DNA of 62,664 nt, filler included. It is 6 parts of 6 records of this genome, joined end to end, with 100 filler letters (N's around TTAATTAATTAA, not from the genome) between each part and the next. Parts side by side here need not be neighbours in the genome. Positions count along the whole stretch, not along the records: positions 1 to 30,680 come from DRR723986_15255; 5 more parts are not named here. One strand, written 5' to 3'. The translations under genes were made by a program, and so were the position numbers. Position 1 is the stretch's first letter. Each line of letters begins with the position of its first letter. The notes beneath the pieces were generated by a model, which saw nothing but the letters and a program-made list of their open reading frames with translations, made no database searches and was not told the origin of the DNA. Shown here piece after piece: positions 1-62,664 of the stretch.

Positions 1-119
1 CGCTTCCAGTTCGGATTTAGCGTTTCTGCGCCTATTCGAGTCGGCTATTCATTGGGTGTGGCACGCTATACGTCCGTGCGATTCGCACAGCAAATGCCCT
101 CTAAGGCGCAAGCGAACAT

Positions 120-137
120 ATAGATAAATCCTATCTA
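120..137. promoter_or_regulatory. Candidate LysR-type operator (ATAG-N7-CTAT overlapping a TAGATA-N5-TATCTA inverted repeat)
   Basis: ATAGATAAATCCTATCTA at 120-137 in AT-rich non-coding DNA; fits the T-N11-A LysR box; no cognate regulator is visible. Confidence 0.3.
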
Positions 138-277
138 AACCAGCGTTTTATAGATCCCCCAAGCACCCTGCTGCGGCGTATCATTTCATTAGAGCTTGTA
201 GAGAGTTCCGAAGTGCGAACCGCGCACTTTTGGACAGGAAGCTCCACCTGGGAGCGTTTAAGCAGAGGGGTCAAGTC

Positions 278-622
278 ATGAATGTTCGGCTCTACTTCGG
301 TGATTCTGAGGCGTCGAGTGTATCTAATGGTGACGCCGCTGATATCCTTTCAGCCATTCTGCGTACACGTCTCGAAGTGCTTGCGTCAATTCGGATCAAC
401 ATTGCTCCGGCTGGCGGCAGTGCGGGAAAGCCGATCTACTCCGCCCAGATTCGCACAACTGCTCACCGTGAATTTCACGTGCAATCGTCTCCGAGGGCGC
501 ATGTGGCTGGCATCCAGGAAATTGGGCACAAGATTGCCGAAGAACTCCGCTTCTCGGCTGACTCGCGGCCGAATCTAGCTGATCCGGCGGTAGCAACAGA
601 GGCTCTCGCTGCGTCGACCTAG
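278..622 (+). CDS. Small hypothetical protein, possibly a degenerate HPF/RaiA (S30EA) fold
   Basis: ATG at 278 after GAGGGG; hydrophobicity pattern fits beta-alpha-beta-beta-beta-alpha (MNVRLYF...IRINIAP...YSAQIRT...EFHVQS...IGHKIAEELR). Confidence 0.4.
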   Translation: MNVRLYFGDSEASSVSNGDAADILSAILRTRLEVLASIRINIAPAGGSAGKPIYSAQIRTTAHREFHVQSSPRAHVAGIQEIGHKIAEELRFSADSRPNLADPAVATEALAAST

Positions 623-685
623 TAAGCCTGCAGCAGCATCCTCTCCGTAACGCGTGGGGTGACTCTCGACGACCGGCGACTTGCT

Positions 686-1942
686 TTACTGGATGCAATA
701 AAGCGTTTTGTCGCTTCGCAGGTATAGCTTGCCATCAGAGACGGCTGGGGATGCGTTGAAGTCGGAGTCATCCCCTTTGAACTGGTTCTGAGCAATCGGC
801 TCGAACTCGTCTCCGGGCTCGTAAACGATGGTCCCATTACGTCGCGTGACAACGTAGATCTTTCCACCGAAAAGCACCGGAGAGGCATAGACAGGGCGGC
901 CTGAGCCAACGTTTTCGACGCGGCTGCGATAAACGACTTCGCCATCTTCCGCAGATGTACAGTAGGCAATTCCGCGGTCGTCGATCCAGTAGAATTTTCC
1001 ATCGTGCAGCAGCGGCGTTGCTACGTAGGAACTGGTCCTGTTCGTCCAAATCGTATTCGTCTTGCTTGCGTCGTCCTTTCCTCCCGCCGTGAGAGCGATG
1101 CTACCTGAACCGCGGTAGCCACCAAAACTGTACACCGTTTTCCCATCGACAATCACGGAAGGACTAACATTGCCTGTCATCGGTGACTGGACGTACCACT
1201 TGAACGTTCCTTCGTCAGCGTCCATTCCCCAGATTTCACCGGGCACGCTAATCACCAACTCTTGCTCGTCACTGCCTAATTCAACGATTCTGGGCGTCCC
1301 GTAGGTGAGCTCCAGCATGCCGGCTTCCTGCTTCCAGCGCTCGGCACCGGTTTCTTTATCCAGGGCAATCAAGGATTTCGATTCCTCGGCCGCGTTGACG
1401 ATCACGAGGTCTTTGTGGAGCAGCACACTTGAACCGGAGCCCCACTGGCGATTGCTCGACTCTTTTCCAACATCGACACTCCAAAGCTTCTCTCCGTCCA
1501 TGTCCAGCGCGTGAACGCCTCCTTTGCCTAGGAAAACGAAGATTCGTTCCCCATCACTGGCAGGCGTGTTGCTCGCGTAGCCATGCTCGGTGATAAAGCC
1601 TTGGAAACGATCTTCGCGGTAGTCGATTGCAAAGTCTGTCGCCCACAGTTCGGCACCAGTGTCCTTGTCGAAACAGAGAACACTTCTCTTGGGATTTGCA
1701 TCGGAGGCCACGTAACAGGTCACGATAACACGATCGCCAACCACGATCGGGCTCGACGATCCAGACCCGGGTAGCGGCTTGCTCCACCCAAGGTTCTCAC
1801 TCTCGGACCACTGTACAGGCACCGTTTCAGTGCTCGTAGCTCGAAAGTCAGTCCCTAAGAATGCGGCCCAATCGTCCGCCAGCGTGGCATCTACTGTGCA
1901 GGTCGCGAGCAAGACTAGTGAGAGAACTACACGGTGCATCAT
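686..1942 (-). CDS. PQQ-binding-like beta-propeller protein (BamB-like, planctomycete type), secreted
   Basis: Signal peptide, DDWAAFLG start, SGSSSPIVVGD, YASNTPASDG, ASPAVSDGKLYLRS...LYCI end; GGAGAG RBS. Confidence 0.85.
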   Translation of the reverse strand: MMHRVVLSLVLLATCTVDATLADDWAAFLGTDFRATSTETVPVQWSESENLGWSKPLPGSGSSSPIVVGDRVIVTCYVASDANPKRSVLCFDKDTGAELWATDFAIDYREDRFQGFITEHGYASNTPASDGERIFVFLGKGGVHALDMDGEKLWSVDVGKESSNRQWGSGSSVLLHKDLVIVNAAEESKSLIALDKETGAERWKQEAGMLELTYGTPRIVELGSDEQELVISVPGEIWGMDADEGTFKWYVQSPMTGNVSPSVIVDGKTVYSFGGYRGSGSIALTAGGKDDASKTNTIWTNRTSSYVATPLLHDGKFYWIDDRGIAYCTSAEDGEVVYRSRVENVGSGRPVYASPVLFGGKIYVVTRRNGTIVYEPGDEFEPIAQNQFKGDDSDFNASPAVSDGKLYLRSDKTLYCIQ

Positions 1943-2183
1943 CGACTCTCCGTTAAAGTGCGTTTACGGGGCGGTGTATCGTCGCTCTTATAGGTTCATG
2001 CGAATTCGAGCCGCACATCGGGCCAAGGAACTTTGCAAAAACTCGCACACTTGCCAACGAATGCCACTTTCGAGAATTTTCGATTTCTTTTGGCCCCATG
2101 TTGAGACAGCTCACGCATTGCTTGTTGAGTCGGCAAGGATACCACCTGCCGCATCAAACCTCCATCTTGTCAGGAATCGAGCA

Positions 2184-2942
2184 ATGAAACGCAGTAGTCT
2201 CTTCGCAGTAGCAGCCATCCTTTGCACGGGTAGTATCGTCATGGCACAACGTCCTGGTGGCAGGGGCGGCATGCAGGGTGGACAACGTGGTGGGCAAGGT
2301 AATTTTGGTCAACAGCGTGGCAATATGCCTGGAGGAATGCAGGGTGGTCGGAATGGCCAAATGCCTGGTCAAGGTGGACCGCCGCCAAGCCCTATCGCAA
2401 TGGCCCTGGACACAAATCAAGACCAAGTGCTCAGCACCGAAGAACTGAAGAATGCACCGAATCTGCTCAAGACCTTTGACCAAGACAATGACGGCAATAT
2501 CACTCTGCAAGAGATGATGTCGCAGCAGATGCGTCAATTTGGTGATTCAGGAGGTCGCCCAGAGTTCGGACGGGGACGAGGTCCAGGACGACCACCCGAA
2601 CAGGGAGCAGAAGGACGCGAAGGTCAACAGCGCCGCGGTGGACCGGAAGGGCGCGGACCAGGCGGTGGGCCCGAGGGACGCGGTCCGGAAGGACGCGGCA
2701 ATGGCATGATGGTTCATCCGGAAAGAATGCAAGAACATGCGATGCAGTTTGATGCCGACAAAGACGGAAAACTTTCGGCCGCCGAGCTACAGAAGTTCAT
2801 CGCCGACTTTGCCCAGATGCACGGCGGTCAGCAGGGCGGTGCGCAACAGCGTGGTGAACAAAACGGTGCTGGGCGGCGCGGTGGCCGCAACTCTAGCGGA
2901 CTAGGAAACTCAAGCGGACGCCCACAACGCCCCAGCAAATAA
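2184..2942 (+). CDS. Secreted Gly/Gln/Arg-rich EF-hand protein
   Basis: Start reassigned to ATG 2184 (MKRSSLFAVAA signal peptide); EF-hand loops DTNQDQVLSTEE, DQDNDGNITLQE, DADKDGKLSAAE. Confidence 0.8.
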   Translation: MKRSSLFAVAAILCTGSIVMAQRPGGRGGMQGGQRGGQGNFGQQRGNMPGGMQGGRNGQMPGQGGPPPSPIAMALDTNQDQVLSTEELKNAPNLLKTFDQDNDGNITLQEMMSQQMRQFGDSGGRPEFGRGRGPGRPPEQGAEGREGQQRRGGPEGRGPGGGPEGRGPEGRGNGMMVHPERMQEHAMQFDADKDGKLSAAELQKFIADFAQMHGGQQGGAQQRGEQNGAGRRGGRNSSGLGNSSGRPQRPSK

Positions 2943-3070
2943 GAACTTCGTAGCTTAAATTGCCCTTGCGTGAGAAGGAAACGCCGCACTCGTACCGAAA
3001 TCGACGGTATCGAGTCGCGGTGTTTTTTGTGTTTACTCTCTCGCGTGCGTATTGCCCTTTTCTCTTGGGT

Positions 3071-3658
3071 TTACTCTTTCGTACTGAGTTTTCCCGATGA
3101 GGCAGGTGCAGCCTTAATCCAATCGATCTGCAATCTGAATTCACCCGGTTTCTTATCACCTAACAGCACTCCCATTCCAGCGATCTTTACCGGGTCGAGC
3201 TTCTCGCTGGGAAAGCGCCTTCCGCGCCAGGTTGCCACGAAGTTTTCCATTGGCAATCGGACCTCAACCCATTGATCACGCTTCGTCTTGAACGCTTGAC
3301 GGTAGGAGTATCCGCCCAGGTCGGACCGAGTGTAGAGGTTGAAATTGTATTCTCGACCGTCACCACGCACACGCAGCACGACGACATCACGCTGGTCAAC
3401 ATCTGGTCGATCAACTTGCCCTCGGACCGAAGCAAAACCGCCGTTATTCTCCAGTGACAGTGTCCCGTAAAATTCGAGGTTCTTCTCAAGGTTTATTTTC
3501 GCGCGCCCGGTAGAACGACCGCCCATAACACCATCGTTGACGGTCCGCCATTTCGCTGCTGTCCCGGGAGTTGCAAAATCGACCAAGACTCGCTCCTTGG
3601 CAATGGCGACATGACCGGTTAGTGGCAACAAGCAAAACAATGCAATCCTGAGAATCAT
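3071..3658 (-). CDS. CIA30 family protein (complex I intermediate-associated protein 30-like), secreted
   Basis: WRTVNDGVMGGRS, GTLSLENNGGFASVR, LRVRGDGREY, F-L-IDWIKA motifs; signal peptide. Confidence 0.9.
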   Translation of the reverse strand: MILRIALFCLLPLTGHVAIAKERVLVDFATPGTAAKWRTVNDGVMGGRSTGRAKINLEKNLEFYGTLSLENNGGFASVRGQVDRPDVDQRDVVVLRVRGDGREYNFNLYTRSDLGGYSYRQAFKTKRDQWVEVRLPMENFVATWRGRRFPSEKLDPVKIAGMGVLLGDKKPGEFRLQIDWIKAAPASSGKLSTKE

Positions 3659-4390
3659 GATCAAGTTTCCGAAAGGGCAGGTGGCTTGGACGTGTAGCTA
3701 TTATCGGTCCGTTCCAAGCCCCCCCCGCATGACCGACGTATCCGCGCCAACTCAGTCTTGCAGTTACCTCGGGTCTTGCCCGATTCACTCGTCACGGCTG
3801 CCGCGACATGCGTGGGCCTCGCATTGACAGCCGCTCAACAAGCTGCAGCTCAACACTTTACTGCACCAACCAAGAAACCGGTTGCAGTCTTCATCTGGCT
3901 TGGCTTCGCTAGGTGACGAAGAACGCGCCGAAGGCAAAGTCCGAGAACACCCTGGCGACCTTAAGGGGCGCAGACCACCGCTAAATTCATGCAGCCCTCA
4001 CTTGGCGTGCATAGCAACTGCCGCTCACCGGAACAAAAACTTGTATCCAATTAGGCATTCCTGCGCTTTTTCGGACGGCCGCTGGGCTGCCACGGGTTAC
4101 CGCAATGGAGAGTCGCGAGGCTGCGAATTCTTTGCCTCGCGCCCACCACGTGATAGTGTTCCTCCCGAGTGGTTGACGCGTCAATTTGTTATCGCCAAAG
4201 ACTCGTTTTACCCCTGAATTTATTGAAGATTCGTCCAATAGATATTTCGAATTAATCCATCGCTTTTTCGAATATCGCCCCGAACCGACCATTGCATTCC
4301 GGGTAGTCGGAAACTCATCGGCTCGATGCCGGCCAAACCAAAAATCAAGAACTTACACCGAACACCACACGAGAATGAAAAGGGAATTAG

Positions 4391-5449
4391 ATGACGGTTG
4401 TCGCCCACAACAAATCAGATGAAAACAAGAGCATCCTCGACATGGTTGACGGAATCGCCAGCGCGGTCGACTCAGCAGTGAGTGATATCGAAGCGATTAA
4501 CTCAGAGACGCGAGTCCTGGCCATGAACGCTCGAATCGAAGCCGCTCATGCCGGCACAAATGGAGCTGCTTTCGGCATCGTGGCTGAGCACATGCAGCAC
4601 CTGGCGCACAAGACTTCGTCGATCGCCAACGAGATGTCGATCCAAACCAGGGACCGCACTCCAGAGCTACGCAAGTACATCACAACGACCGTTCGCGGCG
4701 AACGCTTGAGCGATATTGCACTGACCAATATCGACCTCATCGATCGTAATCTCTACGAACGCACCTGCGACGTCCGTTGGTGGGCGACAGACAGCAGCCT
4801 AGTCGACGCACTGAAGCACAATACCCCCGAAGCGTACGAATACGCGTCGCACAGAATGGGCGTCATTCTCGGTGCTTACACGGTCTACTACGATCTGATT
4901 CTGTGTGACGCTGATGGAAGAATCGTAGCGAACGGTTTTCCAGATCGCTACCGTTGCCGAGGTGAAGATCAATCAAACGCGCAGTGGTTCCGCGGAGCCA
5001 TGGCCACTGCGTCAGGTGATGAATACGCGTTCCAATCTGCTCACCGCTCGTACTTGGTCGCCGATTCTCCAGCCCTGATCTACTCGTGCGCTGTCCGCGA
5101 TGAAGGCTCTAGTACTGGTAGACCCCTGGGAGCACTAGGAATCATCTTCAACTGGGAAGGCCTAGCTCAGCCAATCTTTGAAGCTATTCCAATTGAGACT
5201 ACCGATCTCGCCAAGACACGGTGCATGATTGTGTCTAGTGACGGGACGATTCTCGCCAGCAGCGGTCGAGAAGAAGTTGGTCAAAAGCTTAATTTGCGTG
5301 GCTTCGACAGAGTCCTTCACTACGGACGCGGCTTCTACGAAACAGTTTTTGAAGATCGAAAAGTGTTCGTTGGTCACGCCCGGGCCCCCGGTTTCGAAAC
5401 GTACTCAACAGGCTGGTACTCGCTCGTCATTCAAGACGAAACGGACTAG
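4391..5449 (+). CDS. Soluble methyl-accepting chemotaxis-like protein (N-terminal MCP hairpin + C-terminal Cache-like domain)
   Basis: VLAMNARIEAAHAGTNGAAFGIVAEHMQHLA = MCP signalling tip; IDRNLYERTCDVRWWATD; YDLILCDADGRIVA; no transmembrane helix. Confidence 0.8.
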   Translation: MTVVAHNKSDENKSILDMVDGIASAVDSAVSDIEAINSETRVLAMNARIEAAHAGTNGAAFGIVAEHMQHLAHKTSSIANEMSIQTRDRTPELRKYITTTVRGERLSDIALTNIDLIDRNLYERTCDVRWWATDSSLVDALKHNTPEAYEYASHRMGVILGAYTVYYDLILCDADGRIVANGFPDRYRCRGEDQSNAQWFRGAMATASGDEYAFQSAHRSYLVADSPALIYSCAVRDEGSSTGRPLGALGIIFNWEGLAQPIFEAIPIETTDLAKTRCMIVSSDGTILASSGREEVGQKLNLRGFDRVLHYGRGFYETVFEDRKVFVGHARAPGFETYSTGWYSLVIQDETD

Positions 5450-5530
5450 CCGCTTGTCACTCAGACGCATTAAATCGCCCAAAAACGTCTTACTTGAGCA
5501 ATCCCGTTCGACAGCTAGCGAGATGACACC

Positions 5531-6613
5531 ATGAATACCAGCAACGCGACGCTCATTGATACTCCCGCAGACGAAGACGGTGTATGCCTATCCTTGGTTC
5601 CACTCACCGGCGCAGAATTTCACGAGCCTATCATCGTCGACTCCGTTCCGTTCACGGCGGGAGCGAACCGACGATGCTCGCTTTCGATACAAAGTGGTGT
5701 AATATCTGGAGTTCACGCTGAGCTGGGGCAGTCGCGTCAAGGATTCTGGGTACGCGACTTGTCGAGCACCAATGGTACATTCGTCAACGGCAGAAGGATC
5801 GCTCAAATCACTGAAATTTGCGACGGCGATCGAGTCCAGTTTGGCGACGTCGTTTTTCAGGTGCAATCAACCGCTGTGCCAGACAATGGATTCGACGAAG
5901 CATTTGACCTAATCGTTGAACTCGAGCAATTTGATCGCTTGATGAGTCAGCGGCTGGTGGAACCGTCGTTTGATCCAGTCGTCAGTTTGTACGACGGCCA
6001 GGTGATCGGCCTTGAAGTACTCGCGCGGAGCGAACTGCTGGGTCTCAAAACACCAAAGGAAATGTTTACCGCCGCGGCGAAGTTGAATCTCGAAAGTGAA
6101 CTGAGTCGCCTACTCCGCTGGGAAGGCGTCGTCCATGCGCAGAACGTCCATCCGCAATTCAAACTGTTCTTGAACACGCATTCTGACGAGCTTGGCACTC
6201 CGGAGTTTCTCGACTCCGTCACACAAGTTCGCGACCTGGCTCCGTCGAGACCGATTATCGCCGAAATACCTGAACAAGGAATCGATAGCGAAGACCAACT
6301 ATCCCAACTGATCGCCGAACTTGACGACCTGGAAGTAGAGGTCTGTGTAGATGACTTTGCCGCAGATATGGACCTCGCCCGACGCCTGATTGCGACGCGA
6401 CCTGTGTACGCCAAGTTCGACATGTCTATCACGGGCGAGATTGCACAACAGAATCGTGCCAGCTTAGTAGACACTCGGCAACTGATTGTTGAAGCGAAAG
6501 CGGCCGGAATAAAATGCGTTGCCAAAGGAATCGAATCGCCACAAATGCTCTCCACCTGTAACGATATCGGATTCGACTTTGGCCAAGGCTACTACTTCGG
6601 TACTGGAAGATAG
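5531..6613 (+). CDS. FHA domain + EAL domain protein (EAL probably degenerate)
   Basis: FHA: ISGVHAEL...RDLSSTNGTFVNG; EAL: EVLAR, LFLN, EIPE, VDDF, AKFD, AKGIE, GQGYYF. Confidence 0.85.
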   Translation: MNTSNATLIDTPADEDGVCLSLVPLTGAEFHEPIIVDSVPFTAGANRRCSLSIQSGVISGVHAELGQSRQGFWVRDLSSTNGTFVNGRRIAQITEICDGDRVQFGDVVFQVQSTAVPDNGFDEAFDLIVELEQFDRLMSQRLVEPSFDPVVSLYDGQVIGLEVLARSELLGLKTPKEMFTAAAKLNLESELSRLLRWEGVVHAQNVHPQFKLFLNTHSDELGTPEFLDSVTQVRDLAPSRPIIAEIPEQGIDSEDQLSQLIAELDDLEVEVCVDDFAADMDLARRLIATRPVYAKFDMSITGEIAQQNRASLVDTRQLIVEAKAAGIKCVAKGIESPQMLSTCNDIGFDFGQGYYFGTGR

Positions 6614-6681
6614 CACCACTTCTTCAATATCCTGCACCCAAACTTTGGCCAAAATCTGGCGCTGATCTCACGGGGAAGGAT

Positions 6682-9237
6682 CTACTCAGCCGCCTCAAGT
6701 ATGAAGTACAGGTCACGGTAGGTGTCGACGTCGGGATAGCCGAGCGTTCCCGGTTGGATGAGCAATCGGTCCTGCATCGAATCTGGAAAAGCCGACGCGC
6801 GACGTGACGCGTCGACATCGAGGGTGTCGCTCATGTCGCGAATAAACACATCATCGAAGTGCACCGACGAACCGTCTCGACGAATCATATGACCGCTTGG
6901 GAACGGGTCAGCCTCCTTACCGCCTGGCAGGACATTCTTATTCGAAAGCGGTATGTTCCGCTTGACTCCCGGTTGCGCGGGATCATCAAAAAGCAACAGA
7001 AACGCATACGTCATATTGGGCTTGAGGTCGTACTGACTATCGCCTGACAGCTCCCAGCGCAAGTAATCGTTCGTCTCCAGGCCTTCCGGAATCACACCAC
7101 CGGAGGCGAGCATTGAGTGTTTGTACCGTTCGCCTTCAATAAAGTCGTCTGAGTAGTGTTTAAAGGGTCGGCGATTCGGTGTGTTAAAGTCATTTGGATC
7201 ATAGGGCCACGTAAAGGCGTACGTCGCCCAGCGAGGATTGCCCTGAGTCGTGCCGTTCTGATTGATTCGCGGCGTGCCCGAAACCTCTAACAACTGTAGC
7301 GATACTCTCGCGCCGCCCGGATCCCCACCGCCTTTGACATCCACGGGCTGAAGCCGCACCGTGATCGCTCCCAACTTGTAACCGGTGTCACCAGTTGTAA
7401 AAGTCTGCCCCAGATCTCGATCGCGATAGTAGTACCGGGCTTCACTCTCCGCCCGAATGGCTTTGTCACCGCGAGTCGGATCGGGATCATAAGCCAGTGT
7501 ATTCTCCTTTGTCGGTGGTCCTGTTCGTGCGGCATAGTAGCGAAAGCTGGTCGGACCTGTCTCATCACGCTGGGTCTGCTGAAGTCGAACCCGTGACCCA
7601 CTTGGCGGTCCATCGACCTTGCTCACTCGAAGTCCATCGGGGTGGACCAGCAGTCGAGCCCTTGAAAGTCGTTGCGGCTTCGAAGCAGACTCAAGCGCAA
7701 CCACTCGCTCTGGTGTTTCCAACTGCTCATTCATGGAGTACGGCAACCGCCAGAGTTTGGCACCAGACGAATCGGCGAAATACAAGTGACTTTCACTCAG
7801 CCGAGTCGGATCGCCGTCGGCCCAGAACGTATAGAAGGGATCCTTTGCGCGAAGTGGTCGACGCGCATAGTTGTGGTTGCGCTTGCTGCTGTGAGTAACT
7901 TGCTGGACCTTCTCCCAAGAAGCACCGCGGTCGGTACTCTGCCAAATCGTCATCTCCCCGCCGCCGTGATAGGACTGCGGTCCTGTCGTCGATGGTACGA
8001 AGACGCGCCACTTCCCGTCGTCGAGATAAAGGCTGCCCATGTCATAGTTGTGGTCTGTAGGACAGACCGTCGAAACTTGCCAGCGCTCGCCGTCCCAACT
8101 AACCACTTGGAAAGACCGTGGATCATTTGGAGGACCAGGCTCATGGCCGTTGCTGGTCACGTACAGTAGGACCGGGCGCCCCTGACTGTCAAAGTCCATT
8201 TCTTTCAAGTAAACACTCCGTTTCGTCGCCGCATAGTTGACAACTCGGGCTGGCGCATCGACTTGCGAAAGCGGCGTCGAGAGCGGATCGCCGCCCACGG
8301 TCGTCCACGTCTTTCCCATGTCGTCGGTTTGCATGTAGTACACGTCGGTGCGTCGATCCACGTTCCCACCAGGATGCCGATTAAAGAAAGTTCCAATGCG
8401 GTTTCCCTTGCGAGCACTCGTCTGGTAGTGGCCACCGCGTGAATCGCCGGGCTCGCGAATGCCAGCCAATTTGCGATCTTCGCTCCACGAACGCCCATCT
8501 CGACTGGTTTCCCAATACAGTTCTCGCACTCCGGTGTATTTGGTGAAAAGATGTAGACAGCCCTGCCCGGGAACAAAATGCGGTTGGGGGTAAGTCAACT
8601 CTTCCTCACTGGCGAGCTCGAAGCCAGCGTCGATGCTGAACGGCTCTCGGCTGCGATATTTATACCCAGGCCGCACTCGCCCACGCCCGCTGACAAACAC
8701 CCACAGATGCCCCGCATCATCTATCGCAAGACTAGGGTTGTCGTGAGGATCGTCGACCCCATTCTTATCGTGCACAACGATTGGTCGAGGCACTTTGCCG
8801 GTCGTATGATCGTAGTAAGAAATCATGCACAGCAAATAACGTTGGCTTGCATCTGTCGTGCCTCCATAAACGAAGAACGTCTTGTTCGCCTGCGGACTGT
8901 AGATGGCAAGTGGCGTGTGCTTGGCAGTGTAAGTCCCCAAACCGCCCGAATACTTGTCACCGAATGGAAAAGTTGGCTTCTTGCTTTTTTCGGCGTACGG
9001 CTTCTCGCCGGCGCCTGGACCGTAGTACTGCCCGAGCGAAAACCAAATCCCCTTATACCCATCAACTCTCCGCACCTGAGAACCAGAAGGCTCTTGTTGC
9101 GCAAGACCAGTTCGAACGCTTACGGCCGCGACAACCAGGACCAGCAAGAGCACAACGTTCGATCGCCCGCTTCGGGCGATGGAGCGACGATCTACCATTT
9201 CGCTCACAAGTCGATTCAACCTCTTCAACGCTGACAT
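6682..9237 (-). CDS. BNR-4/Asp-box repeat beta-propeller protein with an additional C-terminal domain
   Basis: DPHDNPSLAIDDAGHLWVF, TYPQ, Asp-boxes SRDGRSW, TDDMGKTW, STDRGASW; hydrophobic N-terminal segment; true start uncertain. Confidence 0.7.
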   Translation of the reverse strand: MSALKRLNRLVSEMVDRRSIARSGRSNVVLLLVLVVAAVSVRTGLAQQEPSGSQVRRVDGYKGIWFSLGQYYGPGAGEKPYAEKSKKPTFPFGDKYSGGLGTYTAKHTPLAIYSPQANKTFFVYGGTTDASQRYLLCMISYYDHTTGKVPRPIVVHDKNGVDDPHDNPSLAIDDAGHLWVFVSGRGRVRPGYKYRSREPFSIDAGFELASEEELTYPQPHFVPGQGCLHLFTKYTGVRELYWETSRDGRSWSEDRKLAGIREPGDSRGGHYQTSARKGNRIGTFFNRHPGGNVDRRTDVYYMQTDDMGKTWTTVGGDPLSTPLSQVDAPARVVNYAATKRSVYLKEMDFDSQGRPVLLYVTSNGHEPGPPNDPRSFQVVSWDGERWQVSTVCPTDHNYDMGSLYLDDGKWRVFVPSTTGPQSYHGGGEMTIWQSTDRGASWEKVQQVTHSSKRNHNYARRPLRAKDPFYTFWADGDPTRLSESHLYFADSSGAKLWRLPYSMNEQLETPERVVALESASKPQRLSRARLLVHPDGLRVSKVDGPPSGSRVRLQQTQRDETGPTSFRYYAARTGPPTKENTLAYDPDPTRGDKAIRAESEARYYYRDRDLGQTFTTGDTGYKLGAITVRLQPVDVKGGGDPGGARVSLQLLEVSGTPRINQNGTTQGNPRWATYAFTWPYDPNDFNTPNRRPFKHYSDDFIEGERYKHSMLASGGVIPEGLETNDYLRWELSGDSQYDLKPNMTYAFLLLFDDPAQPGVKRNIPLSNKNVLPGGKEADPFPSGHMIRRDGSSVHFDDVFIRDMSDTLDVDASRRASAFPDSMQDRLLIQPGTLGYPDVDTYRDLYFILEAAE

Positions 9238-9505
9238 TAGCTCTCTCGCGTAGCATAGTAGTAGGCAAATTCATCTGCGGCAGTCAATCACTTTGGGGTT
9301 CGCGGTTCCAGCGAAGCTCGCAACAAGCTCAACTGACTCAAGCTTGGCCACAGCACCCAAATTCAAACTTGGTCCGAACGAGCTTGAGGCCCTGGGGAGC
9401 CGTTTATGATATCGTATGGGCAAGATTATGTGGTGCCGACGTTGCAGGCGAACACAAAACAAACGCTTGTACCCAACTTTCAGCAAACAGTAAGTCCAAC
9501 AGACA

Positions 9506-11065
9506 ATGAAAAAGCTCTTAAGTACTCTAGCACTGCTAGCTGTGGTGGCACTGTATAGCGATCTAGCATTCGCCGAAGAAGTAAACACGACTTCGGGGCC
9601 CGTGCTTGGGACGGAATCTCGCGATGAGGCCGTTGAAGTCTTCAAGGGCATCCCCTACGCAGCGCCGCCCGTCGGCGAGTTGCGGTGGCGTCCGCCGAAC
9701 CCGCCTGCAGCCTGGACCGAGCCACGCTTGTGCGATCAATTCGGAGCAAAGTCGCTCCAACGTAAAGATGCGCGCAAGGGCGGGCAGAGCGAAGACTGCC
9801 TGTACTTGAACGTTTGGCGACAGAAGACACCATCGGACCACGCTCGCCCGGTTATGGTGTGGATTCACGGCGGCGGGTTCACTCAGGGCTCTGGTCATCA
9901 ACCAAGCTACGATGGCACGCAGTTTGCCAAACGCGGCGTAGTACTCGTAACGATCAACTACCGCCTGGGAGCCCTTGGGTTCATGACGCATCCTGCGCTG
10001 TCGGCGGAATCTCCGCACCAGTCGTCGGGCAACTACGCCGTGTTTGATCAAATTGCTGCACTTGAGTGGATTCGCGATAACATCTCCAGCTTCGGTGGCG
10101 ATCCGAAGAACGTTACCATTTTCGGCGAATCGGCTGGCGGGACGAGCGTCTACCTACTGATGGCAACACCACTTTCAAAAGGACTGTTTCATCGCGCTAT
10201 CCTGCAGAGCCCGTGGCTGGATCCACGAATCTTTCGCAACCTGAAATCAGAGAATGAAAATGGTCCGCCCGCGGAGCTGGACGGTGTGGGGCAAACAGAC
10301 CGCATGTTCGGCGATGGCAGCGCTAGCAGCACTGAAGTACTCGCCAAGCTTCGCGCCCTACCTGCCAGCGAAGTCTTAGAGAAGGTGAAAGAGCGTTGGC
10401 CGGTGGCGATCGACGGCTGGATCTTTCCAAAAGCGCCGCATGAGATCTTTGCTGCAGGAGAGCAACATGCTGTACCGACAATCATTGGAACAAATCGCGA
10501 CGAAGGAACCATGTTCACGCCTCGAACCGCGTTTGGCGGGACGCTCGAATCGTACCAAGAGGCAATGAACGAGCAGTACGGTCAGGCGGGCGAGCAAGTT
10601 GCTAAGATCTACGCCCCCGAATCGGCCGATGAGCTATGGAAGGCGGGCGTGCAGCACATCACCGACACTTGGTTCATACGCCCGGCACGCGAGGTCGCTC
10701 GAGCCATGGATCAACAGGGAACACCGGTGTGGATGTATCACTTCACCAAGCCCGTGTGGGGATGGATGGGAGCTGCCCACGCGGCGGAGATCGGATACGT
10801 ATTCGGCAACCTCGGCCAACCCGCGGCAGCCGACGCAGAACTTTCCAGCGCGTTCATGGACTACTGGGTTCGCTTCGCAGCCAAAGGCACACCCAACGGC
10901 GGCGATCAACCTGACTGGCCGGCCTACTCAACCACTGAAGACCAGCACCTTATCATGGACAGATCCATCTCTGTCGAATCCGGCCTCCGCCGCCAAGCCT
11001 GCGACATCCTTGACAAAGCGCTGCAACAGCGGCGCGAAAAGGCTTCAACAACTACCGCACGTTGA
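9506..11065 (+). CDS. Carboxylesterase type B (COesterase family), secreted
   Basis: FKGIPYAAPP, SEDCLYLNVW, WIHGGGF, GESAGG nucleophile, NRDEG acid, GAAHAAEI His. Confidence 0.95.
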   Translation: MKKLLSTLALLAVVALYSDLAFAEEVNTTSGPVLGTESRDEAVEVFKGIPYAAPPVGELRWRPPNPPAAWTEPRLCDQFGAKSLQRKDARKGGQSEDCLYLNVWRQKTPSDHARPVMVWIHGGGFTQGSGHQPSYDGTQFAKRGVVLVTINYRLGALGFMTHPALSAESPHQSSGNYAVFDQIAALEWIRDNISSFGGDPKNVTIFGESAGGTSVYLLMATPLSKGLFHRAILQSPWLDPRIFRNLKSENENGPPAELDGVGQTDRMFGDGSASSTEVLAKLRALPASEVLEKVKERWPVAIDGWIFPKAPHEIFAAGEQHAVPTIIGTNRDEGTMFTPRTAFGGTLESYQEAMNEQYGQAGEQVAKIYAPESADELWKAGVQHITDTWFIRPAREVARAMDQQGTPVWMYHFTKPVWGWMGAAHAAEIGYVFGNLGQPAAADAELSSAFMDYWVRFAAKGTPNGGDQPDWPAYSTTEDQHLIMDRSISVESGLRRQACDILDKALQQRREKASTTTAR

Positions 11066-11121
11066 TTTTGATTTCTATTGAATCAGTGAAGTGCGGATCG
11101 GGGTGACGCATCACTCACTGG

Positions 11122-14100
11122 TCAATCTAAAACAGCGCTGCTGAGGATGCGGAAGAAGCCATTCCATGCTTGAGGTTTACCCATGGGCGGGTTACCGTCG
11201 ACGCCCATGCGAACGACAACCATGTCCCATTCGGGGATGACGAACAACAGATTGTGGTTCAAACCACTCGCATAGTACGTCATCGGCGGCGCGTCGGGCA
11301 TGCGATTTTCACCGCCATTGGTCCACCAATTGAATCCGTAAGCACCAGGACCTCGGACATTCGATCGATCGGTCTGCCCAACCGGAATTTCAACCGAGAC
11401 TTGATTTCGTGTCGCCTGTTCCACCCATTCGCGAGGAATCAGTTGCTCGCCATTCCAGGCACCTTGGTTCAGATACAAGTGGCCGAATCGAGCCATTTGA
11501 CGGGCGTTTATTTGCACGCCGGTGCAACCATTGCAGATCGGAATCCCGTGTACTTCCCCTTCAGTTCCCCATTCAACTTGCCCCATTCCGATGGGAGCAA
11601 AGACACGCTCGTCTAGGTAGTCGACCAGCTTTCGTTGACCGATCCGAGTCAGCATCCGCCCGAGTGTCATCTGTGCTTCATCCCAGTAGGCGTAGGCCGA
11701 CCCAGGTGCAAAGTATGGCTCATCTGGACTGTACGGAGTCCACGACCAATCTGCGTTCTCATCTTCCCAGCGACTTCGACCGCGGGCGCTAAAACCTGAG
11801 GTCATCGTGGTAAAGTCACGAAGCGTCGCTGTCGGGTAAAGCTTGCGATACTCATCAAAAACATCGCATGCCCTGGTATCTAACGAGCATTTTCCGTCTG
11901 CGATCAGTAGCCCGAGCGCGGTACTTGTGAAAGACTTGCTGCACGACCAGATGTTGTGCACCTCCGTCGTGCTACGCCCTTCGTGAATCACAACACCACG
12001 ACGGACAATCATCACCTCATTTAGCTTGTCCGCCTTACAGTGTCCCTTGATGTACTCCAGCGCGGCAAACATGCCGGATGAATCCACGCCCTGCGACTCG
12101 GGGCTGCCATGCACCCAGTCAACGCCAGGGAAGACCATTGAGGCAGAGGGCGTCGTCGTGACCGAAGATTGCTCTACGCGATTCACCGGCACGGCTTCGC
12201 CTGGTTCGTAAACCGTTTCGCCCTTCTCAGCGCTATTTGGCCGATAACTCCGATCCTGAGTCAACAGGAACTGGTCGAAGGCGAAGCCGTCCTCCCGCAT
12301 GGAAAACTCGACCGTATGGATTCCTGCTTCCTCCACATCTAGATAGATCTCCATTGGGACGCCGCAATGCTTCTCCTCCGTGCGTTGCGCGCAAGCCCAG
12401 GTCCAACGATTCTTGCCGTCACACCACTGCATTCTCTGGCCATGTTCGGGCCACTGGCCGTCCAGTCCCACGTGGATCCCGTTATCCTCAGTACCCGTCG
12501 AAAACGCCCTCACCCATACATAGTATCGACCTGCATCGGGGAAGTCGACTCGATAGCGCAAGATGGCCATCTTCCCAGGTTCAGGACTAAAATTCTCTCC
12601 ACGAATGAGTTTGTCATCATGAGTTCGGCGGGTGTCTGGCAACAACCTGACGAATCGTCCCTGGCTCGCGGGCTTGGACGCAGACAATATGCCACGCACC
12701 CAGGTCGTCGGCTCACCCGCCCCATCCAACGCGGGCAAAGAGCCTGACTTTTTGAGTTCATACCACTGTCGTTTGTCTGTCTTTGACTGGCTTTCAAAGT
12801 GCTCCGCTTCGACGACGATCTCAGATCGCCCACCCGCGTGGAATACTGGACTCGTCTTACGGACTAGGCAGACCCAATCGCGATCCTTATCCGCAGGCGG
12901 CTCGCCAATGTCGACTTGCCCCGGCCCCCAGACTGTCTTGACCGAGCCAGTTTGTAACGGCCCTCCATCACGAGGGTTGAACCACTGCACTGAGAATGGA
13001 CCGCGGTGCTTCTGCAGATCGAGCCGCGTGCTTCCGCCGCTGAACAAGTAGATGCAATACACCTCACCTCGTTTCGCCAGACAGTAATCTGCGTAAGCCC
13101 GAGGCAGGTGGTCGGCTGGGGCCATCTCCCAGAAAGGCAAATACGTCTGGAAGAAATCGATCGCAAGCTTCGATTGCTTCCACATTGTTTCTCTTGGCCG
13201 CCATGTTTCGGCGGAAAGATCACTTTCTGGGCTATTGTTTTGCCAACCAAAATACCACTCGACACCAGCCCCGCCGCCCATCAAGTTGCCCCACAGGCCC
13301 TTGCTCCTGGCGTTGAAATGATCAGGCTCGTCCTGGTCTGTTGGCAGACCAAACTGAGCTCCTCCCATTTCATCGGCGCAGACAACCCAGGGCTTTCCAG
13401 CCGAACGAGACGCCGCAACATATTGTTTCGTATGGTAGTGAACATCGTTCCACTGGAAATCCTGAAGTGCGGTGCCATCGAGAGTAGACTTGCCCAGATG
13501 TGGATCGAAAGTCTCGCGGATGTTTTCTGGCGAATAGTGGTCGTTGTGAACGACGATGGGATGATCGTAGGGATCAATGCTTCGGATGTAGTCCGCCATC
13601 TCCTGCTGCTGCTGGGGTGTTTGCAAATTCTCTTCACCCAGGTTCCACACAACTGCGGGGTGGTGGGAGAAGCGGGCAACCATCTCGCGCAGGTACAATC
13701 GCCTCACAGGCCCAACAGCGCCGCCGTCCAGGATGTGATCATTCTCAGTCTCCTGGAGCACGACATGCATCTGGATTCCCAGACTCTGCATATGCTCGAA
13801 GACAATCTCCCACTGATCCAGTTTGCTAACATCGAATCTGCTGTGCTCCCAAGGATCGGTCCATGGCCACACGTTGCGTCCGTCGCCATTGACATTCATG
13901 GTCAAGAAATAGACGGAATTGACTCCCTGGCTCGACAAGTAGTTCAAACCACCGACTAGGCCCTTCCCCTTGCCGTCTTTCCAAGTAGGGTCGCCCTTGC
14001 GCCAATCACGAACGTGGTCTGGATAACGATGCAACCCGCTGTCTAAAGAGGGAAGTTCAATCGGATCGTGCGGGGCTGGTATCGGGTGAATCTGCGTGTC

Positions 14101-14661
14101 ATGCCAGGTCCCGTCGAAATCGTGGTAGCCCAGCAACGTCTCAGGGCTATCGGTACCAGCTTTAAGGAAGTATTTGCCGCTTCCTGCAAATCTCAAGTAT
14201 CGCTCGCCGACATACTGAAGATGCCCGTGATGGCGGAAGTCGCGACCGGTCTTATTGGAAGTGGCGACGGTAAACGCCCCCTCGCTACCGTCGAGTGCGA
14301 TAGTTGTGTCTCGGTGTTTTAACTCAAGGCGGTAGGTCCAACGCCCGGTCAACGAAGGCGAGAAACGCACCTGCCATTTGCTGCCTCCTGTGGCAGAAGT
14401 CTCCGCCGCGTTGCCGTCGGCGGCGAAAAAGCCAGGCACCTCGTAACGCTGGGATGTTTCGGGGTGAATCAGCCATGCCGTCAATTGATAGTCGACAAAT
14501 GGATTCAACTCGGCAGATTCATCAGCCGCTGGCCCATCGACGGTCAAGGTCACCGTGTGCCATTGCCGCATCTCTCCCGACACCTCGGCAGCCACCGTAC
14601 TCGTCGCCCAAGCGGCTTGTAGTGCAAAAAGAAAGGCCAGTGCAATTAGTCTTCGCTGCAT
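11122..14661 (-). CDS. Multidomain secreted protein: DUF5060-like Ig domain, GH-like TIM barrel, beta-sandwich domains and a C-terminal beta-lactamase-family serine hydrolase
   Basis: GFFAADGNAA...WQVRFSP...G.WTY; VVWNLGEE and CADE candidate acids; WFNPRDGG; SMREDGFAFDQ; SxxK (WSCSKS), Y in AYWD, ARFGHLYLNQG, YYASG. Start reassigned to ATG 14661 (signal peptide). Confidence 0.75.
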   Translation of the reverse strand: MQRRLIALAFLFALQAAWATSTVAAEVSGEMRQWHTVTLTVDGPAADESAELNPFVDYQLTAWLIHPETSQRYEVPGFFAADGNAAETSATGGSKWQVRFSPSLTGRWTYRLELKHRDTTIALDGSEGAFTVATSNKTGRDFRHHGHLQYVGERYLRFAGSGKYFLKAGTDSPETLLGYHDFDGTWHDTQIHPIPAPHDPIELPSLDSGLHRYPDHVRDWRKGDPTWKDGKGKGLVGGLNYLSSQGVNSVYFLTMNVNGDGRNVWPWTDPWEHSRFDVSKLDQWEIVFEHMQSLGIQMHVVLQETENDHILDGGAVGPVRRLYLREMVARFSHHPAVVWNLGEENLQTPQQQQEMADYIRSIDPYDHPIVVHNDHYSPENIRETFDPHLGKSTLDGTALQDFQWNDVHYHTKQYVAASRSAGKPWVVCADEMGGAQFGLPTDQDEPDHFNARSKGLWGNLMGGGAGVEWYFGWQNNSPESDLSAETWRPRETMWKQSKLAIDFFQTYLPFWEMAPADHLPRAYADYCLAKRGEVYCIYLFSGGSTRLDLQKHRGPFSVQWFNPRDGGPLQTGSVKTVWGPGQVDIGEPPADKDRDWVCLVRKTSPVFHAGGRSEIVVEAEHFESQSKTDKRQWYELKKSGSLPALDGAGEPTTWVRGILSASKPASQGRFVRLLPDTRRTHDDKLIRGENFSPEPGKMAILRYRVDFPDAGRYYVWVRAFSTGTEDNGIHVGLDGQWPEHGQRMQWCDGKNRWTWACAQRTEEKHCGVPMEIYLDVEEAGIHTVEFSMREDGFAFDQFLLTQDRSYRPNSAEKGETVYEPGEAVPVNRVEQSSVTTTPSASMVFPGVDWVHGSPESQGVDSSGMFAALEYIKGHCKADKLNEVMIVRRGVVIHEGRSTTEVHNIWSCSKSFTSTALGLLIADGKCSLDTRACDVFDEYRKLYPTATLRDFTTMTSGFSARGRSRWEDENADWSWTPYSPDEPYFAPGSAYAYWDEAQMTLGRMLTRIGQRKLVDYLDERVFAPIGMGQVEWGTEGEVHGIPICNGCTGVQINARQMARFGHLYLNQGAWNGEQLIPREWVEQATRNQVSVEIPVGQTDRSNVRGPGAYGFNWWTNGGENRMPDAPPMTYYASGLNHNLLFVIPEWDMVVVRMGVDGNPPMGKPQAWNGFFRILSSAVLD

Positions 14662-14783
14662 AGTTCTTACGCGTCGTTTTCTGAAGAGTTTGATAGGCTT
14701 CGTCACGCCGATTCACCAAGACACGGCCGCATCGAAAGTGTCAGCCCGCTGGCCTGGGACAGGGTTTTACCCCTATGAATGAG

Positions 14784-14960
14784 TCAATCGCGTAGGATAA
14801 TCCAAACCGCGTGAATGATCCCTGGAACGTAGCCGGCGAAAGTCAGCAAGAGATTCAGCCAGAAATGGATGCCGATTCCAACCTGAAGGAAAACGCCAAG
14901 TGGCGGCAAGAAGATCGCCAACAAGACTTTGACTACATTATTTTCGATGATGCCAGACAC
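14784..14960 (-). CDS. YqaE/Pmp3 family small membrane protein (58 aa; absent from the ORF track)
   Basis: Hand translation from GTG 14960: MSGIIENNVVKVLLAIFLPPLGVFLQVGIGIHFWLNLLLTFAGYVPGIIHAVWIILRD*; GGAGG RBS; LPPLGVFL and PGIIHA signatures. Confidence 0.92.
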   Translation of the reverse strand: MSGIIENNVVKVLLAIFLPPLGVFLQVGIGIHFWLNLLLTFAGYVPGIIHAVWIILRD

Positions 14961-15016
14961 GCGCGTCCCTCCCCAAAATCAAAGCTAACCGCACAAGCTC
15001 GACTTGGAATTCTATC

Positions 15017-16414
15017 ATGAAGTTACCGCTACGTCCGCTTCTCATTCTGCTAACCCTACATGCACTGTACCCTGCCGCCACTCCAGCAGAGCAAGATTCT
15101 GCACCCCAAAAACCGAAATCGGAACTCAACTGGCACTCATCGCTCGAGAAGGCGATGGAAGAGAGCCAGCGAAGCGGCAAACCCATCTTGATGGAAATCC
15201 ACGGCCGACCATGGTGCCCGCCGTGCGTTGCGCAGGGCGAAAAGATCATGCAACAGCCAGAGTTCGCTGACTGGGCAAAGAACAATGTCGTGCTTCTTGA
15301 GATTCGAGTCGGAGAGGGCTACAGCAAAGAGAAGGGCAGTCCCATTTGGGCTGAGCAGTTTCGCAAACACAAGCTTCCCGGAATTCCGGCCGCCGTAATG
15401 CTAACATCCGAGGGCGAACGAATCGGAACGATTTACCCAAAGCCAGACATACACCAATGGATCGGTGCCGCGAGCAACCTACTGACCTCGAACGCCTTGT
15501 CAAAGCAATCGACAGCACCTGATACTAAATCGCTTCCCTTTCGAATTACCGAATCGAACAATATCTCTGTTCCGGCAACTCTGAATGGACGAATCGGTCT
15601 GAACCTAATGTTCCACACTGCTGTCGACTCGGTCTCGCTAACCAAAGAAACCGTTGAACGCTTTCCCGAGATCAAGCTGACTCAATCGGTAGAAACTGAG
15701 ACATGGAGCGGCAGCTCGGACACGCGTTTCGGCAAGGCAACTCTCGCCCTTGGCGGACTTTTGGACCGCCAGGTCACCGTCTTCGAAAGCTTAAAGTCTG
15801 GGCAAGGAACTGACGGCAAGTTTGGCCCCGAACAACTTCATGCTAAGGCATTTGCAATTGATTTCACCAGCTCGGAAATCAAGTTGCTTCCTGAGATTCC
15901 GCAACAGGTCGCCGCGCCGGATTCGGAATGGCAAAGCTTTGATGGACTGGTAGATTCAGAATTGCTGTTCGTGGAGGCAAACCTTTCCAACGGCAAGCTG
16001 GCCAGCACCAAAGAACAAGGCAGCGCGGACGAGGCGGCTAGCGGCTCAGAATACACGGAAACCGTCCGTTTCCTGCTACATTCTGGCTACAGCGGTTTTG
16101 GACTGCTCGACACAGCGCAGGTTGCGAAAAGCGATTTCTTGCAGAACCTACACGTTGAGAAAGAAAACGAGCTTTCCGATTCATCGGGGAGAAAAGTGTC
16201 GACCAAGCTTGTACGCGTCCCGCGATTCCAGTTCTCTGATTCAGAACTCGCAGATGTTCCGATGTCGTACTTCGACGGATCACTAGGACAACAACGGTTC
16301 AGCTTGCTCGGCTGCGACTTTCTCAGGCGGTACGACTGGGTATTCGACCTATCGAACGACCGCGTCTATTTTCGCGCCAACAAGGCACTCAAGACCAACT
16401 ATTTCATCAAGTAG
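15017..16414 (+). CDS. Thioredoxin-like domain fused to tandem retropepsin-like aspartyl-protease domains
   Basis: Signal peptide; WCPPC; LMFHTAV and FLLHSGY at the DTG/DSG positions; LLGCDFLRRYDWVFD retropepsin-type end. Confidence 0.7.
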   Translation: MKLPLRPLLILLTLHALYPAATPAEQDSAPQKPKSELNWHSSLEKAMEESQRSGKPILMEIHGRPWCPPCVAQGEKIMQQPEFADWAKNNVVLLEIRVGEGYSKEKGSPIWAEQFRKHKLPGIPAAVMLTSEGERIGTIYPKPDIHQWIGAASNLLTSNALSKQSTAPDTKSLPFRITESNNISVPATLNGRIGLNLMFHTAVDSVSLTKETVERFPEIKLTQSVETETWSGSSDTRFGKATLALGGLLDRQVTVFESLKSGQGTDGKFGPEQLHAKAFAIDFTSSEIKLLPEIPQQVAAPDSEWQSFDGLVDSELLFVEANLSNGKLASTKEQGSADEAASGSEYTETVRFLLHSGYSGFGLLDTAQVAKSDFLQNLHVEKENELSDSSGRKVSTKLVRVPRFQFSDSELADVPMSYFDGSLGQQRFSLLGCDFLRRYDWVFDLSNDRVYFRANKALKTNYFIK

Positions 16415-16490
16415 TCGCACTCGGTCGTATAGAAACCGAGCTTACTCCCCGCCCGCGTTTTGTGCGGACGGTGGAGAAACCTCGTCTAGC

Positions 16491-17231
16491 TTATTGCTTT
16501 CGCGATCGGCGAATCGCAAAGCACGCAGTAGCGAGACCAAGCAACATTGCGCTACCTGGCTCCGGTACAGCCGATAGACCCCGCGACTCAATGAAGTGCT
16601 CTACGCCAGCTTCGAATTGCGCTTCTTCCAAACCACGGTTCAAGACGATACCGAAAGATTCCGAATTGGCGATTCCAGCTCCACTGGAATTGAGCTCTAG
16701 GACGAAACCATACGCTCCGACTGGCGCTGAATCACTGAGCACCCACTCCACGTGCTGGTGGATGTCGCCCCTTCCACCGCTTCCTGCGATCTCGCCCGTT
16801 GCACGATCAATAATGTTGCGGAACGCACCATCGACAAACGATGCTTCAGCGTGAGTCGCACCGGCTTGGGTGAGGATATTGTTTGGCGAAGCGGTGGCGT
16901 GCTCGAAGGTAATGCTTGCGTCGGTCGTCGCCTCTGCAGCGCCATTCCAATAGTACAAGCTACCGAGGATATCGTAGCCCATGTAATCAAGTGCATTGAT
17001 CCCCAGACCGTCCGAAACTTCCGAAATGAAGCCAGGGTCGTCTGTTCCAAAGGTCCCAGCAACATCAGCAAAGCTACCTTCAAAAATGCGACCCTCGCTA
17101 CCGAATTCGACATCAACCATCGAATCAACGTAGCTGAATTCGATATCAGAGTGACCGTGCTGAGCTAGGGAACTACGAGCCCCCAAGCAGCTCAAGGCCG
17201 CGATCGCGAACACAAAAACAAAACGTTTCAT
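16491..17231 (-). CDS. PEP-CTERM surface protein with His motifs (putative metal-binding)
   Basis: Signal peptide; mature N-terminus QHGHSD; DDPGF; GDIHQH; C-terminal VPEPGSAMLLGLATACFAIRRSRKQ. Confidence 0.85.
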   Translation of the reverse strand: MKRFVFVFAIAALSCLGARSSLAQHGHSDIEFSYVDSMVDVEFGSEGRIFEGSFADVAGTFGTDDPGFISEVSDGLGINALDYMGYDILGSLYYWNGAAEATTDASITFEHATASPNNILTQAGATHAEASFVDGAFRNIIDRATGEIAGSGGRGDIHQHVEWVLSDSAPVGAYGFVLELNSSGAGIANSESFGIVLNRGLEEAQFEAGVEHFIESRGLSAVPEPGSAMLLGLATACFAIRRSRKQ

Positions 17232-17291
17232 TTGTAACTCCAGTTGAAAAACAAAAAGTGATTTGATGCCGCCCCCAAACAGCAGCGGATT

Positions 17292-17876
17292 CTAATGATC
17301 ATGATCGGGCAGGATTGGTCGCCCCACTGGCGTCAACGACTTGGGTGGAGGATCCCCTTTGGCGAGAGCTCTAATCGCGGCTGCAACATACTGCTCACGG
17401 ACGTTCCCTGGGTCAAAAGTGCTATCGTCCATCGGACCAGAGAAACGGAGCTCACCATCACGATCAAATACAAAAAAGCTGGGCGTATGTGATGCTGACA
17501 ATCGCGATGCAATTACCTGCTCACAGTCGTCAAGTACGGGAAACGTAAACTTCGCCTCGCGATTGAACTCTTCTAACCCTCCATGCGAAACCATCACGGC
17601 TGCGAAGGCCGAAGACTTCGACGAACTCGCCAAACGTTTGAGACGCGTTAAAACTCCAGCGGTTGCCTGGCAGTCGGCAGACAACACGCATACGACGCTT
17701 GAATCAGCACCAGAGCTAAGCGCTTCGCCCAACTCGGCATTCAACTCGATCAGTTCGGACAGGGCAGGCGCCGGCTGGTCGCTCTCAACTGAGAACATTG
17801 AATTTGCCTCGCTCGCCGGTCTCGAACAGGCAGCCAGCCCCGTGAGGGAGATCATGAAAACAAGACGAAACATCAC
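17292..17876 (-). CDS. Redoxin (AhpC/TSA-like) domain lipoprotein
   Basis: Lipobox LAAC; FTFPVLDD...A-HTPSFFVFDRDGELRFSGPMDD; ends PDHDH; start overlaps the DUF1559 stop codon. Confidence 0.75.
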   Translation of the reverse strand: MMFRLVFMISLTGLAACSRPASEANSMFSVESDQPAPALSELIELNAELGEALSSGADSSVVCVLSADCQATAGVLTRLKRLASSSKSSAFAAVMVSHGGLEEFNREAKFTFPVLDDCEQVIASRLSASHTPSFFVFDRDGELRFSGPMDDSTFDPGNVREQYVAAAIRALAKGDPPPKSLTPVGRPILPDHDH

Positions 17877-18967
17877 TGCGGCAACTCCACAACTTCACCA
17901 TCGTTGCGTGATCCGAGAAGCCACCATACTTCTGCATCGATTCCCTGGCTGATGAAATGCACACTGCCGTCGCCGAGGGCCGCATTCACGCCCCCGGTGT
18001 GATTGCTACTTGGCGTAATAATGTTGTCGCCAGTGCCTTCGCCACCGTGGTAATGGCAATTCCACTTGTTTGGCGAATACACATGCATGTACGTCGGCGC
18101 GGTCAAGGTCCACCCACTAATCCAAGAACGTCCCTGAAAGGCCGAATGGAAAGTATCATGGTGTGCCAACTCGCAATTCCGCTGTATCTCGCTTTGCACA
18201 CGTGCCCGCTCAGTTGTGTGACGGGAAACCATTCGCTGATCCGCGTTGCGAATCTCGCGAGACGATTGCGCCTGCATTATCAAACGCTCTGAAATTGCGA
18301 CGGTGTTGGTAAGCCCATCGGTTACGTCCGCCATACGAACTTTGCGAACATGCCAGGGTACCTGCTCGGCTGGAGAATTCATTGCCATTAGGCCATTGTG
18401 AGTTGCATTGGGTGCGGAGCGTTCGCCGCGCACACCAAGCGACCACGAAGGCCAACCCGCATTGGCCGCGTAGCTATCGGATGCGGGATTAGCCGACCCC
18501 ATGACAATTTGATTTTGGTGGTTCGCAGGATCCGAGGGACAAAGAAAAGCCGGAATGACGGCGCGAGACGCAGCGGCATTCACGTGCGATTCACTAATCG
18601 TTGCACCGTAGATATTGTTACACTGTCCCGAGTCAGCCATTTCGACGCGGAAATCGATACTGTTGTACAGATTGCCTTGTTCAATCTGCGGCAGAATGTA
18701 GGCCATCCAGCTATAGAACCCAGACGTACATCCCGCACCTGAACGCGTGCCGCCGCCGGTCATGGTCATCGGGAATGTTTTGTGAATATCGTGGTAGTTG
18801 TGAAAAGCCAGGCCTAGCTGCTTCAAATTGTTCGAACACTGCATCCGCCGAGCCGCTTCTCTGGCAGCTTGTACTGCGGGCAATAGCAGTCCCACCAGAA
18901 TGCCGATGATGGCAATAACCACGAGCAACTCCACCAGCGTGAAGGCTCTTCGCGTTTGTGAATTCAT
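17873..18967 (-). CDS. DUF1559 prepilin-type N-terminal cleavage/methylation protein (copy 1)
   Basis: [60 protein letters not shown]9-DG end (HTGGVNAALGDG). Confidence 0.95.
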   Translation of the reverse strand: MNSQTRRAFTLVELLVVIAIIGILVGLLLPAVQAAREAARRMQCSNNLKQLGLAFHNYHDIHKTFPMTMTGGGTRSGAGCTSGFYSWMAYILPQIEQGNLYNSIDFRVEMADSGQCNNIYGATISESHVNAAASRAVIPAFLCPSDPANHQNQIVMGSANPASDSYAANAGWPSWSLGVRGERSAPNATHNGLMAMNSPAEQVPWHVRKVRMADVTDGLTNTVAISERLIMQAQSSREIRNADQRMVSRHTTERARVQSEIQRNCELAHHDTFHSAFQGRSWISGWTLTAPTYMHVYSPNKWNCHYHGGEGTGDNIITPSSNHTGGVNAALGDGSVHFISQGIDAEVWWLLGSRNDGEVVELPQ

Positions 18968-19319
18968 AAAAGCAATCCTCGCCAACAATAATTTGAATCG
19001 TCTGCGATCATGGTGACGTCAGATGATTCGGTGACCAATTCGCCGAAGCCAGGAGAATGGCTGCGGCGGACAAATCACCGATTCAATTTCGTTAAGGTGC
19101 TCCACCGCGAGCAGCCAAGTGGCCAGGGTTTGGTCGGACCGTTGACCTGAATGACCGAAACACGGTGGAACATATGGAAGAGGCGCATCGTTCTAAATCG
19201 ATGCATCTCTAAGCACTTTGGTCAATCCGCAAATCTTCATTGACTCACCGAGCGCACAACGTTGCGCCGGAGAGAAAGAGATGCGACGATTCGGCTAAGA
19301 GACCGAATCCAAGTGGGAA

Positions 19320-19739
19320 CTAAGCCGGCGGCCCTCGAGAGACAGCAACTGGCAAGTCTCCAGCGGTCGCACGTGCTAGTGGCTGGGCCGCACGATGTGC
19401 AGGCGGGCTGCCACAGCAGTTGAGGACCGGGAAAACCACGTCAGAAGAGTAGACGACATACAGTGCCTGACACACAACGCAGTGATCTTCATCATGCGAC
19501 GGGTGCTCGCCCTGCTTGGAATTGTCGGCGTCCGCCAAAGAAACCGACACGGGCCGGCAGCCCGAGTGGCTGCATCCACAAGGAGATGGGCCGAGGCGTT
19601 CCGGAGCATCCGCATGCTCGTACGTACGTGCCGCCGCGCCATGACAAGTTATGCCATGATGATGGATCGCGACCAGATTGCTCAATGCAACCTGCCCACA
19701 GATCAAAAGCGTTAAGAGGGTACGGACCGAGGGCGCCAT
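19320..19739 (-). CDS. His/Cys-rich small protein with CxxC and C-terminal RGPP (DUF2946/CruR-like candidate leader peptide, copy 1)
   Basis: Hydrophobic N-terminus, HHH, CGCSHSGC, HDEDHCVVC, ends VSRGPPA*. Confidence 0.8.
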   Translation of the reverse strand: MAPSVRTLLTLLICGQVALSNLVAIHHHGITCHGAAARTYEHADAPERLGPSPCGCSHSGCRPVSVSLADADNSKQGEHPSHDEDHCVVCQALYVVYSSDVVFPVLNCCGSPPAHRAAQPLARATAGDLPVAVSRGPPA

Positions 19740-20122
19740 TTGGGCTCAACAGTGGAACTTACTGGGTTTTGCAACGGTCCGACCAAGACTTGCGTTGTTC
19801 ACTGTGACTCGTCACCCTGCATTTGTCAAGTCCGACGAGATCTGTCGCAGATGCTATTCAGTAGCCCGCTTCGAAGTAGATGGGGGTTGCGAATACACTC
19901 CTCGAAATCCACGTCCCTTTGGAACTCGCAACCTCCTCCACCAGCCTCGATTTATAGCAGAACCCAGTAAATCCTCTCGTGACATATGATCTGGCGAAAC
20001 ATCCCAGCACTTTGAACGTAGGAAACGAAGCCTGTCACGAATGCGTGAACTATAGTTGACTGCGGGAAATTGCTCCGTCGACCCATGGCAAGCCTATTCC
20101 TCACTCGAGGTGCCTCTTCTCC

Positions 20123-20830
20123 ATGCACAACCATGCTCACGAACTGACCCTCGGTCTAGCCTTTTTCCTAGGCGCAGTTCACGCTCTCGAGCCAGGACAT
20201 GGCAAAACGGCAATGCTCGTTTATCTTTCCGGAGAGCGGAAGGGGTTTTGGCACCCCTTCGTCATGGGGATTTCCAGCGGCATCGCTCACTCAGTTTCCC
20301 TGATTGCGATCGCCATCGTTGTCCACCTGACGCAGCATGCTGTCACGGGAGATCACCACCACGAAGACGCTCGCGTCGTTTCGGCGATGCAGTGGATCAG
20401 CGGTTTGCTTGTATTGGCGATCGGTTGCTGGATGCTGGTGGGAGCAATTCGATCCAAACCGTCGCAATGTAGCTGCAAGAACCATCGTGGCGATGCTGAT
20501 TGCGAGCCAAAGCCACTTGGCAAACGTCGCAGCTACTCGATGAGCGCACTGCTGGGAGTCGCCTTCGGGCTTCTGCCGTGCCCCTCGGCCCTGGCGGCTT
20601 ACTTCACAAGCATGTCGACAGGCGCGCCGGTTGCAGCTTACGCAGTGATTGGGCTCTTTGCTGCTGGAATTGCCAGTTCACTCACTTCAGTAGGCTTACT
20701 GGTCCAACGTTTCGGCGATCGACTGTACAACCGCGAAAGCCGCCTAGCACGTCTGCCTTGGCCGCACATTCGAGCCATCCTGATCCTTTGCGTGGGCGCT
20801 CTCTACACGTATCGAGCTGCTATGGCTTAG
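20123..20830 (+). CDS. RcnA-like nickel/cobalt transporter (NiCoT-related)
   Basis: HALEPGHGKT, HS motif, GDHHHED loop, GLLPCPSAL; about 6 TM helices; N-terminal MHNHAH. Confidence 0.85.
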   Translation: MHNHAHELTLGLAFFLGAVHALEPGHGKTAMLVYLSGERKGFWHPFVMGISSGIAHSVSLIAIAIVVHLTQHAVTGDHHHEDARVVSAMQWISGLLVLAIGCWMLVGAIRSKPSQCSCKNHRGDADCEPKPLGKRRSYSMSALLGVAFGLLPCPSALAAYFTSMSTGAPVAAYAVIGLFAAGIASSLTSVGLLVQRFGDRLYNRESRLARLPWPHIRAILILCVGALYTYRAAMA

Positions 20831-22067
20831 GCGTGGGCTCTGACTGGCGAGGCATCGGAAAGATGATTTCGGCTCGTCGGAATGTCTCCGGGTCCAGCTT
20901 CTTGAATTCTGCCAACGCCTCCTTGGCGGGCGCGAGCGGACACCGACGCAAATAGTTGATTATCGGAAGCCGCATATACTGCTGATGCGGTTCGATATTG
21001 CGAAATCGTTTCGACAACTTTGAAACATAACGCCAGTCTTCCAGCCGCGCGAGGTCAGGGATCACGACATCTGCGAAGGCCGAGTCATCCAGCAAGACTG
21101 CCAGCGATGCACAGATATCCTTCTTATCGAGCACAGAGAACTCTTGGGTGTGAGCTCGAAGCGCGGAGACGGTCGAGAATCGCGCTGAGACTTCTGAATT
21201 TTTGTTGCCAAGTATTTTGTCCGTCACGTCCCGCAATGCATCCTTGCCGCCGAGCAGCAGATAGCACGAGATCGCGGCATCGAGCCCCAATTCATCCCGC
21301 TCGATCCCTGGAGTGGCTTTGCCTTGGGGGTTGAACACCATGCGTTTGACGAAATCAAGATCTTCCCTGCTGCCAGCAAGCCCTAAGACAGTCCAGTAGA
21401 ATCGCCGGAAGCTAAGTGATGTTTCCGCGTCGGCCAAACGCTTCTTAACTTCGCCCAGATCAACACCCTTAACCCAGGGCTGCAACTGTTCAACGGAAAC
21501 GGTTGCGAAAGCGTTGTAGGCATCTCGCTGCACCCAAGAATCACTCGATGCAAGCCCGCGCCAATACAGATCCAGCCATTGGTGCTCCGTGTCTCCACCC
21601 TCAGCGGCCCGACCAGCAAGCTTCTGCTGCAGGTCAACAACCGACTGAATGTACTCAAGCGCAGTCTTAGCGAGAGGTTCCGAAGGCGCCCAGTCAACCC
21701 CTTCGCTATCTCCAATCCCGAACATGAGCACCTTGTTGCCGTTGGCGAACTCCTTGTCTGAGTAGGCGCTCACCAGACTCCCCGGCGCAAAAACTGGCTT
21801 ACCCGAGAGCAACTTCGATTTGAATACTGTCTCGACTTCAAATGTGTGAATCGAAAACTCGGCGTCTTCCGCCGCAACCTGCTTGCAGTTTGCCAAAGCG
21901 ACGAAGTCTAGCTGTGAAAGTTCTTCGCGCAGGCTACTGGCAAGGGCAGTACAAAAAGGGCAAGCAACTACGCGAGCGGCTGAGAATGCAATGCAAATCC
22001 AAACCGCCATCGTGAATTGTAAGACACGGCATGAAACACGAAGTTTCGTTGGTTGCTGCACAGACAT
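20820..22067 (-). CDS. Secreted hypothetical protein with CPFC at the predicted mature N-terminus and a helical C-terminal region
   Basis: Signal peptide ending VVA-CPFC; long open frame; overlaps the 3' end of the convergent transporter gene by 11 nt. Confidence 0.7.
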   Translation of the reverse strand: MSVQQPTKLRVSCRVLQFTMAVWICIAFSAARVVACPFCTALASSLREELSQLDFVALANCKQVAAEDAEFSIHTFEVETVFKSKLLSGKPVFAPGSLVSAYSDKEFANGNKVLMFGIGDSEGVDWAPSEPLAKTALEYIQSVVDLQQKLAGRAAEGGDTEHQWLDLYWRGLASSDSWVQRDAYNAFATVSVEQLQPWVKGVDLGEVKKRLADAETSLSFRRFYWTVLGLAGSREDLDFVKRMVFNPQGKATPGIERDELGLDAAISCYLLLGGKDALRDVTDKILGNKNSEVSARFSTVSALRAHTQEFSVLDKKDICASLAVLLDDSAFADVVIPDLARLEDWRYVSKLSKRFRNIEPHQQYMRLPIINYLRRCPLAPAKEALAEFKKLDPETFRRAEIIFPMPRQSEPTPKP

Positions 22068-22193
22068 AGTGTTACCGCCAATGTGTTCGCTACCGAACGG
22101 AGTTAGCCAATCGACAACGCCAGACTGTAGTCGATGAGCTCATTTATTCTGGACTCACAAAACTGCGCTGCGAAATTTGCCGCGAAATCTTGC

Positions 22194-22670
22194 TCACGAC
22201 TTCCGCCTGCCGGCGGTCACCACACCTGAGCGACCTTGGATTTCAGCAACGATCAACAGACCGCAGCCTACCATGGGAAGCGCATGACAGAGAACACTGG
22301 ATAGCACCGGAGGAGCAGAAGATGGATACCCAGCGATGTAAGCAACCAGCTCGTCGCAACAACCCTCCGACGGTTGAACACCGGGCAAAAGAAGCACCAA
22401 CGCAAGTATGGTCACACTATAGCTGTGCTTCCAGCCAGAAACCACAGTTCTACAGAATATCCCGATGGTGCCCAAGAGAACCAGGGCCACAATAGCGAAT
22501 TGGTTCAGGGTTTGAAAACGAAGCACCGACTCTGCCAAAGCCATCGAATCCAATGCCAGCAACAGCACGACGCTTGAGTAACCCAGCACTCCACCAGCGA
22601 TCCACGGCAGAAACTCATCTGTCAAAAAGCCCGTCTTAACGGGCGTCCTTCGACGCACTGGTGAAGCCAT
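22194..22670 (-). CDS. Hypothetical membrane protein
   Basis: ATG 22670 lies 2 nt after the upstream stop; about 4 hydrophobic segments; GCCD and LCH motifs. Confidence 0.55.
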   Translation of the reverse strand: MASPVRRRTPVKTGFLTDEFLPWIAGGVLGYSSVVLLLALDSMALAESVLRFQTLNQFAIVALVLLGTIGIFCRTVVSGWKHSYSVTILALVLLLPGVQPSEGCCDELVAYIAGYPSSAPPVLSSVLCHALPMVGCGLLIVAEIQGRSGVVTAGRRKS

Positions 22671-22672
22671 CG

Positions 22673-24562
22673 CTACACAACTCCCAGGGCGGAATAGATG
22701 TAGCTGGTGAACAACTGGTAGGAATCTCTCCAAAAGACCAACACTAGGATCGTGCTGGTAAAGATCCACAGAGTTGCTGGCCATGACCTTGCGGCACCAA
22801 AACCCACTCGACCCGGCAGACCGCCGACGAGTGGTATTTGGCAAATGATCGACACCACTGCCGCCACAGCCAGTACAAGCAAGACCGTTTCATAACCGCA
22901 GGCTACGCCGACGAGAGCAAGGCTGAACGCCACGTTGGCTCGGTCATTCGGTTCGCGTGCAGCCCCTCCATATAGCTCGTTGGCAGGAGCACCTTCAACG
23001 GACACGTCACTCTGCTCACCTTCACACTCATCCGCACCGAGAGAACCCGCGCCGCTCGCGACTCCACCAGATTCACTTCCATGCGTCACCTGATCCCTCG
23101 CCTCATCTTGCTCGGTGTTGCCCGCTACCGCCTCTAACTTTGCAGCCGCACTGGCCGATACATCGACAAGATCGCCTGACGCGGCCGTGGAACTCGTTGA
23201 TCGAGGCGACAAAAACCAAAGCACTGGAGACGCTGCCAGGCCGACTAAGCCACCGAGCAAAGTAACAACGAGACTAGCTGGAATTGACGACGAGCCCCAA
23301 TCCTTCCAAGCGGGTGTGATCGGATTTAGGTGCCCAAACAGACTCACGAGGATCGCGGCAAGACCAATCGCGCACAGTCCACTTCGAAGCGGAACGCGAA
23401 ACTGATCGTAGTTGATCATCCCCCAGGCCAGCAGGGTTACCAGGACGATCATGTGGAAGAAATACAAACTGAGCAGATCCCACTTCGTATACAACAGGAT
23501 CCACACGATCCCGCTGTAAGTGTTCTCGGTCCGCACTGGCAAATTGGCTCCACCGGAGAGCAACTCGCGGAAATAGAAGATCACGAACACCAGGCCGACA
23601 ACGGCCTCGATGATTGGGTAGCGAGCTGAAATAGGAACACTACAGTTCCGGCATTTGCCACCCAGGCGAAGCCACGCCAGCACCGGAATGTTATCGATGC
23701 CAGAGATTTCTTCTTGACAGTTTGGGCAAGCCGACGAGGGCAGGAACAACGGGCGCCTGCGCGGCAGACGGAATATCACAACATTGAGAAAACTACCAAT
23801 GCTGGCTCCTGCGGCCAGGAAGATCAGCATCACTGCAACGGACACAGCGTGTAGACGAACCGATTCGGCAATTGTCATATCGGTCAGTCGCTTGATGCTG
23901 GCGGTCGACGGCCAAATCAAGTCTTGGATCATGGACACCGTAGGAACGGCAACCAGGTAGATAAACGCTGCGGATGCTAAGACGATCGCGACAGCATATC
24001 GTGACCAAAACGGTCGCGTTAAAGCCTCCTGCGGAAGGCCCTCTACCTGGTCCTCCGGTGCAATTACACTCTCACCTTGCACATCCATCTCATCTAGCCC
24101 TCCCGAACCGGAGGCTTCTGTGGTTGCTACTGCATTGCGGCGGTTGTGCACGCTCGCCGCCATTAACACAAAACTGAAACTGATCAGCGCATACAGAGCG
24201 AACAGGTGAGCCTGACAGTGCTCCCAAGTGAACAGACCTGCTGTGGAAACCACGATAACCACGGCCGTCATCGCTACGGAGCTCCATCGCTGGTTCGTCG
24301 CGGCCACGACCGCCAAAGCGAGAACGAAGCAAAGTCCGCAGATCAAGGCGGCGACTGCCCAGTGAGTAGGCTCGGTCGACAACTGACAGGTAAGCTGATG
24401 AAGGAGGACCGCAGCGGCCCCACAAGCAATGGAAGGCCACGCAGCTAAGCACGTATAGGTCAACCAAAGACTTGCAGTCCCACTGTTGCGACTCGGTGTA
24501 TGGTCAGCGGGAAGCTGGCTTCCGGTCTCAGCCCAATACGAAGTTGTAGATGTAGATTGCAT
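22673..24562 (-). CDS. A24 prepilin-peptidase-like membrane protein with an N-terminal multi-TM extension; catalytic motifs degenerate
   Basis: IGSFLNVVIFRLP...SACPNC...DNIPVLAWLRLGGKCRNC.VPISARYP (A24 N-terminal 4-Cys domain); start placed at ATG 24562 after AGGA. Confidence 0.8.
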   Translation of the reverse strand: MQSTSTTSYWAETGSQLPADHTPSRNSGTASLWLTYTCLAAWPSIACGAAAVLLHQLTCQLSTEPTHWAVAALICGLCFVLALAVVAATNQRWSSVAMTAVVIVVSTAGLFTWEHCQAHLFALYALISFSFVLMAASVHNRRNAVATTEASGSGGLDEMDVQGESVIAPEDQVEGLPQEALTRPFWSRYAVAIVLASAAFIYLVAVPTVSMIQDLIWPSTASIKRLTDMTIAESVRLHAVSVAVMLIFLAAGASIGSFLNVVIFRLPRRRPLFLPSSACPNCQEEISGIDNIPVLAWLRLGGKCRNCSVPISARYPIIEAVVGLVFVIFYFRELLSGGANLPVRTENTYSGIVWILLYTKWDLLSLYFFHMIVLVTLLAWGMINYDQFRVPLRSGLCAIGLAAILVSLFGHLNPITPAWKDWGSSSIPASLVVTLLGGLVGLAASPVLWFLSPRSTSSTAASGDLVDVSASAAAKLEAVAGNTEQDEARDQVTHGSESGGVASGAGSLGADECEGEQSDVSVEGAPANELYGGAAREPNDRANVAFSLALVGVACGYETVLLVLAVAAVVSIICQIPLVGGLPGRVGFGAARSWPATLWIFTSTILVLVFWRDSYQLFTSYIYSALGVV

Positions 24563-24697
24563 ACTGACACTTTTCCTGAAACGAGACCGCGCCACAGCAG
24601 CTTCGACTGTGGCACGGGGCGTCCGCCATTGGTCACATTGACCTAGCCCAACTAGCGCAACTCATCGTTACATCAAACTGGGCAAACATACCGGGCT

Positions 24698-26026
24698 CTA
24701 GCCACCAACGCTAATCAAACGCGTTGGCGTTCCACCAACCTTGAGAGTCGCTTGGACACTCCAGTCTCGAACCGAGATAACGGCGATCGTACCGTCGCCA
24801 GGATTCGAGACCAGCAAGAACCTGCTGCCAATTGCAGAAACACCGTGATGCCCACTGTGTCCCTGAATCTGACTCCGACCAACGCCGAGCGTCTTTATCG
24901 GGCTGGCATCAGACAAGTCTCCATCACGATTCGGATCGAGCTCAACAACGTGCATCTTCTCACCGTCGGCCTCGGCGTTCTCTTCGAATATGACCGCGTA
25001 CATCCTGCCCGCCCGAGTCTTCATGACCGTCGGCGTCAAAGCTGAGTTGCCTTCGCCGATCCCGAGAACCAGCTTTTGGCACGATGGTTTGGGACTCGAG
25101 GCGTCAATCATACAAAGCTCCGCGTCGGTGCCTCGTCCAGCAATGAACAGCACGTACTTCCCAAGGTTGGCAAATGCGCCGGTTCGCTTTGCTGTTCCAC
25201 TTGCATCCTGGCCGAGATCAATGTGGTGGACTTCTTGATCTTGCGAAGGAGCCGCTGTGCTCACCCAGCAAACACCTTCTGAAGGAGCAAAGAATGCTTT
25301 GCCGCTGTTGTACGTCGCCCCGTGAATTCCTCCTGAGGGAAGGAAAAACGAGCGCTCCACGTCGGATCCAGAATCTAGTCCGACGACATCAACCCGCCCC
25401 TTGTTTTCACCATCTCGATCGATCCAGGTCGAGTATCCCACTTTGTTCTTGCTGACGGCCAACGTAATGTGCCCACCGCCGGCTGAGAAGAACTGGTCAG
25501 GCTTGGAGCCCTTCCTAATGGCACTAGGTTGCACTCGAGTGAAGCCGTTTTTCTTGTCGTTAGCTAAGTACCAGCTATCGCCGTAGTGATACACGTGAGC
25601 GGGATTGCCTTGCTTGTCGTCTAACGTGACAAGCTTGACCGATGGTGCATCATCCAGATGCCAATGAAAGTGGTCCCCGTGAGACTCCTTCGTCGCACCG
25701 CTGTTAATGGCTACCCATCCACTTTGGAAGTTGCCGTCGTCATCGTCGCGTACGCCCAGCAGCACGAGCTCATCAATCGCCTTCATCTGGACAAGCATAT
25801 GACGCTCGGGATCAACTTCCGGATGCCCAGCCAATTCCTGCTTCTCGAGCGAATACTTGTCGCCCCTTTTTAAGTCGCCCCAATGGACCGTCTGCGTCTG
25901 GGTATCCTGCCAAAAAACCCTGGCGATCGTGCGCGGTTTCTTACCACTGGATGCTTCTTGCGCAGTGCCGACCGTGCTTCCGCAGGCAACGGCTGCACAG
26001 AGCGCTAATAGAACTTTTGATTTCAT
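24698..26026 (-). CDS. Secreted beta-propeller with clustered His motifs (AztD-like metal chaperone candidate)
   Basis: Signal peptide; ESHGDHFHWH, GNPAHVY, GGGHITLA, GIHGA, GHSGHHG; ends VGGTPTRL. Confidence 0.65.
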   Translation of the reverse strand: MKSKVLLALCAAVACGSTVGTAQEASSGKKPRTIARVFWQDTQTQTVHWGDLKRGDKYSLEKQELAGHPEVDPERHMLVQMKAIDELVLLGVRDDDDGNFQSGWVAINSGATKESHGDHFHWHLDDAPSVKLVTLDDKQGNPAHVYHYGDSWYLANDKKNGFTRVQPSAIRKGSKPDQFFSAGGGHITLAVSKNKVGYSTWIDRDGENKGRVDVVGLDSGSDVERSFFLPSGGIHGATYNSGKAFFAPSEGVCWVSTAAPSQDQEVHHIDLGQDASGTAKRTGAFANLGKYVLFIAGRGTDAELCMIDASSPKPSCQKLVLGIGEGNSALTPTVMKTRAGRMYAVIFEENAEADGEKMHVVELDPNRDGDLSDASPIKTLGVGRSQIQGHSGHHGVSAIGSRFLLVSNPGDGTIAVISVRDWSVQATLKVGGTPTRLISVGG

Positions 26027-26092
26027 ATCCGAATTGCTTTCTGTATTGAATTGAATGTCTTCTCGCTTGTTTCACCGAGAGTCGCGGCTGCG

Positions 26093-27745
26093 CTAGTTAT
26101 CTCGAATGCAGTACAAACGAGTTCCAGTGCGAACAACAATGCTGTCGCCCGACGCGATGGCCCCATAGACGATCGGGTCTCGAGCACTACTACGCGAGCT
26201 GGCTCGGCGGGCGGCAAAGCTCTCAGCCATCGCCTTTAGCTCAGCGGCATCAAGCGCTCCATCGCCGTTGGTGTCGATTCGCGGCAGCATCCTTTTGAAG
26301 TCTTCCGGCACTTCGTCGGCTGACAAGTTGCCATCACCGTTCTTGTCACCACGCATCATGGCGGCCATCATCCCACCACCAGGACGTCGCGTAGCACCTG
26401 AGCCAGAGTCAGATGAGCCCGGTTTGCCTGAGTCGGATGCACCATGCTTAGCGCCTTCAGATTGCCCGTGCTTAGCACCCTCAGATTGACCGTGAGATGA
26501 TTGGCCAGCGGCAGAGTGGCTAGTGGAAGAATGACCGTGCCCGTGCCCTCCGCCGGAGTTCTCAACGTAAGTCTCGGGCTTAGGAGGATTCTCGCTGTCC
26601 CACAACTGATTTGTTGCAATCAACGAGTACTCTTTACCGGCGGCGATCACTTGAGCGGTACCGTTCTTCGCGAAGACGTACAGTCGCCCTTGAGCAGCAA
26701 TTGGTGTCGCCCAGGACTCTCCCGACAGGCGCTTTCGATAACACGTCTCGCCAGTCTCGCCATCGACACAGGTCAGCACGCCGACTTTGTTGATGAAGTA
26801 AACATGACGACCAATTGCGACTGGACTTGCGTAGTCACTGATTGCTCGGTCAGCCCGCCACGCCACTGCCGGTGCACCGGATTCCATACTTGCTAGATCG
26901 ACGCAGCAGTTGGATCGAACCGACCCCTCTTTGGCGAACTCTGGCAATCGCGCTCCGATATAGATGTGGTCGCCAACGGGAGTCGGCGAAGGCACTGAGT
27001 TGCCGTCCAGCCCATCGACAGTCCAGAGTGCTTCACCGTTGCTGGCAGCGTAGGCCGTCAAGCTGCCGGCAGAACTAACAAGAACCTGAGACTTCCCATC
27101 GTGCTCCATAACGACCGGCGACGACCAACTCGAACCAGAAGGCCTCTCAGTTTTCCAATCAATCGCACCGGATTCTTTGTTTACGGCAACTAGATAGCTC
27201 GGTCCCTTGTGCTCAAGATTGAGGAAAAGGTGCGAGTCGTTTTGAGCGGGCGAACTTCCCAGTCCATGGTTGTTCTCGAACTTTCCAAGTTCATCGCTCA
27301 AGTTCCGCTTCCACAACTGCTCGCCAGCGTTACTGACGGCAACAATGTCACCGCTTTCGAAGAACGCGTAGACGCCGCGCTGGTCGGCAACAGGTGTCGG
27401 AGCGGCTCGCGATGCCATGTAGTTCGAAGCCGCTTTGGCCGATGCCTCCACCTCCTGCCGCCAAATCTCCGAACCGTCCTCCAGCGACAGACAAACTATC
27501 GCCAGGGTATCTTTCATCGGCCCAACAACGGCCGTCACGTAGACCTGCCCACCGACGATAACAGGCGTCGACTGACCGTAACCCGGCAGCTCCAACTGCC
27601 ACGCGATGCCGTTACCGGGTTCCCATTGACTCGGTAGCGGGCAGTCGGCTGCGCTGCTACCTCCATTTCGGAAGCTCGTCCAATCCCCCAGCGCGGTCAT
27701 CGGAGACAGCGCTAAGGCGACGAGTGCGATTGTTCTAGTTTTCAT
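26093..27745 (-). CDS. PQQ-binding-like beta-propeller with an inserted His-rich linker and EF-hand pair
   Basis: GDWTSFRNGG, GYGQSTPV, GSSWSSPV, YASPV; insert GHGHGH...DKNGDGNLSADE...DTNGDGALDAAE; ends RTGTRLYCI. Start reassigned to ATG 27745. Confidence 0.85.
   Translation of the reverse strand: MKTRTIALVALALSPMTALGDWTSFRNGGSSAADCPLPSQWEPGNGIAWQLELPGYGQSTPVIVGGQVYVTAVVGPMKDTLAIVCLSLEDGSEIWRQEVEASAKAASNYMASRAAPTPVADQRGVYAFFESGDIVAVSNAGEQLWKRNLSDELGKFENNHGLGSSPAQNDSHLFLNLEHKGPSYLVAVNKESGAIDWKTERPSGSSWSSPVVMEHDGKSQVLVSSAGSLTAYAASNGEALWTVDGLDGNSVPSPTPVGDHIYIGARLPEFAKEGSVRSNCCVDLASMESGAPAVAWRADRAISDYASPVAIGRHVYFINKVGVLTCVDGETGETCYRKRLSGESWATPIAAQGRLYVFAKNGTAQVIAAGKEYSLIATNQLWDSENPPKPETYVENSGGGHGHGHSSTSHSAAGQSSHGQSEGAKHGQSEGAKHGASDSGKPGSSDSGSGATRRPGGGMMAAMMRGDKNGDGNLSADEVPEDFKRMLPRIDTNGDGALDAAELKAMAESFAARRASSRSSARDPIVYGAIASGDSIVVRTGTRLYCIRDN
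26423..26494 (-). repeat. In-frame 24-bp tandem repeat (HGQSEGAK x2 + HGASDSGK)
   Basis: CTTAGCGCCTTCAGATTGCCCGTG (26447-26470) and CTTAGCACCCTCAGATTGACCGTG (26471-26494), plus a diverged copy at 26423-26446. Confidence 0.8.
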
Positions 27746-27786
27746 TCTCTTTATTTCTACTGTATGCAGTGTGTTGTTTTGAACGC

Positions 27787-27856
27787 GCACGGCGCGGCGA
27801 GGCGCCGTGTGAACGCAAAGGCCACCTAAGCCGCTCTTGGGCGAGATGGCCTTTGC
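27787..27856. other. Two adjacent intergenic stem-loops inside the operon
   Basis: GCACGGCGC/GCGCCGTGT (27787-27810) and GCAAAGGCCA/TGGCCTTTGC (27815-27856). Confidence 0.55.
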
Positions 27857-27871
27857 TTTGTCTTTGCGACG

Positions 27872-28291
27872 CTAGAGCCGGCGAACAGCCTTCTTGGGTA
27901 GCTCGATCAGGATCTTTTGCTCACTTGTCGGCCAGCTTAGGGCCAGCGGCGATTTCTCTGGGTCGGACCAAGGAGCTGCCAGACGCCAATCCCCGAGTGA
28001 CTCCACCACGACGCGATACTCAGTCACTTCAGAGCTAGGCACGTTTCCGTCGACAGCCATCATCCCCGCTACTCCAGCGGGGCCGGTAATACCCGTCATA
28101 ACAGGATCCGTTGTGTCCAAAGGAGCGAGCACTACCTGCACGTCAGGTACTGGATGCCCGTCAATCTGCACTTCGACATCGAAGTATGTTTCTTGAACAC
28201 CTCCTGCACCCGAGCAACCGGCGATACAGACAGCAAACAATCCAACTGGGAGAATCAGCGAGAATGCAGCCCGCTGCTTAGAGTTCATCAT
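27872..28291 (-). CDS. Small lipoprotein (carboxypeptidase-regulatory-like fold) of the type that follows DUF1559 genes
   Basis: Lipobox [36 protein letters not shown]; start overlaps the end of the DUF1559 gene. Confidence 0.7.
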
Positions 28292-29321
28292 GGCTGAACG
28301 TCTCCCCACCATTTCGAGAATGCACTGCCCAGTGAACTTGCTGGCTTACGCTGCTGCTAATGAAACGAACACTGCCGTCACCCAGTGCAATGTTTGCACC
28401 ACCGGTGTGCAGGCTGCGGGGTGCGAACCAGCCACGGCCGTGGACGGTAACGTCCGGAATGCGATTGTTGGGTGTCAGGTATCCGTTGGTGACGACCGCG
28501 TAGGGAACACCACGAATCCAAGTTTCACCACGGGTGCCGCGATAGCTACTGATCTCCGATGGAACAACCGCATTCAGGTCGGGATTGCGAATCGTCGCTC
28601 CTCCGATGCTGAAGCCCGGTTGGCCTGGAGGATTGCCGCTTGAACCCGACCACGATGCCAAACGGCGATGAATCAAGTTGCCGACAGGTGGATCAGTGCT
28701 GCGAATTCCGTCGCCGATGAGTGCCTCCGAAAGCATGACCGTATTGGAAGTCCCATCGGTGATGTCACCGAAGCGAGCCCACGAGTTCGTCCAAACAAAT
28801 CCATCTGTTGGGAAGCGGTCATCGTAGTTGGTATCGGTGCCCGAGCCGTAGGAGAACATATAGTTCAACCCTGCGACAGTCACCTCATTTCCAGCCGCGT
28901 CGGTCACCACGCGTGTAGGTTCGGCCGAATCACTAGGGCAAAGGAAGGTCGAGACAACGGTCTGGGCCGCTGGCACGAACAACGGATTGAGGGAAGCTCG
29001 CCAGGGCGGTCCGACATAGAGCGGCTGACTGTAATCAATCAAATTCTCTAAGTTGCCTTGCTCGATGAAAGGCAAGATTCGAGCCTGCGGAGAGAAGGAA
29101 CTCGAACCGGTCAGCCCCGGGAATCGCTTGTATGCAGATTCGTAGTTGTGAGTAGCCAGCGCGAGCTGCTTTAGGTTGTTGGAACACTGCATTCTCCGAG
29201 CGGCTTCGCGTGCCGCCTGAACAGCGGGCAGCAACAGCCCAACAAGAATGCCGATGATGGCGATAACAACTAGTAGCTCCACCAGCGTAAAGCCGTCACG
29301 TTTAAGGGAATGATTTTTCAT
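28278..29321 (-). CDS. DUF1559 prepilin-type N-terminal cleavage/methylation protein (copy 2)
   Basis: [70 protein letters not shown]. Confidence 0.95.
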
Positions 29322-29550
29322 GATTTGTATGACTTATGAATATTGTGTTTTAGGTTTTCTTGGCCCAATAACTCTGGGCCACCAGGAACGTTCAGCGAAG
29401 GGTAATGCCGACCACGTGGGGCGCACGTTGGGTCTTTTGCGGGCACAGCTTCTGCGGAAGCCGCGTCTCTGCGCTGCCACGAAAGCAGATTTTCTCCGAC
29501 CAGACAGAGCGCAATGCTTCTAGCTGTTCAGCGAATCACTACGCAGCGAG

Positions 29551-29611
29551 ATTCGTGCGCAGTAACATTCGTTGCGCAATGACACTCGTTGCGCGATAAC
29601 ACTCGTTGCGC
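29551..29611. repeat. 17-bp tandem repeat, 3 copies plus a partial copy
   Basis: AGTAACATTCGTTGCGC, AATGACACTCGTTGCGC, GATAACACTCGTTGCGC at 29561-29611, preceded by ATTCGTGCGC. Confidence 0.85.
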
Positions 29612-29704
29612 ACATTGGCTCCACTGCATGGAATGGATTCAATGCAACCGTCCGAATCGGAGATAGCAATCAGCGCGTAGCGGAACGCGATAAAGAAACG
29701 TCGT

Positions 29705-30151
29705 CTAGGCAGCGGGGGGACCGCGAGCCTGCTGACAAAGAACGACCTGTGGAACAAGAACATCCACATACGCAGCAAGCGCGACGACCAGCCGGGCATG
29801 CGAAACGCGGGATGAAGCAAGCCCGCGCGATTGAGCCGCGGCATAGAAGTCGCAGATGGAGCACGGCCCGTGATAGTCGGCCGCGGTTATGCCAGATCTG
29901 AAATCGTGAGCAGCCGTCGCACCTTGATGGTGATCGACGTCGGATTTGACAAACGGTGAATTAGTGTGTTCAGAGCGATGCGCATGGCAATCACACTGCT
30001 CGTGCGACGACGGTGCCTGCAGATCGCAAGCAGCATCAGCGCAGCACGCTGCATGTTCATCATGATGGTGATGATGCCAATGAGGCCCAATGGCGACTGG
30101 GATTCCGTAGAACACCAGCAGGGCTATAGAGACTGAACGAGTGTTGAACAC
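29705..30151 (-). CDS. His/Cys-rich small protein with CxxC and C-terminal RGPP (DUF2946/CruR-like candidate leader peptide, copy 2)
   Basis: Hydrophobic N-terminus, HWHHHHHDEH, CC, CDCHAH, HGPCSIC, ends QARGPPAA*. Confidence 0.82.
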   Translation of the reverse strand: MFNTRSVSIALLVFYGIPVAIGPHWHHHHHDEHAACCADAACDLQAPSSHEQCDCHAHRSEHTNSPFVKSDVDHHQGATAAHDFRSGITAADYHGPCSICDFYAAAQSRGLASSRVSHARLVVALAAYVDVLVPQVVLCQQARGPPAA

Positions 30152-30564
30152 CGTTGCTGAGAACTCCGCACATGAAAGATCGTTGTTGAGATCACGGGTG
30201 CGGTCCGACCACTTGTGACTCTACGCACTCCCAAAGGCATCGTCAAGGATGTACTTCTCGAATCTTCTCGATCCGCTCTTCTTTTGTTCTCGGCCAGCTC
30301 CCCGCGATCCAGCAGAGCGCGCACTTCAAACGGCCAGCACCGATGCAACGCCAAGCTCTAACCTGCAACCGCTCCCGCGGCTTGAGAGACGAAGAACTTT
30401 CGGTGCTACCGCCCAACCCGCAGCCACTCAAGCAGATCACGGGGCCTTTCAATCACCGTAGGCGGAGCCTTTGTGTCCTCGGATGCCCAGGCAGCCGAAC
30501 CCTGCACGGCTCTGCGAACCCTGGTTCTGTTGAGTGCGTCTGGCGCAGGCCCGCCGGGCTACTT

Positions 30565-30606
30565 ACTAGCGCAGATTCACTAGCGCAGATTCACTAGCGC
30601 AGATTC
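30565..30606. repeat. Perfect 14-bp tandem repeat x3 (ACTAGCGCAGATTC)
   Basis: Read directly from the sequence. Confidence 0.95.
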
Positions 30607-30680
30607 AATCGTTGACTTGACCTGCTGATTGAACCGGGGCAACTCAGTTCCTCACCTTGAGTCGCCTTCTTCGTAGTGGA

Positions 30681-30780
30681 NNNNNNNNNNNNNNNNNNNN
30701 NNNNNNNNNNNNNNNNNNNNNNNNTTAATTAATTAANNNNNNNNNNNNNNNNNNNNNNNNNNNNNNNNNNNNNNNNNNNN
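30681..30780. other. Artificial contig linker (N44-TTAATTAATTAA-N44)
   Basis: N runs around a cassette with stops in all six frames; gene content and GC change across it. Confidence 0.98.
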
Positions 30781-30858
30781 CGCGATGGCGCCGCCACAGC
30801 GCCAGACGAAGTCGGCTGCATGGGCGCTGATGACAAGTGCAGTCTTGGAAGCTGGCAT
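30781..30858 (-). CDS. galB: 5' fragment of 4-oxalomesaconate hydratase (PIG-L family), cut by the contig end; absent from the ORF track
   Basis: Hand translation MPASKTALVISAHAADFVWRCGGAIA matches the GalB N-terminal pattern ALVVSAHxADFVWRxGGAIA; AGGGA RBS; only 26 codons visible. Confidence 0.75.
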
Positions 30859-30940
30859 ATCCGGTTTCCCTGTAATTGTTACTTGGCCGGATATTCCCGT
30901 CTCTTCCCGCAGAAGGCCAATTCAAAGGGACGCAACGCCT

Positions 30941-30957
30941 CATAAGTTTTGGCTATA
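30941..30957 (-). promoter_or_regulatory. Putative LysR operator, copy 1 (TATAGCCAAAACTTATG on the - strand)
   Basis: T-N11-A box between divergent galB and LysR genes; 15/17 identical to the site at 32275-32291. Confidence 0.6.
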
Positions 30958-31031
30958 AGGTCTTCCGTCAAAGCTTCTCTGCTGGCAGTCTATGAGGCAG
31001 GATCGTTGCGCTTACACAGTGCGTAACAAAG

Positions 31032-32228
31032 ATGCCCGCGAGACGCCGACAGGAGAAAACGTTGGAATTCAATCTCCGTCATCTGCGCGTTTTTCTGTCC
31101 GCATCGCGCAACTCATCCATCACGAAGGCAGCGGAGGAATGCCGCCTGTCGCAACCGGCGGTAACTCAGGCCATCAACAAGCTGGAGGACCTGCTGGAAA
31201 CGGCACTCTTTCAGCGGTCGGCTCATGGCGTCTTCGTCTCCCAGGTCGGCAAGGTGTTCGGACGCCGAGTTGAGCGGGCGCTTGGCCTCATCGACGCCAG
31301 TTTTCTGGCGACCGCTCCCCGTTTGCAGGTAACTGCCACCGCTGCCCAACTCCGTGCCTTCGTCGCCGTTTGCGATTGCGCCAACTTTACCCTTGCCGCG
31401 CGGCGGCTCGGCATTGCCCAGCCGACTGTGCACCGGGCTGTCAGTCAGCTTGAGAAGGAGGCTCTGAAACCGCTTCTGGAGCGCACATCGAACGGAATCG
31501 TGCCGAGCCGTTCAGGACAGAGCCTCGCCCGCGCAGCCGATCTGATGTTCGCTGAGCTCGCCCAGGCCGCGATGGAAATGTCGGAACTGAAGGGTCGGGA
31601 AAGCGGGCGTATAGTCATCGGCGCCATGCCCTTGTCACGTGCTTATATCCTGCCATCGGTGGTAGCCGCCTTCCGAAAGGACCGGCCGCGGATCGAGCTG
31701 CAAGTCCTGGACGGGCCCTATGATGAGCTGATCCGGGAATTGCGGCGCGGTGCTGTCGATTTTCTCGTCGGCGCCCTGCGCAATCCGCTGCCGATCGAAG
31801 ACGTCGAACAAAGCGCGCTCTTCAATGACAGTCTGACGGTGATGGCTCGCAAGGATCATCCGCTGGCCGGCAGAAGGGGCCTTATCGTTGACGACCTCAG
31901 GTCCTGGCCCTGGGTCGTTGCCGCCCGAGGCACGCCGACCCGCGGCCACTTCGATCGCCTGTTCAAGGAGAATGGCGGCCAGTTGCCGGAAAGTGTCGTG
32001 GAAAGCGGCTCGATGATCTTTGCCAGGGAGTTGCTGGCGTTGAGCGATCATCTTGCCTGTGTCTCCAGCCTCCAGGCAGGCCGCGAAATCGCGGCGGGCC
32101 GCATCGTCGCCTTGCCGTTTCGACTGCCGGACACTTCCCGTCCCATCGGCATCACCACTCGCACGGGCTGGGAGCCGACGGCCAGCCAGAAAGCGCTCCT
32201 GGCGCTGCTTCATCGCTACGACCACTGA
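31032..32228 (+). CDS. LysR regulator with two tandem HTH domains (GalR/LigR type)
   Basis: HTH1 NLRHLRVF...SITKAAEECRLSQPAVTQAINKLE; HTH2 QLRAFVAV...FTLAARRLGIAQPTVHRAVSQLE; divergent from galB; true start may be TTG 31062. Confidence 0.9.
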   Translation: MPARRRQEKTLEFNLRHLRVFLSASRNSSITKAAEECRLSQPAVTQAINKLEDLLETALFQRSAHGVFVSQVGKVFGRRVERALGLIDASFLATAPRLQVTATAAQLRAFVAVCDCANFTLAARRLGIAQPTVHRAVSQLEKEALKPLLERTSNGIVPSRSGQSLARAADLMFAELAQAAMEMSELKGRESGRIVIGAMPLSRAYILPSVVAAFRKDRPRIELQVLDGPYDELIRELRRGAVDFLVGALRNPLPIEDVEQSALFNDSLTVMARKDHPLAGRRGLIVDDLRSWPWVVAARGTPTRGHFDRLFKENGGQLPESVVESGSMIFARELLALSDHLACVSSLQAGREIAAGRIVALPFRLPDTSRPIGITTRTGWEPTASQKALLALLHRYDH

Positions 32229-32274
32229 AAACAAAGGCGAAATTCTATCGAAGCTAGCAGCATTATCTTTCAAC

Positions 32275-32291
32275 TATAGCAAAAACTGATG
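32275..32291 (+). promoter_or_regulatory. Putative LysR operator, copy 2 (TATAGCAAAAACTGATG) upstream of the TRAP operon
   Basis: 15/17 match to the reverse complement of 30941-30957. Confidence 0.55.
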
Positions 32292-32396
32292 GCCGCGGGA
32301 TTGCTTTCAAATGGTGCACCAACCTCTCCGGTGAGAAGGAAAGAGCGATCCGGAACCCCTTGCGGTTCCGGCAACGCTCAACGGGAGGATCCGTCC

Positions 32397-33386
32397 ATGA
32401 AAATATCCAAGGCACTTACCGGGGCTGCGCTGGCACTCGGCCTTTTTGCAAACGCCGCCCAGGCGAGCGAGCTGAAATTCGCCAATTTCATGCCACCGGC
32501 CAACCCCTACCAGGCAGGCGCCTTCGAGCCCTTTGCCGAGAAGCTGGCTGCCGCCACCAACAACGAGATCACCGTTCACATCTATGCTGGTGGTGAACTC
32601 GGTCCGGGACCGGTTGAGCAATTCTCCCGCGCCGTGGACGGTGTAGCGGACTTCGCGGTAGGCCTGCCCGGCTATACCGCCTCCCAGTTCCCGGTGACGC
32701 TGCTGACCGAATTGCCCGGCGTCATCGACGAAGAAACCGGCACGGAAGTCATCTGGAAGAACATCGATCTCTTCAAGCCCGAATTCAAACGCGCCGTTCT
32801 TGTCAGTCTCTGGTCCAATGCCGACAACGTGCTCTACACCCGCGAAAAGCCAGTGCGCACACCAGAAGATGTCAAGGGTCTGAAGATCCGTGTGCCTTCA
32901 CGCAACGCGGGTCTGCTGGTCGAGGCCTGGGGTGCAACGCCTGTCTCGATGCCGGTTCCGGAGATCTACAATGCGCTGCAGACCGGGGTTATCGATGGAG
33001 CACTCATTGACGGGACCGGCACCAAGGCCTTCAAGCTCGGGGAAGTCTCCAAGTATCTCACTGTCGGCTTCGATACGACCATTTCCCCCTTCTTCATTGT
33101 CATGAACCGCGACAGCTTCGCCTCCCTGAACGATGAACAGAAGGCGGCTGTCGAGGAGATCGGCAAGGAGATTTCCGTGACCGCGAACGCGGTACAGCTG
33201 GCCGCGGCTCACAAGGGCATCGACGCCTTTGCCGAGATGGATGGCAAGCAGGTCATTCGCCTGTCCGACGAAGAGGCTGCTGCCTTCAACGCGCTCGCCG
33301 ATGAGGCTCGTGCCAAGGCTATCGAGGAAGCCACCGCCAGCGGTATTGCCGCCGGTGATGTCGTCTCCGCACTGCAGGCGCAGTAA
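32397..33386 (+). CDS. dctP: TRAP transporter substrate-binding protein
   Basis: GGGAGG RBS and ATG 32397, signal peptide; DVKGLKIRV, EIYNALQTGVIDG. Confidence 0.92.
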   Translation: MKISKALTGAALALGLFANAAQASELKFANFMPPANPYQAGAFEPFAEKLAAATNNEITVHIYAGGELGPGPVEQFSRAVDGVADFAVGLPGYTASQFPVTLLTELPGVIDEETGTEVIWKNIDLFKPEFKRAVLVSLWSNADNVLYTREKPVRTPEDVKGLKIRVPSRNAGLLVEAWGATPVSMPVPEIYNALQTGVIDGALIDGTGTKAFKLGEVSKYLTVGFDTTISPFFIVMNRDSFASLNDEQKAAVEEIGKEISVTANAVQLAAAHKGIDAFAEMDGKQVIRLSDEEAAAFNALADEARAKAIEEATASGIAAGDVVSALQAQ

Positions 33387-33391
33387 CGGCA

Positions 33392-33898
33392 ATGTCTCCC
33401 CTTTCCAAAAAGGCCTGGCCGGCACTTGTCGACCGGGCCACTCTGGCCCTCGCTGCGCTCGCCGGTCTGTTCCTGCTCTTCCTGGTCGGTCTTGTCTTCG
33501 TGGCGGTATTGCTGCGCTACGTGGCTCAGAGCCCGATCCTCGGCATCAACGAGATCGTGCAACTGGTTGCAGTCGCCATCGTCATGCTGGCGCTACCCTG
33601 GTGCACAGATCGCAATGGGCATGTGCGTGCCGATGTCTTCGACAGTGCCATCGGACGTGCAGGCCGTTTCTCCGGTGACCTCTTCTCAAGATGTGTCAGC
33701 ACCTTCGTGCTCTCCGTACTGGTCTACCGCTCCTGGCTGAAACTGCTTGATGCGCGCGAGTTCGAGGATGTCACCAACATGCTCTCCCTGCCGATCTGGC
33801 CCTTTTACGGGATGATGGTCGCAGGCATGGGCCTCTGTGTTTTCGTGATGGTTCTCCAGATCGCCGTCATTCTGATGACGGGTGAGGAAATGAAATGA
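33392..33898 (+). CDS. dctQ: TRAP transporter small permease
   Basis: 4 TM helices, VLLRY, GHVRADVF; operon position. Confidence 0.9.
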   Translation: MSPLSKKAWPALVDRATLALAALAGLFLLFLVGLVFVAVLLRYVAQSPILGINEIVQLVAVAIVMLALPWCTDRNGHVRADVFDSAIGRAGRFSGDLFSRCVSTFVLSVLVYRSWLKLLDAREFEDVTNMLSLPIWPFYGMMVAGMGLCVFVMVLQIAVILMTGEEMK

Positions 33899-35199
33899 CG
33901 GATCTGACGCTTGGTGTCCTGGCCTTCGTCGCCCTTTTCGGCCTGATGATCTTCCGCACGCCGGTTGCGTTTGCCATGCTGATTGTCGGCTATTTCGGGA
34001 TGGCCCTTCAGGGAGGGTTTCGCACCGCCGGTGCCGTTCTGGTCACAGAGACCTACTCCTCGGTCACCAACTATTCGCTGATAGTAGTGCCGATGTTCGT
34101 CCTCCTCGGCAATGTGGCTTCCGCGGCGGGCTTCAGTCGCGGGCTTTACGATGCCGCCTATGCCTGGGTCGGCCGGTTCCGTGGCGGGCTCGCGTCTGCC
34201 TCCGTGCTCGGCTGCGCAGCCTTTTCCGCAGTCAGCGGCTCTTCCGTTGCGACCGCTGTCACTATCGGTAAAGTCGCCCTGCCGGAAATGCGCCGCCTTG
34301 GCTATGCAGACGGTCTCTCCACCGGTTCGATTGCTGCCGGTGGCACGCTCGGTTTCCTCATCCCGCCCTCTACAGGGTTCGTGCTCTATGCCATCCTGAC
34401 GGAGGAATCGATCGGCCGCCTCTTCATGGCTGGCATTCTGCCGGGCCTCCTGATGACCGCTCTATTCATGGCGGCCGTCTGGCTGACTGTGCTGAGAAAG
34501 CCGGAGGCAGGCCGCCCGGGCGATCCGATGGCCTTTTCCGACCGCTTGCGCATTCTCAGTGCCGCGCTGCCGCTGATCGCTGTCATGGTGCTCTCCATTG
34601 GTGGAATCTATGCTGGGGTTTTCACCCCCGTAGAAGCCTCAGCCATCGGCGCCGGGCTCGTAATCCTGATCGCCCTTGCCACAGGGGCGCTCACGCTCAA
34701 GACATTCACAGGCGCAGTCCTGGAAACCGTACAGACCTCGGCGATGCTCTACATGATCGTCATCGGCGCCAATGTGCTCAATCCACTGCTCGCCGTCACC
34801 AAATTGCCGGCCGCCTTCTCCGATCTCCTGACCGTGCTCGGCTTTGGTCCCTATGGAACGCTGTTTCTGATCCTGATGTGCTACGTGGTGCTCGGCATGT
34901 TCCTGGACGGCCTTGCCATGCTGGTGATCACGCTGCCGATCTTCTTTCCCATCGTGCTGCAGCAGGGCTTCGATCCGATTTGGTTCGGCGTTGTCGCAGT
35001 GATCGTCATAGAGATGGGCATGATCACGCCGCCAGTGGGCCTCAACGTCTTCGTCATTCGCAGCGTCGCCCGGGATGTGCCGATGGCAACGATCTTCAAG
35101 GGTGTTGCTCCCTTCCTGTTGGCGATGATCCTCTGTCTGTTGCTGATCATTTGCTTTCCGCAGATTGCATTGCTTTTGCCAAACAGCATGTTCGGATAA
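33895..35199 (+). CDS. dctM: TRAP transporter large permease
   Basis: VPMFVLLG, SGSSVAT, AGGTLGFLIPPS, FTPVEA, GFDPIWFG, ITPPVGLN. Confidence 0.95.
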   Translation: MTDLTLGVLAFVALFGLMIFRTPVAFAMLIVGYFGMALQGGFRTAGAVLVTETYSSVTNYSLIVVPMFVLLGNVASAAGFSRGLYDAAYAWVGRFRGGLASASVLGCAAFSAVSGSSVATAVTIGKVALPEMRRLGYADGLSTGSIAAGGTLGFLIPPSTGFVLYAILTEESIGRLFMAGILPGLLMTALFMAAVWLTVLRKPEAGRPGDPMAFSDRLRILSAALPLIAVMVLSIGGIYAGVFTPVEASAIGAGLVILIALATGALTLKTFTGAVLETVQTSAMLYMIVIGANVLNPLLAVTKLPAAFSDLLTVLGFGPYGTLFLILMCYVVLGMFLDGLAMLVITLPIFFPIVLQQGFDPIWFGVVAVIVIEMGMITPPVGLNVFVIRSVARDVPMATIFKGVAPFLLAMILCLLLIICFPQIALLLPNSMFG

Positions 35200-35377
35200 C
35201 CGACCCGAATATCGGCTGGGAAAACAGTAACTTAACTCGAAGCATAGCGGAAAAAGACTTCTACTCCTTGCAAGAAGCAACCGAGCATCAAGTTGAAGGC
35301 GTCCGCAACTAGGTGGCATTCTGCTGCATGCGAACGACCAAAGTGAGAAGGCAAAGGCGACATTTGGCGACGGCAGG

Positions 35378-36478
35378 TTATCGCGAAACAAGAATTGCCC
35401 GGAAGTCGTTGACGTTCGTCAGGGTTGGGCCTGAAATAACCTGGTCGCCTAGCGCCGCAAAGAAGGAATGGCTGTCATTCTGGTCGAGTGCTGCCTGCAT
35501 TGACACTCCCAGTGTCCGGGCACGGGCTGGCGTTGTTTCGTCGATTATCGCACCGGCGACCTCCGCTGCACCGTCGACACCGTCCGTATCGCAGGCAATG
35601 GCCGAGATGCCCTTCGCGCCTTCCAACGCGCAGGCGAGTGCGAGGCAGAATTCGGCGTTCGGTCCTCCGGTTCCTCGGCCGCGCCTAGAGACCGTGCATT
35701 CGCCTCCCGAAAGCAGCAAGGACGTCTCGCCCGGCGCAAGGACGGCAAGTTCTTCGAGTGCCGTCTTCGCGTGATCGGCTGCGACATCACGCGCCTCGCC
35801 TTCGATCGCATCTCCGAGCACTCTGACCCGAATGCCCAGCCGGGCCGCATGTTGCCTTGCGGCGTCAAGCGACATGGCAGGTGCGGCGATCATGACATTT
35901 TCCACCCGCGACAATTCGGGCACAGCCCAAGGCCACGTGCCCGCAGGACTGGCAAGAACGGCATGCATCGACGCGGTGAGCCCGATCGACCAGTGCGCGG
36001 CAATCTTCCTTGCGTCTTCCGGTGACGTTTCATCGGCAACCGTCGGGCCGGAGGCGACCATTGCTGGATCGTCTCCCGGAACATCGGAGATGATCAGCGA
36101 CAGCATGCGGGCAGGCCAGGCTGCAGCAGCAAGACGACCTCCCTTGGCACGGGAAAGGTGCTTGCGCAGGGTATTCATCTGCGAGATCGGCGCACCCGAA
36201 GCGAGCAACGAACGGGTCAGCTCCTGCTCTTCTTCGAGGGTAATATCGCCAGCCGGACACGTCAGAAGGGCGGAGCCTCCGCCCGAGATCAGAGCCAGGA
36301 CGAAATCATCCTCTTCGCAAGTATCGAGAAGCTGAAGCAGACGCCGCGTTCCGGCTTGCCCGCGATGGTCCGGGACCGGGTGCGAGGCGCAAACGACTTC
36401 AATCCCCTCCAGCTCCCGGGTGTATCCGTCGCGGGTCAGGATCAGGCCTTCACAAGCCCCCCAGGCCGCCTCGACAGC
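35378..36478 (-). CDS. Glycerate kinase, MOFRL/TtuD type (5' end cut by the contig end)
   Basis: Frame is open back to 36478: SHPVPD, LISGGGSAL, ISDVPGDD...ASGPT, SGGECTV...GGPN, DTDGVDG, GPTLTNVNDFR. Confidence 0.92.
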   Translation of the reverse strand, partial: AVEAAWGACEGLILTRDGYTRELEGIEVVCASHPVPDHRGQAGTRRLLQLLDTCEEDDFVLALISGGGSALLTCPAGDITLEEEQELTRSLLASGAPISQMNTLRKHLSRAKGGRLAAAAWPARMLSLIISDVPGDDPAMVASGPTVADETSPEDARKIAAHWSIGLTASMHAVLASPAGTWPWAVPELSRVENVMIAAPAMSLDAARQHAARLGIRVRVLGDAIEGEARDVAADHAKTALEELAVLAPGETSLLLSGGECTVSRRGRGTGGPNAEFCLALACALEGAKGISAIACDTDGVDGAAEVAGAIIDETTPARARTLGVSMQAALDQNDSHSFFAALGDQVISGPTLTNVNDFRAILVSR

Positions 36479-36578
36479 NNNNNNNNNNNNNNNNNNNNNN
36501 NNNNNNNNNNNNNNNNNNNNNNTTAATTAATTAANNNNNNNNNNNNNNNNNNNNNNNNNNNNNNNNNNNNNNNNNNNN
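36479..36578. other. Artificial contig linker
   Basis: N44-TTAATTAATTAA-N44. Confidence 0.98.
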
Positions 36579-37170
36579 TGTGCCGATGTATTTTGTCTAT
36601 CGCGATGGTCAGTATATCGACGCGCTTGGCCAATCCTTCCGCGATTTTTTGAAAGGCCAGCTGCCCGCGCTGCCCGGCGAAACGCCCACCCTGTCGGATT
36701 GGGCCGATCATCTGACCACCATTTTCCCCGAGGCGCGCATCAAGAAATACATGGAAATGCGCGGCGCCGATGGTGGCCCGTGGCGGCGGCTATGCGCGCT
36801 GCCTGCGTTCTGGGTGGGGCTGATGTATGACAGCGCCAGTCTGGATGCCGCCTGGGATTTGGTCAAACATTGGGACGCGGAAACCCGCGAGGCATGGCGC
36901 GTCGAGGCCAGCGTGATGGGGCTGCAGGCCAATGTGGGCGGGCGGCGCATGATCGATCTGGCGGCCGAGGCGCTGGATATCTCGCGCGCAGGTCTAAAGG
37001 CGCGCGCGCGGCCCGGGCTGGGCGGCATGGTGCAAGACGAGCGCCATTTCCTGCACGCATTGGAAGATAGTATCGAAACCGGCCAAACCCCGGCAGATGA
37101 GCTGCTAGAGCGCTATAATGGCGAATGGCAGGGCGATCTTAGCCGCATTTACGCCGAATACAGCTACTAA
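36579..37170 (+). CDS. gshA: Glutamate--cysteine ligase (3' part)
   Basis: VPMYFVYRDG, DWADHLTTIFPEARIKKYMEMRGADGGP...CALPAFWVG. Confidence 0.92.
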
Positions 37171-37299
37171 AAGCCCGATAACCCAAAACCGTCTTTTACG
37201 AAGGTCGGTTTTGCGCTGCAGAATGTCGGCTGGGCCGTGCGAAAACCGCACGGCCTGCTAAACAGCTTCCAACACTACTTTTAGGGAGTCGCCTGCGCA

Positions 37300-39795
37300 A
37301 TGAAAACTCATGTAAAAGCTTTGGTCGTCGGTGGCGGCGCTGTCGGCACCTCGATCGCCTATCATCTGGCGCGTGCTGGCTGGTCGGATGTGATGCTGCT
37401 GGAACGCGACGAGCTGACATCGGGCAGCACGTGGCACGCGGCGGGGCTGTTGCCGCTGTTCAACATGTCTTATGCCACCTCGCATATCCACGACTACAGC
37501 GTGAAATTCTATAAAACGCTGGAAGAAGAAACCGGCCTGAACGCAGGCTTTGCGGTGGTGGGCAATTTGCGCATGGCGCAAACCCAAGACCGGATGGACG
37601 AGTATATGCTTTACGCCTCGACCGCCGAAACCGTGGGCGTGCCTTACGAATTTTTGACCGCCGATCAGATCAAACAGCGCTGGCCATTGGTGCGCACCGA
37701 CGATCTGAAAGGCGCCATCTACCACCCGACCGACGGCTATATTAACCCCGCCGATGTCACCATGGCGATGGCCAAGGGCGCCCGCCAGCGTGGCGTGATC
37801 ATCGAACGCAAGTGGCAGGTGGATGCCTATGAATGGACCGGCAGCGAATGGCGCGTGACGGTCACGAAAATGGGCGAAAAGGGCGGCAACCTTGTGCCGA
37901 CCGAGGAACAAACGGTCATCACCGCCGAACATGTGGTCACAGCCACCGGCAACCACGCGCAGCGCACGGCGAAATTGCTGGGCATCAAAATTCCCGCCAT
38001 CCCCGTCGAGCACCAGTTCATCGTAACCGAGCCCGACCCGGCGCTGGTGGAATGGCGTGCGGCCGGCAATGCCGAGCACCCCGTGCTGCGCGATGCCGAT
38101 GCCAAATGGTATGTGCGCGAAGAACGCGGCGGCTGGATCTTGGGCCCATACGAGCGCAACGCGCCCGCGCGCTTTGAATATGGCGTGCCCGACAGTTTCC
38201 GCGCCGATCTGTTCCCGCTGGATCTGGAACGTATCGAAGAAGAATACATGTCGATGATCCATCGCCTGCCCACCTCGGAAACCGTGGGCCTGAAAGACGA
38301 TTTCAACGGCCCCATCTGCTATACCCCCGATGGCAACCCGCTGGTTGGCCCGGCACCGGGCCTGCGCAATATGTGGCTGGCCGAGGGGTTCTCTTTCGGC
38401 ATTACCGCCGCTGGCGGCACAGGCTATTACATGGCGCAAATGATGGTCGAGGGCGAAGCCGAGATCGATATGGCCAGCCTGGACCCCAAGCGCTATGGCA
38501 GCTGGATGACCACCGAATATGCGGCGCGCAAGAACGAAGAATGCTACGAGCACGTCTTCATTCTGCACCACCCCGACGAAGAGCGCGAAGCCTGCCGGCC
38601 CTTGCGCACCTCGCCTGCCTATGATCGCCAAGCCGCCCGTGGCGCGCAATTTGGTATGGTCAACGGCTGGGAGCGGCCCAATTACTATGCGCCGATGGGC
38701 TTTGACGACCACGCCAGCCGCAGTTTCCGCCGCGGTGGCTGGTGGCAATATGCCGTAGACGAGGCCCGTGCCGTGCGCGAAACCGCGGGCCTGATCGATG
38801 CCACCGCCTTTACCAAACATCTGGTGCGTGGCCCCGGCGCCACGGCGTTTCTTGATGGGTTTACCTGCAACAAACTGCCCAAGGTGGGCCGCATCAACCT
38901 GACCTATGCGTTGACCCCGGCCGGCACCACGCGCACGGAATATACCATCGTGCGTTTGGCCGAAAACGAATATTACCTTGTCTCTGCCGGCGCCTGGACA
39001 GCCTATGACGCCGATTACCTGAAAAAAGCCGCCGAAGATTTCGCAGCGGCTGGCGGGGCTTATGTGGATATCCACGATGTGACCACCCAATGGGGCGTGT
39101 TTGCTATTGCCGGCCCCAAATCGCGTGACATCTTGAACGAGGTGATCAAAGACGCCGAGCCGGGCACCGCGCTGTCGAACAAGCGCTTCCCCTGGCTGTC
39201 GATGCGCGAGATCGAGCTGGGCATGTGCCCCGTTCGTGCCATCCGCGTGGCCTATACCGGCGAATTGGGCTGGGAATTGCACCACCCGATCGAAATGCAG
39301 AACTATCTGTTCGATCTGCTGGAAAAGGCGGGCGAAAAGCACGGGATGAAGCTGGTGGGCGCGCGGGCGCAAAACTGGCTTCGGCAGGAAAAATCCTATC
39401 GCGCCTTTGGCACCGAGCTGGGCCGCGATGCCACCCCGCTCGAGGCAGATCTGCCCCGCTTTGTGGATTTGGAAAAGGATTTTACCGGCAAACAGGCCAT
39501 GCTGGACCAGGGCATTCGCAGCAAATGCGTAACCTTGCTGATCGATGGCCCCGCTGACGCCGATCCATGGGGCCGCGAGGCGCTGTATCTGGATGGCGAA
39601 AAGATTGGGCGCCTGACATCGGGTGGCTATTCGGTGGCTTTTGAGAAATCTATCGGCATGGGCTATGTGCGCCCCGATCTGGCGGTAGAAGGCCAAAAGC
39701 TGAAAGTGCGGATGCAAAACCAGCTTTGGGATGCGGTGATTACCTGCGACAGCCCGTATGACCCGAAAAACGAAGTGATCCGCAAAGACGGCTAA
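37300..39795 (+). CDS. FAD-dependent oxidoreductase of the dimethylglycine/sarcosine dehydrogenase (DAO + GcvT) family
   Basis: VVGGGAVG, LTSGSTWHAAG, YTPDGNPLVG, NGWERP, YTGELGWELH, LRQEKSY; substrate cannot be assigned. Confidence 0.9.
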   Translation: MKTHVKALVVGGGAVGTSIAYHLARAGWSDVMLLERDELTSGSTWHAAGLLPLFNMSYATSHIHDYSVKFYKTLEEETGLNAGFAVVGNLRMAQTQDRMDEYMLYASTAETVGVPYEFLTADQIKQRWPLVRTDDLKGAIYHPTDGYINPADVTMAMAKGARQRGVIIERKWQVDAYEWTGSEWRVTVTKMGEKGGNLVPTEEQTVITAEHVVTATGNHAQRTAKLLGIKIPAIPVEHQFIVTEPDPALVEWRAAGNAEHPVLRDADAKWYVREERGGWILGPYERNAPARFEYGVPDSFRADLFPLDLERIEEEYMSMIHRLPTSETVGLKDDFNGPICYTPDGNPLVGPAPGLRNMWLAEGFSFGITAAGGTGYYMAQMMVEGEAEIDMASLDPKRYGSWMTTEYAARKNEECYEHVFILHHPDEEREACRPLRTSPAYDRQAARGAQFGMVNGWERPNYYAPMGFDDHASRSFRRGGWWQYAVDEARAVRETAGLIDATAFTKHLVRGPGATAFLDGFTCNKLPKVGRINLTYALTPAGTTRTEYTIVRLAENEYYLVSAGAWTAYDADYLKKAAEDFAAAGGAYVDIHDVTTQWGVFAIAGPKSRDILNEVIKDAEPGTALSNKRFPWLSMREIELGMCPVRAIRVAYTGELGWELHHPIEMQNYLFDLLEKAGEKHGMKLVGARAQNWLRQEKSYRAFGTELGRDATPLEADLPRFVDLEKDFTGKQAMLDQGIRSKCVTLLIDGPADADPWGREALYLDGEKIGRLTSGGYSVAFEKSIGMGYVRPDLAVEGQKLKVRMQNQLWDAVITCDSPYDPKNEVIRKDG

Positions 39796-39823
39796 GCCGC
39801 CGCTACGCAAGCTATAAACGCTG

Positions 39824-39853
39824 CGGGCCCCAATCGGGGCCCGTTTTCGTTTT
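39824..39853 (+). terminator. Rho-independent terminator
   Basis: CGGGCCCC-AATC-GGGGCCCG followed by TTTTCGTTTT. Confidence 0.8.
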
Positions 39854-39898
39854 GCCAGATCAGTTTGTGCCTTGATGCACCCGCTTTAGTGCAGGCCT

Positions 39899-40126
39899 TT
39901 AATGCACAGGCACGGGCGACAGATCGTTTTGGCGTGCCAGCATAAAGGCCAGGTGCCGGTTGCGCACCAGCGCCAGTTGCTGGCCCTCGCCATCATGCAC
40001 GGCGTAAAGCGTGCCCTCGCCGCCGATTTTGGCGCGAATCTCGTTTGGCAATTCATCGGCCTTGATCGGGCGCACATAAACGATGCGGTTGTCAGCCTGC
40101 GCGGCAAAATTCAGTTTTGTATCCAT
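39899..40126 (-). CDS. DUF1150 family protein
   Basis: IVYVRPI...LYAVHDGEGQQLALV...A..LARQNDLSPVPVH; directly downstream of Hsp20. Confidence 0.85.
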   Translation of the reverse strand: MDTKLNFAAQADNRIVYVRPIKADELPNEIRAKIGGEGTLYAVHDGEGQQLALVRNRHLAFMLARQNDLSPVPVH

Positions 40127-40129
40127 AAT

Positions 40130-40543
40130 CTAGCCCCTTTTGATCTTTATTGTTTGCACAACCATCTCGGGTTTGGCGCGCTGCAGATCCACGTGCAAAA
40201 GGCCGTTTTCCATAACCGCCTCGCCCACCTCGACGCCATCGGCCAGCACGAAACTGCGCTGAAACTGGCGCGCAGCTATGCCGCGATGCAAAAAGATGCG
40301 GTCTTGATCCGCTTCGTTCTGGCGGCCACGGATCACCAATTGCCGGTCTTCTACGGTGATCGCCAGATCCTCTTCGGCGAACCCCGCCACAGCCAGCGTG
40401 ATGCGATAGCCGTATTCGGAAGTTTGCTCGATATTAAAGGGGGGATAGCCTTCGTTGCCTGTTTTTGCATTGCGCTCTAACAGGCGTTCCAACTGCTCGA
40501 ACCCCAGCATATAGGGGTGAGAGGCCAGTGTTAGTTTCGTCAT
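40130..40543 (-). CDS. Small heat shock protein (Hsp20/IbpA family)
   Basis: GYPPFNIE, ITLAVAGF, FLHRGIAARQFQRSFVLAD, MENGLLHVDL. Confidence 0.95.
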   Translation of the reverse strand: MTKLTLASHPYMLGFEQLERLLERNAKTGNEGYPPFNIEQTSEYGYRITLAVAGFAEEDLAITVEDRQLVIRGRQNEADQDRIFLHRGIAARQFQRSFVLADGVEVGEAVMENGLLHVDLQRAKPEMVVQTIKIKRG

Positions 40544-40549
40544 CGACAC

Positions 40550-40568
40550 GTCCTTGATCTAAAGCGAC
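40550..40568 (-). promoter_or_regulatory. ROSE-like RNA thermometer hairpin occluding the Hsp20 RBS
   Basis: mRNA GUCGCUU-UAGAUC-AAGGAC: UCGCU pairs with AGGA leaving a bulged G. Confidence 0.6.
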
Positions 40569-40607
40569 AGTCCGGTTTCAGCCCCATAGCGGCGACCGAT
40601 GGTGCAA

Positions 40608-40636
40608 ATATGGGCATCCCTGTGCATCGGCGCAAG
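40608..40636 (-). promoter_or_regulatory. Putative RpoH (sigma-32) promoter
   Basis: - strand CTTG-N18-CCCATAT upstream of Hsp20. Confidence 0.55.
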
Positions 40637-40698
40637 GGCTTTGCGAAACGGCGCAATTTCAGTATGTTACTTTCCTGCACTGGGAATAGAATCAGCCA

Positions 40699-40923
40699 AT
40701 GAATGCGCCAACCGATATTTCGATGAAGCCTGACGAGGTTTTGCGCGTCGAGCTTGAGATCTTCCGCCGCGAACATCGCGAGCTGGACGAGGCGATCTTT
40801 GCCCTGCAAGATCGCGGCACCGCAGATCAGCTGATGCTGCAGCGCATGAAGAAAAAGAAGCTGCGTCTTAAAGACATGATCGCCCTGCTGGAAGACCGCT
40901 TGACGCCAGACATCATTGCCTAA
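40699..40923 (+). CDS. DUF465/YdcH family protein
   Basis: EHRELDEAI...LQRMKKKKLRLKD...PDIIA. Confidence 0.88.
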   Translation: MNAPTDISMKPDEVLRVELEIFRREHRELDEAIFALQDRGTADQLMLQRMKKKKLRLKDMIALLEDRLTPDIIA

Positions 40924-40976
40924 CGGCGCGCGCTGGCTATAGTGCGCCACTTTAGAAACCGCTGGGGGTGCTGGGC

Positions 40977-41465
40977 ATGCCAGAAATCAAGGTTGGAATC
41001 ATCATGGGCAGTCAATCTGACTGGCCCACCATGAAAGAGGCCGCCGACGTGCTGACCGAATTGGGCGTGCCCTTCGAGGCGCGTATCGTATCGGCCCATC
41101 GCACCCCGGATCGGTTGTGGGATTATGGCAAAACAGCCGTGGATCGTGGGCTGCAGGTGATCATTGCCGGTGCGGGCGGTGCTGCGCATTTGCCGGGGAT
41201 GATGGCCTCGAAAACCCGGGTGCCGGTGATTGGCGTGCCGGTGCAAACCAAGGCGCTGTCTGGGGTTGATAGCCTCTATTCCATTTTGCAAATGCCGCGG
41301 GGCTATCCTGTGGCAACCATGGCCATCGGCGGGGCAGGGGCCAAGAATGCCGGGCTGATGGCTGCGCAAATGCTGGCGATGCACGATGCCCAGCTGGCCG
41401 CGCGCCTAGATCAGTGGCGGGCGGATCTGTCGGCCTCGATCCCTGACGAACCTGTTGATGACTAA
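40977..41465 (+). CDS. purE: N5-carboxyaminoimidazole ribonucleotide mutase
   Basis: [41 protein letters not shown]. Confidence 0.97.
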
Positions 41466-41514
41466 CGGCCCAAGGCCAAGTGGCGCGTTTGGCGCCTGAA
41501 TTTGGAAACTGACC

Positions 41515-42591
41515 ATGACAACACCCCTTCCCACCGGCGCCACGATTGGCATTTTGGGCGGTGGCCAGCTGGGCCGCATGCTGGCGGTTGCAGCCAGCCG
41601 TTTGGGCCTGCGCTGCCATATTTTCGAGCCGGGCGCAAACCCGCCCGCGGGCGATGTGGCCCATGCCGTGACCACCGCCCCCTACGAGGACGCGGGCGCA
41701 CTTGGCGCTTTTGCGGCGCAGGTCGATGTGATCACCTATGAATTCGAAAATATTCCCACCTCGGCGCTGGATGTTCTCGAGGCGCTGCGACCCATCCGCC
41801 CGGGCCGCGAGGCGCTGCGCATCAGCCAGGACCGGCTGACCGAGAAAGAGTTTCTAACCGGGCTGGGGCTGCAAACCGCGCCATTTGCAGCGGTGGATAC
41901 GGCCGATGATCTGGCCCGCGCTTTGGAACAAATCGGTGCGCCTGCCATTTTGAAAACCCGGCGGTTTGGCTATGATGGCAAGGGCCAAGCGCGGTTGAAC
42001 AGTGCCGAAGACGCAGGCGCCGCCTTGCAGGAAATGGCCGGCGCGCCAGCGCTGCTTGAGGGGTTTGTGCCCTTTAGCCACGAGGTTTCGGTGATTGCTG
42101 CCCGCGGGGCCGATGGGGCGGTGGCCTGTTTTGACCCCGGCGAAAACGTGCATCGCAACGGCATTTTGCACACCACCACCGTGCCCGCGCGCCTGGCGCC
42201 TGCCCAGCGCAGCGATGCCGTGCTGATGGCCGCGCGCATTTTGAACGCGCTTGATTATGTGGGTGTTTTGGGGGTGGAGTTGTTTGTCACCCGCGCGGGT
42301 TTGGTGGTGAATGAAATCGCACCGCGCGTGCATAATTCCGGCCACTGGACACAAAATGGCTGCGCGATTGACCAGTTTGAACAGCATATTCGCGCTGTGG
42401 CAGGCTGGCCCTTGGGCGATGGCAAACGCCACAGCGATGTGGTGATGGAAAACCTGATTGGCGATGATATCGCAAAGGTGCCCGACATCGCCCGCGAGCC
42501 CCACGCAGCGCTGCATCTTTATGGCAAGGCCGAATGCAAGCCGGGCCGCAAAATGGGCCATGTCAACCGTATCAAGGCCGGTGCGGCCTGA
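41515..42591 (+). CDS. purK: N5-carboxyaminoimidazole ribonucleotide synthase
   Basis: [48 protein letters not shown]. Confidence 0.97.
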
Positions 42592-43034
42592 TGCGCGCGC
42601 TGTTGCAGCGGGTCACGCAGGCCAGTGTCAGCGTTGATGGGCAGCGCATCGGCGCTTGTGGGCCGGGCTTGTTGATTTTGGTCTGTGCCATGCAGGGCGA
42701 TACCCAGGCCGAGGCCGATCATCTGGCCGCCAAAATCGCCAAGCTGCGGATTTTCAAGGATGAGGCGGGCAAGATGAATCGCTCGATCACCGATATTGGG
42801 GGCAGTGCCTTGGTTGTCAGCCAGTTTACCCTGGCGGCGGATACATCGCGCGGCAACAGGCCCGGCTTTTCCTATGCCGCAGCGCCCGCACAGGCCGAGG
42901 CGCTTTATGAATATTTCGCGGCGCAAATGGCGGCCCAGGGGGTGGCGGTGGAAACCGGCCAGTTTGGCGCTGATATGCAGGTCGAGTTGCTGAATGATGG
43001 GCCTGTGACCATCTGGATGGATACGGCCAGCTAG
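42591..43034 (+). CDS. dtd: D-aminoacyl-tRNA deacylase
   Basis: [29 protein letters not shown] overlaps the purK TGA. Confidence 0.97.
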
Positions 43035-43159
43035 GGGCCTGCACGCGCGGCATTTGTGACAGTTTGCCAACGTTTGCAGGGCCCGGTTGCCCGATTGCTT
43101 GCCCTTGGCAGGGGCTTGGGCTAATGCCTGCCCCAACACGAGCGGCAAGGACACACGCC

Positions 43160-44167
43160 ATGGCCAAGGAAAAGAAATCGCCCCGCCCCAAGGCGGAAAC
43201 CCCCAAAGGCTTTCGCGACTATTTCGGTGCGCAAGTCACCGAGCGGGCCGAAATGCTGCAGAAAATTGCCGCGGTTTACCATCGCTACGGGTTTGACGCG
43301 CTGGAAAGCAGCGCTGTGGAAACCGTCGAGGCGCTGGGAAAATTCCTGCCAGATGTCGATCGCCCCAACGAGGGGGTTTTTGCCTGGCAAGAGGCCGAAG
43401 ACGACGGCAAGGGCGATTGGCTGGCGTTGCGCTATGATCTCACCGCGCCCCTGGCGCGTGTTTATGCCCAGCACCGCAACGATCTGCCCACCCCCTATCG
43501 CCGCTACGCCATGGGCCCGGTCTGGCGCAATGAAAAGCCGGGGCCGGGGCGGTTTTGCCAGTTTTATCAATGCGATGCCGATACGGTAGGCGCGGCCAGC
43601 GTCGCCGCCGATGCCGAGATTTGCGCCATGCTGTCAGACGCATTGGAAGAGGTGGGCATCGCGCGCGGCGATTATCTGATCCGCGTCAATAACCGCAAGG
43701 TTCTGAATGGTGTGTTAGAGGCGACGGGGCTGGGCGACGATCAGGCCCGCAAAGACGCGGTGCTGCGCACCATCGACAAGTTCGACAAGGTGGGCACCGC
43801 CGGTGTGGCAGAATTGCTGGGCAAGGGGCGGCTGGATGCCTCGGGTGCCTATATCGATGGTGTGGGGCTGGCCGATGATCAGGCCGGCCCGGTTTTGGCG
43901 TTTCTTACCTCTAAGGGCGGCGATAACGCGGCCACTTTGGCCAACCTGCGCGCCGCCATCGGTGCCAGCGCCGTGGGTGCCGAGGGTGTGGATGAATTAG
44001 AGCAAATCGCAGGCCTGCTGGCCGCGGGTGGCTATGGCCCCGATCGCATCGTGATCGACCCGTCGGTGGTGCGTGGCCTTGGCTATTACACCGGCCCGGT
44101 GTTCGAGGCAGAGCTGACCTTTGAAATCTTGGATGAAAAGGGCCGCAAGCGGCAGTTCGGCTCGGTC
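43160..44167 (+). CDS. hisS: Histidine--tRNA ligase (3' end cut by the contig end)
   Basis: [47 protein letters not shown]. Confidence 0.96.
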
Positions 44168-44267
44168 NNNNNNNNNNNNNNNNNNNNNNNNNNNNNNNNN
44201 NNNNNNNNNNNTTAATTAATTAANNNNNNNNNNNNNNNNNNNNNNNNNNNNNNNNNNNNNNNNNNNN
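44168..44267. other. Artificial contig linker
   Basis: N44-TTAATTAATTAA-N44. Confidence 0.98.
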
Positions 44268-45403
44268 CGCAGGCGGGACTGGATGTTCTCTTCCGTCAGG
44301 TCCGGCTTCATGCCCTTGAACAGAGGCTCGAGCGTGGCGGTGATCGCGGCGCGGCCCTCGGCGATGGGGACGTAGTCGTAGTGGCAGCCAAGCGCCTTGG
44401 CGCAGGCCTCTGCATCCTCCAGCGAGTGCTGCGAGGTGTATTCCGACGGCAGCATCACGCAGCGCACGTTCCCGGCCCCCAGCGCGTCGACGGCGATCGT
44501 GGCGACCAGCGCCGAGTCGATGCCGCCCGACAGCCCCAGCAGCACCTTGCCGAAGCCGGTCTTGCGGCAGTAGTCGCGCAGCGCCTCGACCATGACGCGG
44601 TAGTCCTGTTCCCATGGGTCGGGGTGACGCTCGAACGGGCCTTCCAGCGCGCGCCAGCCCTCGGGGCCGCGCTCGAAATCCACATGTGCCACGCAGGCGT
44701 CGAAGACCGGAAGCTGCACCGCCAGCTTGCCGCTGGGGTTCAGCACGAAGGACCCGCCGTCGAAGACCTGATCGTCCTGCCCGCCCACCATGTTGAGGTA
44801 GACCAGAGGCAGACCGGTCTCGATCACGCGGGCCACCATGTGGTTCAGCCGCGTCTCGAACTTGTTGCGGTAGTAGGGCGAGCCATTGGGCACGATCAGG
44901 AACTCCGCCCCGGTCTCGGCCAGGGTCTCGGCCACGTCCTCGTGCCACGCGTCCTCGCAGATCGGAGAGCCGATGCGCGTGTTGCCGACCGAATAGGGCC
45001 CCATCAGCGGGCCGGAGTCGAAGATCCGCACCTCGTCGAAGACCGTCTCGTTCGGCAGATGGTGCTTCAGCACGCGGCTGACCACCGTGCCGCCGGTGCA
45101 GATGTGGTAGGCGTTGAAAAGCTCCGTGCCCTCGATCCACGGGCCTCCGATGGCCAGCGTCGGCCCGTCGGCGCAGTCCTGCGCCAGCGCCTCGATCTGG
45201 CGGATGGCATCGGTGTAGAAGGCGGGCTTCTTCACCAGATCCTGCGCATTGTAGCCGGTGATGAACATCTCGGGCAGGGCGACCATGTCGGCCCCGGCCT
45301 CCTTGCCCTGCCGCCACGCATCCAGCGCAAGGCCTGCGTTGCCCTTCAGGTCGCCCACGGTGGGGTTCAGCTGTGCCAATGTCAGGCGGAACCTGTCACT
45401 CAT
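44268..45403 (-). CDS. nadE: Glutamine-dependent NAD+ synthetase (3' end cut by the contig end)
   Basis: Nitrilase-type domain (LPE, K, ICEDAW) + LGLSGGIDSA, EENIQSR. Confidence 0.95.
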
Positions 45404-45533
45404 CGCCTCGTCGTCTCCGGCTTGCCGTATCCCGTCCGACATAGCAGAAGCAGCCGCGGGGGAAACCCGCCTTGCGGGATTGCCCGGTCTGCGCGACCAT
45501 CCGTGCCGAAGAACCGCTACCGGAGAGCACCCG

Positions 45534-46208
45534 ATGCCCCGCCTCGTATTCGCGCTGATGTTTCTGGCCCTGCCCGCATGGGCGGAGAGGATCACCTACT
45601 CTGACGGCACCACCTACGACGGGGCGGTGCAGGCGGGGCGGGCGCACGGGCAGGGGACGATGCGCGCACCCGACGGGCTGGTCTACAGCGGCGGTTTCGT
45701 CGACGGCCAGATCAACGGCAGCGGCACGATCACCTATGCGGACGGCACCGTCTACACCGGCGATTTCGTCGAAGGCGCCTTGCAGGGAAAGGGCCGCATC
45801 GTCTACCCCAACGGCGCCACCTACGAGGGCGCCTTCCTCGGCAACACCTTCGACGGATACGGCCGCGCGGTCTATCCGAACGGCATGGTCTACCACGGCG
45901 AATTCCGCGCCGGCGTGATCCACGGGCAGGGCTACCTCACCGACCCCTCCGGCTATGCCTACATGGGTGCCTTTCGGAACAACGACCGCCACGGCGAGGG
46001 CTGGGCCTACTACCCGCAGGGCGCCCTGTATCACGGCCGGATGGAAGAGAACCTCCGCCACGGGCAGGGCCGCCTGCTGATGGAGGACGGCACCGTGATG
46101 GAGGGCCGCTGGGAGCGCGGAGAGCTGGTCTCGGGCGCCGACCGGATCGCCCCGGACGTGACCGAGTTCAGCGGTTCCCTGTCGATGAGCGGCGCATCGG
46201 GCGAGTAG
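45534..46208 (+). CDS. Secreted MORN-repeat protein (short)
   Basis: Signal peptide MPRLVFALMFLALPAWA; repeated Y-G-F-xG-xxG-G-xx-Y-DG units. Confidence 0.88.
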   Translation: MPRLVFALMFLALPAWAERITYSDGTTYDGAVQAGRAHGQGTMRAPDGLVYSGGFVDGQINGSGTITYADGTVYTGDFVEGALQGKGRIVYPNGATYEGAFLGNTFDGYGRAVYPNGMVYHGEFRAGVIHGQGYLTDPSGYAYMGAFRNNDRHGEGWAYYPQGALYHGRMEENLRHGQGRLLMEDGTVMEGRWERGELVSGADRIAPDVTEFSGSLSMSGASGE

Positions 46209-46318
46209 CGCGGGACCGCCGCCCGCGCGGGTCCGCGGGCAAAAGAGATTGCCCCCTGCCATGGCGTCCTTTACGGTTCGGCAAGGCTTGAGAACCCGGG
46301 GAGGCGAGCGGCCAAGGC

Positions 46319-47800
46319 ATGAGAACTCCTAGTCTTTTTACCCTGATCGCGGCGGTTTCGCTGGGCGCGGGCGCCTTGGCACAGGACGAGGGCGTCCAGA
46401 CCAAGCAATACGATGACGGCGGCGTCTACGAGGGCACCTTTCAGGACGGTTTGCAGCACGGCAAGGGCACCTACCGGCTGCCCAACGGCTATGAATACAC
46501 CGGCGACTGGGCCGAGGGTGAGATCCGCGGCGACGGCGTCGCGCGCTTCCCCAACGGCTCGGTCTACGAGGGCGCCTTCGCCAAGGGCAAGCCCGAGGGC
46601 ATCGGCAAGATCGTCTTCGCCGACGGCGGCACCTACGAAGGCTCGTGGCTGGACGGCAAGATCACCGGGCAGGGCGTGGCAATCTACGCCAACGGCGTCC
46701 GCTACGAGGGATCGTTCCGCAACGCGCTGCACCACGGCAAGGGCGTGATGACCGCGCCCAACGGCTATGTCTACGACGGCCAGTGGGTGAACGGCGTCAA
46801 GGAGGGAACGGCGAAGATCTCCTACCCCGACGGCTCGGTCTACGAGGGCCGCGTGGCCAACGGCAAGCGCGACGGCACCGGCACGCTGACCATGGCGGAC
46901 GGTCTGGTCTACGAGGGCGCGTGGCGCGACGGGCAGATCGACGGCTCCGGCAAGCTCGTGCAGACCAACGGCGACACCTACGAGGGCGCGCTTGTGGACG
47001 GCCGCCGCGAGGGGCAGGGCAAGGTCGTCTACGAGAACGGCGACATCTACGAGGGCGAATTCAACAACGACCAGCGCCACGGCGAAGGCACCTTCATCGG
47101 GACCGACGGCTACAAGTACGAGGGCAACTGGGTCTCGGGCCAGATCGAGGGGCAGGGCAAGGTCACCTACCCCGACGGTTCCGTCTACGAGGGCGAATTC
47201 AGCGGCGATCTCGCCAACGGCAAGGGCAAGATCACCTACCCGGACGGCACCACCTACGAGGGCGACTGGGTCGACGGCGTGATTCAGGGCACCGGCACGG
47301 CCACCTACCCCAACGGGCTGGTCTACACCGGCGGTTTCGAGAGCGCCCGAAACAACGGTCAGGGCGTGATGACCTTCCCCAACGGCTACCGCTACGAGGG
47401 GCAATGGCGCGACGGCCAGCGCCACGGAGAGGGCAAGGCCACCTACCCCGACGGCTCCGTCTACGAGGGCCAGTTCCGCGAGGGCCAGCGCCACGGCAAG
47501 GGCACGATCGTGATGGCCTCGGGGTTCATGTACAAGGGCGACTGGGACAAGGGCGAGATCAACGGCGAGGGCATCGCGACCTACGCCAACGGCGACGTCT
47601 ACGAGGGCAGCTTCGTGAACGGCAAGCGGCAGGGCGAGGGCACCATGCGCTACGCCACCGGAGAGCAGGCGAGCGGAGACTGGGTGCGCGGCGCGCTGAC
47701 CTCCGACAGCGCGGTCCTGACCCCCGCGCCGGGCGCCGAGGGTGAGGCGCCGGAGGGTGCGCCCCAAGGCGAAGCGCCGGAGGGTGCGGCGGACCAGTAG
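46319..47800 (+). CDS. Secreted MORN-repeat protein (long)
   Basis: Signal peptide; many 23-aa YEGxWxxGxxxGxGxxxYxDG repeats. Confidence 0.92.
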   Translation: MRTPSLFTLIAAVSLGAGALAQDEGVQTKQYDDGGVYEGTFQDGLQHGKGTYRLPNGYEYTGDWAEGEIRGDGVARFPNGSVYEGAFAKGKPEGIGKIVFADGGTYEGSWLDGKITGQGVAIYANGVRYEGSFRNALHHGKGVMTAPNGYVYDGQWVNGVKEGTAKISYPDGSVYEGRVANGKRDGTGTLTMADGLVYEGAWRDGQIDGSGKLVQTNGDTYEGALVDGRREGQGKVVYENGDIYEGEFNNDQRHGEGTFIGTDGYKYEGNWVSGQIEGQGKVTYPDGSVYEGEFSGDLANGKGKITYPDGTTYEGDWVDGVIQGTGTATYPNGLVYTGGFESARNNGQGVMTFPNGYRYEGQWRDGQRHGEGKATYPDGSVYEGQFREGQRHGKGTIVMASGFMYKGDWDKGEINGEGIATYANGDVYEGSFVNGKRQGEGTMRYATGEQASGDWVRGALTSDSAVLTPAPGAEGEAPEGAPQGEAPEGAADQ

Positions 47801-47989
47801 GAGGCTTCAACGCTCAACCTGCTATTCCGAATGATGGTGCGGTCGCACAGGCGATAGTAAAGGTCTGCTTTGCGGACCCAGCAGGCTTTCGCTGAAACTA
47901 CGCCAATGGCTGCTTCGGGAGGGCGAGCGGGTTAGAAACGGTCGTTCTTGCTCGTAACAGCAACGTATCGGTTTTGACGCTCGGTGAAC

Positions 47990-48910
47990 CTATTCGCCTC
48001 GCACAATGGCGATTAGCCTTCGGAACTCGGCATCCTCGGTGTCGCTTTTCCAAGAATTGATGAAGCGCGCCACTACCTGTAGGTTTCCAGCTTCGTAGTG
48101 ACCGTTGCTGTCAATACGATCCAGAGAAGGCCTCATTTGGTCGTCTGAACCCTCGAACTGCAAGGTGAGACCTGTGATTGCGCAACGATTACCAGCGTCA
48201 TCAAGCAATTCGTTTAGATGCGCAATGAGTGCTTCTTTTGAAAGCCTGAGGTCCTTGTTCTTGACTGTACGCTCAACGGTCTGGCCGTACGAGTGCCTAG
48301 CGGTTTGCTCGGCTTGGTCCGCCATACTCCAGACTGCCTTGAATCTGGCGTCCTTGATTTCACCATTGTTCTGGCGTTCTAACTTGCTGACCCACCAGAG
48401 AGAATCCAACGTCCAAAGATCAACTCCGAGCTCTTCAGCCAGTTCGATCAGTACAGAATTGATAATCTCATATTTTTTTCCAGGTGATGACCCATGCGGG
48501 AAGGTTGGCCAAATACCGCGGTCACGCATTTCCGGCTCGCTGGTGCCATTCCAAACGCCATAGCGATCAGGATATGCAAGTAGCAACATCGGCGAGAGCG
48601 TAGCCGCCCCGACACCATGAACCATCGACAAAGCTGTGTCAAACCTTTCCGAAAGCGGCGCAGCTTCATCGACAAGGATGGCTATAGCAGCGCGCAGGTT
48701 GTCCATGTCATTCGCCGCGGGGCGGCCAAGGCGTTCCAATCCCGACCAATGGTGATTGTGCTTAATGCTAAGGAAATCGTGATAGTCTTGCGCCGTGAGG
48801 CTAGTCGGGTCGCGGAAGAGCGGTCCGAAGCGGTTCATTACCTCGTCGCGTCTGGCGACAGAGTAATGAATGTCAGGAAGACTAAGGGCTTTATTCAGGT
48901 CAAAAGTCAT
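47990..48910 (-). CDS. Putative nuclease: helical N-terminal domain + C-terminal HNH/His-Me-finger-like domain
   Basis: CAITG...PSLDRIDSNGHYEAGNLQVV..FIN..K; N-terminal HWSGLER, GVGAATLSPML...PDRYGVWN; visibly lower GC than neighbours; start may be 48934. Confidence 0.6.
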   Translation of the reverse strand: MTFDLNKALSLPDIHYSVARRDEVMNRFGPLFRDPTSLTAQDYHDFLSIKHNHHWSGLERLGRPAANDMDNLRAAIAILVDEAAPLSERFDTALSMVHGVGAATLSPMLLLAYPDRYGVWNGTSEPEMRDRGIWPTFPHGSSPGKKYEIINSVLIELAEELGVDLWTLDSLWWVSKLERQNNGEIKDARFKAVWSMADQAEQTARHSYGQTVERTVKNKDLRLSKEALIAHLNELLDDAGNRCAITGLTLQFEGSDDQMRPSLDRIDSNGHYEAGNLQVVARFINSWKSDTEDAEFRRLIAIVRGE

Positions 48911-49066
48911 GGCCAAAATCGTACTTAGGCGCATGTTCCTTGCCCAGCGGAATTAAGGCTCTTAAGTATTTTCAATAACCCTTCGTCAAAACCAACTCGC
49001 CAAAAGCATACATCCGTACGCTGCCCATCATCCGCCACACTGGGCTCGAGCCTGACGCCCACCCCC

Positions 49067-50593
49067 TCACACCCGCTCCCCCTTCGACAACCGCCCCAGA
49101 AACGCCTCCGCTTCCGTCAACACCGTCTCCCGCTTGTCGGCGTCCATGCGGTCCCATGTGCGGTACATGTTGCCCATCCGGTGGTTGTCCTCGAACCGCT
49201 CGCGGTGGCGGTCGAGGAAGTGCCAGTAGAGCAGGTTGAAGGGGCAGGCGTCCTTGCCCGTCTTGGCCTTCACGTCGTAGGCGCACAGTTTGCAGTAGTC
49301 CGACATCTTGTTGATGTAGTTGCCCGACGAGATGTAGGGCTTTGACGCGATCACCCCGCCGTCGGCGAACTGGCTCATGCCCACGGTGTTCGGCGCCTCG
49401 ACCCATTCGAAGGCGTCGATGTAGACCCGCAGGTACCATTCGTGCACCTCGTGCGGGTTCACCCCGGCCAGCAGCGCGAAGTTGCCCGTCACCATCAGCC
49501 GCTGGATGTGGTGGGCATAGGCCTCGTCGCGCGTCTGTTCGACCGCCTTCGACAGGCAGCGCATGTCGGTCGGCGCGCCCCAGTAGAGCGCGGGCAGACC
49601 GCGCTGGTGGTTCAGCCCATTGCGGCGCGGATAGTCCGGCCCTTCGTGGAAGTAGATCCCGCGCACGTATTCGCGCCAGCCGATGATCTGGCGGATGAAG
49701 CCTTCGACCGCGTTCAGGGGTGCGTGGCCCTCGCGATAGGCCTCTTCGGCGGCGCGGCAGACCTCCATCGGGCTGAGAAGGCCGATGTTCATGTAGGCGG
49801 AGATCCCGGCGTGGTAGAGGAAGCGGTTCCCGTCCAGCATGGCGTCCTGATAGTCGCCGAACGAGGGCAGCGCGTGCTTGATGAAATGCGTCAGCGCCCG
49901 GCGCGCCTGCCCCGGTTCTGTGGCGAAGTCGAAGGGCCGCAGGGTGCCGAAGCTCTCGCCAAAGCGCGCCTCGACCAGATCCAGCACCTCTTCGGTGACG
50001 GTATCGGGGGTGAATTGCATCGGACCCGAGAAGGCGACGCCATCGGGCGGCGGCTTGCGGTTCTCTGAGTCGTAGTTCCATTCGCCGCCCTCGGGCTGGT
50101 CGCCGTCCATCAACAGGCCCGTGGCGCGCCGCATCTCGCGGTAGAAATACTCCATCCGCAGCGCCTTGCGGCCCTTGGCCCAGTCCTCGAAGGTCTTGTG
50201 AGAGGCGAGGAAGCGGTCGTCCTCCAGCTGCGTGACCTGCAGGGGCGCCTCGTTCAGCGCCTCGATCAGCCGCCATTCGCCCGGCTCTGTGGCGATCACC
50301 TCGGAGGCGCCGGTCTCCTCCGCGCGGCGCAGCAGCTCGCCGGTGATGGAGCCGGAGTTGCCGCTGTCGTCCAGCTCCGTGTAGCGCAGATCCCAGCCTG
50401 CCTCGCGCAGGCGGGTGGCGAACTTGCGCATGGCGGCGAAGATCAGGGCGATCTTCTTGGGGTGGTGCTGGACGTAATCGGTTTCCTCGGCGACCTCGGC
50501 CATGACCACGACGTCGCTGTCCTTGTCCGCCTGCCTCAGCGCGGCGATCTCTTCGGTCAGCTGGTCGCCAAGGATCAGGATCAGGCGGCTCAT
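49067..50593 (-). CDS. FeS-cluster bacterial cryptochrome/(6-4) photolyase (CryB/PhrB class)
   Basis: LILGDQL, HHPKKI, RMEYFYR, WNYD.ENR, GWREY, HHIQRLM; four Cys (MRC, YCxxC, ACPFN). Confidence 0.93.
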   Translation of the reverse strand: MSRLILILGDQLTEEIAALRQADKDSDVVVMAEVAEETDYVQHHPKKIALIFAAMRKFATRLREAGWDLRYTELDDSGNSGSITGELLRRAEETGASEVIATEPGEWRLIEALNEAPLQVTQLEDDRFLASHKTFEDWAKGRKALRMEYFYREMRRATGLLMDGDQPEGGEWNYDSENRKPPPDGVAFSGPMQFTPDTVTEEVLDLVEARFGESFGTLRPFDFATEPGQARRALTHFIKHALPSFGDYQDAMLDGNRFLYHAGISAYMNIGLLSPMEVCRAAEEAYREGHAPLNAVEGFIRQIIGWREYVRGIYFHEGPDYPRRNGLNHQRGLPALYWGAPTDMRCLSKAVEQTRDEAYAHHIQRLMVTGNFALLAGVNPHEVHEWYLRVYIDAFEWVEAPNTVGMSQFADGGVIASKPYISSGNYINKMSDYCKLCAYDVKAKTGKDACPFNLLYWHFLDRHRERFEDNHRMGNMYRTWDRMDADKRETVLTEAEAFLGRLSKGERV

Positions 50594-50645
50594 CGGCGGC
50601 GCTCCGGGGCTGGGTGGTCGAGGGACACGCGGCGAGGGGCCGGGC

Positions 50646-51311
50646 TCACCACGGGATCTCCTTGCCGGCGTAATCGTAGAAGCGCCCCGTGTCGGCGGCG
50701 GTCAGGCCCTCGATGACGGCCAGCAGGCGGGCGGCAGCCTCATCCGGCGGCACGGTCGGGTGGCGCCCGGCGTATTTCGCGGTGAAGTCGGTGGCGACGG
50801 TGCCCGGATGCAGGCAGACGCAGGCGAGGTGCCTGTGAGAGCGCGCCAGTTCGATGGCGGCGCCATGCAGCAGCGCGTTCAGCCCGGCCTTGGCGGCGCG
50901 GTAGCTGTACCAGCCGCCCAGCCGGTTGTCCCCGATGCTGCCGACCCGGGCCGAGAGCGCGGCGAAGACCGCGGGCTTGTCGCGCGGCAGCAGCGGCACG
51001 GCATGTTTCAGCGCCAGCACCGGGCCGACGGCGTTCAGCGCGTATTGGTCGAGCAAGGCCTTGGAAGAGAGGGCCGAGAGGGCCTTTTCCGGCTCGGCGC
51101 CGTCGATCACCAAGGCGCCGGTGGCGACGAAGATCAGGTCGAAGGGTCCGTCGAGCGCGCCGAGCGCCCTTTCGATGCTGGCCTCGTCGGTCATGTCCAG
51201 GCGATCGCGGCTGCGGGATAGGCCGGTGACGGCGACGCCCCGCCTGCGCAGGGTCTGTGCGAGGGCGGCGCCGATGCCGCCCGAGTCTCCGAGGATCAGG
51301 GCCTGTTCCAT
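50646..51311 (-). CDS. SDR oxidoreductase (CsgA/C-factor-like)
   Basis: GDSGGIG, SARVGSIGDNRLGGWYSYRAAKA, LHPGTVAT. Confidence 0.9.
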   Translation of the reverse strand: MEQALILGDSGGIGAALAQTLRRRGVAVTGLSRSRDRLDMTDEASIERALGALDGPFDLIFVATGALVIDGAEPEKALSALSSKALLDQYALNAVGPVLALKHAVPLLPRDKPAVFAALSARVGSIGDNRLGGWYSYRAAKAGLNALLHGAAIELARSHRHLACVCLHPGTVATDFTAKYAGRHPTVPPDEAAARLLAVIEGLTAADTGRFYDYAGKEIPW

Positions 51312-51339
51312 GGGGCTGCCAGCTAGCGGTGCGGCGGGG

Positions 51340-51439
51340 NNNNNNNNNNNNNNNNNNNNNNNNNNNNNNNNNNNNNNNNNNNNTTAATTAATTAANNNNN
51401 NNNNNNNNNNNNNNNNNNNNNNNNNNNNNNNNNNNNNNN
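51340..51439. other. Artificial contig linker
   Basis: N44-TTAATTAATTAA-N44. Confidence 0.98.
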
Positions 51440-52357
51440 CCAACGGTCCCACGGCATTTCCTGATTGCCGTAATTGCACTCGTAATAGCGGTGATGCAGC
51501 TGGTGATAGAAGGTGCCCAGTGCCAGTCGCCGCTTGTCGCGGATCAGCAAGTCTTCGTAGCCCGTATGCGTCATCGCCGCCCCCGGCCCCTGATAGACCA
51601 CATGGAAAATCAGGTGGATCGGATGGCTTGGCACGACGCAGTGAATGAGCAGCGTGGTCAGGTAGAGGAAATGTTCCACCGGGTGCATGGAAAACCCCGA
51701 CCACGGGCCGATATTGACGTTGCGGTGATGCAGCGAATGGACATGACGATACAGCACCGGCACATGCAGCAGCCGATGAACCCAGTAGAAATGGAAGGCG
51801 GACCAGACGGGCAGCAGGATCAGCGCCAGCACGAACCAGACGGGGTTGTCGGCGAAAGAGATCACCGGCGCATAGCCATTGGCCATCATCCACATGACCA
51901 GAACCTGAAAGCCGGTCAGTTGCGCCACCCCGGACCCCATCGACCAGAACATATTGTCATGCACCTGGTTGCGGAAATTCCACAGCGCATTGCCCTTGGC
52001 CTGATCCCGGTGGTCGAACTTCAGCCGTTTGCCCTGCCCCTTCTTCATGTAGAAGAACCAATGCAGGCCGCCCGCGGTCAGAAAGATGATGGCGGCGTTC
52101 ACCAACCAGACCTGCGCAATCCAGCCCGCCGCAAACTCCTGCGCCTGTTCAATCGGCGGATATACCCAGTACCACAGCGCCACCGAGGCGATGACCATCA
52201 TGACCCGTTCCGACAGGGTCAGCCAGTTGCGCGCAAACCAGCGGGCCAGAAAACCGGGATCGGGCGGCCAGCGGAAAATGGAGGGATCGGACAGGGGCAA
52301 GTCCGGGTGATAGTTCCATTCACGGCTCATCGCCTCCATCTCACGGCTGTCGTGCAT
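51440..52357 (-). CDS. Sterol desaturase / fatty-acid hydroxylase family protein (3' end cut by the contig end)
   Basis: His boxes HRLLH, HSLHH, HQLHH; SMHPVE; CNYG; TM segments. Confidence 0.9.
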
Positions 52358-52393
52358 GGGCGGTATCTCCTGTTGGGTTACAGATGCCTGTTG

Positions 52394-53158
52394 TCAGCTC
52401 GCGTAGTCAGAGCCTTCCTCGTCGAGAATCGCTTTCAACTCGGCCATGTGGCGCTCGGCCTGACCGGGGTAGTCATCCAGTTCCGTCGCGGTCTTCTCGG
52501 CAATGTCATCGGACAGCACCCGCAGCGGGCGGCCCGTCTGCAACGCGCGGATATAGGTCTCGGCGGCACGTTCGAAATAATAAAGCCGGTTGAACGTGTC
52601 CGCGACACTGTCGCCCAGAACCATCACGCCGTGATTGCCCATGATCATGACTTTCTTGGCCGGATCTTGCAGCGCGGCGGCACAGCGCTCGCCCTCTTCC
52701 TCGAAGGCCAACCCGCCGAAATGTTCGTCCACCACATAGCGGTTGAAGAAGGTCGCGGTGTTCTGGTCAATCGGCGGCAGGGTGCTGTCGGCAAGGCTGG
52801 CCAGAACGGTGGCGTGGATCGAATGCACATGCATCGCGCAGCGGTGATGCGGGCAGCGGCGGTGGATCGACCCGTGCAGGCCCCAGGCGGTCGGGTCGGG
52901 CGCGCCGGGCATGTCCAGCGTATCAGGATCGTTCGCATCCAGCAGCAACAGGTCCGAGGCCTTGATCCGCCGGAAATGCATCTGGTTGGGGTTCATCAGA
53001 AACCGCGTGCCATCCTCGTTCACCGCGTAAGAGAAATGGTTCGCTACGGCTTCGTGAAAGTTCAGCCGTTCCGTCCAGCGGAAGGCGGCGGCAAGGTCCA
53101 CGCGTTCCTGCCAATGGGACATGTTCGGATGGCTGGCAATGCTGGCGGTCTGGGTCAT
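52394..53158 (-). CDS. Class II aldolase/adducin family protein
   Basis: EAVANHFS, LHGSIH, MHVHS, MGNHG. Confidence 0.9.
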   Translation of the reverse strand: MTQTASIASHPNMSHWQERVDLAAAFRWTERLNFHEAVANHFSYAVNEDGTRFLMNPNQMHFRRIKASDLLLLDANDPDTLDMPGAPDPTAWGLHGSIHRRCPHHRCAMHVHSIHATVLASLADSTLPPIDQNTATFFNRYVVDEHFGGLAFEEEGERCAAALQDPAKKVMIMGNHGVMVLGDSVADTFNRLYYFERAAETYIRALQTGRPLRVLSDDIAEKTATELDDYPGQAERHMAELKAILDEEGSDYAS

Positions 53159-53267
53159 ATGGGCGTCTCCTATCCTGACAGAAGAGTGCCTTGAAGCGCC
53201 CCGACTTTACCAACGATGAATTCGCAAGTATTCCATTAGTAAAACTGATCCATGACAGGAGACGCCC

Positions 53268-54140
53268 ATGCAGCCCTCAGCCTTGCCGCCCCTTGGCTGG
53301 CTCCGCGCCTTCGAGGCCGCCGCGCGGCATCTCTCGTTTACGCAAGCGGCTGTGGAACTGAACCTGACCCAATCCGCCATCAGTCAGCATGTCCGCAACC
53401 TGGAGGGCTTTCTGGGCCGTGAGCTGTTCGTTCGGCGCACGCGGGCGTTGACGCTGACCAATGCGGGCGTGAATTATCTGCCGATCGTGCGCGAGGCGTT
53501 CGATATTCTCGCCACCGGCACCCGCAGTTTCATCGGCGGGGCCCCGCACAATACCCTGAACCTGCAATGTAACCTTGCGTTCTCTACTTTCTGGCTCGCG
53601 CCGCGTATGGCCAAGCTGAAGGCAGCCCATCCCTGGTTGACGCTGAACCTTGTGACACCGATCTGGGATCCCGAGAAGTTCGCCCATACCGCCGCTGTCG
53701 AGATCCGCTTTGGCCGCTTGGCCGACATGCCCGCCAGCGCGCAAAGGCTGACCCGTGACCGCGTGTTTCCGGTCTGCGCGCCCGGTTTTGCGAACGGCGC
53801 CCCCGATTGGCGGCGCGATCCGCTGTTTGAATGCGGGGGGATCGTGTCGAACTGGGATCACTGGGTCGCCAGTCAGGGCCAGACCCTTCCGCCAGAACAG
53901 CATGTCACCATATCCTCCAGCTACACCTTTTCCCTGACTGCCGCACGGGCGGGCGCGGGGCTGGCCATGGGGCATGAAACGCTATGTGCCGATATGCTGG
54001 CGCGCGGCGCGTTGATCCGCCCCTTCGACCACCAGGCCGAGTTGCTGGAAGCCTATTTCCTGATCTCGCCGCCTGACCGGGACGCCACGCGCCCAAGCCG
54101 CGCCTTCTGTGACTGGCTCTTGCAGGAAATCAGCGGCTGA
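53268..54140 (+). CDS. LysR regulator, GcvA-like
   Basis: LPPLGWLRAFEAAARHLSFTQAAVELNLTQSAISQHVRNLE; WLAPR. Confidence 0.93.
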   Translation: MQPSALPPLGWLRAFEAAARHLSFTQAAVELNLTQSAISQHVRNLEGFLGRELFVRRTRALTLTNAGVNYLPIVREAFDILATGTRSFIGGAPHNTLNLQCNLAFSTFWLAPRMAKLKAAHPWLTLNLVTPIWDPEKFAHTAAVEIRFGRLADMPASAQRLTRDRVFPVCAPGFANGAPDWRRDPLFECGGIVSNWDHWVASQGQTLPPEQHVTISSSYTFSLTAARAGAGLAMGHETLCADMLARGALIRPFDHQAELLEAYFLISPPDRDATRPSRAFCDWLLQEISG

Positions 54141-54142
54141 GA

Positions 54143-54580
54143 TCAGCCATGCGCCTCGTCATCCGACAGGGGCCGCGTGCCGTCATCGCCGGTGCTGTCA
54201 TATTTCGGCAACCCGTCGCGCATCTCGATCCACGGCAGCCGTTCCGAATAATAGACATGCGCCTTGGGCGTGTAGACCGAGGGGTCATCCAGCGTCACTG
54301 CCGGGATATGCGTTTCATTCGGCCAACGCGTGTAGTTCCGATAGAACAGCGGCGACCCGCAATTCTGGCAAAACCCGCGTTCCACATCCTCGGAGGAAGC
54401 ATAGGTGCCAATATCTCCGGACCATGTCAGCCCGTCATCCGCCATCCCGAACAGCGCCACGAACGGAGTCGAGCCCGCCCGTCGACAGCTGTCGCAATGG
54501 CAATAGGCGGTCCATCTCATCGTCCCCGAAGCGGACCAACTCACATTGCCACACAGGCAACGTCCCGAAAGCTTAGTCAT
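54143..54580 (-). CDS. GFA (glutathione-dependent formaldehyde-activating / CENP-V) family protein
   Basis: GRCLCG, CHCDSCRR, RGFCQNCGSPL. Confidence 0.9.
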   Translation of the reverse strand: MTKLSGRCLCGNVSWSASGTMRWTAYCHCDSCRRAGSTPFVALFGMADDGLTWSGDIGTYASSEDVERGFCQNCGSPLFYRNYTRWPNETHIPAVTLDDPSVYTPKAHVYYSERLPWIEMRDGLPKYDSTGDDGTRPLSDDEAHG

Positions 54581-54726
54581 AAAATACCCGAACCCAATTC
54601 TGACATGCACGAACAATGGTCAATACAGAGCGTCGGCGACAAGCAAGAGGACGGATGGTCACGCAAAGGTGATCGGCAGAATCAACAGTCATCTTCGGCC
54701 ACTTCTTGCCTATGACGCCACCGGCA

Positions 54727-55896
54727 TCAGCGGCCCCACGCGACCGGCACGGCCAGCGGCCCGCGAAAGGCCCAGCCGCCGAAATGGCTGGCCTCGGGCG
54801 GATTCAGCCTCAGCCCGGCGAGCCGGTCAAACAGCATCGGCAGCGCCACTTCGGCAATCAGCGCCTTCGATGCCCAGGCCCCGGCGCAGAAATGCGGACC
54901 CGCGCCGAAGGCGATGGAGGCGCTGACATCCTGCGTCAGGTCATAGATGTCGGGCCGCTCGAACACGCTCTCATCCCGGTTGCCTGACCCGAACATGAAG
55001 AACACCCGGTCCTCAGGCTCGAACGTCACACCCTTCACCGTATCGCGCCGTGCGACTCGGCGCGGCGACATGCCGATTGGGCTGATCCAGCGCGCATATT
55101 CCTCGAAGGCCTGCATCCATGTCGCTTGCCCCGAGTGCACAAGCGCCAACTGGTCAGGATGGGTCAGCAGCGCCCAAACAGCACCGGCAATGGCATCGCG
55201 CGGTTCATTCTGGCCGCCGGAAATGGCCAGCTTCACATTGGCCCGGATCTGCGCGTCGCTTAACCCCGCCTGCATCTGCACCGACAGCAGCGAATGATCG
55301 GGGGCGGCGCGCAACTCTGGCATACGCGCGTCGATATGGCGGTCGATGGAGGCGGTGCAGTCGTGGCAATTGGCCTCGACCTGCGGATCGCCCGCGTAGT
55401 TCGCGCAGCCGTCGATCATGCCCTGACTGACGCGATCCATTTCCTGATAGCTCATATTGGTGAGCCCGGTTATCGCCTTCAGCGCCTCGCCCGAGACCGG
55501 CAGCGCAAAGTCCTTCACCAGATCGCATTCCCCAAGCGGCGCGATCCGGTCCAGCACCTCTGCCGCCCGCGCCCGGAACTGCGCCGTCCAGACATCGCGC
55601 ACCGTCTTGGGCGACACCGTGGGAAACACCGCCCGGCGTTCCGCCGCATGATCCGACCCGTCCTTGCGCATCATGTTCTGGCCCATCAACACCGTCATCA
55701 GCCCCTGCGGCTGGTCCGAGGAGAACACCTCGACCCGCTTTTCTTCGCGAAAGATGTCGTCCCGCCGCGTGATCAGGGTCGCGCCAAGCTGTGGCACATG
55801 GGCAATGGGCGTCTCTGCCCGCATCCGCTTCAGGTCCGGGTAGGGGTCCGCCCAGAAGGCTTTCGGGTCGATCTCGTATATGGGCGCGTCGGACAT
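54727..55896 (-). CDS. Cytochrome P450 with an atypical I-helix
   Basis: DPYP, EYAR (ExxR), FGAGPHFCAG heme ligand; I-helix SGGQNEPRD; AGGAGG RBS before ATG 55896. Confidence 0.93.
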   Translation of the reverse strand: MSDAPIYEIDPKAFWADPYPDLKRMRAETPIAHVPQLGATLITRRDDIFREEKRVEVFSSDQPQGLMTVLMGQNMMRKDGSDHAAERRAVFPTVSPKTVRDVWTAQFRARAAEVLDRIAPLGECDLVKDFALPVSGEALKAITGLTNMSYQEMDRVSQGMIDGCANYAGDPQVEANCHDCTASIDRHIDARMPELRAAPDHSLLSVQMQAGLSDAQIRANVKLAISGGQNEPRDAIAGAVWALLTHPDQLALVHSGQATWMQAFEEYARWISPIGMSPRRVARRDTVKGVTFEPEDRVFFMFGSGNRDESVFERPDIYDLTQDVSASIAFGAGPHFCAGAWASKALIAEVALPMLFDRLAGLRLNPPEASHFGGWAFRGPLAVPVAWGR

Positions 55897-55957
55897 GAGG
55901 CGGCCTCCTTCACGGACAGTCTTGCACCCTCCCCCGGCTTGGGGCAAATCCTTGTGC

Positions 55958-56539
55958 ATGGCCAAGCTCTATTTCAACTACTCCACCATGAATGCGGGGA
56001 AATCGACCCTGCTTCTGCAAGCGTCCTACAACTACATCGAACGGGGCATGCAGACCTATCTGCTGACCGCCGATTTCGACGACCGGGGCGGCACCGCACA
56101 GATCGCCAGCCGCATCGGCATCGGGGCAGAGGCGGATGTCTATGCTCAGTCCGATGACCTTTACGCCAAGATCGAAGCACGCCTGAAAGCTGGCCCCTGC
56201 GCCTGTGTGCTGGTCGATGAGGCGCAATGGATGACCAAGGATCAGGTCTGGCAACTGGCCCGCGCGGTGGATGATCTGGGCGTGCCGATCATGTGCTACG
56301 GGCTGCGGGTGGATTTCCAAGGTGAGCTTTTCCCCGGATCAGCGGCACTGTTGGCGCTGGCCGATGAAATGCGCGAGGTGCGGACCATCTGCCATTGCGG
56401 GAAAAAGGCGACGATGGTGATCCGCGTGGGCGAGGACGGCAAGGCGCTGCGCGAGGGGGCGCAGATCGAGGTGGGCGGCAATGACCGCTACGTGTCGCTG
56501 TGCCGGGTTCATTGGCGCGAAGCGGTCGGGGATCGGTAG
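55958..56539 (+). CDS. tdk: Thymidine kinase
   Basis: MAKLYFNYSTMNAGKST, VDEAQ, YGLRVDF, ICHCGKKA, YVSLCR. Confidence 0.96.
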   Translation: MAKLYFNYSTMNAGKSTLLLQASYNYIERGMQTYLLTADFDDRGGTAQIASRIGIGAEADVYAQSDDLYAKIEARLKAGPCACVLVDEAQWMTKDQVWQLARAVDDLGVPIMCYGLRVDFQGELFPGSAALLALADEMREVRTICHCGKKATMVIRVGEDGKALREGAQIEVGGNDRYVSLCRVHWREAVGDR

Positions 56540-56541
56540 GA

Positions 56542-56671
56542 ACGCGGTTTCGAAACCGCGTGGAAGGGCCTTCGAAGGCCCTTTTTCGCCAGCCGAAAGA
56601 CCTGTGCACATCATCAAAGGCAGGGTCCGACGCGTCCTGCGACGCGCCAAAACGCGGTTTCGAAACCGCGT
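56542..56671. repeat. Cluster of 20-bp perfect palindromes (REP-like)
   Basis: ACGCGGTTTCGAAACCGCGT at 56542-56561 and 56652-56671; AAGGGCCTTCGAAGGCCCTT at 56564-56583 followed by T residues. Confidence 0.85.
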
Positions 56672-56771
56672 NNNNNNNNNNNNNNNNNNNNNNNNNNNNN
56701 NNNNNNNNNNNNNNNTTAATTAATTAANNNNNNNNNNNNNNNNNNNNNNNNNNNNNNNNNNNNNNNNNNNN
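56672..56771. other. Artificial contig linker
   Basis: N44-TTAATTAATTAA-N44. Confidence 0.98.
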
Positions 56772-56773
56772 CC

Positions 56774-59700
56774 GGTCCTGCCGCAACCAACGAGGGTGAG
56801 GTCTATCGACTGTCGCTGGGGGAGATCGACGATCCGGGCAACGATCCGATCCAGGGCATTCAAGTCAACTGGGGAGATGGCGAGACGATCGTGTATCCAT
56901 CCCCAGGAATTGTCGAACACACTTTTGCGAACGGCACCGCCTCAGCCAACATACAAGTTGCGGTGGTGAATGAGTTCGGCGACGTGCAGCCAATCGCGAC
57001 GGTGCCCGTTGCAATCCGCAATGTAGCACCAGTCATCGAGGGATTTTCGATTCCAGCCGGCTTGGCTGAGGGCGATATCGCTGACTTCAGCGCGACGGCG
57101 ACGGACCCTGGTGGAGATCCGTTGACTTACACTTGGGATTTTGGCGATGGAACATCGGCCATTAGCGGTCTGGACTTAACCGCTCCCTCGCATAACTACG
57201 CCGACGATGGTGTCTACGTTGTACAACTGACGGTTAGCGACGACGAGGGACTCGTGAACGCTCGGCAAGGCGTGGTAACAATCTCCAACGTAGCGCCCTC
57301 GGTCTCAATTACTGGCCCAGCCACGACAAGCGAAGGCGCGACCTATGAGCTTGAACTTACGGAATTAGTTGATCCTGGAGTAGACTCCGTCTCCGAAGTG
57401 CTTGTTGACTGGGGTGACGGCAGTATTCAAACCTATACGAGCTTTGACGCCGTAACGCACGCGTATTCCGAGGGACCACTCGACGCAACGATTCAGGTGA
57501 CCCTGCGAGACGAAGATGGCTTCCACCCACTGTTACAGACGGTCAGTGTTTCGGTCGAAAATGCGGCTCCAACAATCAGCGACATAGTCGGCGACTTGTC
57601 AGGACGCGAGGGCGACGCACTCACTTTCTCCGCATCTGTTTCGGATCCAGGCGGGCCCTTCGATGTGCTCACCTATGCCTGGGATTGGGGGGATGATTCG
57701 CCGCTTGAGTCGGGCATCGATCTCTCCAGCGCAAGTCACATTTTCGCAGATGACGGCAACTACAGTGCTGAACTTAGGGTCACCGATGATGAAGGGGCGT
57801 CGTCTACGTTTGCGTTTACCGTGGAAGTCCTCAATCAGTCGCCCACTGTGACGCTATCCGGTGTCCCGGTAACAAATGAAGGGGATGTCTATTCATTTAC
57901 ACTTGGACCTATTTCAGACCCTGGCATGGATAGCGTTTCGCAATTCGAAGTGAGCTGGGGAGACGGCAGTGAAGTTACATTCTCAGTCGGCGAAACACCA
58001 AGTCACGTCTACACCGACGATATTGCGGGGAACGTGGTTAGCGTTAACCTGATCGACGAAGATGGTCGGCATACGGGCGTTGCGGACTTAACGGTCGATG
58101 TTCGCAATCGAGCACCCCAAATTGTTACGTTGAACGGCGATCAAAATGGCCCTGAAGGACAATCCTTCGGCTTTGTCGCAGTGGCCACGGATGCGGGCAT
58201 CGACGACATACCACTCGACTACACCTGGGATTTCGGAGATGGCAACACCCAAGCAGGTTCTGGACTCACGAGTGTAAGCCACACCTTTACCGACAATGGA
58301 CAGTACCTGGTCGCGCTGACGGTGTCCGATAACGATGGTGGTGAGCAACTGCGCCAATTGTTAGTGACGGTAGAAAACGTGGTTCCGATTGTCACCGCGA
58401 CGCTCCCACCTAGGATCACTGAAGGCACCCCGTTTGAATTGACGGTTGATACTGTTGTGGATCCAGGTGACGATTCAATCTCAGATTGGCTAATCGATTG
58501 GGGTGACGGAACTTTGGAGCCTTTTGCCGTCGGTTCACAGATTGATCACGTCTATGCGAACGGCAATGCAAAATATGACATAGAGATTAATGCTCGGGAC
58601 GAAGATGGCTTTCATAACTTCGTAGGTGGGATAACCGCAACGGTCGAAAATGCGGCCCCCTCGTTGACATCGCTTAGTGAAGCTTTGATAGTCTTGCCCG
58701 AAGGTGGTGTAGCTGAAATCGCTGCAGTCTTTTCCGATTTGGGGATTCTTGACTCTCACTCAGTGGAGATTGACTGGGGAGACGGCGAGACAACGACCAT
58801 TTCGAACGCGGTTTTGGATTTACCCTTTGCTGAATTACATACGTACGATGTTGCTGGTATCTATACGGGGCAGATAGCGGTCACCGATTCTGATGGTGCA
58901 ACGACTGGAGCTTCGGTAACAGTTGATGTCCGTCCTCAAGTGGTGTTTGCACTCAGCGAAAACGGCTACGAGACCGGGAGTCGCCCTCTGGAGTTTGAAG
59001 CTTCTATCTCCCGTCCTTTGACTGAGGATGTTGTGCTTAGTTATTCTCTAGGTGGAACGGCAACAGCGGGTGATGACTACGTTCCGCCAACCGTTTTTGA
59101 ACTTCTCATTCCGGCCGGTCAATCGCGTGGTTTGCTCTCAATTCCAGTGACTAATGATCTACAGGTGGAGAACCTGGAGAGTGTTGTGGCTTCCGTTATG
59201 TCCATAGCAGACGCACCGGAAGGCGTGACTCTTGGCTCGTCGACAACTGCCATTGGAATCATTTGGGACAATGACCCTGACTTAGACCTTGATGGTGTGT
59301 CAGCATCAACCGAAGACCTTGCTTCGAATGATGGTGACGGAAATGCAGACGGGGTTCCAGACAAGGAACAACCGCATGTGGTAAGTCTTCCGAACGCGGT
59401 AGATTCACAATTTGTGACGCTCGTCGGGCCGGATGGCACGCAGTTCGAGAATGTCTTCTCAAGCAACACGGTTCCAAAGGGCGCGCCGCAGGGCGTTGAA
59501 TTCCCCTTGGGAGTTTTTTCGTTCGATCTTTCAGGCGTTACGACTGGCGGAGCCGCGCAAGTAAGTCAGGTTCTCCCTGCCCAATACACACCAACATCCT
59601 TCTACAAGTTTGGTCCTACACCTGATGATCCTAACCCCCACTGGTACGATTTCAGCTTCGATGAAGCTAGCGGAACGGGAGCCCAATTCAGTGGCAATAC

Positions 59701-62455
59701 CTTGATCCTGCATTTCGTTGATGGCCAACGAGGCGACAACGACTTGCTCGCCAATGGGATCATTTCCGATCCCGGAGCCGTTGCTGTGCCAAGAAACAGC
59801 AGCGGTAGACTTTTGCCAGGTGGTCCTTACATAGTTGCACAAGGTGAGACGGTCGACTTGTCTCCTATTTTTGTAGATGAAGCTGGATTGCCACTCACCG
59901 ATTGGGAATGGGATATCGACTACGACGGGCGTACCTTTGCGGCGGACCTAATCGGACAGCAGCCAAGGTTCGAAACTAGTGGAGCTGGCCTACGGACGCT
60001 GGCGGTTCGAGCACAAGATGAGGATGGCAACCAATACCTGGGCACAACTTCGTTGACGGTTCTGAACTTGCCTCCAGTTGCAAATGATGACTTTTCGTCG
60101 ACCAGTGAAAACGCAGTCGCTGAAATTGACTTGCTCCTGAACGACCGAGATCCTGGGGCAGATGGCCTCAACATCAGAGAGAATTCGCTGCGATTAGTAT
60201 CGGCGACCGTAGCTGGCCAACCAGTCTCTTTGACAACTTCTTCATGGTCTGTTTCGGCGGAGATTCTGACATTTGATCCTGGCACCGATTTTGATTTCCT
60301 CTCAAGCATTCAAAGAGCAACCTTGGATTTCGAGTACTCAATTGAAGATGACTCGGAAGTTCCGATGAGCGACACGGCAAATGTAACTTTGGAGGTGCTT
60401 GGAGAGAACGATACTCCATCAATGACTCCAGGAAACCCAATCTTGGTAGATGATGCTGCGACGTTCCAAACTTTCTCGGTACGTGATTTCATCGGCACTT
60501 CTTCTCGCGTGGGTTCGCCAAGCCTCAGTTCAGATTTAGATGCAGACGATGATCAAGGGATAATGCTCTACGCAACTAATGGAATCGCGAATCTCAGAGT
60601 TTCGTTGGATGAGGGGCAGACTTTTGAGCCAGTCGACCTATTCGCACTTTCTCTGAACGCCGCGATGCTTTTACCGTCTGATGCTGTGTTGGCGGCCGAG
60701 TTCGACTCGGTCAGTGTGGGTGAACTCACTTATCTGCCATGGGACGGCAGTTTCGGTGGCGTTCTGCAACTCGTTGACGCGGAACTCCTGCAGGGCGTTG
60801 GACAGCTACAAAACGAACCTGGGAACCTGCGCCTGATTGCAGTGGAAAGTTCCTTTCCTAACACGATACGAGAAGGAACTGACTTCTTCGCAACGGTCAT
60901 GACATCTCCAGGAGCGACTGCCTTCCTGACAAGCTTTGCTACGCATTGGAGCGAGAATAAAACCACTAGTGTGACCGCCGGAGAGGAGTTCGTTTACCAA
61001 TATCCCGACGGACCATTAGATGTTAGTGTCACACCTTCAGCCACGGATGCCACGGGAGTAGTGTGGCCTTTGGATTCGCTCGACATTTATATCGAGAACG
61101 TTGCTCCAACGTTTACAGTGATTCAATCTAGCGCTCCCAATGCGGAGGAGCCCTCACACGACGGTTGGGTCGAGGTCGCTGGTAGCTTTGCAGACCTGGG
61201 GACATTGGATACACACGATGTCGTTGTCGACTGGGGAGATGGCACAACGAGTTCCGCGTCCGTGGAGTCAGAAGGTAGAACTTTCGAAGCAACACATGAG
61301 TACTCTTCTGGGGGATTCTTTGAAATCCTAGTTACGCTCACCGACAAGGATGGTGGTGTAGTGACGGACTCAACAACGGCTGCGGTCCAAGGCGTCGGCT
61401 TGGTGGGTGATGTCTTGTGGATTGTTGGTACCGACGAAAAAGACAAGGTGAAGATCGATCGAAAGAATCGAGGTGGTCGCCATAATCGCGAAGACTACCT
61501 GGGTGTCGATGCTCGTCTGGATGATGAGCGATTGGAGTTGGAATTCGAAGCTGGCATCATCTCTAGCATCCACATCGTTAGTCTTGGTGGCGAAGACAAG
61601 ATCGATATCAAGAGAGACGTCGAACTACCAATCGCGATCGATGCTGGCGCTGGTGACGATAAGATCGATGTCGATAGTGGGATCGTGACCATTTACGCAG
61701 GATCTGGCGATGACAAAGTCGATACCGCACATGGAGATGACTTCGTCGATGGTGGGCCGGGCAACGATCGCATTGAGACCGGGGACGGAAACGACACGAT
61801 TATCGATCTCTATGGAGACAACCGCGTCGTAGCCGGGAAGGGCGATGACACGATAACGACGGGCGACGGCAATGATCGCGTTGACGCCGAGCTTGGTGAC
61901 GATCGAGTTGTTACGGGCGCTGGCGACGACCGAGTTGACCTGGGACGTGGCGATGACATTGCCTGGCTTGGTGCTGGCCATGATCGGGCAGAAGGAGATG
62001 ACGGTGATGATGTGATCTTCGGCGAAGCGGGAAACGATCGGATTGATGGAGGTCGTGGAAGCGACATCATTGTTGGCGGTGAAGGAGATGACCGTATCGA
62101 CGGTGATCGCGGACGTGATGTACTGATAGGCGGATTCGGGGTGGACCGAATGAATGGTGGTCGCGACGATGATCTGCTGATTGCAGGATGGACGACGTAC
62201 GACGACAACGTCCAAGCACTCCAACGAGTCTTGGTGGAATGGAATAGCGAGCAGGATTACGACGCTCGAGTCCAGAACCTGCGCACCGGTGAAGGAGCTA
62301 ATCTAGACGGTACTCGCTTGGTCGTAGGCGAGACGGTATTCGATGATGCTGCGGAGGATCGTCTTGACGGAGAAAGCGGCCGGGACTGGTTCTTTGGTGC
62401 TCTGGAGGACGAGATCAAACGCCGGAAATCGAACGAGTTGCTCGATTTGCTCTAG
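56774..62455 (+). CDS. Giant acidic surface protein/adhesin (5' end cut by the contig start): PKD repeats, Calx-beta-like, choice-of-anchor U-like and cadherin-like domains, RTX Ca-binding repeats
   Basis: Frame is open from the contig start; repeated WDFGDG/DWGDG; GTATAGDDY; DGNADGVPD.EQ...YKFGPTP...HWYDF...DGQRGD.D..ANG.I.DPG; PVANDD; GGxGxD nonapeptides; planctomycete-like tail GRDWFF. Confidence 0.88.
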   Translation, partial: GPAATNEGEVYRLSLGEIDDPGNDPIQGIQVNWGDGETIVYPSPGIVEHTFANGTASANIQVAVVNEFGDVQPIATVPVAIRNVAPVIEGFSIPAGLAEGDIADFSATATDPGGDPLTYTWDFGDGTSAISGLDLTAPSHNYADDGVYVVQLTVSDDEGLVNARQGVVTISNVAPSVSITGPATTSEGATYELELTELVDPGVDSVSEVLVDWGDGSIQTYTSFDAVTHAYSEGPLDATIQVTLRDEDGFHPLLQTVSVSVENAAPTISDIVGDLSGREGDALTFSASVSDPGGPFDVLTYAWDWGDDSPLESGIDLSSASHIFADDGNYSAELRVTDDEGASSTFAFTVEVLNQSPTVTLSGVPVTNEGDVYSFTLGPISDPGMDSVSQFEVSWGDGSEVTFSVGETPSHVYTDDIAGNVVSVNLIDEDGRHTGVADLTVDVRNRAPQIVTLNGDQNGPEGQSFGFVAVATDAGIDDIPLDYTWDFGDGNTQAGSGLTSVSHTFTDNGQYLVALTVSDNDGGEQLRQLLVTVENVVPIVTATLPPRITEGTPFELTVDTVVDPGDDSISDWLIDWGDGTLEPFAVGSQIDHVYANGNAKYDIEINARDEDGFHNFVGGITATVENAAPSLTSLSEALIVLPEGGVAEIAAVFSDLGILDSHSVEIDWGDGETTTISNAVLDLPFAELHTYDVAGIYTGQIAVTDSDGATTGASVTVDVRPQVVFALSENGYETGSRPLEFEASISRPLTEDVVLSYSLGGTATAGDDYVPPTVFELLIPAGQSRGLLSIPVTNDLQVENLESVVASVMSIADAPEGVTLGSSTTAIGIIWDNDPDLDLDGVSASTEDLASNDGDGNADGVPDKEQPHVVSLPNAVDSQFVTLVGPDGTQFENVFSSNTVPKGAPQGVEFPLGVFSFDLSGVTTGGAAQVSQVLPAQYTPTSFYKFGPTPDDPNPHWYDFSFDEASGTGAQFSGNTLILHFVDGQRGDNDLLANGIISDPGAVAVPRNSSGRLLPGGPYIVAQGETVDLSPIFVDEAGLPLTDWEWDIDYDGRTFAADLIGQQPRFETSGAGLRTLAVRAQDEDGNQYLGTTSLTVLNLPPVANDDFSSTSENAVAEIDLLLNDRDPGADGLNIRENSLRLVSATVAGQPVSLTTSSWSVSAEILTFDPGTDFDFLSSIQRATLDFEYSIEDDSEVPMSDTANVTLEVLGENDTPSMTPGNPILVDDAATFQTFSVRDFIGTSSRVGSPSLSSDLDADDDQGIMLYATNGIANLRVSLDEGQTFEPVDLFALSLNAAMLLPSDAVLAAEFDSVSVGELTYLPWDGSFGGVLQLVDAELLQGVGQLQNEPGNLRLIAVESSFPNTIREGTDFFATVMTSPGATAFLTSFATHWSENKTTSVTAGEEFVYQYPDGPLDVSVTPSATDATGVVWPLDSLDIYIENVAPTFTVIQSSAPNAEEPSHDGWVEVAGSFADLGTLDTHDVVVDWGDGTTSSASVESEGRTFEATHEYSSGGFFEILVTLTDKDGGVVTDSTTAAVQGVGLVGDVLWIVGTDEKDKVKIDRKNRGGRHNREDYLGVDARLDDERLELEFEAGIISSIHIVSLGGEDKIDIKRDVELPIAIDAGAGDDKIDVDSGIVTIYAGSGDDKVDTAHGDDFVDGGPGNDRIETGDGNDTIIDLYGDNRVVAGKGDDTITTGDGNDRVDAELGDDRVVTGAGDDRVDLGRGDDIAWLGAGHDRAEGDDGDDVIFGEAGNDRIDGGRGSDIIVGGEGDDRIDGDRGRDVLIGGFGVDRMNGGRDDDLLIAGWTTYDDNVQALQRVLVEWNSEQDYDARVQNLRTGEGANLDGTRLVVGETVFDDAAEDRLDGESGRDWFFGALEDEIKRRKSNELLDLL

Positions 62456-62664
62456 GTCACACTTCCCAGTTAACGCCAGCGAAATCAGTGACGAATCAGT
62501 GATCTCGTTGCCAACTCTTAGGCAACGCTGATACAATCCAGAGGCAATACGAAATCTCAGCAAGTTGTTAGCACAGAAGGACATGCAACGCGTTTTCACC
62601 ACAGATGAACCACTAGTGCAACGACCTGTTTCCAGCTTCAGGTCCTAGTGTCTTTAATTAGACG

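Follow-up and report, generated by a model that had tools for sequence, protein, structure and literature searches.

Two neighbouring DUF1559 operons as probable metal-limitation operons headed by divergent DUF2946-type leaders in a Pirellulaceae-type planctomycete

We describe two neighbouring minus-strand operons of a Pirellulaceae-type planctomycete which, with moderate confidence, we interpret as a pair of metal-limitation operons, each switched by a divergent DUF2946-type arrest leader and with zinc as the most likely metal. The DNA analysed (the window, 62,664 nt) consists of several contigs joined by N spacers, and both operons lie wholly within the first contig (1-30680). ORF and Pfam calls, which bear out the gene positions given by an initial annotation of this DNA, place a leader ORF, a gap and a DUF1559 prepilin-like gene in this order in both operons. 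Operon A comprises the leader, a 331-nt gap, the DUF1559 gene, a lipoprotein and a PEP-CTERM protein; operon B comprises the leader, a 383-nt gap, the DUF1559 gene, a lipoprotein, a PQQ_2 propeller, an AztD-like propeller, an A24_N protein, a membrane protein and a CPFC protein. The whole window contains three frames of 40 aa or longer in which R[GA]PP lies at most four residues from the stop, and two of the three precede the window's only two prepilin-motif genes. B-like and A-like operons are also found in tandem in another genome (L140).

Gene content, motif architecture, conserved pairing, RNA hairpin and an AztD-like fold with its ligands constitute the observations reported below. The initial annotation had proposed an undescribed system; the regulator class has already been published (PMC9426467; PMC12992588), which leaves the system only partly undescribed. 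The combination of leader, pilin-like and probable zinc-handling genes gives the large and enigmatic DUF1559 family a testable role.

Leader architecture and conservation

As anticipated, a His/Cys-rich CxxC...RGPP ORF heads both operons. Leader A (139 aa; 19320-19739, minus strand) carries a hydrophobic N-terminal export segment, is rich in His and Cys and ends in SRGPPA, with its CxxC at 19470-19481 (minus strand) and its RGPP at 19326-19337 (minus strand), one residue before the stop. Leader B (148 aa; 29705-30151, minus strand) has an export segment, an HHHHH tract and the C-terminal end ARGPPAA, with CxxC at 29852-29863 and RGPP at 29714-29725 (both minus strand), two residues before the stop; its homologues P0001 and P0002 retain RGPP. 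The CxxC-to-RGPP interval is 44 residues in leader A and 42 in leader B, and the best 17-residue hydropathy, from a scan that is not a signal-peptide predictor, is 1.98 and 2.05, respectively. Against PF11162 (DUF2946), leader A scored 12.6 bits (E 0.24), under the gathering score of 23.7, and a Pfam search returned no PF11162 match for leader B. Among 11 aligned leaders, six match PF11162 at E<=10 (best E 7.1e-5), and CxxC and R-PP are invariant, with Gly or Ala between R and PP.

Further analysis relied on 51 distinct leaders, for which CxxC was a selection criterion, so that its presence there is not independent evidence. The regular expression used allowed 36-51 residues between CxxC and the motif, and the narrower range obtained is a result: the first Cys lies 46-50 residues ahead of the Arg, corresponding to 42-46 intervening residues, most commonly 43. 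The motif reads RGPP in 40 and RAPP in 11 leaders and lies 1-8 residues from the stop in all 51; a hydrophobic 17-mer of at least 1.6 is present in 43/51, and each leader contains 3-23 His and 3-17 Cys. In CruR, 45 residues separate CxxC from the motif, a distance reported to vary by no more than 1-2 residues across over 2000 DUF2946 proteins (PMC9426467). Both RAPP and RGPP are described as demonstrated arrest motifs, with an enrichment at the C-terminal ends of small exported proteins whose uORFs precede metal genes (PMC12992588). The DUF2946/CruR design postulated for the leaders (export signal, CxxC, conserved spacing and RGPP beside the stop) is therefore recognizable at a PF11162 score below the cut-off, and by analogy we treat them as divergent DUF2946 relatives that probably work like CruR, not as formal members.

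The leader profile matches 48 of 121 genomes of the host's family and four of five in a smaller set. DUF1559 is the next gene for 8/12 resolvable leaders found with this profile, and a DUF1559-type pilin motif stands behind 12 of 31 leaders, three of the 31 having too little downstream sequence; pooled, DUF1559 directly follows 26 of the 51 distinct leaders. The leader-DUF1559 adjacency, whose non-conservation had been named beforehand as a refuting outcome, is conserved. Including five class-III-signal pilins and two other prepilins, 33/51 leaders precede a pilin-type gene; eight precede DUF58-like proteins (two of these with MoxR and transglutaminase genes nearby) and one an A24_N-like gene. 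The remaining cargo includes CobW/COG0523, a NicO transporter, a propeller, PEP-CTERM proteins, a weak ZrgA-like protein and, in one relative's operon, ABC-2/DUF3526 permeases. COG0523 is linked to zinc. Metal genes thereby share leader-headed operons, as had been proposed, namely those for CobW/COG0523, NicO and the AztD-like protein with its zinc ligands. The class-III-signal pilin, DUF58-like/MoxR and A24_N-like operons, in contrast, have no obvious metal link, and the signal could therefore be an envelope or secretion state. TonB-dependent receptors, the usual cargo of DUF2946-type leaders, are near absent from five genomes with related loci (0, 0, 0, 1 and 1).

The gap RNA and the downstream genes

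Gap A contains a conserved hairpin of 85 positions (19088-19174, minus strand; 75.2 bits) with strong covariation, an invariant apical loop, GGUCCGACC (19132-19140, minus strand), and a short U-containing tract (2-4 U) after it. A sequence complementary to this loop, GGUCGGACC, stands at the predicted mRNA 5' end. A GGTCGGACC motif lies in the predicted 5' UTR of leader A (19776-19784, minus strand), downstream of a TTGACA -35-like hexamer (19824-19829), and recurs ahead of leader B (30202-30210, minus strand), where it begins 8 nt past the predicted -10 of a promoter-like site (30246-30218). Across five whole genomes, all six hairpin matches lie 3' of such leaders. Rfam gave no match at E<=1 over 16000-30680, and the gaps lack the consistent C-richness expected of a Rho site.

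The initial annotation had described the same layout twice, with a structured gap of 350-380 nt in each. The order of leader, gap and DUF1559 gene holds for both operons; the gaps, which measure 331 and 383 nt, are unrelated, and the conserved hairpin occurs in gap A only. Folding of gap A is far better than that of shuffled sequences (z -5.8; 0/100 shuffles as good), whereas that of gap B is marginal (z -2.0; 3/100). Gap B (29322-29704, minus strand) carries a 17-nt tandem repeat (x3.4; 29556-29612) and no copy of the hairpin (best score 5 bits), so operons A and B cannot share an identical RNA mechanism. The hairpin begins ~150 nt past the stop of leader A, and an estimated ~35-240 nt past it in other loci; at such a distance a stalled ribosome cannot mask it directly. 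The DUF1559 start, in turn, is at least ~100 nt further downstream. We consider the hairpin a candidate attenuator or terminator; its distance from the leader stop and the shortness of its U tract count against the switch proposed below.

DUF1559 gene A (17873-18988, minus strand; true start probably the ATG at 18967) matches PF07596 with 202.9 bits (1.3e-59) and N_methyl with 28.8 bits, and carries the H-X9-DG motif (TIGR04294, 38.2 bits; checked in gene A only). Gene B (28278-29321, minus strand) scores 227.1 and 31.1 bits, respectively, and its model (pLDDT 89) has an enlarged type IV pilin fold. The head of the model aligns to pilins alone, which account for each of the 23 chains that reach a Z of 2, the top Z being a weak 4.5 or less; Foldseek returned no match at E<=0.001. 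Type IV pilins and type II pseudopilins (PilA4 6XXD, PulG 5WDA, EpsG 4LW9) have in common with DUF1559 the prepilin leader (GFTLVELL) and the long N-terminal helix; the DUF1559 head, in contrast, is about twice as large and carries the C-terminal H-X9-DG. Reported numbers of DUF1559 genes are 74 for R. baltica and 68 for P. limnophila (PMC2754498; PMC10632474). By our estimate, these amount to about 1% of the genes of the two species. A role of the DUF1559 proteins in metal handling is putative.

The "AztD-like propeller" of the initial annotation was recovered as a 442-aa beta-propeller (24698-26026, minus strand) with invariant His at zinc-site positions of AztD, both in site 2 and in site 1, where two of the three were mapped. 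The nine best Foldseek PDB matches of its model (pLDDT 92.1) are AztD chains (E 1.3e-15 to 3.6e-12; target TM 0.68-0.73), the next best non-AztD match being at 4e-8, and the two best PDB sequences for the family profile are also AztD. At site 2, invariant H116, G117 and H119 and near-invariant H121 fall on AztD H99, G100, H102 and D104; at site 1, H144 and H186 fall on H124 and H167, the alignment not reaching H218 or the C-terminal His. The match to NF038015 (22.1 bits, E 5.3e-5) is far below the NCBIfam cut-off of 400. In common with AztD (PMC6689063; PDB 6CK1, 6CMK), the protein has the eight-bladed propeller and, as far as the alignment reaches, the site 2 HGDH hairpin and two or more of the site 1 His trio; in contrast to it, Asp104 is replaced by His, overall identity is 14-18%, and the gene has no aztABC beside it, whereas AztD belongs with the AztABCD importer. 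Its neighbours are instead DUF1559 and a PQQ-type propeller. The Pfam calls for 16491-30151 include neither an ABC importer nor a cluster A-I binding protein, and the contig that carries both operons lacks an AztC-type binding protein as well as a zinc ABC importer. As an operon B protein has the AztD fold and, in the alignment, most AztD zinc ligands, we regard zinc limitation as the most likely signal. The lack of such zinc-import genes counts against the zinc model, as does the sensing of copper by canonical DUF2946 leaders.

Lipoprotein A (17292-17876, minus strand; lipobox LAAC) overlaps the DUF1559 A stop by 4 nt; the lipoprotein assignment stood, while the redoxin assigned to it is reduced to a weak thioredoxin-fold match (AhpC-TSA, 23.3 bits against a cut-off of 26). 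The PEP-CTERM exported protein that follows (16491-17231, minus strand; 24.9 bits against 20.7), with homologues behind DUF1559 A-type genes in L123, L129 and L140, had been called His-rich; with 7 His in 246 aa it is not. A Thioredoxin_7 protein is encoded just upstream (15017-16414). In operon B, the small lipoprotein B (27872-28312, minus strand; lipobox IAGC) has no Pfam family match and is conserved beside DUF1559 B in L001. The PQQ_2/BamB-like propeller (26093-27790, minus strand) has a His/Gly-rich tail and an EF-hand, and is found behind DUF1559 in L001, L005, L006, L009, L018, L128, L131 and L140, either directly or past a short ORF or unmatched spacer of at most ~570 nt. The polytopic 640-aa membrane protein (22673-24595, minus strand) matches four-Cys A24_N (102.1 bits), and neither it nor its L140 homologue matches PF01478 (Peptidase_A24) at E<=10, in keeping with its description as a degenerate prepilin peptidase. 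A membrane protein (22194-22844, minus strand; no Pfam family match) conserved behind the A24_N gene in L002, and a 415-aa planctomycete-specific hypothetical protein with an N-terminal CPFC (20820-22067, minus strand), complete the operon. The RcnA-like transporter placed between the operons is a NicO/RcnA-family protein (20123-20830, plus strand), divergent from leader A, above the Pfam cut-off (PF03824, 36.7 against 27.7 bits; DsbD_2, 48.7 bits) and with a His-rich loop; a homologue (44% identity) lies directly behind a leader in L129.

Proposed switch and alternative readings

Taken together, these results suggest a model in which ribosome arrest, the metal identity and the switch direction are inferred. 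The leader would be inserted co-translationally into the membrane, where its His/Cys tracts and CxxC would meet metal while the ribosome sits on RGPP, 42-44 residues on and beside the stop codon. CruR stands at the head of uptake genes; if the leaders act in the same way, a metal-free nascent chain would stay arrested and the downstream genes would be on. Once metal is bound, the ribosome would be released, with shut-off within the long gap, in operon A likely through the 85-nt hairpin and short U-containing tract; operon B has a different gap. The cargo thus controlled would be DUF1559 first, the AztD-like zinc-binding propeller, the His-rich/EF-hand PQQ-type propeller, the lipoproteins and the A24_N-only membrane protein, with NicO next door.

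The same arrest-leader switch could instead sense copper, as CruR and CutF do, or nickel/cobalt, a possibility which we rate as rather unlikely. In CruR, the copper ligands are provided by CxxC (PMC9426467), CutF is reported to sense periplasmic copper (10.1101/2025.02.05.636593), and the neighbouring transporter is of the NicO (Ni/Co) family. The operon proteins scanned, however, include no multicopper oxidase, CopA/CopC/CopD, PCuAC or YcnI, and the AztD-like zinc-site residues together with the CobW/COG0523 and ZrgA-like genes favour zinc. It is slightly less probable, and in our opinion unlikely, that the leaders monitor export or pilin biogenesis like SecM, MifM and the RAPP peptides ApdA/ApdP, tuning the output of the pilin-like protein to Sec/YidC or prepilin-processing capacity. 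The 33/51 leaders ahead of pilin-type genes and the one ahead of an A24_N-like gene would fit such a monitor, and the first-described RAPP arrest peptides are stated to regulate localisation genes (PMC12992588; PMC10987492); yet it would need neither an invariant CxxC at DUF2946 spacing nor 3-23 His and 3-17 Cys, the cargo includes CobW/COG0523, NicO and an AztD-like protein that carries zinc-site residues, and the CruR signal peptide is reported to be dispensable for stalling relief (PMC9426467).

Very improbable, in our judgement, is a CxxC leader sensing the periplasmic thiol-disulfide state, with nascent-chain disulfide formation supplying the arrest-releasing force. The 3-17 Cys per leader, the thioredoxin-fold-like lipoprotein of operon A, the Thioredoxin_7 protein and the reported enrichment of RAPP/RGPP uORFs upstream of DsbA and thioredoxin genes (PMC12992588) speak for it, but the thioredoxin match in operon A is under the cut-off, His tracts such as the HHHHH straight after the membrane segment suit metal binding better, and most cargo has no redox connection. 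That the leaders are plain exported metal-binding proteins (metallochaperone- or metallothionein-like) without regulatory function, the RGPP end and the hairpin being incidental, agrees with their conservation as His/Cys-rich exported proteins, and is nevertheless the least probable explanation: R[GA]PP is invariant amid variable residues, always within 1-8 residues of the stop and with a constant spacing to CxxC, RAPP-like motifs are described as strongly avoided in bacterial proteomes outside such uORFs (PMC12992588), and all six hairpin matches in the five whole genomes lie 3' of these ORFs. The arrest-leader model with zinc as the metal remains our preferred reading.

Comparison with known arrest-leader systems

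A close parallel is CruR (Bp2923) of Bordetella pertussis (PMC9426467), likewise a small exported uORF heading an operon, with the same CxxC, ~45 residues, an R-A/G-P-P motif a few residues before the stop and a long gap ahead of cargo for metal acquisition. In contrast to CruR, the leaders described here fall below the Pfam cut-off, end in RGPP instead of RAPP and have extra His tracts and many more Cys; the gap is 331-383 nt instead of 162, a DUF1559 pilin-like gene fills the place that a TonB-dependent receptor has there, zinc instead of copper is probably the metal, and a conserved hairpin takes the place of the CruR Rho site in a mechanism that is predicted. The RAPP/RGPP class of Fujiwara et al. 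2025 (PMC12992588) similarly comprises exported products of less than 300 aa with RGPP near the C-terminus, encoded ahead of genes with diverse roles, metal homeostasis among them. Its main text names TonB receptors, YcnI, PCuAC, PepSY and DsbA/thioredoxin and contains neither 'DUF1559' nor 'pilin', a class which may appear in its figures or supplements.

CutF of Rhodobacter capsulatus (DUF2946; 10.1101/2025.02.05.636593; PMC9973294) is also a nascent exported sensor; it stalls at a proline motif in its C-terminal part, and its output element is a stem-loop RNA located in the gap, as proposed for operon A. There, high copper turns on a detoxifying oxidase, whereas the cargo here looks like scavenging genes, and the CutF stem-loop shields the ribosome-binding site of the next gene, whereas the gap A hairpin stands well upstream of the DUF1559 start. 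Judged by their sequence, the leaders would represent a divergent branch of a known regulatory class, the DUF2946 (CruR/CutF)-type RGPP arrest peptides; new here are the covarying gap A hairpin, its invariant loop and the complementarity of this loop to the mRNA 5' end.

Two leader-headed operons and their arrest-type peptides

Both operons, from a Pirellulaceae-type planctomycete, lie wholly in the first contig (1-30680) and are read from the minus strand. Operon A opens with leader A (19739-19320), a 139-aa exported His/Cys-rich ORF carrying a CxxC motif and RGPP before its stop, which is followed by a 331-nt gap (gap A), DUF1559 A (18988-17873; Pfam PF07596, 202.9 bits, with a prepilin N-methylation motif and an H-X9-DG motif), a lipoprotein and a PEP-CTERM protein. 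Operon B has leader B (30151-29705, 148 aa), a 383-nt gap (gap B) and DUF1559 B (29321-28278; 227.1 bits). Behind these come a small lipoprotein and a PQQ_2 propeller that carries an EF-hand and a His-rich tail, then a 442-aa protein that belongs to no Pfam family and a 640-aa membrane protein in which A24_N is the sole recognised domain, followed by a further membrane protein and a 415-aa CPFC protein, whose Atlas relatives fall only into unnamed planctomycete clusters. Between the two operons, the plus strand encodes a NicO-family transporter (36.7 bits). Using ORF, Pfam and NCBIfam searches, we found these genes as the initial annotation had placed them, and its "degenerate prepilin peptidase" is borne out by the 640-aa protein, in which PF01478 has no match even at E<=10. 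The supposed redoxin lipoprotein of operon A is a lipoprotein, its thioredoxin-fold match staying below the cut-off, and the description of the PEP-CTERM protein as His-rich does not hold (7 His in 246 aa). The layout proposed to be the same in both operons is not strictly so: gaps A and B have no real similarity, and of the two only gap A has the conserved hairpin described below. Three frames of at least 40 aa in the whole window have R[GA]PP no more than four residues from the stop, and each of the window's only two prepilin-motif genes stands behind one of these frames.

Several further features were observed along the window. Just downstream of operon A, a fusion of Thioredoxin_7 and a retropepsin-like aspartyl protease domain is encoded on the opposite strand (15017-16414). 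Read from translation only, a second BamB/PQQ-like propeller ORF (686-1942, minus) has as its neighbour an ORF (1779-2942, plus) that is rich in Gly and Gln and contains EF-hand-like DxDxDG motifs. Close to the end of the contig and roughly 400 nt ahead of leader B, the 14-nt unit ACTAGCGCAGATTC is perfectly repeated in tandem (30565-30607, 3.1 copies). Spacers made of paired runs of 44 N (30681-30780, 36479-36578, 44168-44267, 51340-51439 and 56672-56771) delimit at least six contigs, and the contigs after the first may come from another organism, since G+C, about 0.55 at first, reaches 0.60-0.67 beyond 32 kb.

Pairwise alignment of leaders A and B fails beyond RGPPA, the direct pair being so diverged that homology is clear only through intermediate sequences. 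Such bridging database relatives were few, two for leader B (P0001 and P0002) and, among 1.84 billion representatives, one for leader A (P0003); six further leaders came from related contigs, where they stand ahead of DUF1559 genes. In an alignment of 11 leaders, CxxC and the R-PP residues, with Gly or Ala in between, are invariant; Pfam DUF2946 (PF11162) matches six of them (best E 7.1e-5), leaders A and B themselves remaining under its cut-off. Across 51 distinct leaders pooled for statistics, the first Cys of CxxC stands 46-50 residues ahead of the Arg (42-46 intervening residues), 40 leaders have RGPP as the arrest-type motif and 11 have RAPP, the motif lies 1-8 residues from the stop, and the N-terminal segment is strongly hydrophobic in 43. 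According to a recent survey, RAPP and RGPP are demonstrated robust arrest motifs that are excluded from proteomes, yet enriched at the C-terminal ends of small exported proteins whose uORFs stand upstream of metal genes and others (PMC12992588). On the basis of the CxxC/R[GA]PP spacing, the DUF2946 matches among relatives and these published motifs, leaders A and B appear to be divergent relatives of the known CruR/CutF-type regulators, with arrest itself predicted.

Conservation of the leader-DUF1559 pairing and other leader cargo

Starting from DUF1559 B, we collected the 80 closest loci in public genomes, 76 of which extend 700 nt or more upstream. Within 900 nt upstream, 7/76 loci have an ORF ending in R[GA]PP, as do five of the ten closest; most DUF1559 paralogues are therefore without a leader. 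One of the seven, in L077, was dismissed as chance for want of a usable start. A leader-profile search, which is unbiased with respect to DUF1559, matched four of five genomes with 13 leaders, and DUF1559 was directly next in 8 of the 12 resolvable cases. Within a sample of the same taxonomic family, the profile matched 48 of 121 genomes, and the 29 new loci held 31 leaders, 12 of them with a DUF1559-type pilin motif next. Phylum-wide, it matched 9/201 genomes, the centre genome counted; seven of eight new loci had a leader, two of which precede a DUF1559-type gene.

For the 51 pooled leaders, the first gene downstream was DUF1559 in 26 (two doubtful, L016 and L106), a share somewhat inflated by seven leaders from loci picked for DUF1559 similarity. 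The others were followed by a DUF58-like membrane protein (8), a class-III-signal (Flp-like) pilin (5), another prepilin (2), a PQQ propeller, a PEP-CTERM protein, CobW/COG0523 or a NicO homologue (1 each) or an unclassified gene (3), and in three the contig end was too close. Because DUF1559 genes, at about 70 per genome, make up an estimated 1% or so of genes, this adjacency is far beyond chance, and its proposed conservation is upheld both in the pooled leaders and in the unbiased search.

Synteny revealed two recurrent operon types. The B type (L001, L006, L131 and L140; shorter in L124 and L133) comprises leader, DUF1559, sometimes a lipoprotein, PQQ/EF-hand propeller, 442-aa protein and often the A24_N protein; the A type (L123 and L129; order rearranged in L140) comprises leader, DUF1559 and then PEP-CTERM proteins. 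As in the window, L140 holds a B-type and an A-type operon in tandem. In L129 the NicO homologue (44% identity) stands directly behind its own leader. Other leader operons contain CobW/COG0523 (L141, L129), a weak ZrgA-like protein, ABC-2/DUF3526 permeases, ExbB and MoxR/transglutaminase/DUF58 sets; ABC-2 type permeases are reported to be Zur-regulated in Caulobacter (PMC4176598).

Individual loci show further arrangements. Blastopirellula marina DSM 3645 has DUF1559 immediately behind a RAPP leader (L084/L125). The operon headed by the RAPP leader of L141 (G075:C3:14000-26000) encodes CobW/COG0523 and a His-rich protein that weakly resembles ZrgA, together with DUF58, a transglutaminase-like protein and an AAA ATPase of the MoxR type. 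In L093/L092 (G002:C782), two divergent leaders stand back to back; a DUF58-like membrane protein follows one, and behind the other are a class-III-signal (Flp-like) pilin and a short ORF resembling a prepilin peptidase. In L143 (G021:C1:6185000-6188400, minus), a 166-aa leader ending PRGPPLLV is followed by the hairpin described below and an A24_N-like membrane protein, after which comes a second leader (142 aa, ending PRGPPGG); from this order, the A24_N-only protein can be a direct cargo of a leader.

A hairpin in the gap and a complementary 5' motif

Gap A folds far more stably than shuffled sequences (z -5.8 and -5.9). The 9-mer GGTCGGACC occurs six times in the window (0.63 expected), with one copy behind each leader promoter, 8-16 nt downstream of the predicted -10 and near the predicted transcript start, which would lie just ahead of 19784 for leader A and of 30210 for leader B; sites in the promoter/terminator scan were no more numerous than in shuffles. 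The copies in coding regions (3319-3327, 7549-7557 and 27961-27969, plus) have neither TTGAC at promoter-like spacing nor the extended consensus. Among the 51 leaders, GGTCGGACC is found at the 5' position in 14 and its complement there in none, the complement GGTCCGACC is found in the gap after the leader in 11 and the forward form there in none, and seven leaders have both. We considered that GGTCNGACC might be a palindromic operator for a DNA-binding dimer, but its occurrence in one orientation only, by 14 to 0 at the 5' end and 11 to 0 in the gap, makes this less likely and argues for a strand-specific role of GGTCNGACC, hence one that is RNA-level or oriented.

The gap copy of GGTCCGACC sits at the apex of a long GC-rich hairpin, behind which comes a short tract containing U, and the 5' GGUCGGACC motif is complementary to the hairpin loop, the complementarity extending to 15 nt for leader A. 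RNAalifold on a plain MAFFT alignment recovered the basal stem only, and a hand-projected structure and a covariance model, built from six copies, were needed. Across the collected loci (841,487 nt), the model gave 16 rows at E<0.01, corresponding to 12 separate sites. Each of these lies on the sense strand, within the gap that follows a leader, irrespective of cargo (DUF1559 in seven, a class-III-signal pilin in four, and L115 too near a contig end to tell). In five whole genomes, where 150 first-look candidates were scored per genome, a leader stands immediately 5' of all six hits, and one hit precedes an A24_N-like gene. Over 11 copies, 90.5% of alignment cells pair, compared with 71.7% in shuffles and 40-47% in slid controls, and 21/28 pairs show two-sided changes, figures which are generous as the model-fitted alignment leans towards structure. 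The loop is invariant, and against it the two 5' variants with one mismatch (L083 and L109) yield a C-A mismatch and a G-U pair. The 5' complement could serve in long-range pairing with the loop, or both could be a shared binding site.

Rfam has no match to the gap RNA. Gap B has no hairpin copy (best 5 bits), its orthologue in L001 having one; it contains a 17-nt tandem repeat (29556-29612, 3.4 copies, 85% matches) that related loci lack in their aligned gaps. Minimum free energy folds gave no convincing pairing between the RGPP codons and the DUF1559 ribosome-binding site, and the gaps have no consistent excess of C over G. In B-type leader 5' regions (30160-30201 of the window; L082, L085, L086, L088 and L089), CCGCAC...GTGCGG directly follows GGTCGGACC; the L089 variant, CCGCAT...ATGCGG, is a compensatory change and thus suggests a small 5'-terminal stem-loop.

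Pilin-like cargo, the likely metal and known leader systems

The DUF1559 B model (pLDDT 89.2) has no PDB match by Foldseek at E<=0.001. A Foldseek-independent search returned 23 chains with Z >=2 (best 4.5), and since all are type IV pilins or pseudopilins, the modelled protein is an enlarged pilin and not a classical solute-binding protein. The invariant residues C46/C128, E87, D189, E199, H305 and D315-G316 could form a metal site. The suggestion that DUF1559 occupies the slot of a TonB-dependent receptor, which is what CruR usually has as cargo, agrees, loosely, with the receptor matches in five genomes with related loci (0, 0, 0, 1 and 1). R. baltica is reported to have 74 DUF1559 genes and P. 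limnophila 68 paralogues, two of them essential (PMC2754498, PMC10632474); the papers found that name DUF1559 assign it no tested function.

The 442-aa protein has at least 802 relatives, with no functional name among the 120 listed. Compared with the PDB, its model (pLDDT 92.1) is closest to AztD, whose chains fill the first nine ranks (E 1.3e-15 to 3.6e-12; next fold 4e-8), and AztD provides the two best PDB sequences for the family profile. AztD site 2 (H99, G100, H102, D104) corresponds to the invariant H116, G117 and H119 and the near-invariant H121, and site 1 (H124, H167) to the invariant H144 and H186; site 2 is the zinc-transfer site of AztD, both sites being as defined in PMC6689063. 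The initial naming of an AztD-like propeller thus stands. Given this fold, its ligands and the CobW/COG0523, ZrgA-like and ABC-2/DUF3526 cargo, zinc is our first choice of signal metal. Copper, the canonical DUF2946 ligand, and Ni/Co, suggested by the NicO-family transporter, are less likely candidates. Complex prediction for DUF1559 B (36-347) and the AztD-like protein (28-442) scored 0.00, giving no verdict for or against contact.

We favour a CruR-like logic, in which the metal-free leader would stall the ribosome at RGPP and the cargo would stay on; once the His/Cys/CxxC region emerges and binds metal, the ribosome would be released and shut-off in the gap permitted, the hairpin of operon A being the likely terminator or attenuator, with termination predicted at 19088-19100. 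The stalled ribosome would stand 35-240 nt upstream of the hairpin. We regard it as rather unlikely that planctomycetes of this family, with hardly any TonB-dependent receptors, take up zinc or a related metal by a leader-controlled DUF1559 pilin route with a new RNA device. The DUF1559 pseudopilin and its dedicated A24_N-only membrane partner would then form or tip a short envelope-spanning fibre, which would capture metal and hand it to the AztD-like and His-rich propellers, and nascent-chain metal sensing would be combined with pairing of the mRNA 5' end to the loop of a downstream attenuator hairpin.

The leader regulator type itself is already known from CruR of Bordetella pertussis, CutF of Rhodobacter capsulatus and the 2025 survey (PMC12992588). 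The terms DUF1559 and pilin have no occurrence in the main text of that survey, figures and supplements aside, and in the papers found we saw neither DUF1559 cargo, nor the AztD-like/PQQ module, nor the hairpin. Few paralogous families of planctomycetes are as large as DUF1559, and a subset tied consistently to a putative metal-sensing arrest leader and an AztD-like zinc protein offers a concrete and cheap experimental handle. The covarying hairpin and complementary 5' motif may show how arrest becomes gene control, and control of the CruR/CutF type would reach a phylum, a probable metal and a class of cargo that go unmentioned in the main texts consulted.

Follow-up and report, generated by a model that had tools for sequence, protein, structure and literature searches.

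What is encoded by a 139-codon ORF that begins with a hydrophobic stretch, continues through clusters of His and Cys, and ends one residue after the tetrapeptide RGPP? RAPP and RGPP are ribosome-arrest motifs (ApdA/ApdP class, CruR), and the ribosome exit tunnel holds roughly 30 to 40 residues. The ORF, here called leader 1, was examined within a stretch of 62,664 nucleotides, filler included, in which six parts of a genome are joined end to end (the window). The features of its locus, and of a second locus in which a paralog (leader 2) was found, are collected in Table 1.

Anatomy and authenticity of leader 1

The first-pass annotation had described leader 1 as an export signal followed by a His/Cys cluster, CVVC, and RGPP. 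Translation confirmed this anatomy, with the export signal as a prediction, and both of the exact spacings claimed for it were reproduced: 44 residues separate CVVC from RGPP, and a single Ala stands between RGPP and the stop. The hydrophobic segment has a Kyte-Doolittle 19-residue mean of 1.93, and the whole chain contains 9 Cys and 10 His. AlphaFold2 predicted a helix over residues 5 to 40, with pLDDT of 81 to 92 over the first 30 residues and a mean pLDDT of 62.8; thus, the TM helix was modeled confidently and the chain beyond it was poorly ordered, without an ordered domain. Overlapping ORFs of about 100 aa are present in other frames at the locus. A zinc-binding anti-sigma reading (HxxxCxxC) was considered for leader 1 and rejected, as the His lies at position −5 rather than −4 and the protein is predicted to be exported.

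Table 1. Features of the two leader loci, numbered along the window
Feature	Coordinates	Strand	Basis or remark
Leader ORF 1, 139 aa	19320..19739	-	ORF listing, parts checked by translation
Hydrophobic segment TLLTLLICGQVALSNLVAI, residues 7-25, after Arg6	19665..19721	-	Predicted export signal or signal anchor
His/Cys cluster HHHG..CH..EHAD..CGCSHSGC	19557..19664	-	Translation
CVVC, residues 87-90	19470..19481	-	Translation
44-residue spacer ("ruler"), CxxC to arrest core	19338..19469	-	Translation
RGPP, predicted arrest core, residues 135-138	19326..19337	-	Translation
Ala139 and TAG stop	19320..19325	-	Translation
Spacer from leader 1 to DUF1559 gene 1, 352 nt, strongly structured RNA	18968..19319	-	Ends at DUF1559 ATG
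DUF1559 pseudopilin-like gene 1, 364 aa, ATG 18967	17873..18967	-	SBP_bac_10/DUF1559 1.3e-59, N_methyl 8.3e-07
Thioredoxin-fold lipoprotein	17292..17876	-	Pfam AhpC-TSA 6.6e-05, below cut-off
PEP-CTERM protein, last gene of putative operon	16491..17231	-	Pfam PEP-CTERM 2e-05; NCBIfam PEP_CTERM
Possible leader 1 promoter, TTGACA, 17 nt, CACAGT	19801..19829	-	Read by eye; absent from promoter scan's list
TGGTCGGACCG copy 1, 36-46 nt upstream of leader 1 ATG	19775..19785	-	
TGGTCGGACCG copy 2, inverted, inside leader 1-DUF1559 spacer	19131..19141	+	
TGGTCGGACCG copy 3, 6 nt downstream of leader 2 promoter-like site	30201..30211	-	
Leader 2 promoter-like site, TTGACG-17-TAGAGT	30246..30218	-	Promoter scan
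Leader ORF 2, paralog, 148 aa	29705..30151	-	TM segment, HWHHHHHDEH, CSIC, RGPP, AA, stop
Leader 2 CSIC	29852..29863	-	Translation
Leader 2 RGPP	29714..29725	-	Translation; AA then stop after motif
Spacer from leader 2 to DUF1559 gene 2, 383 nt	29322..29704	-	Folding z -2.52
Three 17-nt tandem repeats in leader 2 spacer	29556-29612		
DUF1559 pseudopilin-like gene 2	28278..29321	-	Pfam DUF1559 5.3e-67, N_methyl 1.5e-07
Same-strand genes downstream of DUF1559 gene 2	20820..28312	-	The four genes below and two unknowns
Lipoprotein	27872..28312	-	Downstream of DUF1559 gene 2
BamB/PQQ-like propeller with His-rich stretch, EF-hands	26093..27790	-	Downstream of DUF1559 gene 2
442-aa secreted protein, weak AztD match	24698..26026	-	22 bits against a cut-off of 400
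Prepilin-peptidase-like protein	22673..24595	-	Downstream of DUF1559 gene 2

The arrest motifs are scarce in the window, where all six frames (125,328 positions) contain RGPP four times and RAPP twice. Only 3 of 873 stop-to-stop frames of at least 40 aa carry R[AG]P[PG] in their last eight residues; two of these are leader 1 and leader 2, and the third (61128..61331, minus strand) runs antisense within an 1854-aa ORF. When 80 DUF1559 loci were added to the window, giving a search space of 387,077 bases, 3 of 3083 frames of at least 60 aa matched the composite pattern CxxC-(40..47)-R[AG]PP-(0..10)-stop. Each of the three immediately precedes a DUF1559 gene of the same orientation. A control pattern with A[AG]PP matched none of the 3083 frames.

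Near-identical strains were compared over a 1101-base stretch, in which 52 differences exist beyond those listed. Among the differences listed, nine substitutions fell in leader 1, of which seven were synonymous, one changed TAG to TAA, and one was S4P; therefore, the frame is translated and, judged by this codon pattern, under purifying selection. Again among the differences listed, indels were found at three places in the downstream spacer and nowhere in the ORF, and the RGPP codons had no variant. It is extremely improbable that leader 1 arose merely as a fortuitous open frame of GC-rich intergenic DNA. The overlapping frames of about 100 aa would suit that explanation, as would the absence of the exact leader 1 sequence from a 15-billion-protein collection, but against it stand the synonymous pattern among the listed strain differences, the composite pattern confined to frames preceding DUF1559 genes, a homolog (P0001) found at an E value of 4e-6 among 1.84 billion representatives, and the recurrence of the same architecture in the paralog and 28 relatives. 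Leader 1 is a real ORF under selection.

Relatives and the fixed CxxC-to-arrest distance

P0001 was the one homolog of leader 1 in the search of representatives, and the two sequences have HAD, CGCxHxGCR, and HDE in common. A word-indexed homolog search with leader 1 alone returned 29 candidates, none scoring an E value of 0.01 or below. Profile searches with alignment A2 matched 460 metagenome stretches, with no relative among them, and 49 stretches of genome contigs; one of the latter (L001, 16 residues, from a Myxococcales MAG) passed tblastn and was judged spurious, as it lacked a CxxC...RGPP ORF. Nothing matched when leader 2 and P0002 were compared with plasmids by tblastn.

In all, 30 relatives were assembled, comprising the two ORFs of the window and P0001 to P0028; many are close kin, so that they amount effectively to three subfamilies. 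They were retrieved with profiles containing the motifs, and retention of the motifs was therefore partly selected for, whereas spacer length was not. The arrest motif was RGPP or RAPP in 29 of the 30, located 1 to 9 residues before the stop, and RASP in the remaining one. Both Cys residues of the CxxC were invariant in a 23-sequence alignment (A5), as were the R and the last P of the arrest core, and the CxxC was also present in seven further relatives. The distance from CxxC to the arrest core was 44 residues in 20 relatives, 42 in 9, and 45 in 1. Leader 2, which lies about 10 kb from leader 1, belongs to the group with the shorter distance: its own CSIC-to-RGPP spacer is 42 residues, and the same length was observed in 9 of the 10 members of its group (with P0009, P0010, and P0022 to P0028 as its relatives, P0028 being from Pirellula sp. 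SH-Sr6A). HWHHHHH is conserved in this group.

A spacer that acts as a ruler is predicted to keep its length while its sequence and the length of chain upstream of the CxxC vary freely, and this was observed among the relatives. Ungapped spacer identity was 16% between leader 1 and P0001 and averaged 24% within the leader-2 group, where the length from the TM segment to the CxxC ranged from 49 to 94 residues; these values thus come from two of the three subfamilies. A spacer of fixed length with 16 to 24% identity fits a ruler rather than a fold. The same pattern bears on whether leader 1 might be a finished product, namely, a small protein, anchored in the membrane or secreted, that binds metal in the manner of a chaperone or metallophore and in which RGPP has no regulatory role. 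This is distinctly unlikely. The 9 Cys and 10 His, the purifying selection, and the position among genes for secreted proteins would all be expected of such a protein, but conservation is limited to the motifs and the distance between them, with 16 to 24% identity elsewhere at fixed length, and AlphaFold2 shows no ordered domain past the TM helix. Moreover, bacterial proteomes are reported to avoid RGPP more than any other tetrapeptide (PMC12992588), and the retention of RGPP or RAPP close to the stop in 29 of 30 relatives demands a reason.

Downstream genes, spacers, and a shared element

Both leaders precede DUF1559 genes, the only two such genes in the window. The DUF1559 pseudopilin-like proteins belong to a very large planctomycete gene family with no known function; few papers in the literature library searched mention DUF1559, and none of these deals with regulation. 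DUF1559 gene 1 also gave NCBIfam matches to the H-X9-DG and prepilin N-terminal domains, and its stop is overlapped by 4 nt by the thioredoxin-fold lipoprotein gene. A third instance was found at a metagenome locus (L056), where CPIC-44-RAPP-VV-stop ends 125 nt before a DUF1559 gene. Synteny between leader and DUF1559 gene thus holds at the two loci of the window and at L056. Among 56 sampled DUF1559 loci having at least 700 nt upstream, one had such a leader, and most DUF1559 genes thus stand outside the pairing.

The genes following DUF1559 gene 2 are separated by 66 to 126 nt or overlap, and they presumably form one operon with it. Leader 1, with CGCxHxGC and CVVC, stands beside the thioredoxin-fold lipoprotein, and leader 2, with HWHHHHH and CSIC, stands beside the AztD-like protein and the His-rich propeller. 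A phmmer search of PDB with the 442-aa AztD-like protein found nothing. A LysR gene (31032..32228) was not counted as a neighbor, being separated from the locus by a contig-join linker.

The 352-nt spacer has a minimum free energy (MFE) of −147.1 kcal/mol (z −4.92), and none of 100 shuffles was equally stable. The first 60 nt after the stop have a C content of 0.35 and a G content of 0.20, with the remainder unremarkable, and no convincing rut site was found by C>G composition. Scanning of the 352- and 383-nt spacers gave no promoter-like site on the gene strand (for leader 1, sigma-70-like sites on the minus strand) and no terminator-like site. Pairing between the stall site and the DUF1559 start codon was seen in one MFE structure of the leader 1 spacer but was absent from pair probabilities computed in larger context; it was absent at leader 2 and L056 too, and folding gave no robust structure hiding the DUF1559 start. 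A search of positions 16000 to 31500 against Rfam had no match at an E value of 1 or below.

Exact matches to the 11-nt element TGGTCGGACCG number three in the window, each belonging to one of the two leader loci, and the element lies near both predicted leader promoters. Allowing one mismatch, six matches were observed against 1.6 expected. A perfect inverted repeat of 15 nt, whose other arm is at 19772-19786, has copy 2 as its core. Aligning these promoter regions with MAFFT gave no useful information.

Proposed function and comparison with known arrest leaders

By analogy with characterized systems, leader 1 is probably a CruR-type regulatory leader, that is, a nascent-chain sensor that is not produced for any function of the finished protein. 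It would most likely sense a metal or thiol redox state and, by stalling at RGPP, gate the downstream DUF1559 operon. We infer its export, arrest, ligand, polarity, and coupling mechanism as follows. The hydrophobic segment would take the ribosome to the Sec translocon. Arrest is predicted at R135-G136-P137-P138, the P site being occupied by Pro137 and the A site by Pro138-tRNA, because the CruR toeprint, in which arrest was demonstrated in vitro, placed a Pro codon in each of these sites; RGPP is reported to arrest no less strongly than RAPP (PMC12992588). At that point, Cys90 and Cys87 would be 47 and 50 residues from the peptidyl-transferase center. From this distance, CVVC and the upstream Cys/His cluster would therefore be just outside an exit tunnel of about 30 to 40 residues. 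Binding of a transition metal or formation of a disulfide may then alter the force on the chain or its conformation and so set the duration of arrest. The arrested ribosome would sit on the last codons of leader 1, at the head of the structured 352-nt spacer, and its dwell time would decide expression of the DUF1559 protein, the thioredoxin-fold lipoprotein, and the PEP-CTERM protein. Coupling may occur either by keeping Rho off the transcript, as in the CruR model, or by remodeling of the spacer RNA, as in the SecM and CutF models. The CruR polarity is favored, with scarce metal giving arrest and an operon that is on, and metal releasing arrest and turning it off, because the downstream genes suggest acquisition or a surface role more than detoxification. 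Leader 2 would act likewise on the second DUF1559 operon, and it probably has another ligand preference, since a His-rich cluster replaces the Cys-rich one of leader 1.

The cargo of leaders 1 and 2 includes no known metal-homeostasis gene, and the metal hints among the neighbors are weak (22 bits against 400 for AztD; 45.6 against 195 for an RcnA-like match). An arrest leader might instead monitor periplasmic thiol-disulfide chemistry, or the capacity for secretion or pseudopilin processing, rather than metal; disulfides or translocon pulling would then release the stall and tune the thioredoxin-fold lipoprotein and pseudopilin genes. This we consider unlikely, even though leader 1 has 9 Cys and a thioredoxin-fold lipoprotein in its operon, and a prepilin-peptidase-like gene stands in the second operon. 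In published work, too, RAPP/RGPP uORFs with conserved Cys pairs precede DsbA and thioredoxin genes (PMC12992588), and the CutF model includes disulfide formation as a releasing force (bioRxiv 2025.02.05.636593). However, the closest characterized relatives, CruR and CutF, are described as responding to copper, and secreted proteins rich in His, as well as an RcnA/NicO-like transporter, are encoded nearby. In addition, His clusters are conserved beside the Cys residues (HWHHHHH; HAD, CGCxHxGC, and HDE), and disulfide chemistry makes no use of His.

To our knowledge, copper is the only metal for which control through a nascent leader peptide has been demonstrated, and the two cases, CruR and CutF, both come from proteobacteria. 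The leader 1 locus would extend that architecture to a planctomycete, with the stronger RGPP core and DUF1559 cargo. A leader that switches specific DUF1559 paralogs would offer an experimental handle, its ligand pointing to the condition in which these genes matter, and two diverged leaders within one 11-kb stretch, with spacers of 44 and 42, constitute a natural test of how sensor-arrest distance is tuned. More speculatively, and on balance doubtfully, the two leaders might sense different metals, the DUF1559 proteins might be parts of a surface or periplasmic acquisition apparatus induced by metal scarcity, and the operator-like TGGTCGGACCG shared by both promoters might provide a transcriptional second tier.

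ApdA/ApdP and SecM, the RAPP/RAGP substrates that monitor the Sec pathway (PMC7897499, PMC10951233), resemble leader 1 as small exported leaders with a C-terminal RAPP-type core, and pulling on the growing chain presumably releases their arrest. They are not known to share the CxxC and His cluster that leader 1 has at a set distance from the core, and they precede sec or yidC genes, whereas leaders 1 and 2 precede DUF1559 genes. The uORFs of a GTDB survey with tests in Streptomyces lividans (PMC12992588) are likewise small, mostly exported, and ended by C-terminal RAPP or RGPP; RGPP was shown to arrest there, and the uORFs precede metal- or thioredoxin-related genes. DUF1559 and prepilin-type genes are not named among their cargo in the main text of that report, in contrast to the DUF1559 cargo of leader 1.

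CutF of Rhodobacter capsulatus (DUF2946; bioRxiv 10.1101/2025.02.05.636593) is, like leader 1, an exported nascent-chain sensor with Cys ligands, in which proline arrest at the C terminus controls the next gene post-transcriptionally, as is proposed here. In both, extra Cys residues may form disulfides. CutF has CxxxC and an EF-P-dependent PPP, while leader 1 has CxxC and RGPP. As the preprint describes, copper induces the CutF stall and thereby turns on a detoxifying oxidase by melting a stem-loop over the ribosome-binding site, whereas for leader 1 folding established no such stem-loop and the cargo suggests the opposite polarity.

The closest likeness is to CruR (Bp2923 of Bordetella pertussis), the prototype of DUF2946/PF11162, in which copper sensed via the CXXC relieves arrest (PMC9426467). 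The first-pass annotation had named DUF2946 as a family to check. Leader 1 did match PF11162 across profile positions 20 to 117 of 117, but at 12.6 bits (E value of 0.24) the match was weak and below the 23.7-bit cut-off; leader 2 had no Pfam DUF2946 match, and neither leader had an NCBIfam match. DUF2946 was nonetheless the only recurring Pfam family among the relatives, with an E value of 1 or below in 8 of 23 (best, 7.1e-5). An hhalign comparison with three Myxococcota DUF2946 ORFs, whose spacers are 45, 46, and 47, gave a probability of 73.8% and an E value of 2.9e-5; the 95 aligned columns run from the TM segment through CxxC to RAPP, the reference alignment consisting of these three sequences only. 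In the ESM Atlas, leader 1 adjoins hypothetical clusters of Planctomycetota (0.96) and a cluster in which DUF2946 accounts for 15% of members (0.95). Together, these sequence comparisons point to distant kinship with DUF2946 rather than membership by Pfam's rule.

More than 95% of DUF2946 proteins carry an N-terminal export signal or N-in/C-out anchor, and their CXXC-to-RAPP spacing departs from 45 by no more than one or two residues (PMC9426467). Leader 1 has a predicted N-terminal export signal or anchor, a CXXC, and a C-terminal arrest motif at a spacing of 44, and the leader 2 spacer of 42 lies one residue outside that range. CruR, with a spacer of 45, also has an export signal and an R-x-P-P core a few residues before the stop, RAPP with three residues following compared with RGPP and one residue in leader 1. 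Both are predicted to be poorly structured, and both are first genes of operons, that of leader 1 having same-strand downstream genes, presumably co-transcribed, after a long spacer, and cruR operons having "long intergenic distances" (PMC9426467). Their cargo, as given in that report, comprises TBDT, PepSY_TM, Sco, PCuAC, YcnI, and CopC, with AhpC_TSA frequent. An AhpC/TSA-like gene is shared by the CruR and leader 1 operons, but instead of copper-homeostasis genes leader 1 is followed by a DUF1559 and N_methyl gene, the AhpC/TSA-like lipoprotein, and a PEP-CTERM protein. Where CruR has a TonB-dependent transporter or PepSY_TM gene, leader 1, whose host is a planctomycete, has a DUF1559 pseudopilin-like gene, and the CruR family is reported to include "a few" members in Planctomycetes (PMC9426467).

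Leader 1 as a coding frame

Translation of the parts bore out the first-pass annotation of leader 1, which had described a predicted export signal (the hydrophobic segment), a His/Cys cluster, a distance of exactly 44 residues between CVVC and RGPP, and a stop codon one residue past the arrest motif. In a six-frame scan of the window (125,328 positions), RGPP was found four times and RAPP twice. The pattern R[AG]P[PG] fell within the last 8 residues of 3 of the 873 frames of at least 40 aa, namely, leader 1, its paralog leader 2 (29705..30151, minus strand) and one frame antisense in a 1,854-aa ORF. Leader 2 reads CSIC, a spacer of 42 residues, RGPP, AA and a stop. The antisense frame (61128..61331, minus strand; 67 codons, ending RAPPHWER) lies within ORF 56891..62455, lacks an appropriately spaced CxxC, and was set aside as most likely due to chance. 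When the window was combined with 80 metagenomic DUF1559 loci (387,077 bases; 3,083 frames at least 60 aa long), the composite pattern CxxC-(40..47)-R[AG]PP-(0..10)-stop occurred three times, always immediately 5' of a DUF1559 gene, while a control pattern with A[AG]PP instead of R[AG]PP gave no occurrence in the same bases. The architecture of leader 1 is not due to chance.

Near-identical strains were also compared, using contigs of four DNA runs over a 1,101-base stretch. Among the differences listed, to which a further 52 over this stretch are to be added, nine substitutions fell within the leader 1 ORF: seven were synonymous, one changed TAG to TAA, and one was S4P. The listed differences included no variant in the CVVC and RGPP codons and no indel in the ORF; the indels were located in the intergenic spacer (at 19119/19120, and at 19273 as an insertion of 5 nt) or 5' of the ORF (19881). 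Judged by these substitutions, the leader 1 frame is translated.

Relatives and the distance to the arrest core

A word-indexed homolog search with leader 1 as the sole query gave no match. Among 1.84 billion representatives, a single match to leader 1 was obtained, P0001 (E 4e-6, 35% identity), which shares the CGCxHxGCR and HDExxCxxCQ blocks and ends in RGPP-VVG after a CxxC-to-R spacer of 44 residues. Profile searches with the leader sequences yielded P0002 to P0021 and then P0022 to P0028; by their record names, P0017 is from a Planctomycetaceae MAG and P0028 from Pirellula sp. SH-Sr6A. Across the 30 sequences, the spacer was 44 residues long in 20, 42 in nine and 45 in one, and 29 had RGPP or RAPP as the arrest core, the other having RASP, although the search profiles included the motifs, so that their retention is partly selected, and many of the L056-type sequences (named after a metagenome locus) are close kin. 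One to nine residues followed the core. The sequences fall into three subfamilies, each of which keeps to an exact spacer length of its own.

Within the leader 2 group, the stretch from the transmembrane (TM) segment to the CxxC varies from 49 to 94 residues, and the spacer is 42 residues long in 9 of 10 members, with ungapped spacer identity averaging 24% (minimum, 10%). Similarly, leader 1 and P0001 are 16% identical across their 44 spacer residues. A constant length combined with free sequence is what would be predicted by a distance constraint from the arrest site in the ribosome to a sensor just outside the tunnel, and it is unlike the prediction for a folded domain. AlphaFold2, run with a 23-sequence alignment, predicted the N-terminal helix with confidence and little order in the rest of the chain (mean pLDDT, 62.8). 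A Cys directly before the arrest core (PPCRAPP) was present in all 18 L056-type leaders (P0002 to P0021), and a Cys at position -4 was present in 3 of 10 members of the leader 2 group (leader 2, P0009 and P0010).

Associated genes, intergenic spacers and a shared 11-nt element

Exactly two genes in the window encode a prepilin-type N terminus, both DUF1559 plus N_methyl (Pfam, 1.3e-59 and 5.3e-67), and each is directly preceded by one leader ORF on the same strand. With these two proteins as queries, the metagenome scan returned the 80 loci, 56 of them with 700 nt or more of upstream sequence. One of the 56, L056, had a leader, a 118-aa ORF located 125 nt 5' of the DUF1559 gene with a TM segment, HEHGCDH..CCGH and CPIC-44-RAPP-VV-stop. 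As L056 stood alone among these loci, the pairing recurs independently yet is limited to a minority of DUF1559 genes. At another metagenome locus, L020, a FUR-family gene (1499..2167, plus strand; PF01475, 2.3e-22) precedes a same-strand DUF1559 gene by 334 nt, a hint that some DUF1559 genes are metal regulated.

Features of the two leader loci
Feature	Position	Strand	Description
Leader 1 ORF	19320..19739	-	139 aa; ORF list
Hydrophobic segment TLLTLLICGQVALSNLVAI	residues 7-25	-	leader 1 translation
His/Cys cluster		-	HHHG..CH..EHAD..CGCSHSGC; leader 1 translation
CVVC	residues 87-90	-	leader 1 translation
RGPP	residues 135-138	-	followed by Ala and TAG; leader 1 translation
Putative operon 1		-	leader 1, 352-nt spacer, DUF1559, thioredoxin-fold lipoprotein, PEP-CTERM protein
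DUF1559 gene 1	17873..18967	-	Pfam
Thioredoxin-fold lipoprotein	4-nt overlap with DUF1559 gene 1		AhpC-TSA 6.6e-05, under cut-off
NicO/DsbD_2-type (NicO/RcnA-like) transporter	20123..20830	+	divergent from leader 1; PF03824 3.9e-09
Putative operon 2		-	leader 2, 383-nt spacer, DUF1559, small lipoprotein, BamB/PQQ-like propeller, 442-aa secreted protein, prepilin-peptidase-like protein, two genes without assigned function
BamB/PQQ-like propeller	26093..27790	-	His-rich GHGHGH stretch and EF-hands; 3' of leader 2
442-aa secreted protein	24698..26026	-	GDHFHWH motif; adjoins propeller, 3' of leader 2
Prepilin-peptidase-like membrane protein	22673..24595	-	640 aa; A24 N-terminal domain 1.7e-29, residues 263-342
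TGGTCGGACCG copy	19775-19785	-	36-46 nt 5' of leader 1 ATG
TGGTCGGACCG copy	30201-30211	-	6 nt 3' of promoter-like -10 of leader 2
TGGTCGGACCG copy, inverted	19131-19141	+	leader 1-DUF1559 spacer

The neighbors of both leaders do no more than hint at a metal theme. The NicO-type transporter, whose N terminus reads MHNHAHE, scored 45.6 bits against the NCBIfam nickel/cobalt efflux model (cut-off, 195). The 442-aa protein matched the zinc metallochaperone AztD weakly (E 5.3e-5; 22 bits versus a cut-off of 400) and had no PDB match by sequence. The 640-aa protein, in which the Pfam scan found no match to the peptidase A24 catalytic-domain model, might process the DUF1559 product of the same gene string. 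Linkers of the form N...TTAATTAATTAA...N separate the contigs of the window; the first spans 30681-30780, and the cores lie at 30725, 36523, 44212, 51384 and 56716 (five found versus 0 expected). A LysR gene at 31032..32228 was considered as a neighbor of leader 2; the first linker intervenes, and genes across a linker are not neighbors, so it is not adjacent.

The RNA of the leader 1-DUF1559 spacer folds far better than shuffled sequences (z -4.92), with a less clear-cut result for that of leader 2 (z -2.52). Scans of both spacers gave no terminator-like site and, on the gene strand, no sigma-70-like site. A promoter-like site was found ∼67 nt 5' of leader 2, and TTGACA-17-CACAGT was recognized by eye ∼62 nt 5' of leader 1. 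Three perfect matches to the 11-mer TGGTCGGACCG were present in the 62.7-kb window, each at one of the two leader loci; two are close to the predicted promoters, and the inverted copy makes up the core of a perfect 15-nt inverted repeat with arms 627 nt apart. Allowing one mismatch, 6 matches were found versus 1.6 expected, a number reached by 0 of 100 shuffles. The element includes the palindrome GGTC-N-GACC; it may serve a common regulator as its operator or, alternatively, be an RNA element or a site of long-range RNA pairing.

Two further sets of repeats were observed near leader 2. Its spacer contains three tandem 17-nt repeats (29556-29612; GCGCAACGAGTGT and four variable bases as read on the gene strand), a pattern absent from the rest of the window (3 matches versus 1.1 expected; a count of 3 was reached in 12 of 100 shuffles). 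At 30565-30607, ∼420 nt 5' of leader 2 and near the contig end, a 14-nt unit starting ACTAGCGCAGATTC is present in three perfect copies in tandem.

Comparison with CruR and DUF2946

The published prototype, CruR (Bp2923; Pfam DUF2946), is encoded at the head of its operon, with a long intergenic region behind it, and has little predicted structure; copper acting via its CXXC relieves the arrest, upon which Rho terminates before the downstream transporter gene. The same account describes "a few" homologs in Planctomycetes and AhpC_TSA genes as frequent in cruR-type operons (PMC9426467). The logic of CutF of Rhodobacter, also a DUF2946 member, is described as the opposite, with copper inducing a stall that unmasks the following gene's ribosome-binding site (bioRxiv 2025.02.05.636593). 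At the present loci, no rut site could be established, nor did folding establish a structure masking the DUF1559 start that ribosome stalling could open. Coupling may be either of the Rho type or of the RBS type. Of the two polarities, that of CruR (arrest ON, ligand OFF) is favored for one reason, that the cargo resembles acquisition or surface genes. As to the motif, RGPP is reported to be no weaker than RAPP in supporting arrest and to be the tetrapeptide most avoided in many phyla, and in the CruR arrest in vitro its two Pro codons occupy the P and A sites (PMC12992588).

The main text of that paper makes no mention of DUF1559 or prepilin. In the literature searched, no paper mentioning DUF1559 was about regulation, and none linked pseudopilin, H-X9-DG or Planctomycetes to arrest peptides in a relevant way. 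The leader finding is real, conserved and mechanistically interpretable; particular to the window are the twin leaders, which differ in ligand cluster and in spacer (44 versus 42), and the element that both share close to the predicted promoters.

The hmmscan against DUF2946 proposed in the first-pass annotation gave a weak match: leader 1 aligned over profile positions 20 to 117, but its 12.6 bits (E 0.24) fell below the cut-off of 23.7. DUF2946 was matched by 8 of 23 relatives at E≤1 (best, 7.1e-5) and was the sole family matched by more than three of them. Profile-profile comparison, in which three ORFs from Myxococcota genomes (spacers of 45, 46 and 47) represented DUF2946, gave a probability of 73.8% (E 2.9e-5) across 95 columns including the TM segment, CxxC and RAPP. 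The ESM Atlas neighbors of leader 1 were Planctomycetota hypothetical clusters (0.96) and a cluster with 15% DUF2946 members (0.95). Leader 1 thus has every anatomical feature of CruR/DUF2946 and misses the numerical threshold of Pfam. Because the anatomy matches but the score is below the cut-off, we call it a distant relative of CruR, predicted to work like CruR, rather than a Pfam-level member of the family.

Follow-up and report, generated by a model that had tools for sequence, protein, structure and literature searches.

A candidate CruR-type arrest peptide with a fixed CxxC-RGPP spacer ahead of a DUF1559, AztD-like and prepilin-peptidase operon of a planctomycete

The locus described here raises the question of whether a short His-rich ORF ahead of a pilin-like operon makes a protein that works after its release, or a leader peptide whose translation decides whether the operon behind it is expressed. 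The window, that is, the whole stretch of DNA analysed (62,664 nt), consists of several joined contigs, with N-run joins at 30681-30780, 36479-36578, 44168-44267, 51340-51439 and 56672-56771; the first of these is an AT-rich linker between two N runs, and the DNA to the right of 30680 is perhaps from another organism. The ORF, hereafter called leader 2, is real; it has homologues, occupies 29705..30151 on the minus strand, begins with GTG and encodes 148 aa, and we regard it as a CruR/DUF2946-like arrest-peptide candidate. We found its organisation to be as the initial annotation had described it. Residues 6-22 are hydrophobic (Kyte-Doolittle mean 2.05 in a 17-residue window), as would befit an N-terminal export signal or membrane segment, and this putative export/anchor segment together with a conserved WHxH (H26, H28) spans 30062..30136 (minus strand). 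There follow, in order, HHHHH at residues 26-30, CDCH, CSIC at 97-100 (C97, C100; 29852..29863, minus strand), which is the invariant CxxC of the family, exactly 42 residues, RGPP at 143-146 (29714..29725, minus strand), an arrest motif of the class described in PMC12992588, two residues and the stop; His accounts for 16 of the residues and Cys for 8. In the 30.7-kb contig the pattern CxxC-38..48-R[AG]PP-stop was found twice, whereas 100 simulated sequences gave it 0.02 times on average and never twice. An AlphaFold model of leader 2 was of low confidence (pTM 0.31) and uninformative, also on a His2Cys2 site. Short tandem repeats, both intergenic, flank leader 2 at 29556-29612 (period 17) and 30565-30607 (period 14).

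Protein searches with leader 2 gave 54 homologue matches, of which one, a 2120-aa repeat protein, was left out. R[AG]PP was present in 51 of the remaining 53 (RGPP in 49, RAPP in 2) and missing from two, and the CxxC lay exactly 42 residues ahead of the motif in all 51 that carry it, in a set gathered by similarity to the query and hence biased toward equal length. Among 78 distinct, more distant leaders taken from genome loci, the spacer was 42 (40 leaders), 43 (20), 44 (11), 45 (1) or 46 (6) residues. An alignment of 48 leaders left G16, G22, W25, H26, H28, C97, C100, G144 and P145 invariant, with C97 and C100 kept in 48/48, and the linker between WHxH and CxxC ranged from 48 to 94 residues (47 of the 48 rows). 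Mean pairwise identity inside the 42-residue spacer was 19%, yet its length was constant, which indicates that length and not sequence is kept. The reading of a cis-acting arrest-peptide leader under the length constraint proposed in the initial annotation has good support from conservation (51 of 53 homologues), from the leader's constant place as first gene and from CruR, for which this rule on spacing had already been published and tested (PMC9426467). The poly-His, as judged from the alignment, is incidental to the family: the longest His run varied from 1 to 5 and reached five in only 4 of the 48 leaders, so that it was dropped as a conserved tuning element. Named relatives of leader 2 belong to Pirellulaceae, and the leader profile matched 45 of 201 sampled Pirellulaceae genomes; a metagenome scan yielded one short contig.

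A second leader of this kind, leader 1, lies at 19320..19739 (minus strand), with CVVC, RGPP and its own 5' motif at 19776-19784. The two leaders had been described as divergent in sequence and identical in organisation. Both have CxxC and RGPP, and they are weakly homologous (36 identities in a global alignment, equalled by 16 of 500 shuffles; profile match probability 87.5). In its details the comparison was partly wrong: the spacer of leader 1 is 44 rather than the 42 residues claimed for both, a single residue instead of two separates its RGPP from the stop, and its His run is 3. No support was found for the further suggestion that the leaders, through their different His/Cys content, tune their operons to different metals, since His-run length varies freely among close homologues heading the same genes, the two leaders carry the same 5' motif, and both operon types contain genes of a metal-scavenging type.

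Leader 2 is the first gene of its operon, with its own promoter-like site and a gap of 383 nt to the next gene, and the same layout was seen in homologous loci. The gap is a structured intergenic region (29322..29704; fold z -3.35), behind which lie, all on the minus strand, a DUF1559 pilin-like gene as the first target (28278..29321; N-methyl motif, H-X9-DG C-terminus), a gene for a probable lipoprotein of 146 aa that has no family match and is syntenic in homologous loci (27872..28312), a PQQ-like beta-propeller with a His-rich insert and EF hands (26093..27790), an AztD-like beta-propeller of 442 residues with the zinc metallochaperone fold (24698..26026; Foldseek and a weak NCBIfam match) and a membrane protein with a prepilin peptidase A24 N-terminal domain (22673..24595). 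At all 20 loci selected by protein similarity, the leader was on the same strand as, and ahead of, the downstream gene, and it headed either the same target genes in varying order or a DUF58/transglutaminase/MoxR/permease cluster. The leader is re-used as a module before a DUF1559, propeller or AztD-like gene or the DUF58 cluster, and L013 and L017 each hold two leaders inside one cluster. The conserved cluster of DUF58, transglutaminase, MoxR ATPase and ArsP-like permease was observed under the leader family in L001, L002, L007 and L011. A leader/hairpin subfamily (L083, L145, L157, L159, L160, L161 and L164) heads Flp-type pilin-like genes and a peptidase instead of DUF1559; the Flp-type label was given from sequence, outside any family scan.

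The leader class itself is known, and the core of the present finding, leader architecture and fixed spacing, is already published for CruR/DUF2946 (Roy et al. 2022); what is added here is the zinc-type context and the 5'-end/loop element. CruR (Bp2923) of Bordetella pertussis, a DUF2946 (PF11162) protein, has an export signal and a CxxC 45 residues before RAPP, a spacing that was reported to be constant within 1-2 residues in over 2000 DUF2946 proteins; five residues added to the spacer abolished regulation, and control works through a long intergenic region, where termination depends on Rho (Roy et al. 2022, PMC9426467). A few DUF2946 homologues were noted there in Planctomycetes, and arrest by CruR was later demonstrated in vitro (Fujiwara et al. 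2025, PMC12992588). Leader 2 resembles CruR in being the operon's first gene, in its putative export signal, in the fixed distance, here 42 residues, from CxxC to a motif like RAPP at the C-terminus, and in the long intergenic region. It differs in its spacer (42 vs 45 ± 1-2), its RGPP, its invariant WHxH and its targets, which are DUF1559, AztD-like and prepilin-peptidase genes whereas CruR controls a TonB receptor for copper; the conserved 5' motif and loop hairpin of its family, moreover, were not found in the text on CruR (PMC9426467). Judged by its architecture, leader 2 is CruR-like, whereas it gave no match to Pfam or NCBIfam and stayed below the PF11162 gathering cut-off. Leader 1 reached E 0.24 against PF11162, and 3 of 48 family members touched DUF2946 weakly (best E 0.12). 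One wider-family leader (G162) passed the DUF2946 cut-off (29.2 bits vs 23.7), and 11 of 30 atlas neighbours were clusters with some DUF2946 members (17% in one shown). That leader belongs to a locus (L145, G162:C1:528832-529991) where two leaders stand back to back around a short region.

The catalogue of Fujiwara et al. also bears on this family. In its Fig. 4B source data, DUF1559 is an enriched class, among the top 30 downstream (112 RAPP vs 68 AAPP), and the rows include His-rich CxxC leaders before DUF1559, two of them annotated DUF2946 (PMC12992588). These small upstream RAPP/RGPP ORFs are like the present leaders in both respects; the report is, however, a catalogue, with DUF1559 absent from the main text and no metal assignment or RNA elements found for the class (PMC12992588). 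Its RGPP list (Fig. 4A) may include the leader 2 family.

Taken as a whole, leader 2 is probably a CruR-type regulatory upstream ORF. The ribosome very probably halts at RGPP, and the fixed spacer of the stalled peptide would then hold the CxxC immediately beyond the tunnel exit. There C97/C100 could bind a metal ion, and the invariant H26/H28 would probably take part; a His2Cys2 site made of these four residues is plausible but somewhat doubtful. When metal is scarce, the stall would persist, the intergenic region would be transcribed and the DUF1559/propeller/AztD-like/prepilin-peptidase operon would be on. When metal is bound, folding would free the stall and Rho would terminate transcription in the intergenic region. 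This direction of control and this role for Rho are reasonably likely; Rho passed the cut-off in 4 of 5 related genomes. Several points count against the CruR-type reading, among them the absence of a Pfam or NCBIfam match for leader 2. The spacer of 42 residues is shorter than CruR's 45 ± 1-2, and leader 2 ends with a weak C>G skew that forms no clear bubble (50 C/44 G in the last 150 nt of the leader, 28 C/24 G in the first 100 intergenic nt).

A second layer of control was suggested by the region upstream of the leader. A sigma-70-like promoter (TTGACG, 17 nt, TAGAGT; 30218..30246, minus strand), with the same spacing before homologous leaders, was the only promoter-like match in 29250-30680, where shuffles give 0.6, so that it is weak alone. 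The conserved motif GGTCGGACCG (30201..30210, minus strand) lies at the predicted transcript start, about +1, as a putative RNA toehold or operator. It overlaps a predicted 5'-UTR hairpin (CCGCAC/GUGCGG; 30164..30206, minus strand) over the Shine-Dalgarno-like GGAG of leader 2 (30164-30167). The arms of this hairpin are conserved across leaders and its loop lengths differ; the fold itself was no more stable than shuffles (z 0.18). Throughout the family the order is TTGAC, 17-18 nt, TAnnnT, 7-8 nt, the 5' motif and a hairpin covering the ribosome-binding site. The motif is found at both leaders (9-mer count in the window 6 vs 1.16 expected) and at 17 of 25 leaders from the protein-selected loci and the window. 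Across 401 family genomes, the promoter-plus-motif pattern gave 18 matches, 16 in this orientation and 2 flipped; an R[AG]PP leader was headed by 13 of the 16, three of them identical to the promoters of L001, L018 and L059, vs 0 of the 2. A backwards control of the pattern gave about 20 matches vs 18; the weight of the argument is therefore on the genes behind the matches and not on the count. Promoter patterns lacking the -10 element were too noisy and were abandoned. Rfam covariance models matched neither the 5' motif nor the loop hairpin in window positions 16000-30680, and gave two sub-threshold matches elsewhere in that range (E 2.7 and 4.7). As a side observation, the 5' UTR takes a variant form in L129, L139 and L140, where the arms of the motif pair with the bases that extend as far as the AUG.

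The possible partner of the 5' motif was found behind leader 1, where a conserved intergenic hairpin (19099..19175, minus strand; fold z -3.19), the only copy found on the contig, has at its apex CGGUCCGACCA, the reverse complement of the motif. In the family, CGGTCCGACCA, likewise the reverse complement, follows many leaders at a distance of 505-862 nt from the 5' motif and at the apex of a long hairpin, and all 12 hairpin folds beat their shuffles (z -1.9 to -5.7). When 14 hairpins were aligned by fitting them to the model, a procedure that leans toward the model, 12 of 20 pairs showed double changes, with 0 of 500 shuffles as high. RNAalifold on a plain alignment of 15 hairpins gave no common long stem; in a 6-sequence subset the stem appeared, with double changes in 4 of 20 pairs. 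Of the 25 leaders from protein-selected loci and the window, 11 had both elements and 6 the 5' motif without the loop; the loop without the motif was seen in none, and 8 lacked both (p 0.003, with no correction for relatedness). For 71 leaders whose context was complete, in part selected by means of the motifs themselves, the corresponding numbers were 24, 15 (including leader 2), 3 and 29. A hairpin-first search of 150 genomes gave 10 new matches, all with the loop: seven stood behind an R[AG]PP leader, five of these with the 5' motif, and three had no leader. Of the hairpins lacking an upstream leader (L158, L162, L166), two precede other genes, one for an Flp-type pilin-like protein and one for a small exported protein rich in His, and the third follows an AztD-like gene. 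By exact pattern, no hairpin partner was found in G330, G210 and G073, which have the 5' motif and whose completeness is unstated.

In 24 motif/loop pairs, where positions 1-7 match by selection, positions 8 and 9 were each paired in 23 and position 10 in 19; a two-sided change was clear in one case (U-A, in L117), G-U pairs occurred several times, and the 10-bp duplex was calculated at -19.8 kcal/mol. Some readings were set aside. Position-10 compensation in L145 as proof of pairing was weakened by close relatives that are mismatched there, and occurrences of the loop 12-mer by itself, away from leaders, seemed to be due to chance. A role of the intergenic hairpin in intrinsic termination was unsupported, with a mean of 4.0 T in the 14 bases after the stem vs 4.1 before it (34 folds, including 4 off-target).

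On the RNA reading, the transcript would start with GGUCGGACCG, overlapping the hairpin that would mask the ribosome-binding site of the leader, and pairing of the motif with the loop could open this stem. Pairing of the 5' end of the transcript with the complementary loop of the family's intergenic hairpin is the most likely reading, held by a modest preference. Leader 2 has the 5' motif, whereas the family loop hairpin is absent from its intergenic region (29322-29704), which implies either that pairing occurs in trans or that the motif is a DNA operator; a loop partner, such as the intergenic region of leader 1, could act on leader 2 in trans only. Attenuator RNAs that act in trans are known, for example rnTrpL of Sinorhizobium, a leader-derived RNA that pairs with other regulon transcripts; the comparison is one of analogy only, with no sequence or family link. 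A second RNA layer of this kind was not found described in the titles and abstract openings searched in the open literature.

The strongest alternative leaves the leader working as described and takes GGTC-N-GACC as a DNA operator for a dimeric repressor, the complementarity then being no more than that of a dyad present in two inverted copies; one site would be at +1, and a second, optional one would lie downstream. GntR/FadR-like repressors have the operator consensus GGT-N3-ACC, and the 5' motif is an imperfect palindrome at a usual repressor position, becoming TGGTC-N-GACCA in the Flp-pilin subfamily. The motif stands alone in 15 of the 71 leaders, leader 2 among them, and at L028 (G004:C69) promoter, 5' motif and ribosome-binding-site hairpin are placed once directly before a prepilin-peptidase gene with no leader ORF. 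The position-10 mismatches in 5 of 24 pairs, the leaderless hairpins in 3 of the 10 new matches and one same-sense copy of the 5' core in the leader 2 intergenic region, near 29495-29502, likewise fit an operator. However, orientation is constant, as seen from the 13 of 16 promoter matches in the GGTCG orientation that head a leader, against none of the two flipped; same-sense core copies occur in merely 6 of 71 intergenic regions; and the downstream copy is the apex of a long hairpin with the double changes given above for the model-fitted alignment. L063 and L065 have lost the same dyad half in both copies and kept the loop-complementary core, and L117 has its U-A change on both sides. The operator is thus a tentative alternative, and we favour RNA-RNA pairing of the 5' motif with the hairpin loop on the grounds that orientation does not vary, that the downstream copy is apical and that some loci have lost the same dyad half from both copies.

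As for the metal, the evidence comes from the neighbouring genes. The nine best Foldseek matches of the AztD-like protein were all AztD (E 6e-16 vs 9e-9 for the next), and its NCBIfam AztD match was below the cut-off (E 5e-5). A ZigA-like GTPase gene, cut off and below the equivalog cut-off (E 1e-129), lies behind the L017 leader, and choice-of-anchor M proteins behind homologues were above the cut-off in 5 of 5 scanned; we take genes of both these kinds to be tied to metal uptake. No copper-specific family was found among the scanned downstream genes. The AztD fold and the ZigA-like and choice-of-anchor M neighbours point to a zinc rather than a copper context, and zinc is, on these neighbour genes only, slightly favoured as the metal sensed. 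Against zinc limitation, a NicO/RcnA-like gene adjoins the operon and has a homologue directly behind the leader in L061, and the permease behind some leaders resembles a Cu/Zn efflux family, below the cut-off; NicO/RcnA-like or ArsP/SO_0444-like permease clusters under some leaders may export metal. The NicO/RcnA-like gene encodes a His-containing membrane protein at 20123-20830 on the plus strand, opposite to and between the two leader operons.

These genes bear on a less probable alternative, in which periplasmic metal binding during export prolongs the stall, so that the operon is on in metal excess, or in which the metal is copper, nickel or cobalt. CutF of Rhodobacter capsulatus belongs to the same family and is copper-induced, the opposite direction to CruR, and His-rich CutF-like clusters have been linked to nickel and cobalt genes (PMC9973294; bioRxiv 10.1101/2025.02.05.636593). 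CutF, as described there, shares with leader 2 an exported Cys/His leader, a C-terminal proline motif and action in cis; CutF alone has a stall induced by copper, a stem-loop over the ribosome-binding site of the next gene and a CxxxC sensed in the periplasm. The NicO/RcnA-like genes, beside the operon and behind the L061 leader, would suit such control, as would the AhpC/TSA-like gene that follows leader 1, of a class that occurs with CruR homologues (PMC9426467). However, a stalled ribosome could hardly melt the next ribosome-binding site across a gap of 383 nt, the fold prediction leaves the 40 nt ahead of the DUF1559 start unpaired, with no masking stem-loop, and most identified targets resemble uptake or limitation genes. 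The ribosome exit tunnel holds 30-40 residues, and a spacer of 42 would leave the CxxC near the tunnel exit and not across the membrane. CutF-type logic is accordingly unlikely here. That leader 2 is instead a stable small exported metal-binding protein, with an RGPP of no cis role, is very improbable in spite of its export-type N-terminus and its His and Cys content, given an unconserved middle that is predicted to be disordered, conservation concentrated in RGPP and the length-fixed spacer, and the avoidance of RAPP/RGPP elsewhere in proteomes, Planctomycetota included (PMC12992588).

If the CruR-type reading with a zinc signal is correct, its consequences reach beyond this operon. According to Roy et al., no riboswitch is known for zinc or copper and upstream ORFs may fill that role (PMC9426467); a zinc-responsive leader would extend this principle of metal sensing by upstream ORFs. 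The function of DUF1559, a large family in planctomycetes, is unknown, and through the leader one of its branches, which has a prepilin peptidase of its own, is linked to limitation of a metal that is probably zinc. The 5' motif and loop hairpin would give a concrete answer to how a stall acts over several hundred bases. Neither an arrest peptide that senses zinc nor an RNA contact that spans an arrest-peptide gene, at long range or in trans, was found in the searched part of the literature. In its broadest and speculative form, the proposal is of a Pirellulaceae zinc-limitation regulon with no recognisable repressor, in which zinc-sensing His2Cys2 arrest peptides would be coupled with an RNA circuit of common 5' ends and hairpin loops that passes the state of one leader to other operons. 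The loop would lie 500-860 nt downstream or on another transcript, and the regulon would comprise pilin-like and metallochaperone genes. At the end of the leader 1 operon we also observed a PEP-CTERM protein with an N-terminal His motif (16491-17231, minus strand); its look-alikes in L001, L002, L005 and L010 belong to the choice-of-anchor M proteins.
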